Positions 1 through 64,000 of a DNA stretch of 64,000 nt are shown here, one piece after another (within the stretch, counting starts at the first letter, position 1; the number at the start of each line of letters is the position of its first letter). Source of the DNA: Escherichia coli (GTDB taxonomy: Bacteria > Pseudomonadota > Gammaproteobacteria > Enterobacterales > Enterobacteriaceae). The translations under genes were made by a program, and so were the position numbers. Below the pieces are notes generated by a model. It saw only the letters and a list, made by a program, of their open reading frames with translations. It did not search any database and had not been told where the DNA came from. The stretch lies in assembly GCF_024502345.1 (NCBI RefSeq), contig NZ_JALDNN010000001.1. One strand, given 5' to 3'.

Positions 1-788
1 TTGCACCTGCTGCATCGCCTCTCGCTTCGACCATCGTTCAGACCCCGGACGACGCGATTGTGGCGGGCTTCACCTCTATCCCTTCACAAGGGGATAACAT
101 GCCTGCTTACCATGCCAGACCAAAGCAAAGCGATGGCCCACTGCCAGTGGTCATTGTAGTGCAGGAAATTTTTGGCGTGCATGAACATATCCGCGACATT
201 TGTCGCCGTCTGGCGCTGGAGGGGTATCTGGCTATCGCACCTGAACTTTACTTCCGCGAAGGCGATCCGAATGATTTTGCCGATATCCCCACGTTGCTTA
301 GCGGTCTGGTAGCAAAAGTGCCTGACTCGCAGGTGCTGGCCGATCTCGATCATGTCGCCAGTTGGGCTTCCCGCAACGGCGGCGATGTTCATCGTTTAAT
401 GATCACCGGATTCTGCTGGGGTGGACGTATCACCTGGCTGTATGCCGCGCATAATCCACAGCTAAAAGCCGCAGTGGCGTGGTACGGCAAACTGACGGGC
501 GACAAGTCGTTGAATTCACCGAAACAACCTGTTGATATCGCAACCGATCTTAACGCGCCGGTTCTCGGCTTATATGGCGGTCTGGATAACAGTATTCCGC
601 AGGAGAGCGTTGAAACCATGCGCCAGGCGCTGCGGGCTGCTAATGCGAAAGCAGAGATTATCGTGTACCCGGATGCCGGGCATGCATTCAACGCTGATTA
701 TCGCCCGAGCTATCATGCCGAATCTGCGAAAGATGGCTGGCAGCGTATGCTGGAATGGTTTAAGCAGTATGGTGGGAAGCGGAGTTAG
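1..788 (+). CDS. ysgA: Dienelactone hydrolase family protein, 5' end outside window
   Basis: Open frame runs from window edge (..APAASPLASTIVQTPDDAIVAGFTSIPSQGDN..) to stop at 788; alpha/beta hydrolase with GFCWGG nucleophile elbow; K-12 synteny next to metE. Confidence 0.85.
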   Translation, partial: APAASPLASTIVQTPDDAIVAGFTSIPSQGDNMPAYHARPKQSDGPLPVVIVVQEIFGVHEHIRDICRRLALEGYLAIAPELYFREGDPNDFADIPTLLSGLVAKVPDSQVLADLDHVASWASRNGGDVHRLMITGFCWGGRITWLYAAHNPQLKAAVAWYGKLTGDKSLNSPKQPVDIATDLNAPVLGLYGGLDNSIPQESVETMRQALRAANAKAEIIVYPDAGHAFNADYRPSYHAESAKDGWQRMLEWFKQYGGKRS

Positions 789-1181
789 TTTCCTCTTAGT
801 CTATATTTGAGATGGTGAGTGAACGAGTGCGTTTTGCTGCCATCTCTGTCCCCCAAAAAATAATCAGTATGAATTGATTGGAGATTACGACTCCGCTATT
901 TGACCTTAAAAAAGTCGGCAAGTCATAGTCATAAATGAGTCTCTTCAATGGAAGACACCTTAGAGATTTACCATCAACTCCCATTCACAAACAAACATTA
1001 ATTATTATCAACACATTCACATTAATTATAAATCATCTCAGACCTTCCTGATAAAAAGATATTAAAGTGAAACATTTTGTTTTTCACATTTTAGTTCATC
1101 ACTTTTAGGCGTAAATAAAGGTAAAAAAAACAACAATACTATTTCTCTTTCACAAAAGAATTAACAAAAGGTTTTTCAAGG

Positions 1182-1657
1182 ATGAGTGATATTATTTACC
1201 TGACCATAACCGGAGAACAACAAGGATGTATTTCCTCTCGTTGTGGAACGAGCGCATCAATAGGTAATCGCTGGCAGATTGGCCATGATGATGAAATCTT
1301 CGCGTTCTCGCTCTCTAATAGTATTACGAATACAGGCAAAGGGTCATAATTGCATGGCCTTAGTTTCTGTAAATTGATTGACAAAAGCTCCCCGTTACTT
1401 ATTAACGCTATTAACAATAACGAGCAGTTGTTCATGGAGTTTGACTTCTATCGGATCAATAGGTTTGGTCGATGGGAGAAATATTACAACATTCAACTCC
1501 GCGGCGCGCTCTTATCAGCAATCAATCACCTGTTTACTGAGAACAATCTGGATACAGAAGCCATCACTGTCAGTTATGAATATATACTCTCCAGGCATCT
1601 GATTGCTAATACTGAATTTAGTTATTTGGCATTTCCCGATAACTACAACCGTCTGTT
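1182..1657 (+). pseudogene. hcp: T6SS Hcp-family tube protein gene, disrupted by in-frame TAA (1347-1349) and truncated at 1657 by IS903-like insertion
   Basis: Translation MSDIIYLTITGEQQGCISSRCGTSASIGNRWQIGHDDEIF..GKGS*LHGLSFCKLIDKSSPLLINAINNNEQLFMEFDFYRINRFG.. matches Hcp family signature (KLIDKSSP, FxFYRIN); N- and C-parts are in the same frame separated by TAA. Confidence 0.7.
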
Positions 1658-2714
1658 GGCTTTGTTGAATAAATCGAACTTTTGCTGAGTTGAAGGATCA
1701 GATCACGTATCTTCCCGACAACGCAGACCGTTCCGTGGCAAAGCAAAAGTTCAAAATCACCAACTGGCCCACCTACAATAAAGCCCTCATCAACCGTGGC
1801 TCCATAACTTTCTGGCTGGATGATGAAGCTATTCAGGCCTGGTATGAGTCAGCAACACCTTCTTCACGAGGCAGACCTCAGCGCTATTCTGACCTTGCCA
1901 TCACGACTGTGCTGGTCATTAAACGCGTATTCAGGCTGACCCTGCGCGCTGCGCAGGGCTTTATTGATTCCATTTTTTCTCTGATGAACGTTCCGCTACG
2001 CTGCCCGGATTACAGCTGTGTCAGCAGGCGGGCAAAGTCGGTTAATGTCAGTTTCAAAACGCCCACCCGGGGTGAAATCGCACACCTGGTAATTGATTCC
2101 ACCGGGCTGAAGGTCTTCGGTGAAGGCGAGTGGAAAGTCAAAAAGCATGGCCAGGAACGCCGCCGTATCTGGCGTAAGCTGCATCTCGCCGTTGACAGTA
2201 AAACACATGAAATCATCTGCGCTGACCTGTCGCTGAACAACGTTACGGACTCAGAGGCCTTCCCCGGGTTAATCCGGCAAACCCACCGGAAAATCAGGTC
2301 AGCCGCCGCCGATGGCGCTTACGATACCCGGCTATGTCACGATGAACTGCGGCGTAAGAAAATCAGCGCGCTTATCCCTCCCCGAAAAGGTGCGGGTTAC
2401 TGGCCCGGTGAATATGCAGACCGTAACCGTGCAGTGGCTAATCAGCGAATGACCGGGAGTAATGCGCGGTGGAAATGGACAACAGATTACAACCGTCGCT
2501 CGATAGCGGAAACGGCGATGTACCGGGTAAAACAGCTGTTCGGGGGTTCACTGACACTGCGTGACTACGATGGTCAGGTTGCAGAGGCTATGGCCCTGGT
2601 ACGAGCGCTGAACAAAATGACGAAAGCAGGTATGCCTGAAAGCGTGCGTATTGCCTGAAAACACAACCCGCTACGGGGGAGACTTACCCGAAATCTGATT
2701 TATTCAACAAAGCC
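1658..2714 (+). mobile_element. IS903-family (IS5 family) insertion sequence, 1057 bp, 18-bp terminal inverted repeats, flanked by 9-bp direct target duplication CCGTCTGTT (1649-1657 and 2715-2723)
   Basis: Left end GGCTTTGTTGAATAAATCG at 1658, right end GATTTATTCAACAAAGCC ending 2714; identical 9-mers on both flanks read directly from sequence; single DDE transposase ORF inside. Confidence 0.9.
1735..2658 (+). CDS. IS903-family DDE transposase (307 aa if GTG start at 1735; six-frame ORF extends to 1690)
   Basis: IS5-family transposase motifs (DSTGLKVFGEGEWKVKKHG..RRIWRKLHLAVD); lies inside the inverted-repeat-bounded element. Confidence 0.8.
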   Translation: MAKQKFKITNWPTYNKALINRGSITFWLDDEAIQAWYESATPSSRGRPQRYSDLAITTVLVIKRVFRLTLRAAQGFIDSIFSLMNVPLRCPDYSCVSRRAKSVNVSFKTPTRGEIAHLVIDSTGLKVFGEGEWKVKKHGQERRRIWRKLHLAVDSKTHEIICADLSLNNVTDSEAFPGLIRQTHRKIRSAAADGAYDTRLCHDELRRKKISALIPPRKGAGYWPGEYADRNRAVANQRMTGSNARWKWTTDYNRRSIAETAMYRVKQLFGGSLTLRDYDGQVAEAMALVRALNKMTKAGMPESVRIA

Positions 2715-2852
2715 CCGTCTGTTTATACCACGGCCAAAAACTAAAGCTGGTAATGGTTCAAAACACTTAATAGTAAAGCGGTTGGCAGACTGCTTGCTGC
2801 TGGCGGCATATACAATGGGAATATCGAAGGATTCAGGGAAACAGCAGACAAG

Positions 2853-3395
2853 TTGGGGGGAGATGCACCTGCTGGTTACGATCAATTTATGGATAACAAA
2901 GGGTTACTCATCGCTGGTGCTTCAATAGTTGCTGGAGCAGTTCTGGGGAGAATGAGACTCCCTGATTTGGAATCACTTGAGCATTTCGGAGCCAGAGGAG
3001 CAGTATCAGGAAGACCATTTAATCCCGACCTTGCCGGTGGTCCAATAGAAAATCTGACGACAGATGGCGTAACAATCAACAGGGAAGGTATCGCTATTGT
3101 TGAAAAACACATAGCCAGATTTGGTCATGACCCTGTAAATGAAGTGATGATCAATAGACTGAAAGACATTGAGAAAGGAAAAATCCCCCCAGAACAAGTA
3201 GATCTTAACTTCTATACTCATGAGTGTCGGGAATATCAGCGTTACTGTAATCTTGGTTGGGAAACAGGACAACCTGATGGTGACGCAGGCTATGCACTCT
3301 GGAATCATACGCATACTGCTACTCTAGAAGATTATAAACTTAAGGGAGAACTTAATGACTTATACCACCAGGATGCACTTGACTATGATAACTGA
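2853..3395 (+). CDS. Orphan toxin-like C-terminal domain ORF (possible extension domain of the disrupted Hcp, Hcp-ET type); frame is open back to 2754 without ATG
   Basis: 180-aa ORF with TTG start and no ATG upstream in frame, directly downstream of hcp/IS; overlaps the next small ORF; no catalytic motif recognised by eye. Confidence 0.35.
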   Translation: MGGDAPAGYDQFMDNKGLLIAGASIVAGAVLGRMRLPDLESLEHFGARGAVSGRPFNPDLAGGPIENLTTDGVTINREGIAIVEKHIARFGHDPVNEVMINRLKDIEKGKIPPEQVDLNFYTHECREYQRYCNLGWETGQPDGDAGYALWNHTHTATLEDYKLKGELNDLYHQDALDYDN

Positions 3396-3630
3396 AACTG
3401 AAATTAACGTACTGAAAGTTATGGCTGAGAAAGATATAAACTGGAACTGGATGAATCTCGATCGCACACTATCCATAAGGCAAATTCCAGGATTCGGTAA
3501 TGTTGTTAACATTGTTAACAAATTAGCTAACGAGGGTTTGGTTATTATTGAGGATAGCGGACATAAGTCTATGCCTCACTACCACGTTACTGAAAAGGGA
3601 TACAATTTCGTGAAAAGTGAGAATAAATAA
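3385..3630 (+). CDS. Small ORF in immunity-protein position (81 aa from ATG 3385; alternative start 3355)
   Basis: ATG overlaps the last codons of the upstream ORF (ATGATAACTGA arrangement), typical of translationally coupled toxin-immunity pairs; function not recognisable. Confidence 0.3.
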   Translation: MITETEINVLKVMAEKDINWNWMNLDRTLSIRQIPGFGNVVNIVNKLANEGLVIIEDSGHKSMPHYHVTEKGYNFVKSENK

Positions 3631-3776
3631 CGTAGCGTTGATTACTGAACAAATCGCTCAGGATTATATTTTGCGTAAAAATGATTCGGTTATTTCTGTA
3701 TCTGAACGGGCGCAGATAGCAAAATGGCTTCCGGTGATGGAAGCCATCAGATTATTGGCAAAGTGCGCGTTGTTCA

Positions 3777-3808
3777 TGCCGGATGCGGCGTGAACGCCTT
3801 GTCCGGCC
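3777..3808. repeat. REP (repetitive extragenic palindrome) element
   Basis: GCCGGATGCGGCGTGAACGCCTTGTCCGGCC palindromic unit. Confidence 0.6.
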
Positions 3809-3914
3809 AACAAAACTCAAAAATTCAATAAATTGCATAAATTATGTAGGCCTGGTATCAGGCAGTTTTGCCTCTTTCATCGTACTGCAATTTACAGTGA
3901 CTCGTTAATATTCA

Positions 3915-6176
3915 TCATCCCCGACGCAAATTCTGCGCCGCCTGCACCATGTTCGCCAGTGCCGCGCGGGTTTCTGGCCAGCCGCGCGTTTTCAGGCCAC
4001 AGTCCGGGTTGACCCACAGGCGCTCTGCCGGAATGCGTTTTGCCGCTTTCTTCAGCAAGGCTTCAATCCATTCCACGCTCGGTACGTTTGGCGAGTGAAT
4101 GTCATAGACGCCTGGACCGATTTCATTCGGATAATCAAACTCTTCAAACGACTCCAGCAACTCCATGTCGGAACGCGAGGTTTCGATGGTGATGACGTCT
4201 GCATCCAGTGCCGCAATCGAATCCATGATGTCGTTGAACTCGCAATAACACATGTGAGTGTGGATTTGTGTGTCATCTTTCGCCACGGCGGCGTTGATAC
4301 GGAAGGCCTCCACGCCCCACTGGAGATATGCATCCCAGTCGCTACGACGCAGCGGTAAACCTTCGCGCAGCGCCGGTTCATCAATCTGGATGATGCCAAT
4401 TCCTGCGGCTTCCAGGTCCGCCACTTCATCACGCAGCGCCAGCGCAATTTGTTTGGCGATGGTTTCACGGCTGACATCTTCACGCGGGAACGACCAGCAG
4501 AGAATGGTCACCGGGCCAGTCAGCATCCCTTTCACCGGTTTATCAGTCAGAGATTGCGCATACTTCGCCCACTCCACGGTAATCGGTGCCGGGCGGCTAA
4601 TGTCACCAATGACAATCGGTGGCTTCACGCAGCGGGAACCGTAGCTCTGTACCCAACCGTTTTGCGTAAAGACAAATCCGTCGAGGTGCTCGCCAAAGTA
4701 TTCCACCATGTCATTACGCTCGGCCTCGCCATGTACCAGCACATCCAGTCCCAAACGTTCCTGTTCAACAATGGCCTGCTTGATATGTTCCGCAATGCCC
4801 GTGCGGTAGTTGTTGGCGTCGAGATTACCCTTTTTGAAATCCAGACGCAGGGTACGAATTTCCGTGGTTTGCGGGAAGGAACCAATCGTGGTGGTCGGCC
4901 ACGCTGGCAGTTTAAAACGCGCACGCTGGGCTTCGGCACGCACTTCATAGACATTCGCACGCTGGCTGTCCTGGGCGGTGATCGCCGCCAGACGCTTTTC
5001 TACTGCCGGGTTATGTACACGAGTAGAGTGACGACGCGCCTGAATTGGAGCGCTCCACTCTGCCAGAGCTGCCGTATCACCACTGTTCAGCGCATCTCGC
5101 AGCAGTGCCAGTTCATGACATTTTTGCAGGGCGAAGGCAAACCAGCTTTTCACTTCTGCATCAAGACGCGTTTCCACGCTCAGGTCGATGGGGCTGTGCA
5201 GCAACGAGCAGGAAGATGCCACCCACAAATCACGTTTGCCGACAATGTCCTTAATTTGCGCATATTTCTCAGTAAGATCGGCGCGCCAGACGTTACGACC
5301 ATTGATCAGACCCGCAGACAGCAGCCAGTCAGAAGGCAGGCGCTTGTGCAGTTCAACAACGTCATCTTTACCATGTACAAGGTCCACATGCAGCCCCTGA
5401 ACAGGCAGCGCAGTAATCGTGTCGAGATTTGGCGTTACGCCTTCAAAATAGGTGGTCAGCAGCAGTTTCACCTGTCCCTGGAGCGCGTCGTAAGCGGGTT
5501 TGTATGCGTCCAGCCACGCCTGTGGTAGTTCCAGTACCAGCGCGGGTTCATCAATCTGTACCCACTCGATGCCGCGTTTCGCCAGTTCTGCCAGCACTTG
5601 CTGATAAACCGGCAGAATGTCGTTCAGCAGGCTAAGGCGGTCAAACTGTTCACCTTTCACTTTCCCCAGCCACAGGTAAGTAACCGGCCCCAGCAGCACA
5701 GGCTTAACGTTGTGGCCCAGCGCCAGCGCCTCGTCCACTTCCTCCAGCAGCTGCGTCCAGGTCAGTTTGAACTGTTGGCCTTTAACGAACTCCGGCACCA
5801 TGTAGTGATAGTTGGTGTTAAACCATTTGGTCATTTCCGCTGCCGCCGCAGGTTCGCCAGTCGGCGCACGTCCACGACCAATACGGAACAGGGTGTCGAT
5901 ATCTACCGAACCGTCTTTGTTCTGATGACGTGGCGGAACATTACCCAGCAGCAAACTGGTGGTCAGTACATGATCGTACCAGGCAAAATCGCCCACCGGC
6001 AGCAGGTCGATACCCGCTTGCTTTTGTTGATCCCAGTGACGAGCACGCAGTTCACGCCCTACTGTCAGCAGTTCTTCACGCGTGGAGTTCCCCGCCCAAT
6101 AACTTTCTTGCGCTTTTTTCAGCTCGCGACGCAGGCCAACGCGAGGGAAACCGAGGGTGTGATTCAATATTGTCAT
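3915..6176 (-). CDS. metE: Cobalamin-independent methionine synthase
   Basis: 753-aa ORF, N-terminus [29 protein letters not shown] typical of MetE; divergent from metR as in E. coli. Confidence 0.97.
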
Positions 6177-6411
6177 TTTTCTTCCTCTAATTATATGTAA
6201 ATCCTATGGATTTTGAATTTAGGGAAGGCGGCAAGTTTATTCATCCCCGGGAGCTTACTGAAGTAAGTGACCGGGGTGGAGAAACGCAGCCAACGCACCA
6301 TAAATTTAAAAGACGAAGGATTTTAGCCGTCCAGATGTTTACACATCCATAATTGGCGGTTACTGTATATTCCTCAAGCGCAAATTATTCATGCCGAAGT
6401 GAAGGACTTTC
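6177..6411. promoter_or_regulatory. Divergent metE-metR control region (expected MetR and MetJ operator sites); individual sites not resolved
   Basis: Position between divergently transcribed metE and metR; contains a composite palindrome CCCCGGGAGCTTACTGAAGTAAGTGACCGGGG. Confidence 0.4.
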
Positions 6412-7365
6412 ATGATCGAAGTAAAACACCTGAAAACGCTACAAGCGTTGCGGAACTGCGGCTCTCTCGCAGCCGCTGCGGCGACGTTGCATCAGACGCA
6501 ATCCGCCCTGTCTCACCAGTTTAGCGATCTGGAACAACGCCTTGGCTTCCGGCTATTTGTGCGTAAGAGCCAGCCGCTACGCTTTACACCGCAGGGAGAA
6601 ATCCTGTTGCAACTGGCAAACCAGGTGCTGCCGCAAATCAGCCAGGCACTGCAAGCCTGCAATGAACCGCAGCAGACGCGTCTGCGCATTGCCATTGAGT
6701 GCCATAGCTGTATTCAGTGGCTGACGCCCGCGTTAGAAAATTTCCATAAGAACTGGCCGCAGGTAGAGATGGATTTTAAATCGGGCGTGACGTTTGACCC
6801 GCAGCCCGCGTTGCAACAGGGCGAGCTGGATCTGGTGATGACCTCCGATATCCTGCCGCGCAGTGGCCTGCATTATTCGCCGATGTTCGATTATGAAGTA
6901 CGCCTGGTGTTAGCACCTGACCATCCACTGGCGGCAAAAACGCGTATTACACCGGAAGATCTCGCCAGCGAGACGCTATTAATTTATCCGGTGCAGCGTA
7001 GTCGACTGGATGTCTGGCGGCATTTTCTTCAGCCGGCAGGCGTCAGCCCGTCACTGAAAAGCGTCGATAACACCTTATTGTTGATTCAGATGGTTGCCGC
7101 GCGGATGGGTATTGCCGCGCTACCGCATTGGGTAGTAGAGAGTTTTGAGCGCCAGGGTCTGGTGGTGACCAAAACCCTGGGCGAAGGCTTGTGGAGCCGA
7201 CTGTACGCCGCCGTGCGCGATGGCGAGCAGCGTCAGCCAGTTACGGAAGCGTTTATTCGCTCAGCGCGCAATCACGCCTGCGATCATCTGCCGTTTGTGA
7301 AGAGCGCGGAGCGACCCACTTACGATGCACCCACAGTGAGGCCAGGATCACCAGCGCGCCTGTAA
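6412..7365 (+). CDS. metR: LysR-family transcriptional activator of metE/metH
   Basis: 317-aa ORF with N-terminal LysR helix-turn-helix; divergent from metE. Confidence 0.95.
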
Positions 7366-8152
7366 TAAACGTTGGCCAGTGCGGCTGTTGGTGCCAGATA
7401 GCCAGGTTAACCAGCAGCCCTGCCGGAACGTGCATATTATTCATAATGCCCAGCGTTCCGGCGTCCACCTGCGTCGCGCCGTAGTTCCACATAAAGTAGC
7501 CAATCCCGGAAGCCACCACGCCAAGAAACACCAGAATGCCCCATTGCAACGTGGTTTGCGGCATTTTCTGCGCATTTCCCAGCAAGAACCATGCAATTAC
7601 CGCCACCAGGAACGCGCCAAGATAGAACCACGCAAAGGCGTTATGCTGCGGCATCGGGCGAGTTTCCATCAGGCGTTTGTAACCCACCATGCCGATGGCA
7701 AAAGTGATATTGGAGAGTTGCACCAGCAACAAGCCAGTCCAGAAATGGTCGGTGACCTGATCATAGCGAATAATCCCGGCACCAATCACCGCCAACAAGG
7801 CACTAAAAGCATATCCCCAGCGCAGACGGCGCTTACTCATGATGTCATAAATCAGCGTGATGTAGAGCGGCGTCAGTACGGTGAACAGCAGCAGTTCGGA
7901 AACCGTCAGGTAGAGATAAGCGCGGAAACTCAGCATATACATCACGCCGAGCTGCATCGCGCCCACCAGCATATACAGGCCGACTGTTTTCAGGCTATTG
8001 CCACGGGTACGCAGAAACGGCAGAAAAACGAGTGCCGCCAGGCCAACGCGCACCAGCACCGCAAAATAGCTATCGACGTGCCCCGCAAGGTACTCGCCAT
8101 AAAAGCTAAAGGAGAAGGCCCACAGAATCGTGGTGATGATAAGTAGCGCCAC
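7253..8152 (-). CDS. yigM: EamA/DMT-family inner membrane transporter (biotin transporter YigM)
   Basis: 299-aa polytopic membrane ORF; K-12 synteny; 3' end overlaps the metR 3' end convergently. Confidence 0.85.
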
Positions 8153-8227
8153 AATGGAAAACTCTTTGATTAACGAGTATCCATTGTAGCGAAGTATCAG
8201 GTTGACAACTGACCAAATAAAGAACGA

Positions 8228-9028
8228 TTACGATAAATAGAGTTTACGCAGATAATGCGGCACCGCGTCGTCGGCATTAGTACCAATCACTTCCAGCTCG
8301 GGATGAAGGTCTTTCAGACGCTGGTGCGCACTGCCCATAATGCAGCCTTTCCCCGCCATCGACAGCATTTCGGCATCGTTCATCCCGTCACCAAACGCAA
8401 TACAATCCTTCAGGCTGTAGCCCAGTTTCTTCGCCACCGCTTCCAGCGCATGGCCTTTTGAAACGCCGCCCGCCATCACTTCCAGACAGGTTAAGGTAGA
8501 GAAACTAACGTTGACGCGATCGCCCCAACGAGCGTTAATCGCCTGCTCCAGCGGCAGCAGTTGTTCATGGGAATCGCAGGTGAAGAACACTTTGCTGACG
8601 CCTTCCGGCTCCAGTAATCCAGGCTCATACAGCGCATATTTGAACACCGCTTCTTTAAAAAAGCGCATCTCTTCCGGGCGATGGCGATTCATAAACCATT
8701 CGTCGTCGCGATAAACGTTAGTAATGATGTCCGGATTGTCGTTGACTACGCCAAACAGATCGCTGGCAATGTCGCGATCCAGGTTATGAGCAAAAATCAG
8801 ATTGCCATCCAGATCGTGAACGCGCGCGCCGTTGGAGGTGATCATGTACGACTTGATCTCCAGATTATCGCGAATTTGCCCCACATCAACGTGGTGACGA
8901 CCGGTCGCAAACACAAAGTTGATGCCGCGCGCGGTGAGCAGCTTCAGGGTTTCTTTGGCGTAAGGGGATAACGTATGGTCGGGAGAAAGTAACGTGCCAT
9001 CTAAATCAGACGCAACAACCTGGTACAT
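8228..9028 (-). CDS. yigL: HAD-family Cof-type sugar/pyridoxal phosphate phosphatase
   Basis: Start taken at MYQVVASDLDGTLL (HAD motif I DxDGT); longer six-frame ORF to 9154 rejected; downstream of pldB in same orientation. Confidence 0.85.
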   Translation of the reverse strand: MYQVVASDLDGTLLSPDHTLSPYAKETLKLLTARGINFVFATGRHHVDVGQIRDNLEIKSYMITSNGARVHDLDGNLIFAHNLDRDIASDLFGVVNDNPDIITNVYRDDEWFMNRHRPEEMRFFKEAVFKYALYEPGLLEPEGVSKVFFTCDSHEQLLPLEQAINARWGDRVNVSFSTLTCLEVMAGGVSKGHALEAVAKKLGYSLKDCIAFGDGMNDAEMLSMAGKGCIMGSAHQRLKDLHPELEVIGTNADDAVPHYLRKLYLS

Positions 9029-9035
9029 AAGAAAT

Positions 9036-10058
9036 TTAAACCTCTGTAGAGCGGTTTCCGCTGGGTGAGTTATGCCTGTTGAAAAAATCAACAATGGCGT
9101 GGAGCGCGACTGAGCGCATTGCGTCCTTTTCAAAAAGGATCTCATGGTAAGCACCTTTAATTACCAACGGTCGTCCTCCTTCGACAGGATGGCCCGCGGC
9201 GGTGCGGAGTTCACAAAAACGGTCATGCATGCGGTTATCCACCACGCGTTCCTCTTCAGCCTGCAAGAGAAGCGTTGGCGTGGCGTCATCACCCGCACCG
9301 GCTAACACCTGTTCGCCAGCCAGAATACTTTCGCGTACCCAATGGTAGGTCGGCCCACCGACGCGAATCGTTGGGTCATCAGCATAGAAGCGTAAGTTAC
9401 GTCGATATCGCTGTCTGCTGTGGGTCAGTACGTTGATAGCAAACGGCAACGCGCGCCAGCGCCCGGTGCCTATTGCATAGCCATCACGGAAACGTGGATG
9501 CGCTTCGGCCCAGTTGAGGATCTGCCGTGCCATAAATGACGGCATACGAATCACGATCCCAAACATTGGCGCAGTTAGCGCAATGGCGTCACATACACCT
9601 GGATGGCGTTGCAGAAATAATGTGGAGATCGCACCGCCCATCGAATGTGCCAGTATATAGCGTTTACGCCACGGACCGGGCTGGACCTCCTGTTGCCAGA
9701 ATGCCGCCAGATCATCAACATAATCATTAAAGCGATTAACATGCCCGAGATGCGGATCGGCTAACAGGCGACCGGAACGTCCCTGCCCGCGATGGTCGAT
9801 GATTAAGACATCAAACCCCAAATGGAACAAATCGTAGGCCAGTTCCGCATATTTTACGTAGCTCTCAATACGCCCCGGGCAGATGACTACCACCCGGTCA
9901 TGGTGCTGTGCGCGAAAACGGACAAAGCGCACCGGAATGTCATCCACACCAGTAAACTCTGCTTCATCACGCTGACGCCAGAAATCAGTCAGCGGTCCCA
10001 TGGTAAAAGCAGCAAACGCGTTTTCTCTTGTTTCCCAGTCTTTTTGCTGTTGAAACAT
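9036..10058 (-). CDS. pldB: Lysophospholipase L2
   Basis: 340-aa alpha/beta hydrolase with HSMGG nucleophile motif; synteny. Confidence 0.9.
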   Translation of the reverse strand: MFQQQKDWETRENAFAAFTMGPLTDFWRQRDEAEFTGVDDIPVRFVRFRAQHHDRVVVICPGRIESYVKYAELAYDLFHLGFDVLIIDHRGQGRSGRLLADPHLGHVNRFNDYVDDLAAFWQQEVQPGPWRKRYILAHSMGGAISTLFLQRHPGVCDAIALTAPMFGIVIRMPSFMARQILNWAEAHPRFRDGYAIGTGRWRALPFAINVLTHSRQRYRRNLRFYADDPTIRVGGPTYHWVRESILAGEQVLAGAGDDATPTLLLQAEEERVVDNRMHDRFCELRTAAGHPVEGGRPLVIKGAYHEILFEKDAMRSVALHAIVDFFNRHNSPSGNRSTEV

Positions 10059-10168
10059 CGGGTAATCTGCCTCTTAAACCACGTAAAATCGTTTTTTTTA
10101 GCGTGCCTGACACAACGCTGCGACAGTAGCGTATTGTGGCACAAAAATAGACACACCGGGAGTTCATC

Positions 10169-10798
10169 ATGACCTTAGAATGGTGGTTTGCCTACCTGCT
10201 GACATCGATCATTTTAAGCCTGTCGCCAGGCTCTGGTGCAATCAACACTATGACCACCTCGCTCAACCACGGTTATCGCGGCGCGGTGGCGTCTATTGCT
10301 GGGCTTCAGACCGGACTGGCGATTCATATTGTGCTGGTTGGCGTGGGGTTGGGGACGCTATTTTCCCGCTCAGTGATTGCGTTTGAAGTGTTGAAGTGGG
10401 CAGGCGCGGCTTACTTGATTTGGCTTGGGATCCAGCAATGGCGCGCCGCTGGCGCAATTGATCTTAAATCGCTGGCCTCTACTCAATCGCGTCGACATTT
10501 GTTCCAGCGCGCAGTTTTTGTGAATCTCACCAATCCCAAAAGTATTGTGTTTCTGGCGGCGCTATTTCCGCAATTCATCATGCCGCAACAGCCGCAACAG
10601 CCGCAACTGATGCAGTATATCGTGCTCGGCGTCACCACTATTGTGGTCGATATTATTGTGATGATCGGTTACGCCACCCTTGCTCAACGGATTGCTCTAT
10701 GGATTAAAGGACCAAAGCAGATGAAGGCGCTGAATAAGATTTTCGGCTCGTTGTTTATGCTGGTGGGAGCGCTGTTAGCATCGGCGAGGCATGCGTGA
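10169..10798 (+). CDS. rhtB: LysE/RhtB-family homoserine/homoserine-lactone exporter
   Basis: 209-aa membrane ORF, LysE-family; divergent partner of rhtC as in K-12. Confidence 0.9.
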
Positions 10799-10806
10799 AA
10801 AATAAT

Positions 10807-10836
10807 GTCGGATGCGGCGTAAACGCCTTATCCGAC
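10807..10836. repeat. REP element
   Basis: GTCGGATGCGGCGTAAACGCCTTATCCGAC palindrome between convergent rhtB and rhtC. Confidence 0.6.
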
Positions 10837-10859
10837 TTACTCTGAAGACGCGTCTGGCA

Positions 10860-11480
10860 TCACCGCGAAATAATCAAATGAATGCCAAATCCGGCAAATA
10901 ACGCCCCGGCAAAACCATCAATCCACTTCGCCAGACGTTGATAACCACGGCGCATTTGCGGCAGGGCAAACAGGCTGGCAACGACGGTAAACCACGCCAG
11001 TGTTTCGATAATAATCAACGCGAAAATGCCCCAGCGCTCAGTGGTGCCGACGTTATCGCCGACAAACAGCGAGAATACCGAACCAAAGTAGATAATCGCT
11101 TTCGGATTAGCGAGATTGGTCAGTAAACCTTTCAGGAAACTGCGCCCGCTTTTCGCCAGCTCAATCTGTGGTGCAGGCGCAGATACAGCCTCTTTTTTCA
11201 GTGCACCGCGTAGCATCTGGTAACCCATCCAGCAGAGATACAGGCCACCGCCAACCATAATCAGCGTATGCAGCCAGGCCATTTTTTCGATAATCAAATG
11301 CAGGCCAAGCAACGCAATCCCAGCCCAAACCATTACACCGCAGGTAATGCCCAGCACGCCCATCATCGCTTCTTTACGGGAACGACTGACAGCGGTCTGA
11401 GAGACAAAAAAGAAATCGGGACCGGGGCTCATAAGCGCCACAATATGCACCATGGCGACGGTGAGAAATAACATCAACAT
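10860..11480 (-). CDS. rhtC: LysE/RhtB-family threonine exporter
   Basis: 206-aa membrane ORF paralogous to rhtB; synteny. Confidence 0.9.
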   Translation of the reverse strand: MLMLFLTVAMVHIVALMSPGPDFFFVSQTAVSRSRKEAMMGVLGITCGVMVWAGIALLGLHLIIEKMAWLHTLIMVGGGLYLCWMGYQMLRGALKKEAVSAPAPQIELAKSGRSFLKGLLTNLANPKAIIYFGSVFSLFVGDNVGTTERWGIFALIIIETLAWFTVVASLFALPQMRRGYQRLAKWIDGFAGALFAGFGIHLIISR

Positions 11481-11543
11481 ACATTTGACTCGCGGGGGAA
11501 ACGTTTACGGAGTCTTCATCCTGGCACTTTTTTATGCCGCTGA

Positions 11544-13379
11544 CTACTCTTCGTCGTCGCCGTCGACATGCGCACGAATCAGCGTCATAAACGGTTTGCC
11601 AAAGCGTTCCAGCTTGCGCATCCCAACGCCGTTAACGCTGAGCATTTCGCTGGCGGTGATCGGCATCTGTTCAGCCATCTCAATCAAGGTTGCGTCGTTA
11701 AACACCACGTACGGCGGGACATTGCTTTCATCGGCAATCGATTTACGCAGTTTGCGTAATTTGGCGAACAGTTTGCGATCATAGTTGCCGCCGAACGATT
11801 TCTGCATCGCTTTCGGTTTGAGCGCCACGATACGCGGCACGGCAAGTTGCAAAGAGGATTCGCCGCGCAGCACCGGGCGCGCGGCCTCTGTCAGTTGGAG
11901 GGCAGAATGCTGGGCAATATTTTGCGTCACCAGGCCGAGGTGAATCAGCTGGCGGATCACGCTCACCCAATGTTCATGGCTTTTATCACGGCCCATGCCA
12001 TAGACTTTCAGTTTGTCATGACCATAGTCGCGGATACGCTGGTTATTAGCACCACGAATCACTTCCACCACATAACCCATCCCAAACCGCTGATTCACAC
12101 GACCAATGGTGGAAAGCGCAATCTGTGCATCGGTTGAACCGTCGTACTGTTTCGGCGGATCGAGGCAGATATCGCAGTTTCCGCACGGCTCCTGCCGCCC
12201 TTCGCCAAAGTAGTTCAGCAGTACCAGACGACGGCAAGTTTGCGCTTCGGCAAACGCGCCCATCGCATTGAGTTTGTGGCGCTCGATATCCTGCAACTGC
12301 CCCTGCGGCTTCTCTTCCAGACAACGGCGCAGCCACGCCATATCAGCCGGATCGTAAAACAGCATCGCTTCCGCAGGCAGGCCATCACGCCCGGCGCGAC
12401 CGGTTTCCTGATAATAGGATTCGATATTGCGCGGAATATCAAAGTGGACCACGAAGCGAACGTTTGGTTTATTGATGCCCATGCCGAACGCCACCGTCGC
12501 CACCACAATTTGCAGGTCATCGCGCTGGAATTTCTCCTGCACGTCGGCGCGGACATTATTTTCCAGCCCGGCATGATAGGCCGCCGCGCTAATACCCTTG
12601 CTTTGCAGGCGCGCAGCGGTGTCTTCTACTTTCGCCCGGCTGTTGCAGTAGATAATGCCGGACTTACCGCGCTGTTCCTGCACGTAGCGCATCAACTGAT
12701 CGAGCGGTTTGAATTTCTCCATCAGCATGTAGCGAATATTCGGACGGTCAAAACTGCTGATTTGAATCAGCGGATCGTTCAGCCCCAGCAGGCGCACGAT
12801 ATCCTGGCGCGTGGTGTCGTCGGCTGTGGCGGTCAGCGCCATAAACGGCAGCGTCGGGAACCGCTGGCGCAACTGACCGAGCGCGGCATATTCCGGGCGG
12901 AAATCGTGGCCCCATTGGGAGATACAGTGCGCTTCATCAACGGCTAATAACACCGGATTCCAGTGCGCCAGATGCTCAAGAAAGTTATCCAGCATCAGGC
13001 GTTCCGGGGCGATATAAAGCAGACGAATTTGCCCGGTGCGGCAGCCTGTCATCACTTCAAGTTGCTGTTCGCGGGTTTGCGTCGAGTTAAGGCACGCCGC
13101 CGCCACGCCGTTGGCTTGCAGTTGATCCACCTGATCTTTCATCAACGAAATCAGCGGTGAAACAATCACGGTAAGGCCGTTTAGCAATAAGGCAGGAATT
13201 TGATAGCAAAGGGATTTTCCGCCACCGGTGGGCATGACGACCAGGCAATCGCGACCGGAAAGCACAGTGTCGATAATTTCTTCCTGGCCGGGGCGAAACT
13301 GTTGGTAGCCAAAGGTTTCTTGTAAAACCTGTTTAGCTCCGGACTCCAGATTCAACACTTCCGCCTGCGCCACATTCAC
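11544..13379 (-). CDS. recQ: ATP-dependent DNA helicase RecQ (start may be the GTG at 13373)
   Basis: Walker A PTGGGKS, DEAH box ([15 protein letters not shown]), zinc-binding CGNCDIC, C-terminal HRDC region. Confidence 0.95.
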
Positions 13380-13505
13380 CCCGATTGCCTGAAATAAAAA
13401 CAGGCGCTATTTTCAGCGCCTGCGCGAGAAACTGCAATGCTTTTAGTCTCTGAGAGGGTAATCCTGGATGCTGGATTCCAGATTTGCCAACCACTCAACC
13501 GTTCA

Positions 13506-14375
13506 TCAAAACAAATCGTTTAGCATAACCCCCACACCGACACGGGTCTGGTTGAAGTTATAGTCGATGAGCGATTCGCCATAGCCGCTGTAAACCTGAG
13601 TATAAAGGCGCACATGTTTGGTGATCGGGTAACTTAAGCCTAACTCCGCGCCGCCGTAGCCGGTGTTCCAGTTGTACTGTCCTTTCGCACTGAGCACCGC
13701 ATCACCGAGGTGATAGCCGATTTTAAGCTGGTAGTAACCCATATATTTGGTGATATCCGGGTTATCGTCAGTATTACCCACCACATACCACGGCTTCACT
13801 TCTACCAGCCAGTTACCGTTTTCTGCCATCAGGCGAGTATAAAGGCGGTTCCAGCTGCGGGAGGTCGGGTCTGAACGCCCGTTAGAGTCGTGGTTATACC
13901 CCATCTCCACATCGCGCAGTGTCCAGCCTGCAAAACGGTAATCGGTGGCAAAACCGAGGAACAATTGCGGTTCGTAGTTGGTTTCACGAAACGGTGAAGA
14001 CTCTTCGCTATTGGACAGTTGCCACCAGGATTTTTGCGTATAAGACGCACCCAACACCGAGTTCGGGCCTAAAATCCCACGCCACAGCGGAAATGCCAGG
14101 CTCAACTGAAACTTTACTTCATCCTTACGCGCATTTTCCGCCCAGTCGTAACTGGCAATCGCTTCTTTATTCAGATCGCTGGTTTGTGTGTAGATGAGGT
14201 AGTTGGTGTCATAAGGATAGAGCGTGAACGGATTATCATGCTCCTGCAGCATATTGGCGATAATACTGCCACGCACCGCTGGCGCGTCATGCACCTCTTT
14301 CACCGTTGCCTCTTGTGCATATACTGCCATAGGCAACATAAACACCGGCAACAACCAGCCCTGCAGAGTCCGCAT
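13506..14375 (-). CDS. pldA: Outer membrane phospholipase A
   Basis: 289-aa ORF with signal peptide; beta-barrel phospholipase A family; synteny. Confidence 0.95.
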   Translation of the reverse strand: MRTLQGWLLPVFMLPMAVYAQEATVKEVHDAPAVRGSIIANMLQEHDNPFTLYPYDTNYLIYTQTSDLNKEAIASYDWAENARKDEVKFQLSLAFPLWRGILGPNSVLGASYTQKSWWQLSNSEESSPFRETNYEPQLFLGFATDYRFAGWTLRDVEMGYNHDSNGRSDPTSRSWNRLYTRLMAENGNWLVEVKPWYVVGNTDDNPDITKYMGYYQLKIGYHLGDAVLSAKGQYNWNTGYGGAELGLSYPITKHVRLYTQVYSGYGESLIDYNFNQTRVGVGVMLNDLF

Positions 14376-14539
14376 CGGTCGTGTTCTCCGTAACGAATTA
14401 TTGATAAGGTGAATGTTTTTCTGCGGGCTATTTTACATACTTAACTCCATTGCCGTTAGTTATCCCTTCCTAAAGTAGAAACCAACAACAAAGAAGCATA
14501 AAATCAACATTTCATTAACCAATGAAGTGTAAGGATGAT

Positions 14540-15007
14540 ATGTCTGCCGTACTGACCGCTGAACAAGCCCTGAAATTAGTGGGTGAGATGTTTGTTTATC
14601 ACATGCCATTTAACCGCGCATTGGGGATGGAACTGGAGCGTTACGAAAAAGAGTTCGCACAGCTGGCCTTTAAAAATCAGCCGATGATGGTGGGTAACTG
14701 GGCGCAAAGCATTTTGCACGGCGGAGTCATTGCGTCGGCGCTGGATGTCGCCGCCGGTCTGGTGTGCGTGGGAAGTACCTTAACCCGCCACGAAACCATC
14801 AGTGAAGATGAACTACGCCAGCGGCTATCGCGGATGGGGACCATTGATCTTCGCGTTGATTATCTGCGCCCAGGCAGGGGCGAGCGTTTTACTGCTACCA
14901 GTAGCCTGTTGCGTGCAGGCAATAAAGTCGCCGTCGCCCGCGTTGAATTACACAATGAAGAACAGCTTTATATTGCCAGTGCCACCGCCACCTATATGGT
15001 AGGTTGA
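14540..15007 (+). CDS. yigI: PaaI/hotdog-fold thioesterase
   Basis: Start MSAVLTAEQ.. preceded by AAGGA; hotdog thioesterase family; synteny. Confidence 0.8.
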
Positions 15008-15058
15008 AGACATAAAAGCAGGTAAACTGCTGTTACCAATTAAAAATGAGTATTCCCG

Positions 15059-15946
15059 ATGGATGCAAAACAAACGCGGCAGGGCGTATTACTCGCTCTT
15101 GCCGCTTATTTTATTTGGGGTATTGCGCCAGCATACTTCAAGCTGATTTACTACGTGCCCGCCGATGAAATCCTGACGCATCGCGTGATCTGGTCGTTTT
15201 TCTTTATGGTGGTGCTGATGAGCATTTGCCGCCAGTGGTCCTATTTAAAAACGCTGATTCAGACGCCACAGAAAATTTTTATGCTGGCAGTCTCTGCCGT
15301 GCTGATTGGTGGCAACTGGCTACTGTTTATCTGGGCGGTGAACAATCACCATATGCTGGAAGCGAGCCTTGGTTACTTTATTAACCCGCTGGTGAACATT
15401 GTGCTGGGGATGATTTTCCTCGGCGAGCGATTCCGCCGGATGCAATGGCTGGCGGTGATTCTGGCGATATGTGGCGTGTTAGTCCAGCTGTGGACTTTTG
15501 GTTCGCTACCTATTATCGCGCTGGGACTGGCATTTAGTTTTGCCTTCTACGGTCTGGTACGCAAGAAGATTGCCGTTGAAGCGCAAACCGGCATGTTAAT
15601 TGAAACCATGTGGCTGCTGCCCGTGGCGGCAATTTACCTGTTTGCTATTGCCGACAGCTCAACCAGCCATATGGGGCAAAACCCGATGTCGCTGAATTTA
15701 CTGCTGATCGCCGCCGGTATTGTCACTACCGTACCGCTGTTGTGTTTTACCGCCGCTGCCACGCGCTTGCGTCTCTCAACGTTAGGCTTTTTCCAGTACA
15801 TTGGCCCGACGCTGATGTTCCTGCTGGCTGTGACGTTTTATGGTGAAAAACCGGGTGCCGATAAGATGGTGACTTTCGCCTTTATTTGGGTGGCGCTGGC
15901 AATTTTTGTGATGGATGCGATTTATACGCAGCGTAGAAAAAGTTAA
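15059..15946 (+). CDS. rarD: EamA/DMT-family membrane protein RarD
   Basis: 295-aa polytopic membrane ORF; synteny. Confidence 0.9.
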   Translation: MDAKQTRQGVLLALAAYFIWGIAPAYFKLIYYVPADEILTHRVIWSFFFMVVLMSICRQWSYLKTLIQTPQKIFMLAVSAVLIGGNWLLFIWAVNNHHMLEASLGYFINPLVNIVLGMIFLGERFRRMQWLAVILAICGVLVQLWTFGSLPIIALGLAFSFAFYGLVRKKIAVEAQTGMLIETMWLLPVAAIYLFAIADSSTSHMGQNPMSLNLLLIAAGIVTTVPLLCFTAAATRLRLSTLGFFQYIGPTLMFLLAVTFYGEKPGADKMVTFAFIWVALAIFVMDAIYTQRRKS

Positions 15947-15956
15947 GAATTAACAT

Positions 15957-16005
15957 GGGTAGGCCGTTTAATGAGCCTACCCACTGACTTATTTATCTTT
16001 TTTTG
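15957..16005. terminator. Hairpin GGGTAGGC/GCCTACCC followed by T-rich run; candidate bidirectional terminator after rarD
   Basis: 8-bp perfect stem read from sequence, then TTATTTATCTTTTTTTG. Confidence 0.55.
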
Positions 16006-16337
16006 AAAAAAATTAAGATAAGAAAAAGAACAATATTTGTTACAGGAAGTACCCCCAAAACTCCCCAGTACTTACTCCATCCTAGAGACATCGTATATCT
16101 ACCAAGGATTTGACAAAACCCAAAACTTAACCCTATACCTATACTTCTTAAATTTAATGTCGTAGTCAGGCTTAAAATAAATAGAACAAGGATGGTAATA
16201 GCCCACCACAATAACCATGCCTTAACAAAATCAGATTTTTTGCTGTAAGGTTCTTTACCCAAGAACAACTGCCAAAAGTTACCATTCCCCATATAGAATC
16301 CATTCCCCAAGATATTGTTTATAGAATAAAAATACAT
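15993..16337 (-). CDS. Small hypothetical inner-membrane protein (114 aa, two predicted TM helices), AT-rich
   Basis: ORF with hydrophobic segments AWLLWWAITILVLFILSL and WGVLGVLPVTNIVLFLILIFF; possibly the yigG-position gene; identity not verified. Confidence 0.4.
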   Translation of the reverse strand: MYFYSINNILGNGFYMGNGNFWQLFLGKEPYSKKSDFVKAWLLWWAITILVLFILSLTTTLNLRSIGIGLSFGFCQILGRYTMSLGWSKYWGVLGVLPVTNIVLFLILIFFKKR

Positions 16338-16616
16338 TCCAATTATATTTAATTAAAATATACCCCATCAATAAAAACTTACACACTCTAAATTACTACT
16401 GTATAGTTATCAATGCAAAGACTGCTATATTGCATATATATATGCAAACCTCATAATTCAGGTAATATATATATTCAAAACAATTATATATAAAAAACAA
16501 TGTAAAAAATATTCAAATCATCCATCAGAAATATATTCTACCCATCCAGGCTTGAGCATTTATCACGCTTTCAGTTCATAATCTATACATTAACATCATG
16601 GTCAATATTAATAACT

Positions 16617-16895
16617 TTGAATGATATCAACCTGGCTTTGAGTTTTATTCTGGTTATTAATAATACCTATGTAAATATCAATATTGGAGCAAAAAGAATA
16701 AGAGATACTGGATGTAAGGCAATCTACTTTGTATTGATTTCATTGGGTTTGACACTTTTTTCTATTATCTCTGCAGCAATTGAAGGGGTGAGATGTGAGT
16801 CATTAAGCGTCCAACTCAACGTGGCATGGATATTATTCACAACAATTATGTTATCTGCGATTCCCTCGGCTAAAATGTCGCTGTCAGCACACTAA
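16617..16895 (+). CDS. Small hypothetical membrane ORF (92 aa, TTG start, no ATG in open upstream frame); possibly a 5'-truncated remnant, DUF805-like RIRDTG motif
   Basis: Hydrophobic ORF; in-frame upstream sequence is open to 16506 without a Met codon. Confidence 0.3.
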   Translation: MNDINLALSFILVINNTYVNINIGAKRIRDTGCKAIYFVLISLGLTLFSIISAAIEGVRCESLSVQLNVAWILFTTIMLSAIPSAKMSLSAH

Positions 16896-16919
16896 CTTAC
16901 TCACAGCGACATCGTATAG

Positions 16920-17062
16920 TTACAGCCAGTTCTTGCGCTTAAAGTACAGATACGGTGCCAGGCCCGCGAGGATCATAAAGATAATCGCGCCTGGGTAGCC
17001 GAAACTCCACTTCAGTTCTGGCATAAACTCAAAGTTCATGCCATAGCTGGAGGCAATCGGCG
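16920..17062 (-). pseudogene. Duplicated, diverged 3' fragment of corA (last ~47 codons, about 95 percent identical to 19416-19558)
   Basis: Encodes [48 protein letters not shown], near-identical to the CorA C-terminus; homology ends abruptly near 17062. Confidence 0.85.
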
Positions 17063-17233
17063 TAGGAAAAAGTTTCCTAATCGGTAAATTCAATATTTTG
17101 TTATTAACAATGAGCAAGACCAATCATTAACGACGTTCTCTTCAGAGATGTAATGAAAAAATGTGAAGTGTACTTCTTTTTTAAATATTTTTTTACCCTA
17201 GCATTTGTTCTCAAATTGGGTAATGACTCCAAC

Positions 17234-17737
17234 TTATTGATAGTGTTTTATGTTCAGATAATGCCCGATGACTTTGTCATGCAGCTCCACCGATTTTGAG
17301 AACGACAGCGACTTCCGTCCCAGCCGTGCCAGGTGCTGCCTCAGATTCAGGTTATGCCGCTCAATTCGCTGCGTATATCGCTTGCTGATTACGTGCAGCT
17401 TTCCCTTCAGGCGGGATTCATACAGCGGCCAGCCATCCGTCATCCATATCACCACGTCAAAGGGTGACAGCAGGCTCATAAGACGCCCCAGCGTCGCCAT
17501 AGTGCGTTCACCGAATACGTGCGCAACAACCGTCTTCCGGAGCCTGTCATACGCGTAAAACAGCCAGCGCTGGCGCGATTTAGCCCCGACGTATCCCCAC
17601 TGTTCGTCCATTTCCGCGCAGACGATGACGTCACTGCCCGGCTGTATGCGCGAGGTTACCGACTGCGGCCTGAGTTTTTTAAATGGCGGAAAATCGTGTT
17701 GAGGCCAACGCCCATAATGCGGGCGGTTGCCCGGCAT
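17234..17737 (-). CDS. insB: IS1 InsB (expressed as InsAB' transposase by -1 frameshift)
   Basis: 167-aa ORF typical of IS1 InsB, overlapping insA 3' end. Confidence 0.95.
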
Positions 17738-17931
17738 CCAACGCCATTCATGGCCATATCAATGATTTTCTGGTGCGTACCGGGTTGAGAAGCGGTGTAA
17801 GTGAACTGCAGTTGCCATGTTTTACGGCAGTGAGAGCAGAGATAGCGCTGATGTCCGGCGGTGCTTTTGCCGTTACGCACCACCCCGTCAGTAGCTGAAC
17901 AGGAGGGACAGCTGATAGAAACAGAAGCCAC
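17656..17931 (-). CDS. insA: IS1 InsA
   Basis: 91-aa [46 protein letters not shown].. identical in character to IS1 InsA. Confidence 0.95.
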
Positions 17932-18029
17932 TGGAGCACCTCAAAAACACCATCATACACTAAATCAGTAAGTTGGCAGCATCACCCTCAAATTGATATT
18001 GAGCTTAAATATAACCAAGGAAAATGTAA

Positions 18030-18886
18030 ATGAATAACACATTACTTCCATCAATTAATATTCCCTGTACACTTTTCGAAACTATTAGTTTATTTGATGA
18101 TTATTCTGCTGATGATATGCAATATGGTGATATGGTGATATGGTAGAACAAGATTTTCTCTCACTCGGCCTAAGCGATATCTCAGCAAAAGTTGATCCTT
18201 ACAGACTTATTAAATACCATTTCCCTAGCCCAGGTTCTATTAATGTTGCTTTTAGTGCCTCAAGTTCCGGAACAAAAATATCACAACGTGAATGCACTGA
18301 TATTTTATTTGCAGAAATGAAAGAACTAGCAAAAATGTTTTCCTTTTTTGGACAATATAAAACACTTATCGAAGATCTGATTGAACATTTTAGATATGGA
18401 AATGGCAGCAATTTTCATAGCCAACAATTAAATTTATCTTTTCATGAAAAAATAAATAAATATGGTTATAATAGTCCAATACGAATAATCAAAGAATGTA
18501 TCGAAAATGGCATTAATTCAACTCCCTCGACAGGATACCAACCTCTTATCCTGCAAAGCATTAAAACCAAATTACTTTCATCAAGACTAAATAAATTTAA
18601 TGACTTCGAGGACAGTTTTAATGGCTTAGGAATCAGTGTTCATGATATTTCAGCTCAAAAAATATCTCTTTTAAGTTTTCAAAAATACGCTATAGGATGG
18701 AGTGCAACAATTCATTTTGTAGCACAGGACCACTTCGGTCTTGATGTAACTGATATCAAAAACAAGACTTACAGCAAATATAGATTTTTTCGCATATGGT
18801 TCTTTTTACAACGGCATAAAGACTTTGCTTTCAAACCTTTTTTCACCAATTTTAACACTATCGAAAGAATCGAAAATTATCTATGA
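18030..18886 (+). CDS. Hypothetical protein, first gene of accessory two-gene cassette; currently split: 38-codon leader ORF (18030-18146) plus 248-aa ORF (18140-18886) separated by an 8-bp tandem-repeat frameshift
   Basis: ATG 18030 preceded by AAGGA at 9 nt; removing one 8-bp repeat unit fuses the two ORFs into about 283 aa; AT-rich; no recognisable family motif by eye. Confidence 0.55.
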
Positions 18887-19374
18887 AAAGCAAACTCCAG
18901 AAAATTATATTATGTTTATTTCTTCTATGCTGCATCTATAATTTATGGACATTGCGTCCTGTACAGATTTTGTATACATACTCTGATGCTGGCAATTCAG
19001 TCTTTCTGGTCGTTGATCATCTGCCATGGACTGACAGCGATAAAATAAATTGGTATCTGAAGCATCAGAATGAAATTAAAAATCAACATCCCCTACCAGA
19101 AGGTAGTTGGCATACCTGGTATGTCATTGATATCGGTAATGGCTTCACTGACTATAAAAAATATATCGAAGGGCCGTATGAAGATCTCTACTGTTTCCCG
19201 ACAATTAAGAGCAATGATAATTGCATCGTGAAAAATTACTTAATGGTTATTAATGAATACCCTTATCGTAACACTCATATTGTTATTAACGATTTTACTG
19301 AGTATCAATTAACACAAGAAAATAAAATAGAGCGAGTTTTCAATCCGCATGACTTTAAAAAAGACAATTTTTAG
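18883..19374 (+). CDS. Hypothetical signal-anchored/exported small protein (163 aa), second gene of cassette, translationally coupled (ATGA overlap)
   Basis: N-terminal hydrophobic segment KIILCLFLLCCIYNLW; start overlaps stop of upstream gene; AT-rich. Confidence 0.6.
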   Translation: MKSKLQKIILCLFLLCCIYNLWTLRPVQILYTYSDAGNSVFLVVDHLPWTDSDKINWYLKHQNEIKNQHPLPEGSWHTWYVIDIGNGFTDYKKYIEGPYEDLYCFPTIKSNDNCIVKNYLMVINEYPYRNTHIVINDFTEYQLTQENKIERVFNPHDFKKDNF

Positions 19375-19380
19375 AAATAA

Positions 19381-19408
19381 GCCGGATAAAAAAATAGCTT
19401 TATCCGGC
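19381..19408. terminator. REP-like hairpin GCCGGATAAA/TTTATCCGGC between convergent cassette gene and corA
   Basis: 10-bp perfect inverted repeat with 8-nt loop read from sequence. Confidence 0.5.
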
Positions 19409-19415
19409 ACTCATA

Positions 19416-30663: not shown

Positions 30664-33210
30664 TCACGAAAAATACTGCTGTAATAGCGGCGTATCGTGA
30701 TCCTGATTGGCAGGCGGCATGTTACCGATAGATTTTGTGCGGAACGGAATCACCTGTTCACGACCATCAACCTTCACAATCTGATAGAACTGCGGCAGGT
30801 TGAAGTTGATGAAGCTTGAGCCGTAGGTAAAACGGTCATGCGATGACGAGTAGAAGCGACTGACGTCACGTACCAGCTCCTCTTTGCTGCCTTCGCAGTG
30901 GTGATATACCTCAACCCGGTTGCTTTCGTCGAGAATGTAGATATTAAAGCCATTCTCGTCTTGCGTTTCTTCGAAAAAGAACTGGATGATCCCTTCGCTG
31001 GCAAAGCCGTCCACCACCGCCGGTAATTTGACGTGATTGGTTTCAACCTGCACTGACAGGCCGTGCAGTTTGTTATGCGAAATCGCGCCATAAAACTCGA
31101 TGGCGTTTTCCAGTTTCTGTACCGATACATTCAGGCGTTCGAAGAACACCCCCCAGGTTTGACCAGAAACGCGCAGCGCCTTGAAACGCCCGGTTTCCTG
31201 GCGGGTGCTGGAAAGACGCAATTCAATACACTCAGAAACCAGTTGCTGCACGCGAGTACGGATTAACCCGCGCAGATGCTGACTATAACAGAAGACTTCC
31301 ACGCTATCTGGCGGTGCGGCGTCCTGATGCATTTTGCCGAGAATAGTTTTCAGGGCTTCGATCATCGATTGCTCGCCGTTGAAGTGCAGCGTACGCACTT
31401 CGTTCCACGAGTTGCGGTACAGCAGGTCAACGCTACCTACCAGGCAATTTTGATTCTCGCCAAAGCTGAAGACATCCAGCTTACGGAAATCGAAATGCAC
31501 CACCTGATTGCGGAACGCAGCTGTCGGGTCATATTCCAGGTTAACGATAATCGCCAGATGGCGGATCTCACACGGGCTGTAGAGCGCCTTCGGTGTCGGT
31601 GCAGGTAAGCGCAGCGGGAAATGGTGCGACACGTCGGCGACCATCTCCTGCAACTTAGGCAAATCGACAATGCCGTTACCTTTAATATACAAACGGGTGC
31701 GCGAGGTCAGCAGGCCGTTAAACCATGCCCACGCCACCAGTTTATTCAGGTAACGGTTATATTCCAGCGGCTGATGGCTGATGATCGACTCAATATTTGG
31801 CGCGCGGTTATACAGATACCAACCTGAACGGTTAGCCCGGCCCGGCGGCACATAAATAAAGGTCAGATTCGGTTCCGAGAGATCGGGTGAAATCTGCGGG
31901 TTTACCAGCGTCACTTTACCTGGTAATGCTTCAAACGCGGCATACAGCTTACGCGTCAGCACGCCGATATCCTGCGGACTGGCGGAGACGCTAAGGTTAT
32001 TGCGACGCGCAAAGCGGATCAGATTACGGTAGCTCTGCATCATCGCGTCGAGCAACTCGTTGTGCGCCTCACGCACCTGATCAATCTTCCAGTTAGCGCG
32101 GTTATCGAGCATTGCCAGACGAGCTTCGTCCCAACCCCACTCGCTCACTAACTGGCTCAACACTGCGCGACGCCAGCCTACACAGGCGCGTTCACGGCTG
32201 AGCTTTTCGCACACTTTTAAATAGAAGCAGCGACGTACTAAATCCAGACGGGTGAAATCTTCAATCGCCTTCAGGTATTCAGTAACACGCTCCAGCATCA
32301 TGCAGTATGGATCGAGACCAAACGATACAATCTCGCCGTCGTGCAAACGCTGTTTGATATCTTTCGCCAGCAGACGTGGGTTCGGGTATTCCCAGGAATA
32401 GGCTTCCAGCAGCAGTGTTTTCAGTACCGCTTTGTATGGGGAATCGATACTCTTGTAGAGCTGCCAAAGGCTGGCACCAAAGTACTCTTCAGCAGAAAGC
32501 GAGCTTAAGCCACCGAGATCCAGCCATTCATTTGGCGTCAGCACGCCCTGCGCGTAAAGCGTCATCACATAGTCGTCGTAATGCTCTTCTTCGTCGCACG
32601 GCACCATATTCCACAGAATACGCTTACCGGCGAGACGCACGGCGGTACGATAAAATTCATCAAGCAGCAGTATATGCTGGGTGGAGCCACAATCTTCGCC
32701 CCCCAGGCTGCCGCTTTCATTATGACGGAAGCGGTTTTCATCAATCAGGAAGAAGCTGACTTCCACACCCAGCGAGGCGGCCCAGCTTTCCAGCAGGCTA
32801 CATTTACGTTGTAGCAATTGGCGCTCTTCGCTATCGAGCCAGGATTGATGACAGACCCAGATATCCAGGTCAGAGGAACAACTTTGCCCTACGGACGAGG
32901 TGCTGCCCATGGTGTATACACCAGTAATTGGAAGCTCACCTTTCGGCGGGTCCTGTACTGACATTCCACGATACAGTTCAAGCTCGTTCAGGTAGTGGCG
33001 TTGAGTTTCATCAGGCGTGTAAAGGCAAATGCCTTTGGGAACGTTACCATCAAGGTAACCCGGCATTAGCGGATGGTGATAGTGCAACAATGTCGGCAGT
33101 AGACTGTAGACCTGTTGGAATGCAGGCCCCATAGCAGCAAGCGCGCGATCCACACGCAATTGATTTATGGCATCCAGTCTCTGTTTCAGAGTCTCAATAT
33201 AGAGGTACAA
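30664..33210 (-). CDS. cyaA: Adenylate cyclase (class I), TTG start
   Basis: 848-aa ORF beginning (TTG) [32 protein letters not shown].., the known CyaA N-terminus. Confidence 0.97.
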
Positions 33211-33596
33211 GACGTATCGCCTGATTTGCTACCCGTCATGACTGTGATTCCGCCAACATCAACGGTAACACGCGGCATTCGGGATATTTCGTATGTCAAA
33301 GGTAACCGTTACCACTTTTCGCGCCTGGTTTTTTTAGTTTCACGACGAAAAAATGGTCTAAAACGTGATCAATTTAACACCTTGCTGATTGACCGTAAAG
33401 AAAGATGCGCTACATACAAGTGTAGCACCGTTTATTCTCTGTAAATTCCTTATTACGACGGCGTGAAACGCCTGTCAGGATCCACTGCCAGACCTCATTT
33501 TACGGTTTGCGCAGGCGTCTACGTTTCACCACAACACTGACATCACTCTGGCAAGGATGTTAGGATGGACCACGGATGATAATGACGGTAACAAGC

Positions 33597-34538
33597 ATGT
33601 TAGACAATGTTTTAAGAATTGCCACACGCCAAAGCCCACTTGCACTCTGGCAGGCACACTATGTCAAAGACAAGTTGATGGCGAGCCATCCGGGCCTGGT
33701 CGTTGAACTGGTACCGATGGTGACGCGCGGCGATGTGATTCTTGATACGCCGCTGGCGAAAGTCGGCGGAAAAGGCTTATTTGTAAAAGAGCTGGAAGTC
33801 GCGCTCCTCGAAAATCGCGCCGATATCGCCGTACATTCAATGAAAGATGTGCCGGTTGAATTCCCGCAAGGTCTGGGGCTGGTCACTATTTGCGAGCGTG
33901 AAGATCCTCGCGATGCCTTTGTGTCCAATAACTATGACAGTCTGGATGCGTTACCGGCAGGCAGTATCGTCGGGACGTCCAGTTTACGTCGCCAGTGCCA
34001 ACTGGCTGAACGCCGCCCGGATCTAATTATCCGCTCCCTGCGCGGCAACGTCGGCACTCGCCTGAGCAAACTGGATAACGGCGAATACGATGCCATCATT
34101 CTTGCCGTAGCCGGACTAAAACGTTTAGGTCTGGAGTCCCGCATTCGCGCCGCGTTGCCACCCGAGATTTCTCTACCGGCGGTAGGGCAAGGTGCGGTGG
34201 GTATTGAATGCCGCCTTGATGATACACGCACTCGCAAGCTGCTTGCCGCGCTGAATCACCACGAAACTGCACTGCGCGTTACCGCAGAACGCGCCATGAA
34301 TACCCGTCTCGAAGGCGGATGTCAGGTGCCAATTGGTAGCTACGCCGAGCTTATTGATGGCGAAATCTGGCTGCGTGCGCTGGTCGGCGCGCCGGACGGC
34401 TCGCAGATTATTCGCGGTGAACGCCGCGGTGCGCCGCAAGATGCCGAACAAATGGGGATTTCGCTGGCAGAAGAGCTACTGAATAACGGCGCGCGCGAGA
34501 TCCTCGCTGAAGTCTATAACGGAGACGCCCCGGCATGA
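33597..34538 (+). CDS. hemC: Porphobilinogen deaminase (hydroxymethylbilane synthase)
   Basis: Start [20 protein letters not shown]..; divergent from cyaA; followed by hemD. Confidence 0.95.
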
Positions 34539-35275
34539 GTATCCTGGTCACCCGCCCGTCTCCCGCTGGAGAAGAGTTAGTGAGCCGTCTGCGCACACTG
34601 GGGCAGGTGGCCTGGCATTTTCCGCTGATTGAGTTTTCTCCGGGTCGACAATTACCGCAACTTGCTGATCAACTGGCAGCGCTGGGGGAGAGCGATCTGT
34701 TGTTTGCCCTCTCGCAACACGCGGTTGCTTTTGCCCAATCACAGCTGCATCAGCAAGATCGTAAATGGCCCCGACTACCTACTTATTTCGCCATTGGACG
34801 CACCACCGCACTGGCACTACATACCCTAAGCGGACAGAAGATTCTCTACCCGCAGGATCGGGAAATCAGCGAAGTCTTGCTACAATTACCTGAATTACAA
34901 AATATTGCGGGCAAACGTGCGCTGATATTACGTGGCAATGGCGGTCGTGAACTAATTGGGGATACCCTGACGGCGCGCGGTGCTGAGGTCACTTTTTGTG
35001 AATGTTATCAACGATGCGCAATCCATTACGATGGTGCAGAAGAAGCGATGCGCTGGCAATCCCGCGAGGTGACGACGGTCGTTGTTACCAGCGGTGAAAT
35101 GTTGCAGCAACTCTGGTCGCTGATCCCACAATGGTATCGTGAGCACTGGTTACTACACTGTCGACTATTGGTCGTCAGTGAGCGTTTGGCGAAACTCGCC
35201 CGGGAACTGGGCTGGCAAGACATTAAGGTCGCCGATAACGCTGACAACGATGCGCTTTTACGGGCATTACAATAA
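34535..35275 (+). CDS. hemD: Uroporphyrinogen-III synthase
   Basis: 246-aa ORF overlapping hemC stop by 4 bp; synteny hemCDXY. Confidence 0.95.
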
Positions 35276-35296
35276 CTCTCATAACAGGAAGCCATA

Positions 35297-36502
35297 ATGA
35301 CGGAACAAGAAAAAACCTCCGCCGTGGTTGAAGAGACCAGGGAGGCCGTGGACACCACGTCACAACCTGTCGCAACAGAAAAAAAGAGTAAGAACAATAC
35401 CGCATTGATTCTCAGCGCGGTGGCTATCGCTATTGCTCTGGCGGCGGGCGTCGGTTTGTATGGCTGGGGTAAACAACAGGCCGTCAATCAGACCGCCACC
35501 AGCGATGCCCTGGCTAACCAACTGACGGCATTGCAAAAAGCCCAGGAGAGCCAAAAAGCCGAGCTGGAAGGCATTATTAAGCAACAAGCTGCACAGCTTA
35601 AGCAGGCGAATCGTCAGCAAGAAACGCTGGCAAAACAGTTGGATGAAGTCCAACAAAAGGTCGCCACCATTTCCGGCAGCGATGCTAAAACCTGGCTGCT
35701 GGCTCAGGCCGATTTTCTGGTGAAACTCGCCGGACGGAAGCTGTGGAGCGATCAGGACGTCACGACCGCTGCAGCGTTGCTGAAAAGTGCAGATGCCAGC
35801 CTGGCGGATATGAATGACCCGAGTCTGATTACCGTTCGTCGGGCAATTACCGATGATATCGCCAGCCTTTCTGCAGTTTCGCAGGTGGATTATGACGGCA
35901 TCATCCTTAAGCTTAATCAGCTTTCAAATCAGGTAGATAACCTGCGTCTGGCCGATAATGACAGCGATGGTTCGCCGATGGATTCCGACGGTGAAGAGCT
36001 TTCCAGTTCCATCAGCGAATGGCGTATCAATCTGCAAAAAAGCTGGCAGAACTTTATGGACAACTTCATTACGATTCGCCGTCGTGATGACACCGCCGTA
36101 CCGCTGTTAGCGCCAAATCAGGATATCTATCTGCGCGAAAATATTCGCTCTCGCCTGCTGGTCGCAGCACAAGCTGTACCGCGTCATCAGGAAGAGACTT
36201 ATCGCCAGGCGCTGGAGAACGTCTCCACCTGGGTACGTGCTTACTACGATACTGATGATGCCACCACCAAAGCGTTCCTCGACGAGGTGGACCAGTTAAG
36301 CCAGCAAAATATCTCGATGGATCTTCCGGAAACCCTGCAAAGCCAGGCGATGCTGGAAAAACTGATGCAGACTCGCGTACGTAACCTGCTGGCACAACCG
36401 GCAGCGGGGACAACGGAAGCTAAACCTGCACCTGCACCTGCACCTGCACCTGCACCTGCACCGCAAGGTGATACTCCGGCAGCCGCGCCGCAAGGAGAAT
36501 AA
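35297..36502 (+). CDS. hemX: HemX (uroporphyrinogen-III C-methyltransferase-like membrane protein), contains (AP)n repeat
   Basis: 401-aa ORF with N-terminal TM segment, coiled-coil region and C-terminal [13 protein letters not shown] tract. Confidence 0.9.
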
Positions 36503-36504
36503 CC

Positions 36505-37701
36505 ATGCTAAAAGTGTTATTACTCTTTGTTTTGCTGATTGCGGGGATAGTGGTTGGCCCGATGATTGCCGGTCATCAGGGTTACGTGCTGATCCAGACT
36601 GACAACTACAATATCGAAACCAGCGTCACGGGCCTGGCGATTATTTTGATTCTGGCGATGGTAGTGCTGTTTGCCATTGAGTGGCTACTGCGGCGGATCT
36701 TCCGCACAGGCGCACACACCCGTGGGTGGTTTGTCGGACGTAAGCGTCGTCGTGCCCGTAAGCAGACCGAACAGGCGCTGCTGAAACTGGCGGAAGGCGA
36801 TTATCAGCAAGTTGAAAAGCTGATGGCGAAAAATGCCGATCACGCGGAACAACCGGTGGTGAACTATCTACTGGCTGCCGAAGCCGCGCAACAACGTGGT
36901 GATGAAGCACGCGCCAACCAACATCTGGAACGCGCAGCAGAGCTGGCCGGCAATGACACCATTCCGGTAGAAATCACCCGTGTACGTCTGCAACTGGCCC
37001 GTAATGAAAACCATGCTGCACGCCACGGCGTGGATAAGCTGCTGGAAGTTACGCCACGCCATCCGGAAGTATTACGTCTGGCGGAACAGGCGTATATCCG
37101 CACAGGTGCATGGAGTTCGCTGCTGGATATCATCCCATCAATGGCGAAAGCCCATGTTGGTGATGAAGAACATCGTGCAATGCTGGAACAACAGGCATGG
37201 ATTGGCCTGATGGATCAGGCGCGTGCCGATAACGGTAGTGAAGGTTTGCGTAACTGGTGGAAAAACCAAAGCCGGAAAACGCGTCATCAGGTAGCGTTGC
37301 AGGTGGCAATGGCGGAACATCTTATTGAATGTGACGATCATGATACTGCCCAGCAAATTATCATCGATGGCCTGAAACGCCAGTACGACGATCGCCTACT
37401 GCTGCCGATTCCTCGACTGAAAACAAACAATCCGGAACAGCTGGAAAAAGTGCTGCGCCAGCAAATCAAAAACGTCGGCGATCGCCCGCTGTTGTGGAGC
37501 ACACTGGGCCAGTCACTGATGAAGCACGGAGAATGGCAGGAAGCATCGCTCGCCTTCCGCGCAGCGCTGAAACAACGTCCGGACGCCTACGATTACGCAT
37601 GGCTTGCCGACGCGCTGGACAGACTGCACAAGCCGGAAGAAGCTGCAGCGATGCGTCGCGACGGTTTGATGTTAACGTTGCAGAACAACCCACCACAGTA
37701 G
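36505..37701 (+). CDS. hemY: HemY, TPR-containing inner membrane protein
   Basis: 398-aa ORF with two N-terminal TM helices; synteny. Confidence 0.9.
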   Translation: MLKVLLLFVLLIAGIVVGPMIAGHQGYVLIQTDNYNIETSVTGLAIILILAMVVLFAIEWLLRRIFRTGAHTRGWFVGRKRRRARKQTEQALLKLAEGDYQQVEKLMAKNADHAEQPVVNYLLAAEAAQQRGDEARANQHLERAAELAGNDTIPVEITRVRLQLARNENHAARHGVDKLLEVTPRHPEVLRLAEQAYIRTGAWSSLLDIIPSMAKAHVGDEEHRAMLEQQAWIGLMDQARADNGSEGLRNWWKNQSRKTRHQVALQVAMAEHLIECDDHDTAQQIIIDGLKRQYDDRLLLPIPRLKTNNPEQLEKVLRQQIKNVGDRPLLWSTLGQSLMKHGEWQEASLAFRAALKQRPDAYDYAWLADALDRLHKPEEAAAMRRDGLMLTLQNNPPQ

Positions 37702-37748
37702 TTCCTTCTCACCCGGAGGCAAGCACCTCCGGGGCCTTCCTGATACAT

Positions 37749-37955
37749 AAAAAAACGCCTGCTCTTATTACGGAGCAGGCGTTAAAACAGGTCTGTATGA
37801 CAACAAGTGGGTGCTTCACTCAACGTTGTGTCCATGGTGTCTGATGAGGCATAAGCGACATCTGTCAGTGGACGATAAGCACCGTAAACGGCTCTGCGTC
37901 ATTCCGGAGTTTATGAGGCACTAAGGCGAACATAAGAGATGGAATGAGCATCTAC
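37749..37955 (-). ncRNA. glmZ: Small RNA GlmZ (regulator of glmS translation)
   Basis: About 207 nt on minus strand in the hemY-aslA spacer, ending in a 10-bp stem hairpin (GCCTGCTCCGTAATAAGAGCAGGCG) plus T7 run; sequence recognised from memory of E. coli GlmZ. Confidence 0.75.
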
Positions 37956-38379
37956 TCGTTTATTATGCCACAGAGAATCGGGAAATAACATCCCTTAACA
38001 CTTGTTATGAGATAATTCTGTAATCCTCTTTGCTTCCTGAGTAATAACTTCCTGAGTGAATATTTAACCTGAGCTTGATCCTACACATACTTATTATGAA
38101 TGATAAAATTCATTCAATTAATAACACATATATTAATTGCCGTTAAAACTAAAAACAGCATCAATAATCAACGCGATATAATAAACCTGCCTTACATATC
38201 AACTGTGACAGAGGTAGGATTGAAAATGCTCTCCTGATTTTCTAATTCATTTTCTGGATAAATAAATAATTTATTTTTATCACTATTATTTATGTAATCA
38301 TCCTGTCAGGGAGAGGGATCTCAATTATCAATGCTTAATTACGTCATCATTTTGTTGACATGAAACCGGAGCATTTTGC

Positions 38380-40035
38380 ATGGAATTTTCGTTTTCACCC
38401 AAACTTCTTGTTGTTGCTGTCGCCGCCGCTCTTCCTCTCATGGCCAGCGCAGCAGATACCCCGTCAACTGCCACCGCACGCAAAGGCTTTGCCGGATACG
38501 ATCACCCAAACCAGTATCTGGTTAAACCGGCGACCACTATTGCCGACAACATGATGCCAGTAATGCAGCATCCGGCGCAGGATAAAGAAACCCAGCAGAA
38601 GCTGGCAGAACTTGAGAAAAAAACCGGTAAGAAACCGAATGTGGTTGTTTTCTTGCTGGACGATGTGGGCTGGATGGACGTCGGTTTTAACGGTGGCGGC
38701 GTGGCGGTAGGTAACCCTACACCAGATATCGACGCCGTTGCCAGCCAGGGGCTGATTTTAACTTCGGCGTATTCTCAACCAAGCTCTTCCCCAACCCGCG
38801 CCACTATTCTCACCGGACAATACTCCATCCACCACGGCATTCTGATGCCGCCAATGTATGGGCAACCGGGCGGGCTGCAAGGGTTAACCACGCTGCCGCA
38901 ACTGCTGCACGATCAGGGCTACGTCACCCAGGCCATCGGGAAATGGCATATGGGGGAAAACAAAGAGTCGCAGCCGCAGAACGTTGGCTTTGATGATTTC
39001 CGTGGCTTTAACTCGGTGTCTGATATGTACACCGAATGGCGCGATGTTCACGTAAACCCGGAAGTGGCCCTGAGTCCGGACCGTTCTGAATACATCAAGC
39101 AATTACCATTTAGCAAAGATGACGTTCATGCGGTGCGCGGCGGCGAACAACAGGCCATTGCCGACATTACGCCGAAATATATGGAAGATCTGGATCAACG
39201 CTGGATGGAATATGGCGTTAAGTTCCTCGACAAGATGGCGAAGAGTGATAAGCCTTTCTTCCTCTATTACGGCACTCGCGGCTGTCACTTCGATAACTAC
39301 CCGAACGCCAAATATGCGGGTAGCTCTCCGGCACGCACCTCGTATGGCGACTGCATGGTGGAAATGAACGATGTGTTCGCTAATCTGTATAAAGCACTGG
39401 AGAAAAACGGTCAGCTTGATAACACGCTGATTGTCTTTACCTCCGATAACGGACCGGAAGCCGAAGTACCGCCGCACGGACGCACACCGTTCCGTGGTGC
39501 GAAAGGATCTACCTGGGAAGGCGGCGTTCGCGTTCCGACTTTCGTGTACTGGAAAGGGATGATCCAACCGCGTAAATCTGACGGTATTGTCGATCTGGCA
39601 GATCTCTTCCCTACCGCGCTGGATCTGGCAGGGCATCCTGGCGCGAAAGTGGCGAATTTAGTGCCGAAAACCACCTTTATCGATGGTGTGGACCAGACAT
39701 CTTTCTTCCTGGGAACAAATGGTCAGTCTAACCGTAAGGCCGAGCACTACTTCCTCAACGGTAAACTCGCTGCTGTGCGTATGGATGAATTCAAGTATCA
39801 CGTCCAGATTCAGCAACCTTACGCTTATACCCAGAGCGGATATCAGGGTGGATTCACCGGCACAGTAATGCAAACAGCCGGATCGTCGGTGTTTAACCTC
39901 TACACCGATCCGCAGGAGAGCGACTCTATCGGCGTGCGCCATATTCCGATGGGTGTACCGCTACAGACCGAAATGCACGCGTATATGGAGATCCTGAAAA
40001 AATATCCACCACGCGCGCAGATTAAATCTGATTAA
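38380..40035 (+). CDS. aslA: Arylsulfatase (Ser-type sulfatase)
   Basis: 551-aa ORF with signal peptide and sulfatase signature [11 protein letters not shown] (S-x-P-x-R). Confidence 0.9.
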
Positions 40036-40062
40036 GTCGGCGCTATCGCTGAGATCTGCCTT

Positions 40063-40167
<105 letters not shown>

Positions 40168-40202
40168 AATCAACCGCAGGCGGCCACAAAATGGCCGCTT
40201 TT

Positions 40203-41438
40203 TTACTTACTCACCACCAGCAAATGCGCATGCATAATGTCGCTGGCCGGACGACCGTGTGCCAGCAAATCAGCCATAGCTTTAAGATATGGCGGTAGAT
40301 GGCGGAAATAACGCTGATATCCGGCACACAAATAATTCAGCCCCGGTTTACCGCTGGCATCGAGCATGAAGCGGTGTTTCGGGCAGCCTCCCCAACATAC
40401 TTTTAACACGTTACAACTGCGACACTGCGCCGGTAACTGCTTAAATTTATCTTCACCAAACACCTGCTGTTGCGGGGAATCGATCATTTCTGCAATTGTT
40501 TGCTGGTGCATATTCCCCAGTCGATATTGCGGATAAACATAGTGATCGCAGGCGTAAACATCGCCATTGTGCTCAACAATCACCGAGCGCCCACAGGTTG
40601 GCTGATGATGGCAAACCGCACCCGGCGCACCGACAAAATTGGCAAACGCCCATTCGATATTCATCACGAAAATCTTGCCGACGTCGCGTTTAATCCAGTG
40701 GTCGAATATCGCCACCAGAAATTCACCGAACTCCTCGGGGCGCACCGACCATTCCGTTAGCTCACCCTGAATATCACCAGGCGCATGCAATTTCAGTCCT
40801 TCGCGGGCAGCCGTTTCATCAGCCAGGCGCTCGACCACCGGAATAAACTGGATGAATTCCACTCCCGCATCGCACAAAAAATCATATACCTGCAACGGTT
40901 GCTGCGCGCTGGTGCGATTAACGCAGACCAGCACGTTATAGTCGACATGATGTTTTTGCAGGAACGTCAGGGCACGCATCACCAGCTTATGCGTGGGTCT
41001 GCCACCTTTAGTCACGCGATATTGATTGTGGATCTCAGGCGGGCCATCCAGCGATAAACCAACAAGAAAATGATGCTCCGCGAGAAACGCGCACCATTCG
41101 TCATCCAGCAGCACGCCGTTAGTCTGGAAGCTGTTACTTATCTTCCTGCCAGCACCATATTTCGCCTGTAGCGCTACGGCACGGCGGTAAAACTCCAGCC
41201 CGAGTAGCGTTGGTTCGCCGCCCTGCCAGGTAAAAGCCACTTCGTTTTGCGGTTCGCTGGCAGCGATATAGTGACGGACATACGCTTCCAGCGTGTCATC
41301 GTCCATATGCGTGACTGGCTTTTCGCGGTAAAGGGATTGTTTTTCGAGATAAAAACAGTAGTCACAGTTCAGATTACAATCGGAACCGCTCGGTTTCGCC
41401 ATCACATGAAAAGCACGCGTTGGAACCTGTTGCAGCAT
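40203..41438 (-). CDS. aslB: Anaerobic sulfatase-maturating enzyme (radical SAM)
   Basis: Start MLQQVPTRAFHVMAKPSGSDCNLNCDYC (CxxxCxxC radical-SAM cluster motif); longer six-frame start rejected. Confidence 0.9.
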   Translation of the reverse strand: MLQQVPTRAFHVMAKPSGSDCNLNCDYCFYLEKQSLYREKPVTHMDDDTLEAYVRHYIAASEPQNEVAFTWQGGEPTLLGLEFYRRAVALQAKYGAGRKISNSFQTNGVLLDDEWCAFLAEHHFLVGLSLDGPPEIHNQYRVTKGGRPTHKLVMRALTFLQKHHVDYNVLVCVNRTSAQQPLQVYDFLCDAGVEFIQFIPVVERLADETAAREGLKLHAPGDIQGELTEWSVRPEEFGEFLVAIFDHWIKRDVGKIFVMNIEWAFANFVGAPGAVCHHQPTCGRSVIVEHNGDVYACDHYVYPQYRLGNMHQQTIAEMIDSPQQQVFGEDKFKQLPAQCRSCNVLKVCWGGCPKHRFMLDASGKPGLNYLCAGYQRYFRHLPPYLKAMADLLAHGRPASDIMHAHLLVVSK

Positions 41439-41584
41439 GGTCGCTCCTTGCCTGAAGTCATCCTTCAATACGTTAAGGGCGAAATCATACCGTGTGGCAA
41501 GGAGTTACTACGGGCGTTTATTGCGAAGGGAGAGTGATGGAATGCACAGAAAACAAAAAACCCCGCCGAAGCGGGGTTCAAAAT

Positions 41585-41661
41585 TGGTCGGCGAGAGAGG
41601 ATTCGAACCTCCGACCCACTGGTCCCAAACCAGTTGCGCTACCAAGCTGCGCTACTCGCCG
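41585..41661 (-). tRNA. proM: tRNA-Pro (anticodon UGG)
   Basis: Reverse complement CGGCGAGTAGCGCAGCTTGGTAGCGCAACTGGTTTGGGACCAGTGGGTCGGAGGTTCGAATCCTCTCTCGCCGACCA; cloverleaf with TGG anticodon. Confidence 0.95.
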
Positions 41662-41703
41662 AAATACTGCTTTTTGAATTTTTAGTTCAATTCTTTAAAG
41701 TCG

Positions 41704-41790
41704 TGGTGCGAGGGGGGGGACTTGAACCCCCACGTCCGTAAGGACACTAACACCTGAAGCTAGCGCGTCTACCAATTCCGCCACCTTCGC
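41704..41790 (-). tRNA. leuT: tRNA-Leu (anticodon CAG)
   Basis: 87-nt class II tRNA, reverse complement GCGAAGGTGGCGGAATTGGTAGACGCGCTAGCTTCAGGTG...CACCA. Confidence 0.95.
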
Positions 41791-41800
41791 ATTGTCACAA

Positions 41801-41877
41801 CTTCTAATAATGGGGTGGCTAATGGGATTCGAACCCACGACAACTGGAATCACAATCCAGGGCTCTACCAACTGAGC
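41801..41877 (-). tRNA. hisR: tRNA-His (anticodon GUG)
   Basis: Reverse complement GGTGGCTATAGCTCAGTTGGTAGAGCCCTGGATTGTGATTCCAG...CCACCCCA with extra 5' G. Confidence 0.95.
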
Positions 41878-41944
41878 TATAGCCACCACTACAAATCTTG
41901 TTACGCGGTATTACTACCACCGCAGCTCAAGCGCCGGGACTAAA

Positions 41945-42021
<77 letters not shown>

Positions 42022-42123
42022 TTAGCGCCGTTGCGGGGGTGGATAATACGGACTTCCCACCCCTCTGTCTAGTCCCTTTTTAAATAAATTGCGCGTTTGG
42101 TTACGGTTTGTGCGTTTTGTTGC

Positions 42124-43509
42124 TTATTCCTCCAGTTTATGCGCTTTCCCGTGGCGATTAAGGCCAAAAACTTTATAAATCGCCGTCACCGCCAGCATAA
42201 AGATGATGCCAACAAACAGCGACATACGCGTATCTTCATTAAAGTACATGCCGATCAAAACGCAAATCAGGAATGCCATTGTTACGTAGTTGGCCCACGG
42301 GAACAGGATTGAGCGGAACGGATGGCTGGCAATCGCCGCTTTATGTGCACGCCGAAAACGCAGCTGGCTTATCAATATCACAAACCATGGCACCATCCCC
42401 GGAAGCACGCTGGCACTGTAGACGTAGACAAACACACGCTGCGGATTGGGAATGATGTAGTTCAGGCATGAGCCAATTAGCAGAATAGCAATAGATACTG
42501 CCACACCCGCAACTGGTACGCCGTGACGGGAAACTTTCGCCATCGCCGCCGGTAACTGACGGTTTTTCGCCAGTGCGTAGAGCATACGTCCGCAACTGTA
42601 CATGCCGCTGTTACAGCCAGAGAGCGCAGCCGTCAGCACCACAAAGTTGATAATACCCGCCGCTGCGGTAATACCGATTTTGGCAAAAGTCAGTACGAAC
42701 GGGCTGCCGTTGCTGCCTATTTCATTCCACGGGAAGATGGTGACGATAACGAAAATCGCGCCTACGTAGAAAATCAGGATCCGCCACAGCACTTTGCCTA
42801 CGGCACTGCGCAGCGTCACCTGCGGATTCTTCGCTTCACCGGCAGTAATGCCAATCAGCTCCACGCCCTGGTAGGACGCCACCACAATACACAGCGCGGT
42901 CAGGAACCCTTTCCAGCCACCCGCAAAGAAACCGCCATGCTCTGTGAGATTGCTAAAACCAATCGACTGCCCACCATTGCCAAAGCCAAAGAAAATCACG
43001 CCCAGGCCAATGACAATCATCACGATAATCGTGGTGACTTTGATCATCGCGAACCAGAACTCGATTTCGCCGTACAACCGCACCGCCGCCAGATTCGCCA
43101 ACGCCACCAGCGCCACCGCGATCAATGCGGGTATCCACTGCGCCATCTCCGGGAACCAGAACTGGACATAAACGCCAATGGCGGTGATTTCTGAGATCCC
43201 CACGGCCATCCACATAAACCAGTAAGACCAGGCGGTGAGATAGCCAAAAAACGGGCTCATATAACGATGCGCATAAACGGCGAACGAACCGGTAACCGGT
43301 TCGAGGAACAACATTTCGCCCATTGAACGCATGATGAAAAAGACGAACAGCCCGGCGATGATATAGGCCAACAATACGGATGGCCCGGCCCATTTCAGGG
43401 TACTGGCGGCCCCCATAAACAGGCCGACGCCAATGGTGCCCCCCAGGGCGATGAGTTCGATATGTCGAGCTTCCAGCCCACGCTGTAGCTCTGGTTTGTT
43501 ATCTGCCAT
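42124..43509 (-). CDS. yifK: APC-family amino acid permease
   Basis: 461-aa 12-TM ORF; synteny between tRNA cluster and wecG. Confidence 0.9.
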
Positions 43510-43699
43510 AAATCCTCGTGTTGTGTTTGCATGCTTTCCGGTGTTACCGGTTATCGTTATGGGTACATCGAGTGTTGCGAATGTTTTCGTAATTCAGGAG
43601 AAATGGCAAATAAAGCATTAAAAATTTGAATGCTTTGTGTAATAAAAAAGCAGACAGGCGACGGAGTGACCACTCCGTCGCTTTACAAAGAGAGGAAAA

Positions 43700-44440
43700 T
43701 CAGAGGTTGCCGGTGTAATGCCAGCGTAAATAACGCAGCAAACGAAGCTGACGCTTAATGCGGCTCGGCTGCGAAAGCAGGCGGTAGAGCCACTCCAGCC
43801 CCAGCGTTTGCCAGATTTTCGGTGCGCGTTTTACGTGACCGGTGAAAACATCGTAAGTCCCGCCAACGCCCATATACAGCGCATCTGGATGCACCAGACG
43901 GCAGTCGCGCATGAAGATCTCCTGCTTTGGCGATCCCATCGCAACGGTGACGATTTGCGCTCCGCTGGCATGAATGCGTTCAAACAGCGCCTGACGCTGC
44001 TCGGGTTTAAAATAACCATCCTGACTGCCAACGATATTCACATTCCACTGGTTGCGCAGTTTAGCTTCAGTTTGCGCCAGCACTTCAGGTTTACCGCCCA
44101 CAAGAAATACCGGCGTCCCTTCTTTGCCTGCGCGCGCCATCAGCTCTTCCCAGAGATCGGCACCGGCAACGCGGGAAACCTGCGCCTGCGGGTACTTTTT
44201 ACGTACTGAACGTACAACGCTGATGCCATCCGCATATTTAAATTCGGCAGCGTTAATTAACTCCCTGACCTCGGCGTTATCTTCAATGGTCAGCATTTTT
44301 TCAGCATTAATGGCAACCAGCGTTCCCTGCTTAAGCTGCCCGTCAGCAAACAGATAATCGAGGGTGTGCTGCATATCACGCCAACCAATCAACTGTAAGC
44401 CACGCAGCGTATAGGTCGGTGCCGTGGTGTTGTTATTCAT
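43700..44440 (-). CDS. wecG: UDP-N-acetyl-D-mannosaminuronic acid transferase (ECA)
   Basis: 246-aa ORF, last gene of ECA cluster; synteny. Confidence 0.9.
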
Positions 44441-44442
44441 TG

Positions 44443-45795
44443 TTATCCTTCAACCTGCGTCCGGAGCGATGATTTTGTACGTTTATGAATGAGTCCGGCG
44501 CTTTCAAAAAGCCAGTACAACAGTTTTGCGATCATCAGACATGCGCCGAAGACCACGATAAAAAAGACTACGCGTGAGACAAACGAATCCAGCCCTTCAC
44601 GTGCCAGCACGATCATATTGAAGATCGCCCCAAAGCAGAAACTGTGCAATATCGCAGCCTTATAGCGATTAGGCTCGCGGTTGCCCAGCTCATACAGCCA
44701 GTCGAACCATTTGATGATCAGACCAACCACGATCGCCCCGAGCGGGATGAACAACGCGCCGCCCATCACCACCAGTGAGCCTATAAGCGTAGGCGAGATC
44801 GCCAGTCCGGAGTGGTTATTCAGCACTTCCCAGGTAAAGTAGTTGGCTGAGTTCAGCACCATACTCGGGCGACCCGGCCACAGCCAGGAAGGGATAAAGA
44901 CATAGAAATCGCGGACAATTGGAGCCAGGCCCTGGAAGTCGATGTTGTCGTAGTTCTGCAACAGCAACGCCAGATTCTCCCACGGCGAGAAGGTGTCGCG
45001 AGTGAGATAGAGAAACGTATAGAACGCTTCATCGCCGCTCACATTCATTCCATAGCGTTTTAGCGCCAGCCAGAACATGCCCACAATCCCCAGCACGCCC
45101 GCCGCCGCCAGCATCCACAACGAAATCCAGCCGCGAATAATGCCAATAAACAGGAAGATAGCGAATGCGATGATGATATTGGCGCGAGTGCCGCCGACAA
45201 TCATATAAGTCAGCAAGCCAAAGGCGACCGTGCTGACGAGGAAAAACAGCCACGCTTTGCTATCCTGGCGCAGAAAGTAGACCACCAGCATCGCCGGGAT
45301 GAAAAAGTAAAAGAAGCGTTTTAACGCCACGCCGGAGACTTCACTGGAGAAGATCTGACTGTAGGAGTTAAGCCGGAACAGCAAAAAGCCGTTGTGCATG
45401 AAGAAGATGCCGACGCTTACCAGCGCGATGCCCATCAGGATCACCCACGTAAGATTGGTCTCCACGCGGTTCATGGTAAACAGCGGACGGCGCGGTACAT
45501 CAGCAACGCGTTTGCGTAGGCGGGTTTTGTAGGTGACATAGTAAACCGCGTAGAAGCAGCCCGCAGAAAGCAACGCCTGCAACAAGATTTCTGGCGGCGC
45601 GACACCAACATCAAAGCGAAATACCAGCACGCTGGTCAGCGGGAAGCCGAAGAAAAAGGTGAGCAAAAACAGCAATGAAAAGAAGACATTGAAGTTAAAG
45701 CGCACATGGCGAAACTCAAACCAGGTCAGCGTGGCAATAAACAGCGTGCAGAGCAGCCAGACAACAAACAGGCCACTGAATTGCAGCAGACTCAT
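44443..45795 (-). CDS. wzyE: ECA polymerase
   Basis: 450-aa polytopic membrane ORF; synteny. Confidence 0.9.
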
Positions 45796-46871
45796 GCGAC
45801 CTCCCCGGCGGCAATCGCCAACGCCCGCTGCCAGCCTTGTAGATAGTTAGGGCTAAAGAAGGCAATGGTGTTTTTATCCACCGACGCCAACTGGCGCTGC
45901 GCTTCACGCACAATATCCTCGTTGAGATCGTCGGTAGTAAACAGCACCGGCAAATGCTGTTCCGTCATATCCTGCCAGAACGGATTTTCCCGGTTAAGCA
46001 CACAAGGAATGCCCGCCTGAATCAGTAAGCAAAGCGTACCAATGCCCTGCTGGCGGGCAAAAATAAAGTAACCAAGATCGCACTGACGAAGTAGCGCCAG
46101 ATAGGCGTCAAATTCCAGTTTTTCGCTCAAAATTTGCAGATTTTCTTCGCTGAATAACTCCAGCCCCGCCTGACGAACTTCCTCAATGTACGCTTCGTTA
46201 TTAGGCGGATATCCCATCGGCACCACCACTTTTACCGTATCGCCAAATTGCTGATGAACGGCGCACAAGGCAGCAATATGGTCATTGCTGCGGTCACCGG
46301 AGTTCCCCACCAGAATGGTCATTTTCCCTTCACGTTGCCGATCGTTCGCCATCGTATTGAGAGAAGGGTCCATCCGCGTCGGGAAGTACAGCAGTTCGCC
46401 CCGCACCTTTGGATGCGTTTTGGCAAAAAAGCTCAAATCGCCGCGGGTGGCAAATACACAGCCGACTCGCTTTTGCGCCAGGCGACGTAGTGGGTAAAAA
46501 AGCTTATATCTCAAGCCACTGGAAAGCTCATACAGGTCTGCCCCCCAGATATGCCAGAAAAACTGGCTGGGCTTAATGCCACCACTCAGCAGAGCCAGCC
46601 ACAGTGTGGGATTGAACTGACCGTGGAAGAAAAAACGCTGCTGACGGTTAGCTTTTGCTTTCGCGATGACCGCTTCCGCCAGCGATTTTTTCCCAGGGAA
46701 AAATTGCACAGAAAGCGCCGGACAGCTATCACTTAAGCCGTCGTCCTTGCCAACAACCATAAACTCGCGCGCGTGCTCGCTCGTCGCGGCCAGCGCGTCA
46801 TTGAAAAACCGCAAAACGGTTCGGTTATGGTGAGGGATATCCGATCCCAGTACGTGAATCAGTACAGTCAT
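45792..46871 (-). CDS. wecF: TDP-Fuc4NAc:lipid II Fuc4NAc transferase
   Basis: 359-aa ORF; synteny in ECA cluster. Confidence 0.9.
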
Positions 46872-48118
46872 GCCCGCCTACGCCAGAGTAAAAACACGCC
46901 ACAACAAAGAGAAAAATAGACGATATAAGTTGCCATATATGCCTGCGCCGCGCCCAGTGCACCATGCGCAGGGATTAGCCAGTGGGCAAATACCATCAAT
47001 AAAGTGAACTGGCTGACTTCCGCCAGAATATAAAACCGCAGTGACGCTTTGGCGATCACCAGATAACCAAAGACATAAGCGCCCACTTTTAACACATCAC
47101 CCACTAACTGCCAGGCAAAGAGATCGCGCATAGCGGTAAATTTATTCGACAACAGCAACCAGATAGCAAAATCACGCAGCAACCAGACGGTAAAACTCGC
47201 CGCCGCCACTGCCGGTAAGACGAATTTTAGCGATTTAACCACTTCCCGGGTGATATCGCGCTTTTCCGTTAGCCGCGACAACGTGGGCAGCAAATATACG
47301 CTGAACGATGCCGTAATAAATTGCAGGTAGGCATCGGAAATACTGCTCACCCCTTGCCAGATCCCCACCTCATCCCAGCTATACTGCGCCGCCAGCAGTT
47401 TACGCATCATGATGTAAGCAACAGGCAAGGTCACCGACGTAATCAACGCCATGAGCGTAAATTTGCTCAACTGCCCTGCCAGACCGTTATCCCAGCTGGG
47501 TTTCAGATAGCTTAACGGGATGACACCACGTTTGATCAACATGATGGCGGCAGGGATTACCACCAGCGCGGGAATCAGCGCCAGACCCAGCAACGCCCCT
47601 TCATAACCGCCCAAACGGTAACTGACGTAGTACGCGAGAACGCCAATCAAGCTGCCGACAATCAGCGATAACGCATTACCTGCGGCATCGCGAAAGCCTT
47701 TCATCAGCGCCAGTAACTGGTTGCCCCAGGCGATCCCCATTTGCACCAGCGCCACTAAACGCACCAGCCCCTGATAGTCGGTATTACCAAACAATCCCTG
47801 GCTGATTGGCGCAGCTGCCAGCACAAAAACCAGCGCCATCAGCGTAGAGAAGCCAAGTACCATCGCTGATGAAGTGCCGACCACGCGGCGCAGCTGTTGG
47901 GGATTATCATGGTACTGGGCAACGTATTTGGTTACACCGTTAAAGATGCCAGCCCCGGCAAGCACGCCGAGCACGGTAATCAACTGGCGGAAATTTGCCG
48001 CCAGCCCAAGCCCCGCCGGACCAAATGACACCGCCAGCAACTTACCGACCAGTAACCCGGCACCAATCTTGACCAGTGTACTGGCCGCCGTCCACAAGGA
48101 CGCTTTTGCCAACGACAT
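46868..48118 (-). CDS. wzxE: ECA lipid III flippase
   Basis: 416-aa polytopic membrane ORF; synteny. Confidence 0.9.
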
Positions 48119-48119
48119 A

Positions 48120-49250
48120 TCAGGAGAAGTAGTTCAACAAAGTCGCAATTACCGTACGCTGATTGACGGGCGACAGGTTGTAGAACAGCGGCAGGCGCAG
48201 CAGGCGCTCGCTCTCTTTGGTGGTGTAGCGATCTTCACCGTGGAACTCACCAAAGCGTTCCCCCGCAGGGCAACCGTGCAGCGGAATGTAATGAAACACC
48301 GCCATGATTTCCGCTTCTTTCAGAAAGTTAATCAACGCGCTCCGGTCATCAATATCCCGCAGTTTAATGTAAAACATATGCGCGTTCTGCAAGCAGCCAT
48401 CGGGAATCGACGGCAGCTCGATACGCCCGGCTTTCGCCAGAGGTGCTAACGCATCGTAGTAGTTTTGCCACAGCGCCAGACGTTGCTGGTTGATACGATC
48501 CGCTGCTTCCAGTTGCGCCCACAGGTACGCAGCTTGCAGATCGGACATCAAATAGCTGGAGCCGATATCGCGCCAGGTATATTTATCGACCTGACCACGG
48601 AAGAACTGGCTGCGGTTAGTGCCCTTTTCACGGATGATCTCGGCTCGTTCGATTAACGCTTTATCGTTAATCAGCGTCGCGCCGCCTTCACCACCCGCCG
48701 TGTAGTTTTTGGTTTCATGGAAGCTAAAGCAGCCAATATGACCAATGGTTCCCAGTGCACGCCCTTTGTAAGTGGACATCACGCCCTGAGCGGCATCTTC
48801 TACCACAAACAGATTATGCTTTTTCGCCAACGCCATAATGGTCTCCATTTCGCAGGCCACACCCGCGTAATGGACCGGCACGATAACGCGCGTTTTGTCG
48901 GTGATCGCCGCTTCAATCAGCGTTTCGTCGATGTTCATGGTGTCCGGGCGAACATCCACAAAGACGATTTTCGCGCCACGCAGCACAAAGGCATTGGCGG
49001 TGGAGACAAAGGTGTAGCTCGGCATGATCACTTCATCGCCAGGCTGGATATCGAGCAGCAGCGCCGCCATCTCCAGCGAAGCGGTGCAGGACGGCGTCAG
49101 TAACACTTTGGCGCTGCCAAAACGTTGCTCCAGCCACTGCTGGCAGCGACGGGTAAAACCGCCATCGCCACACAGTTTGCCGCTACCCATTGCCGACTGC
49201 ATATAGTCGAGTTCGGTTCCCACCACCGGCGGTGCGTTAAATGGAATCAT
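48120..49250 (-). CDS. wecE: TDP-4-keto-6-deoxy-D-glucose transaminase (DegT/AHBA family, PLP-dependent)
   Basis: 376-aa aminotransferase-like ORF; synteny. Confidence 0.9.
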   Translation of the reverse strand: MIPFNAPPVVGTELDYMQSAMGSGKLCGDGGFTRRCQQWLEQRFGSAKVLLTPSCTASLEMAALLLDIQPGDEVIMPSYTFVSTANAFVLRGAKIVFVDVRPDTMNIDETLIEAAITDKTRVIVPVHYAGVACEMETIMALAKKHNLFVVEDAAQGVMSTYKGRALGTIGHIGCFSFHETKNYTAGGEGGATLINDKALIERAEIIREKGTNRSQFFRGQVDKYTWRDIGSSYLMSDLQAAYLWAQLEAADRINQQRLALWQNYYDALAPLAKAGRIELPSIPDGCLQNAHMFYIKLRDIDDRSALINFLKEAEIMAVFHYIPLHGCPAGERFGEFHGEDRYTTKESERLLRLPLFYNLSPVNQRTVIATLLNYFS

Positions 49251-49254
49251 GTGA

Positions 49255-49929
49255 TCACCTGTATAACCAGTACGCGGTGCTTTCTACATTCGCACCACTT
49301 TGTATGTATCGTTTAAGCGCGGCGGTGTTGCCCATTTGGGTCGCCACCCGCAAAGTTGTTTTACCGCGAGCATACGCCCAGTTTAGCGCCGTTTGCATCA
49401 GCTCAGCACCTGCACCGCGTCCAGCCAGCAGGCCAATTCGCGCATCTGTCGCATTGAGTTCCCGTAAAGAGACATAACCGCGAATACCGCCGGACGCCGC
49501 ACGTAAAATCAGACATTGATGATCAAAGGTGCCGCGCACGGCATTTTCAATCCACTGTGCATAAAAGCGTCCGCTGGCGTCAGGCGCATACCACGGCGCA
49601 CGAAAACGGCTTTGCGCAAATGCGGCGCTGGCTAACTGACGTAATGCGGGAATATCGGTCTCTTGTGCCACTACAGCACCACTATCACTGACATTGTTCA
49701 CGGGTAGTGCCAAATCAACTTCACCTTCTACCAGGGAGAATCCCAGCTGTTGCAGGGCATCCAGTTCACCCGTATTTGATGCCGCAATTTTGGCCTGCAC
49801 CCGTGACCACGGCGCTAACACGTCTGGCGTCAGGAGCGGTGCTTCAGACGTAATGCGCACGATGGCGCTGTTAACACCAAAGAAGGCGTTTTCCCAGGTT
49901 AGTGGCTCAATACTGGCGCGGACGGGCAC
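49255..49929 (-). CDS. wecD: TDP-fucosamine acetyltransferase (GNAT)
   Basis: 224-aa ORF; synteny between rffH and wecE. Confidence 0.85.
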
Positions 49930-50788
49930 GAAGTAACTCCAGCAGATATTGGCCGTAGCCAGTTTTCGCTAATGAACTGGCAGCACGCTTCACACCCTCG
50001 TCATCGAGCCAGCCGTTACGCCAGGCGATCTCTTCCAGGCAGGCAATCTTAAAGCCCTGGCGTTTTTCTACTGTCTGCACAAAGGTACTGGCTTCAATCA
50101 GGCTGTCGTGAGTGCCAGTGTCCAGCCAGGCAAATCCGCGCCCGAGCAGTTCAACGGTCAGGTTGCCCGCCTCGAGGTACATCTGGTTGATGGAGGTAAT
50201 CTCCAGTTCACCACGCTCCGACGGCTTCACCTGCTTTGCGTACTCCACGACTTTACTGTCGTAGAAATAAAGCCCGGTCACCGCCCAGTTTGACTTCGGC
50301 TGTTTTGGCTTTTCTTCCAGCGAGATAGCGCGGAAATTGTCGTCAAACTCCACCACGCCAAAGCGTTCCGGGTCCATCACCTGATAGCCAAATACCGTCG
50401 CCCCTTCCGTGCGCGCCGCAACATGACGCAGCTTCGGACTGAAGCCCTGACCGAAGAAGATGTTATCGCCCAACACCAGACAAGAAGGTTCACCATTAAG
50501 GAAGGTTTCACCGATGATAAAGGCCTGCGCCAGACCGTCCGGGCTGGGCTGTTCGGCATATTCCAGCTGGATACCGAACTCACTGCCGTCACCCAGCAGG
50601 CGCTGGAAATAACCTTTATCTTCCGGCGTAGTGATGATGAGAATTTCGCGGATACCGGCCAGCATCAGCACCGACAGCGGATAGTAAATCATTGGCTTAT
50701 CGTAAATCGGCAACAGTTGCTTCGATACGCCGCGCGTAATCGGATGCAATCGGGTACCGGAACCGCCCGCCAGGATAATACCTTTCAT
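49907..50788 (-). CDS. rffH: Glucose-1-phosphate thymidylyltransferase
   Basis: 293-aa [40 protein letters not shown], nucleotidyltransferase signature. Confidence 0.95.
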
Positions 50789-50806
50789 GTTTGCCTCCGC
50801 TGAAAA

Positions 50807-51874
50807 TTAGCCTTTCAGACCTAAACGCTCGCCCTGATAGCTGCCGTCCTGCACCTGCTTCCACCAGCTTTCATTAGCCAGATACCACTGAACCGTTTTA
50901 CGCATTCCACTTTCAAAGGTTTCCTGCGGCAGCCAGCCAAGTTCACGGGCAATTTTCGAAGCATCAATGGCATAACGCAGATCATGCCCCGGACGGTCAG
51001 CGACAAAGGTGATCAGGTCACGATAGTGCGCCACGCCGTGCGGCTTGTTCGGAGCCAGTTCTTCCAGCAGCTCGCAAATGGTTTCCACAACATCGAGATT
51101 CTTACGCTCGTTGTGACCACCAATATTATAGGTTTCACCGACTTTCCCGGTGGTCGCCACGCAATACAGCGCGCGGGCGTGATCTTCCACATACAGCCAG
51201 TCACGGATTTGCTGCCCGTTGCCATATACCGGCAGCGGTTTACCCGCCAGCGCGTTGAGGATCATCAGCGGGATCAGTTTTTCCGGAAAGTGGTAAGGAC
51301 CGTAGTTATTCGAGCAGTTGGTGATCAGCGTCGGCAGACCGTAGGTCCGCAGCCAGGCGCGCACCAGATGGTCGCTGCTGGCTTTTGACGCGGAATAAGG
51401 GCTGCTCGGCGCATACGGCGTGGTTTCGGTGAAGAAATCATCCGTCGAGTGCAGGTCACCATATACTTCGTCGGTGGAGATATGATGAAAACGGAACGCT
51501 GATTTTTTATCTTCCGTCAGCGTATTCCAGTAAGCCCGCGCCGCTTCAAGCAATGTATAAGTCCCGACAATGTTGGTTTCAATAAACGCTGCCGGGCCGT
51601 CAATAGAACGGTCAACATGGCTTTCGGCTGCCAGATGCATGACACAGTCTGGCTGATGCTCAGTGAATACGCGTGCCAGTTCTGCCCGATCGCAGATATC
51701 AACTTTCTCAAAGGCAAAGCGCTCGCTTTGCGCGACCGGTGCCAGCGACATCAGGTTTCCGGCGTAGGTCAGCTTATCGACCACCACCACCGCATCACTC
51801 GTTTCGTTGATGATATAACGCACCAGCGCCGAGCCAATAAACCCGGCACCACCTGTTATCAGAATCTTTCTCAT
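50807..51874 (-). CDS. rffG: dTDP-glucose 4,6-dehydratase
   Basis: 355-aa [25 protein letters not shown] with YxxxK catalytic motif. Confidence 0.95.
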
Positions 51875-53136
51875 CAGCGCCAGACTCCTTTGGCATCGAC
51901 GACATACTGCTGATGGACGTTGTCGCCATTGATAACTTTGAACTGACTATGATCGACCAGCATCACCAGCACGTCTGCCGTTGCCAGCGCCTCGTCAAGC
52001 TGCGCCAGAGTACAAAGCCCGGTCAGTTTTTTCGGCAACTGGTGGATGTTAGGCTCAACAACCAGAGTTTCGCCGCTATGCCACTGGGCGATCAGTTCAG
52101 CGATTTCCATCGCCGGGCTTTCGCGCAGGTCATCAATATTCGGTTTAAACGCCAGACCAAAGCAGGCGATTTTCAGTTCACTGGCGCGTTTATCGGTAGC
52201 CGCCAGGCAATCAGCCACCGCCGCTTTCACCTGATCGATAACCCAGAACGGTTTGTGATCGTTCACTTCGCGCGCGGTACGGATAAGCCGCGCCTGCTGG
52301 GGGTTCTGTGCCACGATAAACCACGGATCAACAGCAATGCAGTGACCGCCCACGCCAGGGCCAGGCTGAAGAATATTAACGCGAGGGTGACGATTCGCCA
52401 GGCGAATCAGTTCCCAGACGTTAATCCCCTGATCGGCACAAATCAGCGACAATTCATTAGCAAAAGCGATATTCACATCGCGGAAGCTGTTTTCGGTGAG
52501 CTTACACATTTCCGCCGTCCGCGAGTTAGTGACGACACACTCACCTTCGAGGAAAATTTTGTACAGTTCGCTGGCGCGGGCCGAACAAACCGGCGTCATA
52601 CCACCAATCACGCGATCGTTTTTAATCAGCTCGACCATAACCTGGCCCGGTAACACGCGTTCCGGGCAGTAAGCAATGTTGACGTCCGCCTGCTCGCCCA
52701 CCTGCTGTGGGAAAGTGAGATCTGGACGCATCTCTGCTAACCATTCTGCCATCTTCTCGGTTGACCCCACCGGCGAGGTGGATTCAAGGATCACCAGCGC
52801 GCCTTTTTTCAGCACTGGCGCAATGGAGCGAGCAGCCGATTCAACGTAGGTCATATCTGGCTCATGATCGCCTTTAAACGGCGTGGGCACAGCAATCAGC
52901 CAGGCATCCGCTTCAACTGGCGTCGTGCTCGCTCGTAAAAAACCGCCTTCTACGGCAGTTTTTACTACGCTCGCCAAATCAGGCTCGACGATATGGATTT
53001 CGCCACGATTGATGGTATCAACCGCGTGTTGGTTGATATCGACACCAATCACCTGTTTTTGCCGTGAGGCAAACGCTGCTGCTGTAGGCAGCCCGATGTA
53101 ACCCAGTCCGATAACAGAAATGGTCGCAAAACTCAT
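51874..53136 (-). CDS. wecC: UDP-N-acetyl-D-mannosamine dehydrogenase
   Basis: 420-aa ORF with N-terminal Rossmann motif [10 protein letters not shown]; synteny. Confidence 0.95.
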
Positions 53137-54263
53137 AGTGATATCCGATTATTTTTTAACGCTTCCAGAATGCGAGAGCATGCCTGACCATCACCATACG
53201 GGTTATGGGCGCGGCTCATAGTTTGATATTCGTTTTCGTCTTTTAAAAGACGCGTCACTTCCTCGACAATTCGCTGCTTATCCGTGCCTACCAGACGCAC
53301 CGTACCCGCCGTCACCGCTTCCGGACGCTCAGTGGTATTGCGCATCACCAGCACCGGTTTCCCCAGCGAAGGCGCTTCTTCCTGAATGCCGCCTGAGTCG
53401 GTCAAAATCAGCCAGGCGTGGTTCATCAGCCAGACAAACGGTAAATACTCCTGGGGATCGATCAGAATGACATTTTTCACATGCCCCAGAATGCGATTGA
53501 CCGGCTCTCTGACGTTCGGGTTGAGATGCACCGGATAGACAATCTGGATGTCCTGGTGCGTGGTGGCGATGTCTGCCAGCGCGTGGCAGATTTCTTCAAA
53601 GCCACGACCGAAACTCTCACGCCTGTGACCGGTCACCAGAATCATCTTTTTATCGGGGTCGATAAACGGGTAATTTGCCGCCAGTTCTGAACGCAGCGTG
53701 TCGCTGCTCATCACCTGGTCACGCACCCATAACAGTGCATCAATAACTGTATTACCAGTAATGAAGATTCGGCTATCCGCAACGTTTTCACGCAGCAAGT
53801 TTTGCCGGGAAGTTTCGGTTGGAGAGAAGTGATACATCGCCAGATGCCCGGTCAATGTACGGTTAGCCTCTTCCGGCCACGGCGAATAGAGATCGCCCGT
53901 GCGTAAACCAGCCTCAACGTGACCAACAGGAATACGCTGATAAAACGCCGCCAGGCTGGTTGCCAGCGTCGTCGTTGTGTCGCCGTGAACCAGCACGACG
54001 TCTGGTTTGAACTCGGCAAGAATAGGTTTTAGCCCTTCCAGAATCCGACAGGTTATCTCTGTCAGGCCCTGTCCTGGCTGCATTATGTTGAGATCGTAGT
54101 CAGGTACAATGGAAAAGAGTTTCAGCACCTGATCGAGCATCTCCCGATGCTGCGCAGTGACGCAAACTTTAGCCTCAAAAAAAGGATCTTTTGCCAACGC
54201 ATGCACCAACGGAGCCATCTTGATGGCTTCCGGGCGCGTACCAAATACAGTCAGTACTTTCAC
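53133..54263 (-). CDS. wecB: UDP-N-acetylglucosamine 2-epimerase (GTG start)
   Basis: 376-aa protein from (GTG) [20 protein letters not shown]..; longer six-frame start rejected. Confidence 0.93.
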
Positions 54264-54318
54264 ATCGATTCTCTTCGAATAAGCGGCGAGCGCCTTTGCG
54301 CTCACCGCAGCAGTGTTG

Positions 54319-55368
54319 CTATTTCGAGCAACGGCGGGTTAATGCGACACCAGCCCCGATCAGCCCCCCGACAATGCCCCACATAATCATCAGGAAGGCA
54401 CGACGTGGGCTATCGCGTTTTACCGGTTCTTCCGGCGTACGCAAATAGCGATAGGTCTGAAAACGCGGATCCAGGGTTGGACCAACATTCAGGGTGTTTA
54501 ACATGGCCCGATTCTGATCATAGTCGAGATCAAAGGCCGGACCGACGGCCTGTAAATTTTCCAGTCGAGCCTGGAGCATTGGACGCCCAAGCAGGAACAT
54601 TTCTGAATCAGGTAATTCCTCGGCAGGCACATCTGTCGCACTGCGCGAAATATTATGCTGCTCAGCAATTTTCAGCGCCTGTTCAATACTGTTCATCCGG
54701 CGGTCGTAGATGGCTTTCGCCACCTCTTCCTGACGCTTCACCTGTGCTTTCATCTGGATGGTGCGTGCCGCCCATGCGCCTTTCAGCTCATCATTCAGAT
54801 GGCTGGCTGCACGCTGGCTGGCAAAAGCAACATACTGACGTAACAGGTTATTAGCGTCAGGCGCGGTTTCGGCAATAAGCTTCACGCTGTCATTGACCGC
54901 GCGGGTAAAGTCTCCGGGGATAAACTGGATGTTGTTAATCATTTCATCCAGCAACGCCGCATCGGCTTTGCTGTTGCCCACCATCCGCTGCTTGTAATAG
55001 TCGGTTTGCAGCCAGAACTCTCTGCGGGTATCCCACGAGGCCAGTTGCATAACAAACTCTTTATAGGCTTCGTCCATGACCGATGGTTGGTCGGCAGAAG
55101 CCATGTTTGAACGGGCATCCAGGTTACGCAAAAATTGCTGCTGCGAGTAATATCCCCCCAGCATATTCACCGTTGGACGATCGGTAATCGCCGTCGCGCT
55201 CCACTCTTGTCGAGCAAAAAAAGTATACGCCAGCGCGATTAACGCAAACGCCAGCCCCATGCCAATAATCCATAGCTTCCCAGCCCACAAGGTACGAAAC
55301 AACCCACGAATATCCAGTTCATTTTCAGCGTCTTCGGCCGGTTTCCCAGGCATTGGTTGTGTCATCAC
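54319..55368 (-). CDS. wzzE: ECA polysaccharide chain-length regulator
   Basis: 349-aa ORF with N- and C-terminal TM segments; synteny. Confidence 0.9.
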
Positions 55369-55376
55369 ATCCTCAT

Positions 55377-56480
55377 TTATTTGGTTAAATTGGGGCTGCC
55401 ACCACGATTTCTACGCAGTCTGCGTTTTACGCGCTTAATAAAGCGAGCAACTTTCCAGGCACGCTTAATGCAATATCCATAGAGGAAGAATGCTAGCAAA
55501 AAGAGCACCAGCATGACCCACTCCGGGACAAAATGAGAATATTCTGCCAGCACGCCAATGGAAGCGAGCAGTGCTGCGGCAAGGGTAATCAGCACAAACG
55601 CCTGACGGGAAGTAAACCCGGCACGCATGATCAAATGGTGAATATGCTGACGGTCAGGAGAGAATGGGCTCATGCCTTTACGCAGGCGACGGTACATAAT
55701 CGCCACCATATCCATTAGCGGAATGGCGATTATCCACAAAGCGGTAACCGGGCTGATGGGATGGGTTTTGCCCTGGGTCGTTTCAAGCAGGATCCAGATA
55801 ACGGTAAAACCAATCAGCGTACTGCCCGCATCACCCATAAAGACTTTGTAGCGGCGACCCAGGATACCAAGGTTAAGCATGATGTATGGCAGGATGGCGG
55901 CGATCATCGCAAAGCACCAGATTGCGAGGCTGGTTTGCCCGTCGAACCACAAAATCATACCGATTGCTGCAAACGAGACGCAGGACAACCCGCCCAGCAA
56001 GCCATCAATGCCATCAACCATGTTGAACGCATTAATGGCCGCCCAGACGGCAAATAGCGTCAGGAAGTAACCAAACGGTCCGAGCACCATCTCCCAGGAG
56101 CCAAAGATATAACCCAGGCTACTGAGATAAAGTTTGCCGAACACCATCATAACAATGCCAACAGCGGCCTGTATGGTGGCACGGATTTTTACGCTGATAT
56201 CAAAACGGTCATCCAGCGCGCCAATGAAAACAAGCACACCGGCACAAGCGAGATAGAGAGATGCATGCGGAATATAGTAATCGACAATTCCGAACGTGAA
56301 GCAAATCCCTGCGTAAACCGAAATCCCCCCAACGAGAGGTATCAATCCCTGGTGACGTTTGCGGAAGTTTGGTTTATCCACTAAACCGACTTTTTTTGCC
56401 ACCTTACGGGCAAAAAACAGAAACAGTGTCGTGAATAAAAAAATACTGATGAGATCAGTACTCACTGTCAGTAAATTCAC
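55377..56480 (-). CDS. wecA: UDP-GlcNAc:undecaprenyl-phosphate GlcNAc-1-phosphate transferase
   Basis: 367-aa polytopic membrane ORF; first gene of ECA cluster downstream of rho. Confidence 0.93.
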   Translation of the reverse strand: MNLLTVSTDLISIFLFTTLFLFFARKVAKKVGLVDKPNFRKRHQGLIPLVGGISVYAGICFTFGIVDYYIPHASLYLACAGVLVFIGALDDRFDISVKIRATIQAAVGIVMMVFGKLYLSSLGYIFGSWEMVLGPFGYFLTLFAVWAAINAFNMVDGIDGLLGGLSCVSFAAIGMILWFDGQTSLAIWCFAMIAAILPYIMLNLGILGRRYKVFMGDAGSTLIGFTVIWILLETTQGKTHPISPVTALWIIAIPLMDMVAIMYRRLRKGMSPFSPDRQHIHHLIMRAGFTSRQAFVLITLAAALLASIGVLAEYSHFVPEWVMLVLFLLAFFLYGYCIKRAWKVARFIKRVKRRLRRNRGGSPNLTK

Positions 56481-56719
56481 AATGCATGCTCTCAGAGAAA
56501 ATTATTAGCAGAAGTATAACCACGAAGACCTTTATTCAGAAGGGAAAGTCCGTTCCGAACCCACCAGTCCTGTGCAAAAATTAACCATTTGATATGCAAA
56601 TTGCATAACATGCCAGCAAATTCCAGGAATTTTCCTAACATCGCCAGCGCGGCATTAAGATTACAGATATAAAAGCAAAACGCCACGTAAACACGTGGCG
56701 TTTTTGGCATAAGACAAAT

Positions 56720-57979
56720 TTATGAGCGTTTCATCATTTCGAAGAAATCGTCATTGGTCTTGGTCATGGCCAGTTTATTAATGAGGAATTCCATTGCATC
56801 GATTTCGCCCATCGGGTGAATGATTTTGCGCAGGATCCACATTTTCTGCAGTTCTTCCTGAGTCGTGAGCAGCTCTTCTTTACGGGTACCGGAACGGTTG
56901 TAGTCGATAGCCGGGAAGACGCGTTTTTCAGCGATCTTACGAGAGAGGTGCAGTTCCATGTTGCCTGTACCTTTAAACTCTTCGTAAATAACTTCGTCCA
57001 TTTTAGAACCGGTATCGATAAGCGCCGTCGCGATAATGGTCAGGCTGCCGCCCTCTTCCACGTTACGCGCCGCACCGAAGAAGCGTTTCGGACGATGAAG
57101 GGCATTGGCGTCCACACCACCGGTCAACACTTTACCTGACGCCGGAACAACAGTGTTGTAAGCGCGCGCCAGACGAGTGATGGAGTCGAGCAGAATGATA
57201 ACGTCTTTCTTGTGCTCAACCAGGCGTTTGGCCTTCTCGATCACCATTTCCGCAACCTGAACGTGGCGAGATGCGGGTTCGTCAAAGGTAGAAGCAACAA
57301 CTTCACCTTTTACCAGACGCTGCATCTCGGTTACTTCTTCCGGACGTTCGTCGATCAGCAGAACCATCAGCACACAATCCGGGTGGTTGTAAGCAATGCT
57401 CTGAGCAATGTTCTGCAGCAGCATAGTTTTACCGGCTTTCGGCGGTGCCACAATCAGACCACGCTGACCACGACCGATAGGTGATGCCAGATCCAGTACG
57501 CGAGCAGTTAAATCTTCAGTAGAACCGTTACCACGTTCCATACGCAGACGAGAGTTTGCGTGCAGCGGGGTTAAGTTCTCAAAGAGGATTTTGTTGCGGG
57601 CGTTTTCAGGTTTGTCGAAGTTAACTTCGTTAACTTTCAGCAGCGCAAAATAGCGTTCACCTTCTTTCGGCGGGCGAATCTTACCAGAGATGGTATCACC
57701 AGTGCGGAGGTTGAAACGGCGGATTTGGCTAGGGGAAACGTAGATGTCATCAGGACCGGCGAGGTAGGAGCTGTCTGCGGAACGGAGGAAACCAAATCCA
57801 TCCTGCAATATCTCTAGTACGCCATCACCAAAGATATCTTCGCCACTCTTTGCGTGCTGCTTCAGGATGGCAAAAATAATGTCCTGCTTACGCATACGAG
57901 CCAGGTTTTCCAGCCCCATATTTTCGCCGAGAGTGATCAGCTCAGAAACCGGCGTATTCTTTAATTCGGTAAGATTCAT
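56720..57979 (-). CDS. rho: Transcription termination factor Rho
   Basis: 419-aa protein from [39 protein letters not shown]..; Walker A PPKAGKT; longer six-frame start rejected. Confidence 0.98.
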
Positions 57980-58063
57980 AGTGGTGTGAGTTCTTAAACT
58001 TGGGGTAAATCTCGAACTTAATGTTGTGAATGGTATGGCAGGATCATCCATGCCTGTTTACGG

Positions 58064-58165
58064 TCATCGACTCATGTCTTTTCGCTGCCTGGTCACAGGA
58101 GAGTACGCAGAACTGAAACGACAAGACGGATTGAGTGACGAGCCAGAAATCTGTTCACTTCGCAT
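58064..58165 (-). CDS. rhoL: rho operon leader peptide
   Basis: 33-codon ORF MRSEQISGSSLNPSCRFSSAYSPVTRQRKDMSR upstream of rho on same strand. Confidence 0.7.
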   Translation of the reverse strand: MRSEQISGSSLNPSCRFSSAYSPVTRQRKDMSR

Positions 58166-58305
58166 TTAAGATAAAACGGGAAGCGTTGGAAATTACAAGA
58201 TTCAAACTTAATAAGGTATGTTTAATACGAAGTCAACACTAAGTTAGCATGACTCACGCCGGGCGTCCAGTTTTTAGCGACGGGGCACCCGAACATGAAA
58301 TTCCC

Positions 58306-58635
58306 TTACGCCAGGTTAGCGTCGAGGAACTCTTTCAACTGACCTTTAGACAGTGCACCCACTTTGGTTGCCGCCACTTCACCGTTTTTGAACAGCAGCA
58401 GAGTCGGGATACCACGGATGCCATATTTCGGCGCAGTGCCAGGGTTTTGATCGATGTTCAGTTTTGCAACGGTCAGTTTGCCCTGATATTCGTCAGCGAT
58501 TTCATCCAGAATCGGGGCGATCATTTTGCACGGACCGCACCACTCTGCCCAGAAATCGACGAGGATCGCCCCGTCCGCTTTGAGTACATCCGTGTCAAAA
58601 CTGTCGTCAGTCAGGTGAATAATTTTATCGCTCAT
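58306..58635 (-). CDS. trxA: Thioredoxin 1
   Basis: 109-aa protein [41 protein letters not shown] (WCGPC active site). Confidence 0.98.
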
Positions 58636-58765
58636 ATATAACTCCACAGGAATAAGCCTGGCGTGTTGGTTTCGTTGTTGGTGTAACATTAACCAACTAA
58701 AGGTTGACTTTATTTCACCGGATACGCTTTCGTAAAGCAATAGTAAGCTGATATTCTACCACACT

Positions 58766-60031
58766 ATGAGCAAAACACATTTAACAGAACAGAAGTTTTC
58801 CGACTTCGCCCTGCATCCGAAGGTTGTAGAAGCCCTTGAAAAAAAAGGGTTTCATAACTGTACGCCCATTCAGGCACTGGCCCTTCCGCTGACGCTGGCG
58901 GGTCGTGACGTAGCCGGGCAGGCGCAAACCGGTACCGGGAAAACGATGGCGTTTCTTACGTCAACGTTTCATTATCTTCTCTCTCATCCTGCGATTGCCG
59001 ATCGCAAGGTGAATCAACCACGTGCCTTAATTATGGCACCGACGCGTGAACTTGCCGTGCAGATCCATGCCGACGCAGAACCGCTGGCGGAAGCTACCGG
59101 CCTGAAGCTGGGTCTGGCTTACGGTGGTGATGGCTACGACAAACAGCTGAAAGTGCTGGAAAGCGGCGTTGACATTCTGATTGGCACTACGGGGCGTTTA
59201 ATTGACTACGCCAAGCAGAACCACATTAACCTCGGTGCCATTCAGGTGGTGGTACTGGACGAAGCCGATCGCATGTACGATCTGGGCTTTATTAAAGATA
59301 TCCGCTGGCTGTTCCGCCGTATGCCGCCTGCAAACCAGCGCCTCAACATGCTGTTCTCCGCCACGCTTTCGTACCGGGTACGTGAACTGGCGTTCGAGCA
59401 GATGAACAATGCCGAATATATTGAAGTGGAACCGGAACAGAAAACGGGCCACCGTATTAAAGAAGAGCTTTTCTACCCTTCTAACGAAGAAAAAATGCGT
59501 TTGCTGCAAACGCTGATCGAAGAAGAGTGGCCAGACAGAGCGATTATTTTCGCCAATACCAAACACCGTTGTGAAGAGATCTGGGGCCACCTGGCGGCAG
59601 ATGGTCATCGTGTCGGTTTGTTGACAGGCGATGTCGCGCAGAAAAAACGTCTGCGTATTCTTGATGAATTTACCCGTGGCGATCTGGATATTCTGGTTGC
59701 CACCGACGTTGCCGCGCGTGGTTTGCATATTCCGGCAGTGACGCACGTCTTTAACTACGATTTACCCGATGACTGTGAAGATTACGTTCACCGTATTGGT
59801 CGTACAGGTCGCGCAGGCGCAAGCGGTCACTCTATCAGCCTGGCGTGTGAAGAGTATGCATTGAATTTGCCTGCTATTGAGACCTATATTGGTCACTCAA
59901 TTCCGGTAAGCAAATACAATCCGGACGCATTGATGACCGATCTGCCAAAACCGCTGCGCCTCACGCGCCCGCGCACAGGCAATGGTCCGCGTCGTACTGG
60001 CGCTCCGCGTAATCGTCGTCGTTCAGGTTAA
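58766..60031 (+). CDS. rhlB: ATP-dependent RNA helicase RhlB (DEAD-box)
   Basis: 421-aa ORF with Q motif, Walker [13 protein letters not shown] box (VLDEAD), Arg-rich C-terminus. Confidence 0.95.
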
Positions 60032-60166
60032 ATAAAAAATGTCATACTCAAAATCATTCAAACTGTATCAAGATGGCAAGAGAATGAATCCCGATGAGCT
60101 TACTGTAGTAAGTGATTCAGGTGAAAGAATGCAGCCAACACAGAGACAGATTGAAGGATGAAGAGT

Positions 60167-61651
60167 ATGGGTTCCACCTCGTCGCTGTATGCAGCCATTG
60201 ATCTCGGTTCGAATAGTTTTCATATGCTGGTTGTGCGCGAGGTGGCTGGAAGCATCCAGACGCTGACGCGAATAAAACGCAAAGTGCGTCTGGCTGCTGG
60301 CCTGAATAGCGAAAATGCCCTCTCCAATGAAGCAATGGAGCGCGGTTGGCAATGTTTGCGCCTGTTTGCTGAACGTCTGCAAGATATTCCTCCCTCGCAA
60401 ATTCGCGTTGTCGCTACGGCGACGTTACGCCTTGCCGTCAATGCGGGTGATTTTATTGCCAAAGCGCAGGAAATTCTCGGTTGTCCGGTACAGGTGATCA
60501 GCGGTGAAGAGGAAGCACGTCTGATTTATCAGGGCGTTGCTCACACCACTGGTGGTGCCGATCAGCGCCTGGTGGTGGATATAGGCGGAGCCAGTACTGA
60601 ACTGGTAACCGGCACGGGTGCACAAACCACCTCGTTGTTTAGCCTGTCGATGGGCTGCGTCACCTGGCTGGAACGCTATTTTGCCGATCGTAATCTGGGG
60701 CAGGAAAATTTTGATGCTGCAGAAAAAGCGGCACGCGAAGTGTTACGTCCGGTTGCCGATGAATTACGGTATCACGGCTGGAAAGTGTGCGTTGGTGCTT
60801 CCGGCACCGTGCAGGCGTTACAGGAAATCATGATGGCACAGGGGATGGATGAACGCATTACCCTGGAAAAGTTGCAGCAATTGAAACAACGCGCCATTCA
60901 TTGCGGTCGGCTGGAGGAACTGGAGATTGACGGGCTGACGCTGGAACGTGCGTTAGTGTTCCCGAGTGGTCTGGCGATCCTGATCGCCATTTTTACCGAA
61001 CTGAATATTCAGTGTATGACCCTGGCGGGCGGTGCGCTGCGTGAAGGCCTGGTCTACGGCATGTTGCATCTGGCCGTCGAGCAGGATATTCGCAGCCGTA
61101 CGCTGCGTAATATTCAACGCCGCTTTATGATCGATATTGATCAGGCACAGCGCGTAGCCAAAGTTGCGGCTAACTTCTTCGATCAGGTGGAAAACGAATG
61201 GCATCTTGAAGCAATAAGCCGCGATTTGCTCATCAGCGCCTGTCAGCTTCATGAAATCGGCCTGAGCGTTGACTTCAAACAAGCGCCGCAACACGCTGCT
61301 TATCTGGTGCGTAATCTGGATCTTCCCGGTTTTACCCCCGCACAGAAAAAATTGCTGGCGACGCTACTGCTCAACCAGACTAATCTGGTCGATCTCTCAT
61401 CGCTGCATCAGCAAAATGCCGTACCGCCGCGCGTCGCAGAACAACTCTGCCGTTTACTACGCCTGGCCATCATTTTTGCCAGCCGTCGCCGTGACGATCT
61501 CGTGCCAGAGATGACATTACAGGCTAACCATGAGCTGTTGACCTTGACGCTTCCGCAAGGTTGGCTAACCCAACATCCGCTGGGTAAAGAGATTATTGCT
61601 CAGGAAAGCCAGTGGCAGAGCTATGTCCACTGGCCGCTGGAAGTGCATTAA
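60167..61651 (+). CDS. gppA: Guanosine pentaphosphate phosphohydrolase / exopolyphosphatase
   Basis: 494-aa protein from [23 protein letters not shown] (Ppx/GppA family). Confidence 0.95.
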
Positions 61652-61659
61652 TGAGTAAG

Positions 61660-61693
61660 TGCCGGATGCGATGCTGACGCATCTTTTCCGGCC
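61660..61693. repeat. REP element between convergent gppA and rep
   Basis: GTGCCGGATGCGATGCTGACGCATCTTTTCCGGCC. Confidence 0.6.
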
Positions 61694-61697
61694 TTGA

Positions 61698-63719
61698 TTA
61701 TTTCCCTCGTTTTGCCGCCATCATCGCTTTCAGATTCGCCAGATGGCTTTGCCCTTTCTGCATCCGTTCTTCGGCGCTGACCACTTTGCGCTCCTGTTCC
61801 CAAATCAGATCATCCTGCGGCAGCTCCAGCAAAAATCGGCTCGGCTCCGGGCGCACCAGTTCGCCGTACTGACGGCGTTCTTTACACAGCGTAAAGGTCA
61901 ATTCCTTCTGGGCGCGGGTAATGCCGACATAGGCCAGCCGCCGCTCCTCATCGATATTATCTTCATCGATGCTGCTCTGGTGCGGCAAAAACCCTTCTTC
62001 CATACCGACCATGTAGACATAAGGAAACTCCAGCCCTTTCGACGCGTGGAGAGTCATCAGTTGCACCTGATCCAGCTCTTCTTCACTCTCACCACGCTCC
62101 ATCATGTCGCGCAAAGTAAAGCGCGTCACCACCTGGGTGAGCGTCATCGGCTCATCCAGTTCACTGCCTTCCAGCATCTCCGTCATCCAGCTAAACAGTT
62201 GGTTGACGTTCTTCATGCGCATTTCGGCGGCTTTCGGGCTGGGCGATGTTTCGTACAGCCAGGATTCATAATCCATGCCATGGATCAGATCACGCACCGC
62301 AGCAATCGGCTCCCGCTCCGCCAGGCGCTGGATTTCTGCCAACCAGTGAGTGAAGCGGGTCAATGCTTCATAACCACGTCCGCTAAGCGTCTGACTCAGG
62401 CCCATATCAAAGCTGGCGGTAAACATGCTTTTATTGCGCGTCATCGCCCACTCACCCAGCTTTTTCAGCGTCGCAGGGCCAATCTCTCGCTTCGGCGTGT
62501 TAACGATACACAGAAATGCGCTGTCATCGTCCGGGTTAGTCAGCACGCGCAGATAAGCCAGCAAGTCCTTGATTTCAGGACGAGAGAAAAACGACGTACC
62601 ACCGGATATTTTGTACGGGATGCGGTTTTGCATCAGGAATTTTTCAAATACCCGCGACTGATGGTTGCCGCGATAAAGAATGGCATAATCTTTGTACTGC
62701 GTTTTATTGACGAAGTGATGGGCGATCAGCTCGCCAGTAACGCGCTCGGCTTCATGTTCCTCGTTATTCGCGCTTAAAACTTTTAGCTCTGTGCCGTAAC
62801 CCAGTTCGGAGAACAGACGCTTTTCAAAGACGTGCGGGTTATTGGCGATCAGGATGTTCGCCGCTTTCAGAATACGCCCGGAAGAGCGATAGTTCTGCTC
62901 AAGCTTAATCACCTTCAGCGCCGGAAAATCCTGACTCAGCAGCACCAGGTTTTGCGGACGTGCACCGCGCCAGGAGTAGATCGACTGGTCATCGTCACCC
63001 ACCACGGTAAAGCGCGCGCGGCTGCCCACCAGCAGTTTCACCAGCTCATACTGGCTGGTGTTGGTGTCCTGATACTCATCCACCAGCAGATAGCGAATTT
63101 TGTTCTGCCAGCGCTCGCGGACTTCTTCATTGCGTTGCAGCAGCAACGTCGGCAATAAAATCAGATCATCGAAGTCGAGAACGTTACAGGCTTTCAGGTG
63201 TGCATCATACAGCCCATAACAATGGGCAAAAATACGATCCCGCTCGCCCTTTGCCTCTGCCGCCGCCTGCGCCGGAGTTTTGAGATCGTTCTTCCAGTTA
63301 GAGATGGTCGAAATCAGTTGTTGCAGGAGAACTTTGTCATCTTCAATCAGCCCCTCGGTCAACTCTTTAAGCAAAGCAAGCTGATCGGTATCGTCAAACA
63401 ACGAGAAGTTCGCTTTCATCCCAAGCGCCGCATACTCGCGTTTGATGATATCCAGCCCCAACGTGTGGAAGGTGGAGATCATCAGCCCACGCGCCTCTTT
63501 GCGCCCCAGCGTCTGCCCGACACGCTCTTTCATCTCGCGCGCCGCCTTATTGGTAAAGGTCACTGCCGCGATATGTCGCGCCTGATAACCGCAACCGCGG
63601 ATCAGATGGGCGATTTTATTGGTGATAACACGAGTTTTACCGGAACCCGCGCCCGCCAGCACCAGGCAGGGGCCGGTAACGAATTCGACAGCTTGTTGTT
63701 GGCCGGGGTTTAGACGCAT
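61698..63719 (-). CDS. rep: ATP-dependent DNA helicase Rep
   Basis: 673-aa protein from [31 protein letters not shown] (Walker A); SF1 helicase; longer six-frame start rejected. Confidence 0.97.
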
Positions 63720-63925
63720 AGGTGTATTGCTCAATCTTCGAACGGGGGGAGGATTGTAGCAGAATCGCATTTGAATGTGACCGCGTGTAAGCCGCTAACC
63801 GGTTGGCTGCGGATGTTTAAATCAGAGAGAGAAGACCGAAATCGGAGTTCATCGTGAATCCATTAGACTTAGAAAATATCGGGTCGTAACGTTGTGTTAT
63901 TACTTTTTCAGAGTTTACTAAGGAG

Positions 63926-64000
63926 AGGTTTACTCGTGGCGATTAATTTCAGCCCTAAGGTTGGTGAAATACTGGAATGCAACTTTGGTAACTATCCTGT
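63926..64000 (+). CDS. 5' end of an ORF continuing beyond the window (GTG start, AINFSPKVGEILECNFGNYP..); identity not determined
   Basis: Open frame preceded by GGAGAGG Shine-Dalgarno-like sequence; too short to classify. Confidence 0.25.

Follow-up and report, generated by a model that had tools for sequence, protein, structure and literature searches.

An intact IS1 in the AT-rich leader of an orphan DUF3289/DUF943 cassette of Escherichia coli, and recurrent IS1 insertion at the same locus

Introduction

Insertions of IS1 are classically polar, and IHF sites are known at the ends of the element and at one plasmid hot-spot. In the bgl operon, IS1 and IS5 insertions in the AT-rich upstream region are recovered under selection and activate the silent operon. 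IS1 duplicates 8 or 9 bp of its target on insertion (PMC12428005), and a preference for A/T-rich DNA is attributed to it (Zerbib 1985, as cited in PMC9330008). The ends of the element are also described as carrying an outward-facing −35 that forms hybrid promoters with a suitably spaced −10 (Prentki 1986, as cited in PMC8764528). One IS1 insertion in E. coli ST131 raised transcription of afaA by ∼7 log2-fold, whereas two other IS1 insertions did not (PMC8764528).

In the periplasm of E. coli, a DUF3289 protein acts as a toxin that rounds the cells; its structure resembles colicin M, and a DUF943 partner neutralises its toxicity (Geller et al. 2024, PMC11148199). [quoted passage not shown] The locus described here lies in a 64-kb stretch of E. 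coli DNA, the whole of which was analysed and is referred to as the window. It carries adjacent, overlapping genes that share both Pfam domains with the T6EC1/T6IC1 pair of Geller et al. 2024 and, like the orphan effector of A. jandaei, it is an orphan, lying apart from T6SS clusters. The pair differs from the characterised DUF3289 effectors in that its effector gene is frameshifted, and from that of A. jandaei in that the immunity protein of the latter is a different, 95-aa membrane protein unlike DUF943. T6SS-dependent delivery is known in A. jandaei, whereas for the corA-linked E. coli pair it is predicted. The cassette is thus a predicted type VI secretion effector/immunity pair whose toxicity and delivery are known from homologues.

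Results

The element between the upstream DNA and the first gene of this cassette is a complete IS1, as the initial annotation had proposed, and the end repeats, open reading frames and Pfam domains confirm its coordinates to the base (Table 1). It has a length of 768 bp, inverted repeats of 23 bp, insA and insB′ with the A6C motif, a DDE domain and a target duplication. The IS1 end pattern GGTRATG...CCAACTTAYTGAT matches the 64-kb window twice, both times at the ends of the element and with 0 mismatches; 0 matches are expected in a window of this size and 0 were found in 100 shuffles. The GC content is 53.6% for the element and 27–33% for the cassette island, against 51% for the whole window. 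The copy at 17219-17986 shows 0 differences from IS1 copies in AR_0128, 2009C_3689, 88-19539 and EC12, and RefSeq labels identical copies 'IS1-like element IS1B family transposase' (WP_095033700.1), annotated as intact. The same sequence was found at at least 5 other positions in other genomes, which is compatible with the window copy being competent for transposition. Compared with the IS1B-family isoform of IS1, the window copy is the same in length, repeats, A6C motif and 9-bp duplication, with no difference at the level of the element, and position alone sets it apart from known IS1B-family copies.

Table 1. Features of the IS1 insertion and the adjoining cassette, in window coordinates
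Feature	Position	Strand	Basis or remark
Duplicated corA 3′ end, left island edge	16920..17066	-	135/147 bases identical to 19416-19562
AT-rich upstream region, 27% GC	17085..17218	+	IS1 lies between region and gene
9-bp target-site duplication, left copy, CTCAAATTG	17210..17218	.	single in IS1-free alleles
IS1, complete, 768 bp	17219..17986	transposase genes on -	end repeats, ORFs, Pfam
IRR (IS1 right-end inverted repeat), GGTAATGACTCCAACTTATTGAT, 23 bp	17219..17241	+	
insB′ reading frame	17234..17737	-	ORF and Pfam; DDE_Tnp_IS1, 261 bits
insA, 91 aa	17656..17931	-	ORF and Pfam; Zn_ribbon_InsA and HTH_Tnp_IS1
TTAAAAAAC (A6C) programmed −1 frameshift motif	17674..17682	-	joins insA to insB′
Terminator-like hairpin inside IS1	17846..17860	+	
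Promoter-like site in IRL reading into insA, CTGCCA-16-TATGAT	17952..17979	-	consensus match
IRL (IS1 left-end inverted repeat), GGTGATGCTGCCAACTTACTGAT, 23 bp	17964..17986	-	on cassette side
Hybrid promoter-like site facing cassette, TTGGCA-16-GATATT	17973..18000	+	9/12 consensus match
9-bp target-site duplication, right copy, CTCAAATTG	17987..17995	.	single in IS1-free alleles
DUF3289 (YPO3983 family) 5′ fragment	18030..18146	+	38 codons, then premature TAG
8-bp units ATATGGTG-ATATGGTG-ATATGGTA	18122..18145	+	three, against two in intact alleles; frameshifting tandem duplication
DUF3289 remainder in original frame, 248 codons	18140..18886	+	Pfam PF11692, 245.6 bits
DUF943 gene, intact, 163 aa	18883..19374	+	PF06092, 93.2 bits

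The 9-mer CTCAAATTG occurs twice in the 64-kb window, each occurrence touching one end of IS1. A random 9-mer is expected ∼0.8 times in the window, and the prior probability that the two 9-mers adjoining the element are identical is ∼4^-9. A comparison with IS1-free alleles, which had been suggested as a check, gave the expected empty site: in HCP4S3_I4, O157:H7 JEONG-1266 and AR_0128 the sequence reads ...TTTGTTCTC(A/G)AATTGATATTGAGC..., with the 9-mer present once and exactly at the junction. The same empty site with a single 9-mer is found in 10 further draft or metagenome contigs, giving a total of 13 IS1-free sequences. The earlier claim of genuine transposition is therefore borne out by a perfect 9-bp duplication, by empty-site alleles and by an intact element: the IS1 transposase made its usual staggered cut and so gave rise to the 9-bp duplication. 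The insertion was also correctly placed at 44 bp before the cassette start codon: counted from the last base of IS1 (17986), the A of the start codon (18030) is 44 positions further on. The 43 bases between them contain the right copy of the 9-bp repeat and an AAGGAAA ribosome-binding site (18017-18023).

IS1 can also belong, as one of two arms, to a larger Tn9-like composite element, or mark the place where an IS1-mediated rearrangement occurred, and other strains show such cases at the same locus: in ZJ3920 an IS1 links catA1 to the cassette, and in EC12 and O177:H21 there are IS1-adjacent deletions, in each case without a duplication. For the window, however, the chance of such an origin is close to negligible. 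A search with the end pattern found no second IS1 within the 64-kb window, the perfect 9-bp duplication flanks the single copy, and the flanks on both sides are collinear with IS1-free genomes. Since the element is the only IS1 in 64 kb, it is a simple insertion and not a composite transposon, in agreement with the initial annotation. Taken together, an intact, standard IS1 has very probably entered the leader (25% GC) of the orphan DUF3289 and DUF943 cassette by simple transposition.

The gene order around the locus, pldA-yigI-rarD ... corA-yigE-uvrD, is that of an E. coli-type chromosome, with the cassette located between a 3′ fragment of corA and corA itself. The corA-linked pair is present in ∼2,632 of the 5,426 complete E. 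coli genomes, with identities of 88–99.9%, and ∼169 bp of AT-rich upstream DNA accompany the cassette in all of the several genomic architectures seen. In the window the domains DUF3289 and DUF943 are encoded side by side, as in an effector-immunity pair, and the effector frame is interrupted. PF11692 is recognised in the 38-aa N-terminal piece of DUF3289 (28.3 bits) as well as in the longer remainder. The DUF943 start overlaps the DUF3289 stop by 4 nt (ATGA), and the DUF943 protein is 98% identical to the O157 protein. By analogy with its homologues, it is the predicted cognate immunity protein.

The frameshift that had been noted in the first cassette gene is real and is due to one extra 8-bp unit. 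Intact alleles read ...GCA ATATGGTG ATATGGTA GAA..., whereas the window has an additional ATATGGTG, and this tandem duplication brings a TAG stop (18144-18146) into frame after codon 38. Among complete genomes the three-unit sequence is rare, being present in at most 2 of 1,702 matching ones at 99% identity, the only one listed being HCP4S3_I4. Its scarcity identifies the repeat as a lineage marker, and the idea that it is a phase-variable switch was rejected. HCP4S3_I4, a pig isolate, has the 8-bp duplication and lacks IS1. Across window positions ∼16–25 kb it differs from the window at 8 positions, against a difference of ∼1% on either side, which indicates that the two share this block by descent or recombination. 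Ten draft or gut-metagenome contigs encode an identical DUF943 protein; the duplication is present in 8 of them, 2 are intact, and the IS1 site is empty in all 10.

One complete genome and eight contigs have the frameshift but no IS1; the frameshifted allele thus circulates widely in the absence of the element, and the frameshift is the older of the two mutations. The exact junction of the window was found in none of the 5,426 complete E. coli genomes, nor in the metagenome contigs or GTDB species representatives searched, and by this measure the insertion appears to be private to this lineage. The order was therefore an intact gene, an 8-bp duplication that spread, and then the private IS1 insertion. 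The initial annotation took the insertion and the frameshift for two independent hits on one gene pair. They are indeed independent mutations, but they were sequential rather than parallel, and DUF3289 alone is inactivated, not both genes. IS1 thus came to lie next to an effector gene that had been inactivated before, and DUF943 is intact.

Upstream DNA that belongs to the cassette, ∼134 bp in length (17085-17218), is now separated from it by IS1 and, because IS1 is polar, any transcription from there is probably blocked. Within the IRL, the promoter-like site that reads into insA lies at what we take to be the location of the known insA promoter (IS1 pIRL). The site facing the cassette combines a −35-like TTGGCA within the IRL with a −10-like GATATT that consists of the last base of the right 9-bp copy and the next five bases. 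It has in common with the afaA hybrid promoter (PMC8764528) a −35-like hexamer in the IS1 end, a 16-nt spacer, an A/T-rich −10-like hexamer and a downstream ribosome-binding site; the afaA promoter raises transcription, whereas the window site is a 9/12 match to the consensus and the first gene behind it is a pseudogene. TTGGCA-16-GATATT is possibly a weak hybrid promoter, and the IRL end could in this way keep both the dead effector gene and the intact immunity gene transcribed at a low level. The number of promoter-like sites in the region, 3 against 1.9 ± 1.5 in shuffles, is barely above expectation, and inside the cassette such sites are no commoner than in shuffled sequence. The same promoter-like site is present at the IS1 junction of strain STEC388, and a consensus scan found none at the junctions in strains EC19 and KE51. 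The idea that the upstream insertions share a hybrid promoter was accordingly rejected.

A stronger effect, in line with the uncoupling that the initial annotation had thought probable, would follow if IS1 had severed the cassette from a native promoter within 17063-17218, thereby silencing both genes as a second inactivating hit. IS1 does sit between the AT-rich upstream DNA on one side and the ribosome-binding site with the start codon on the other, the 43 nt left between IS1 and the ATG offer little room for a complete native promoter and leader, and to the established polarity of IS1 is added a terminator-like hairpin on the + strand within the element. However, in the native upstream region the consensus scan gave no sigma-70-like site on the + strand, and that region is not more conserved than coding sequence. 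Between the O157 and Nissle/C1 alleles, identity is 84–85% upstream and 88% in the effector coding sequence, and upstream conservation was rejected as a sign of a native promoter. Moreover, a hybrid promoter-like site faces the cassette, and the effector was already dead, so that nothing but expression of the immunity gene was left for IS1 to inactivate. We therefore regard silencing of the pair by loss of a native promoter as tentative and, on balance, somewhat doubtful. Neither the literature nor a look-up by locus name yielded usable records of where transcription of the E. coli DUF3289-DUF943 pair starts or of how the pair is expressed. We infer that the window insertion is most likely selectively neutral.

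Complete E. coli genomes were searched with the window arrangement and, as a control, with the same arrangement carrying IS1 reversed, and the IS1 positions were mapped onto the O157 reference, which has the start codon at 2154. In these coordinates the window insertion duplicates 2111-2119 (CTCAAATTG). STEC388 has an IS1 that duplicates the same 2111-2119 in the same orientation, and it is the only complete E. coli genome with this insertion site, which it carries in a different allele. In EC19 the duplicated bases are 2124-2132, and its IS1 differs from that of the window by 53 nt. KE51 has IS1 in the opposite orientation with an 8-bp duplication of ∼2100-2107. In ZJ3920 the Tn9-like IS1 next to catA1 abuts 2143. 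There are thus five independent IS1 events, the window included, within ∼45 bp upstream of the effector gene in different strains.

The interior of the effector gene has also received IS1, at four other sites and at one of them twice. Strains 2009C_3689 and MB56 share the target TAATAGTCC, with different IS1 isoforms in opposite orientations. CH4797 has an insertion at 2398-2406, from which the insertions of the EC12 clade and O177:H21 derive by adjacent deletions, and strain 104 has one at 2770-2778. No IS1 was seen in DUF943 among the complete E. coli genomes surveyed. An identical 9-bp target has accordingly been re-used in two cases at this locus, once in the leader (the window and STEC388) and once in the effector gene (2009C_3689 and MB56).

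The leader pair could in principle go back to one ancestral event that spread by recombination, the IS1 interior having later been overwritten by gene conversion from other IS1 copies, since target and orientation are identical in the window and STEC388 and E. coli recombines freely here, as the mosaic block shared with HCP4S3_I4 indicates. Several details make this improbable. The two IS1 sequences are separated by 10 differences scattered between 17230 and 17725, and the flanks differ on both sides of the insertion. Furthermore, the variable base of the duplication is A in both window copies and G in both STEC388 copies (CTCGAATTG), in each case the base of the respective IS1-free allele.

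Under a crude model that treats each chromosomal IS1 copy as an independent uniform event, which makes the expectation an upper bound, and with an interval size chosen post hoc, the 45-bp leader has 4 events excluding the window against at most 0.25 expected (P ∼1e-4), and an interval of 100 bp gives P = 0.003. Over the 2.9-kb segment as a whole, ∼29 of ∼2,600 carriers have IS1 in a megablast survey, which may have overlooked insertions in alleles of the greatest divergence (88% identity), and this is roughly the chance level given ∼10 IS1 copies per 5-Mb genome. Region-wide enrichment was hence rejected, and the cluster in the ∼45-bp leader and the exact-site re-uses alone stand out. An apparent orientation bias was likewise rejected: in the first survey of the locus, 8 of 9 copies of IS1 had the window orientation, the reversed-IS1 query then gave 16 more genomes with the opposite orientation, and the bias is an ascertainment artefact that arises because BLAST pieces are joined on one strand only.

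Discussion

Taken by itself the event is routine, one more chromosomal IS1 in E. coli that adjoins an existing pseudogene, and it is of an already-known kind with a textbook mechanism. Its practical use lies in annotation and strain typing, as an apparently private insertion that is later than a frameshift allele circulating in gut and livestock E. coli. The new part is the exact-site re-use and the clustering of IS1 in the cassette leader. The wider point is that a common orphan T6SS effector/immunity cassette repeatedly collects IS1, in its leader as well as in its coding region. The locus is a natural test case both for the choice of targets by IS1 in AT-rich, horizontally acquired DNA and for the decay of an effector gene against the persistence of its immunity gene.

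The target region has a GC content of 25%, and we infer that the ∼45-bp leader looks like a local IS1 hot-spot, a reading that is consistent with the known A/T preference of the element. The presence of the cluster in other strains points to target preference and not to anything special about the window strain. An IHF site was considered as a determinant of the hot-spot and rejected, as no match to the consensus WATCAANNNNTTR with up to 1 mismatch was found around the empty site; the analysis gave no specific determinant of the hot-spot.

The alternative to target preference is adaptive rewiring, in which selection favours IS1 insertions in the leader for replacing or de-repressing a native promoter under H-NS-type silencing, so that the orphan immunity gene DUF943 stays expressed. 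The routes proposed for this are the outward −35 of IS1 or the splitting of an AT-rich silencer. Five independent events in ∼45 bp would be in keeping with selection, as would the intact DUF943 of the window, the hybrid promoter-like site in the window and STEC388 and the documented precedents for IS1 hybrid promoters. In addition, of the 12 near-matches to the H-NS motif TCGATAAATT in the window, 4 lie in the island that extends from the corA fragment to corA: a single one is in the upstream DNA and the other three are within the genes. This enrichment simply tracks AT-richness, however, and is a lead rather than evidence.

Selection is made less likely by the occurrence of both IS1 orientations, by the lack of a promoter-like site at 2 of the 4 upstream junctions checked (those of EC19 and KE51) and by the fact that the coding region is hit as well. 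IS1 at four sites in the effector gene is what target preference in AT-rich DNA would give, and such insertions are found in a mere handful of the ∼2,600 carriers. We therefore consider adaptive rewiring unlikely. The more specific proposal that the leader is a selected landing pad for IS1, at which an H-NS-silenced native promoter is swapped for a hybrid promoter at the IS1 end, seems to us slightly less probable still. Were it correct, lineages that have lost the effector would keep the immunity gene expressed and so be protected against neighbours still firing the toxin.

The locus resembles the bgl operon in that IS insertions recur in either orientation in a short AT-rich region upstream of a locus that is probably bound by H-NS. 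The two differ in that the bgl insertions are selected and activating, whereas at the window locus IS1 is found in the coding region as well.

IS1 insertions at the locus

The 9-mer TAATAGTCC at positions 18469-18477, within the DUF3289 effector gene of the cassette, is the IS1 target in both E. coli 2009C_3689 and E. coli MB56. The two strains carry IS1 there in opposite orientations and as different isoforms, which makes this the second site at the locus that IS1 has used more than once to the exact base. Upstream of the island, the AT-rich segment that holds the cassette and the window's own IS1, this lineage carries a 32%-GC segment (15993-16895) at the place of yigG-yigF of K-12, and IS1 has inserted in it at three different points in other strains (AR_0128, 88-19539 and EC12). 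In E. coli ZJ3920 (NZ_CP020545.1), the cassette is preceded by the chloramphenicol acetyltransferase gene catA1 and an IS1 (positions 1-1580 of locus sequence L019); the junction lies 11 bp ahead of the DUF3289 start codon and has no target duplication. This IS1 belongs to a Tn9-like resistance region or a rearrangement.

Locus architecture and relation to HCP4S3_I4

The left edge of the island is formed by a 147-bp copy of the corA 3' end (16920-17066), identical to 19416-19562 at 135 of 147 bases. B2-type strains (Nissle, C1) have the order rarD-cassette-corA, with neither the corA fragment nor yigF/yigG; K-12 has yigG-yigF and no cassette. The locus therefore has at least four architectures.

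Between ∼16000 and 25000 the window differs from HCP4S3_I4, an IS1-free pig isolate with the same frameshift duplication in the DUF3289 gene, at only 8 positions over about 9 kb, while the DNA on either side is ∼1% different. The block with the frameshifted cassette is most probably a segment shared by recombination.

Coordinates and features of open reading frames in the window
Feature	Position	Strand	Remark
Hcp/TssD-like ORF fragment	1350-1688		broken up by transposase ORF
Transposase ORF, 322 aa	1690-2658		interrupts Hcp/TssD-like ORF
180-aa ORF	2853-3395		after transposase ORF
91-aa ORF	3355-3630		also after transposase ORF
114-aa ORF	15993-16337	-	no Pfam hit
92-aa ORF	16617-16895		sub-threshold DUF805 match
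143-aa ORF, then large ORFs of 325 aa and 440 aa	within 27429-30256

Other differences in gene content

A second orphan module related to type VI, besides the cassette, lies at 1350-3630. Its transposase looks IS903/IS5-family-like, the family being judged by eye only, and the 180-aa ORF may encode the toxin portion at the C-terminus of an Hcp fusion. The counterpart tssD in HCP4S3_I4 carries the annotation of a partial, frameshifted gene, and after it comes an IS3 transposase in place of the 322-aa ORF. With the Hcp/TssD-like ORF interrupted and the DUF3289 gene frameshifted, the window has two T6SS-type toxin genes that are broken, by mobile elements or frameshifts.

About 2.5 kb between lptM/dapF and cyaY (27429-30256) is missing from HCP4S3_I4, where the sole annotation is a 'DKNYY family' pseudogene remnant. 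In the aslA/aslB region, a stretch of about 1.6 kb (38518-40098) has no counterpart in that isolate, which is annotated there solely with a truncated arylsulfatase pseudogene. Between hemY and aslB, HCP4S3_I4 carries a copy of IS200C that is absent from the window.

Follow-up and report, generated by a model that had tools for sequence, protein, structure and literature searches.

We identified a perfect hexanucleotide repeat near the 3′ end of hemX in this Escherichia coli genome as the known VNTR locus CVN014, present here as allele 6. The repeat lies in the last 10% of hemX, and its copy number very probably changes by replication slippage within a tolerated, disordered and near-neutral C-terminal tail of HemX. 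The DNA analysed was a stretch of 64,000 nucleotides (NCBI RefSeq assembly GCF_024502345.1, contig NZ_JALDNN010000001.1), hereafter the window, to which all coordinates refer. The features of the locus are as follows.

35297 to 36502, plus strand: hemX coding sequence, 401 aa (open reading frame list, Pfam PF04375, hydropathy, and RefSeq annotation of orthologous loci).
36395 to 36499, plus strand: codons of the HemX C-terminal tail, residues 367-401, rich in Ala, Pro, Gln, Glu and Thr, predicted to be unstructured and holding the repeat (AlphaFold2 and the 80-species comparison).
36401 to 36420, plus strand: CVN014-R primer site, GCAGCRGGGACAACGGAAGC, whose end is 4 nt upstream of the array (0 mismatches; 0 matches expected by chance).
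36425 to 36460, plus strand: perfect (CCTGCA)x6 array, the VNTR core of CVN014 (regular-expression scan, codon table, sequence, and TRF).
36492 to 36497, plus strand: hemY Shine-Dalgarno sequence AAGGAG, inside the last hemX codons (Q-G-E) and 32 nt downstream of the array (sequence; conserved across genera).
36505 to 37701, plus strand: hemY coding sequence, 398 aa, starting 2 nt past the hemX stop codon (open reading frame list, Pfam HemY_N and TPR domains, and RefSeq annotation).
36524 to 36547, minus strand: CVN014-F primer site, TCCCCGCAATCAGCAAMACAAAGA, within the first hemY codons (0 mismatches).

The regular-expression scan returned a single CCTGCA run with exactly six units (36425-36460), and positions 36420-36465 read ..gct aaa (cct gca)x6 ccg caa.. 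in the hemX frame. TRF reported the same array at 36424-36462 with period 6, 6.5 copies and 100% matches, and its score of 78 was the highest in the window. Perfect period-6 runs of 36 nt are expected by chance about 1e-13 times in 64 kb on both strands, and the scan found no other hexanucleotide array of at least three copies in the 64-kb window. The array encodes (Pro-Ala)6-Pro at HemX residues 377-389, with P377-A388 specified by CCT GCA x6 and P389 by CCG. As a unit of 6 bp spans two codons, the gain or loss of one copy changes the protein by one Pro-Ala and leaves the reading frame intact. An earlier sequence-only reading of this DNA had described an in-frame hexanucleotide tandem repeat near the 3′ end of hemX, as the scan, the codon table and the open reading frame list also show. 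It had placed five units at 36425-36454, one short of the actual six; the peptide that it wrote out (P377-A388 plus P389) was correct, and itself implies six units. Elsewhere in the window, TRF listed further short perfect tandem repeats, GCCGCAACA x2.9 and ATATGGTG x2.9, at 10582-10607 and 18122-18144, respectively.

CVN014 is reportedly a locus of the generic E. coli MLVA, GECM-7 / GECM-10, attributed to Lindstedt et al. 2007 and Lobersli et al. 2012. We matched the primers of this locus to the window and confirmed them in Table 1 of PMC8143711, a later citing paper. That table gives these sequences as CVN014 F and R and credits them to Lindstedt et al. 2007, and the paper converts product size to allele as copies = (product size - 111)/6. 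In the window the two primers are convergent and bracket the array, and the resulting amplicon (36401-36547) is 147 bp long, so that (147 - 111)/6 = 6, the same as the direct count. The same formula applied to the K-12 amplicon gave 2, as do the two units in its sequence. The window array and CVN014 thus share the locus, the 6-bp unit and the 111-bp offset, their allele ranges and frequencies are comparable, the polymorphism extends to members of one clone, and nothing differs between the two. Since both primers, the formula and the MLVA literature agree, the feature is an already-known typing marker, an identity that the sequence-only reading had missed.

The published record of this marker is one of high variability. 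MLVA papers rate CVN014 as the locus with the greatest variability within the generic E. coli scheme; one study found it the most polymorphic, with nine alleles, a range of 4-15 and a Nei's D of 0.83 (PMC3519732). Within ST131 alone its alleles ranged from 2 to 11, and it was the commonest single-locus variant (PMC3407997). Among Swedish ESBL E. coli, the reported frequencies were 15% for allele 2, 13% for allele 5, 20% for allele 6, 11% for allele 8 and 17% for allele 9 (PMC5217547, Table 3). The open-access MLVA papers that we found do not mention that the CVN014 repeat lies in hemX or that it codes for (Pro-Ala)n, and none of the open-access papers found names hemX and CVN014 together. Searches of the literature for hemX along with tandem repeats or MLVA returned only an unrelated Salmonella SNP table, and those for the CCTGCA unit forms as an E. 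coli VNTR returned nothing relevant.

We examined variation within the species by megablast of window positions 36150-36750, which matched 5,425 of 5,426 complete E. coli genomes; the matches listed were always at features annotated hemX and hemY. In an evenly spaced quantile sample, the lengths of the subject segments matched by these 600 query bases ran 576, 582, 588 and onwards up to 648, always 6 apart. One locus per length class was fetched, and the hemX 3′ ends were compared among 14 complete E. coli genomes. Length differences among the fetched loci corresponded to the number of perfect CCTGCA units alone (2-12, 14 and 22), with flanks identical save for one G/C SNP. K-12 MG1655 carries 2 units and an O157:H7 strain 12, and the 6-copy allele of strain S21 is identical to that of the window. 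One strain, NCTC11023, lacks the tract altogether: in this natural 0-copy deletion, (PA)n and the adjoining QGDTP are gone, and HemX is 384 aa long. All 14 alleles examined keep the frame, the C-terminal ..PQGE and the stop codon.

These comparisons bear directly on what the sequence-only reading had expected of the locus. It had given HemX as 401 aa, in line with the open reading frame list, and had attributed the greater length relative to K-12 to repeat expansion; HemX of K-12 MG1655 has 393 aa, and four CCTGCA units (2 versus 6) account exactly for the 8 residues between the two proteins. Its proposal that copy number varies without a frameshift was borne out by the sequenced alleles with 0, 2-12, 14 and 22 copies, and an identical count in all strains, which it had named as the outcome that would speak against it, is not what the 5,425 genomes show, as their lengths step by 6.

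Two side observations concern the flanks. The G/C SNP falls at window position 36468, 9 nt downstream of the array, and distinguishes GGT (Gly) from GCT (Ala), that is, QGD from QAD; both flank types span short and long arrays: for example, arrays of 2, 3 and 12 copies have QAD, and those of 4-11 and 14 copies QGD. In NCTC11023, the hemX 3′ end also carries a T-to-I substitution near the deletion. The CVN014 PCR product of this strain would fall below the nominal zero-repeat size.

To describe the allele distribution, we ranked genomes by array length with a synthetic 29-copy query. The longest allele had 22 copies and was found in the O111:NM strain 2010C-3053, where it was confirmed by sequence; the next longest had 21 (5 genomes), 20 (3), 19 (4), 18 (2), 17 (9) and 16 copies (10). 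As estimated from 60 evenly spaced quantiles of the length ranking over 5,425 genomes, the median was 6 copies, the maximum 22 and the Simpson diversity about 0.9. The common alleles in this quantile sample were 2, at about 17%, then 5 and 6, each at about 15%, and 7, at about 10%. With a species median of 6, the window carries the median allele. This genome-based estimate is close to the frequencies published in PMC5217547, and the complete genomes extend the observed range of CVN014 to 0-22 copies. Short tandem repeats can collapse or expand in some assemblies, and the array length in the window could in principle be a sequencing or assembly artefact. We give this almost no credence, as an array of 36 bp is well within single reads, strain S21 and about 15% of the sampled complete genomes have the identical 6-copy allele, and PCR fragment sizing by independent laboratories yields the same allele range.

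We next consider where the repeat falls in the protein. HemX matched Pfam PF04375 with an E-value of 3.8e-108 and 361 bits (cutoff 25.9), residues 130-363 aligning to profile positions 2-235 of 236, and the repeat falls outside this domain, which ends at residue 363. An AlphaFold2 model of HemX, built on the 80-species ortholog alignment and of moderate quality overall (mean pLDDT 61.6), placed the last helix at residues 348-366 and gave residues 367-401 a pLDDT of about 31-34 and no secondary structure. The tail is accordingly predicted to be disordered, although low pLDDT is not proof of disorder. A sequence search of the PDB found no solved structure of any HemX-family protein. In the hydropathy analysis, HemX had just one strongly hydrophobic segment (about residues 36-56), with a Lys-rich stretch before it; by the positive-inside rule, this suggests that it is a bitopic protein with its N-terminus inside and its C-terminus outside. 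On the basis of this one segment and the lysine-rich stretch before it, the tail is probably periplasmic.

Only 12 residues follow the tract, and there is neither a Pfam domain beyond it nor any predicted secondary structure past residue 366. On the predicted structure, the (Pro-Ala)n tract is a terminal tail and not an inter-domain linker, because it comes after the final helix predicted for the HemX domain and lies in a low-confidence, compositionally conserved Ala/Pro tail. The sequence-only reading had called the tract a linker, and this wording needs correction along with the unit count, its interpretation being otherwise supported. Alternating Pro-Ala sequences are familiar from the APAPAPAP hinge of OmpA, the Pro-rich spacer of TonB and the Ala-Pro linkers of pyruvate dehydrogenase E2, all of which are expected to be extended and poorly structured. 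The HemX tract shares this alternating composition, whereas the OmpA, TonB and E2 segments connect two folded domains and after the HemX tract there are just 12 residues and no domain. We therefore did not assign it to the inter-domain linkers of the OmpA-hinge or E2-linker type, which join two folded domains.

We then extended the comparison to other species by recovering hemX loci from 80 Enterobacteriaceae species. In all 80, conserved HemX sequence ends at ..LMQTRVRNL(L/M)AQP and gives way to a variable tail in which Ala, Pro, Glu and Thr abound. This tail varies in sequence and keeps its composition, being Ala/Pro-rich and about 25-55 residues long, and in nearly all of the 80 species HemX ends in ..(A)PQGE* (window 36488-36502). 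Perfect CCTGCA arrays were found in E. albertii (6 copies) and the cryptic Escherichia clades (7 copies). At the orthologous site, CCTGCA/GCACCT was also expanded in Citrobacter sp. NCU1, Awk 4 and R56, with 10, 14 and 13 copies, respectively, and Raoultella ornithinolytica had 4 copies. Genera with mixed Pro and Ala codons at the site showed no expansion. This cross-species pattern fits a mutational process that would need identical units.

That one hexamer recurs at one and the same site in Escherichia, in Raoultella and in three species of Citrobacter could also reflect selection for a (PA)n tail, and not shared mutational propensity alone. More broadly, (Pro-Ala)n might act as a stiff spacer that tunes how far the HemX C-terminus extends, or what it interacts with, in the envelope, its variation being kept by selection in the manner of contingency loci. 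An Ala/Pro-rich tail of about 25-55 residues is indeed kept by all species, the arrays remain perfect, and their distribution is bounded, mostly at 2-12 copies. However, nothing folded lies beyond the tract, and a 0-copy deletion allele exists naturally. K-12 and about 17% of genomes have only 2 copies when others have 22, and close relatives differ widely, as with alleles 2-11 in ST131. In addition, hemX is dispensable in the Keio collection, in which the hemX deletion is viable and less sensitive to gentamicin (PMC12282077), and changes in copy number, being in frame, do not switch hemX on or off. Such a spacer function is therefore improbable in our assessment. The related proposal that the length of (Pro-Ala)n is subject to diversifying or stabilising selection, for instance if it sets the periplasmic reach of the ..PQGE end, would, if true, explain why the same CCTGCA expansion occurs in Escherichia, several Citrobacter species and Raoultella; we consider it equally unlikely, as beyond this cross-genus recurrence we found no positive support for a selected length.

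The conserved end of HemX calls for separate comment, as the last hemX codons coincide with the hemY Shine-Dalgarno sequence (CAAGGAGAATAA). Despite the highly variable tail before it, the ..PQGE end is kept, probably for the sake of the downstream gene, as the same nucleotides form the hemY ribosome-binding site. With the Shine-Dalgarno sequence embedded in these codons, and the hemY start codon 2 nt after the hemX stop, copy number might modulate hemY translation through mRNA structure at the Shine-Dalgarno sequence. This sequence is predicted to be base-paired, so the sequence upstream of it could matter in principle. However, partition-function folding with 0-22 copies gave the same unpaired probability throughout for the Shine-Dalgarno sequence (0.0), the AUG (0.64) and the initiation region (0.29-0.30), and the predicted pairing is with hemY codons 5-9 and not with the repeat, which makes an effect of copy number on hemY highly improbable. 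The predicted partner, within window positions 36490-36530, reads UUAUUACUCUUUG in hemY codons 5-9. A hairpin at the Shine-Dalgarno sequence would agree with hemY being translationally coupled to termination on hemX. Its predicted minimum free energy of -16.2 kcal/mol was not statistically distinctive (z = -1.6), and the species alignment contained no clear compensatory changes in it. Downstream of hemY, a 551-aa open reading frame (38380-40035) is sulfatase-like, which would be consistent with the K-12 map, with aslA beside hemY.

We return to slippage in a tolerated tail, the reading that we favour for the variation of CVN014. Slipped-strand mispairing between identical 6-bp units would alter the copy number, each slippage step adding or removing one Pro-Ala dipeptide with the frame kept. 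Tail lengths from 0 to at least 22 dipeptides would be tolerated and would accumulate as near-neutral polymorphism. Tolerance of such length changes would follow from the position of the tract, in a tail past the last helix of the HemX domain that ends 12 residues later. In support of slippage, the arrays are uninterrupted, the alleles form a stepwise series, and close relatives show wide differences. That so short an allele as the 2-copy one is common agrees with little slippage when copies are few. On either strand, the six-unit array can also fold on internal TGCA palindromes (-5.9 and -7.1 kcal/mol), and such hairpins could stabilise slipped intermediates. From these observations together we infer slippage as the mechanism and near-neutrality of the resulting lengths; the periplasmic location assigned to the tail is inferred likewise. 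The data themselves show the array, its frame, its series of alleles, its identity with CVN014 and that it lies outside the folded domain.

Comparable loci are known from other bacteria. STTR5 and STTR6 are 6-bp in-frame coding VNTRs used in Salmonella Typhimurium MLVA. Like the hemX array, they are short perfect repeats that change stepwise and fast enough to split close isolates (see PMC5183578); the likeness to STTR5 in particular is a probable one. They differ from it in lying in another gene of another species. The contingency loci of Haemophilus, Neisseria and Campylobacter are phase-variable genes with slippage in perfect short tandem repeats. The hemX array resembles them in mechanism, as slippage would act on a perfect short repeat inside a gene, but its unit is a multiple of 3 and it lies at the 3′ end, so that a change in copy number never shifts the frame or turns hemX off. 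A phase-variable contingency locus was rejected as a classification, the alleles with 0-22 copies all keeping the frame, the C-terminal residues and the stop codon.

For the biology of hemX, the repeat opens no new question and does not help to define the function of HemX. Its importance lies in typing. Among the markers of the generic E. coli MLVA, CVN014 discriminates best, and it is already used for outbreak and clone sub-typing, a role that near-neutral accumulation of tail lengths would explain. The present analysis adds the 0-22 range and the predicted disordered Pro-Ala tail, whose length apparently matters neither to the folded HemX domain nor to the hemY initiation region as predicted. 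It also indicates that the marker can be scored directly in assemblies by counting CCTGCA units at the 3′ end of hemX, and that a CVN014-like VNTR may likewise be variable or of use in Raoultella ornithinolytica and the three Citrobacter species.
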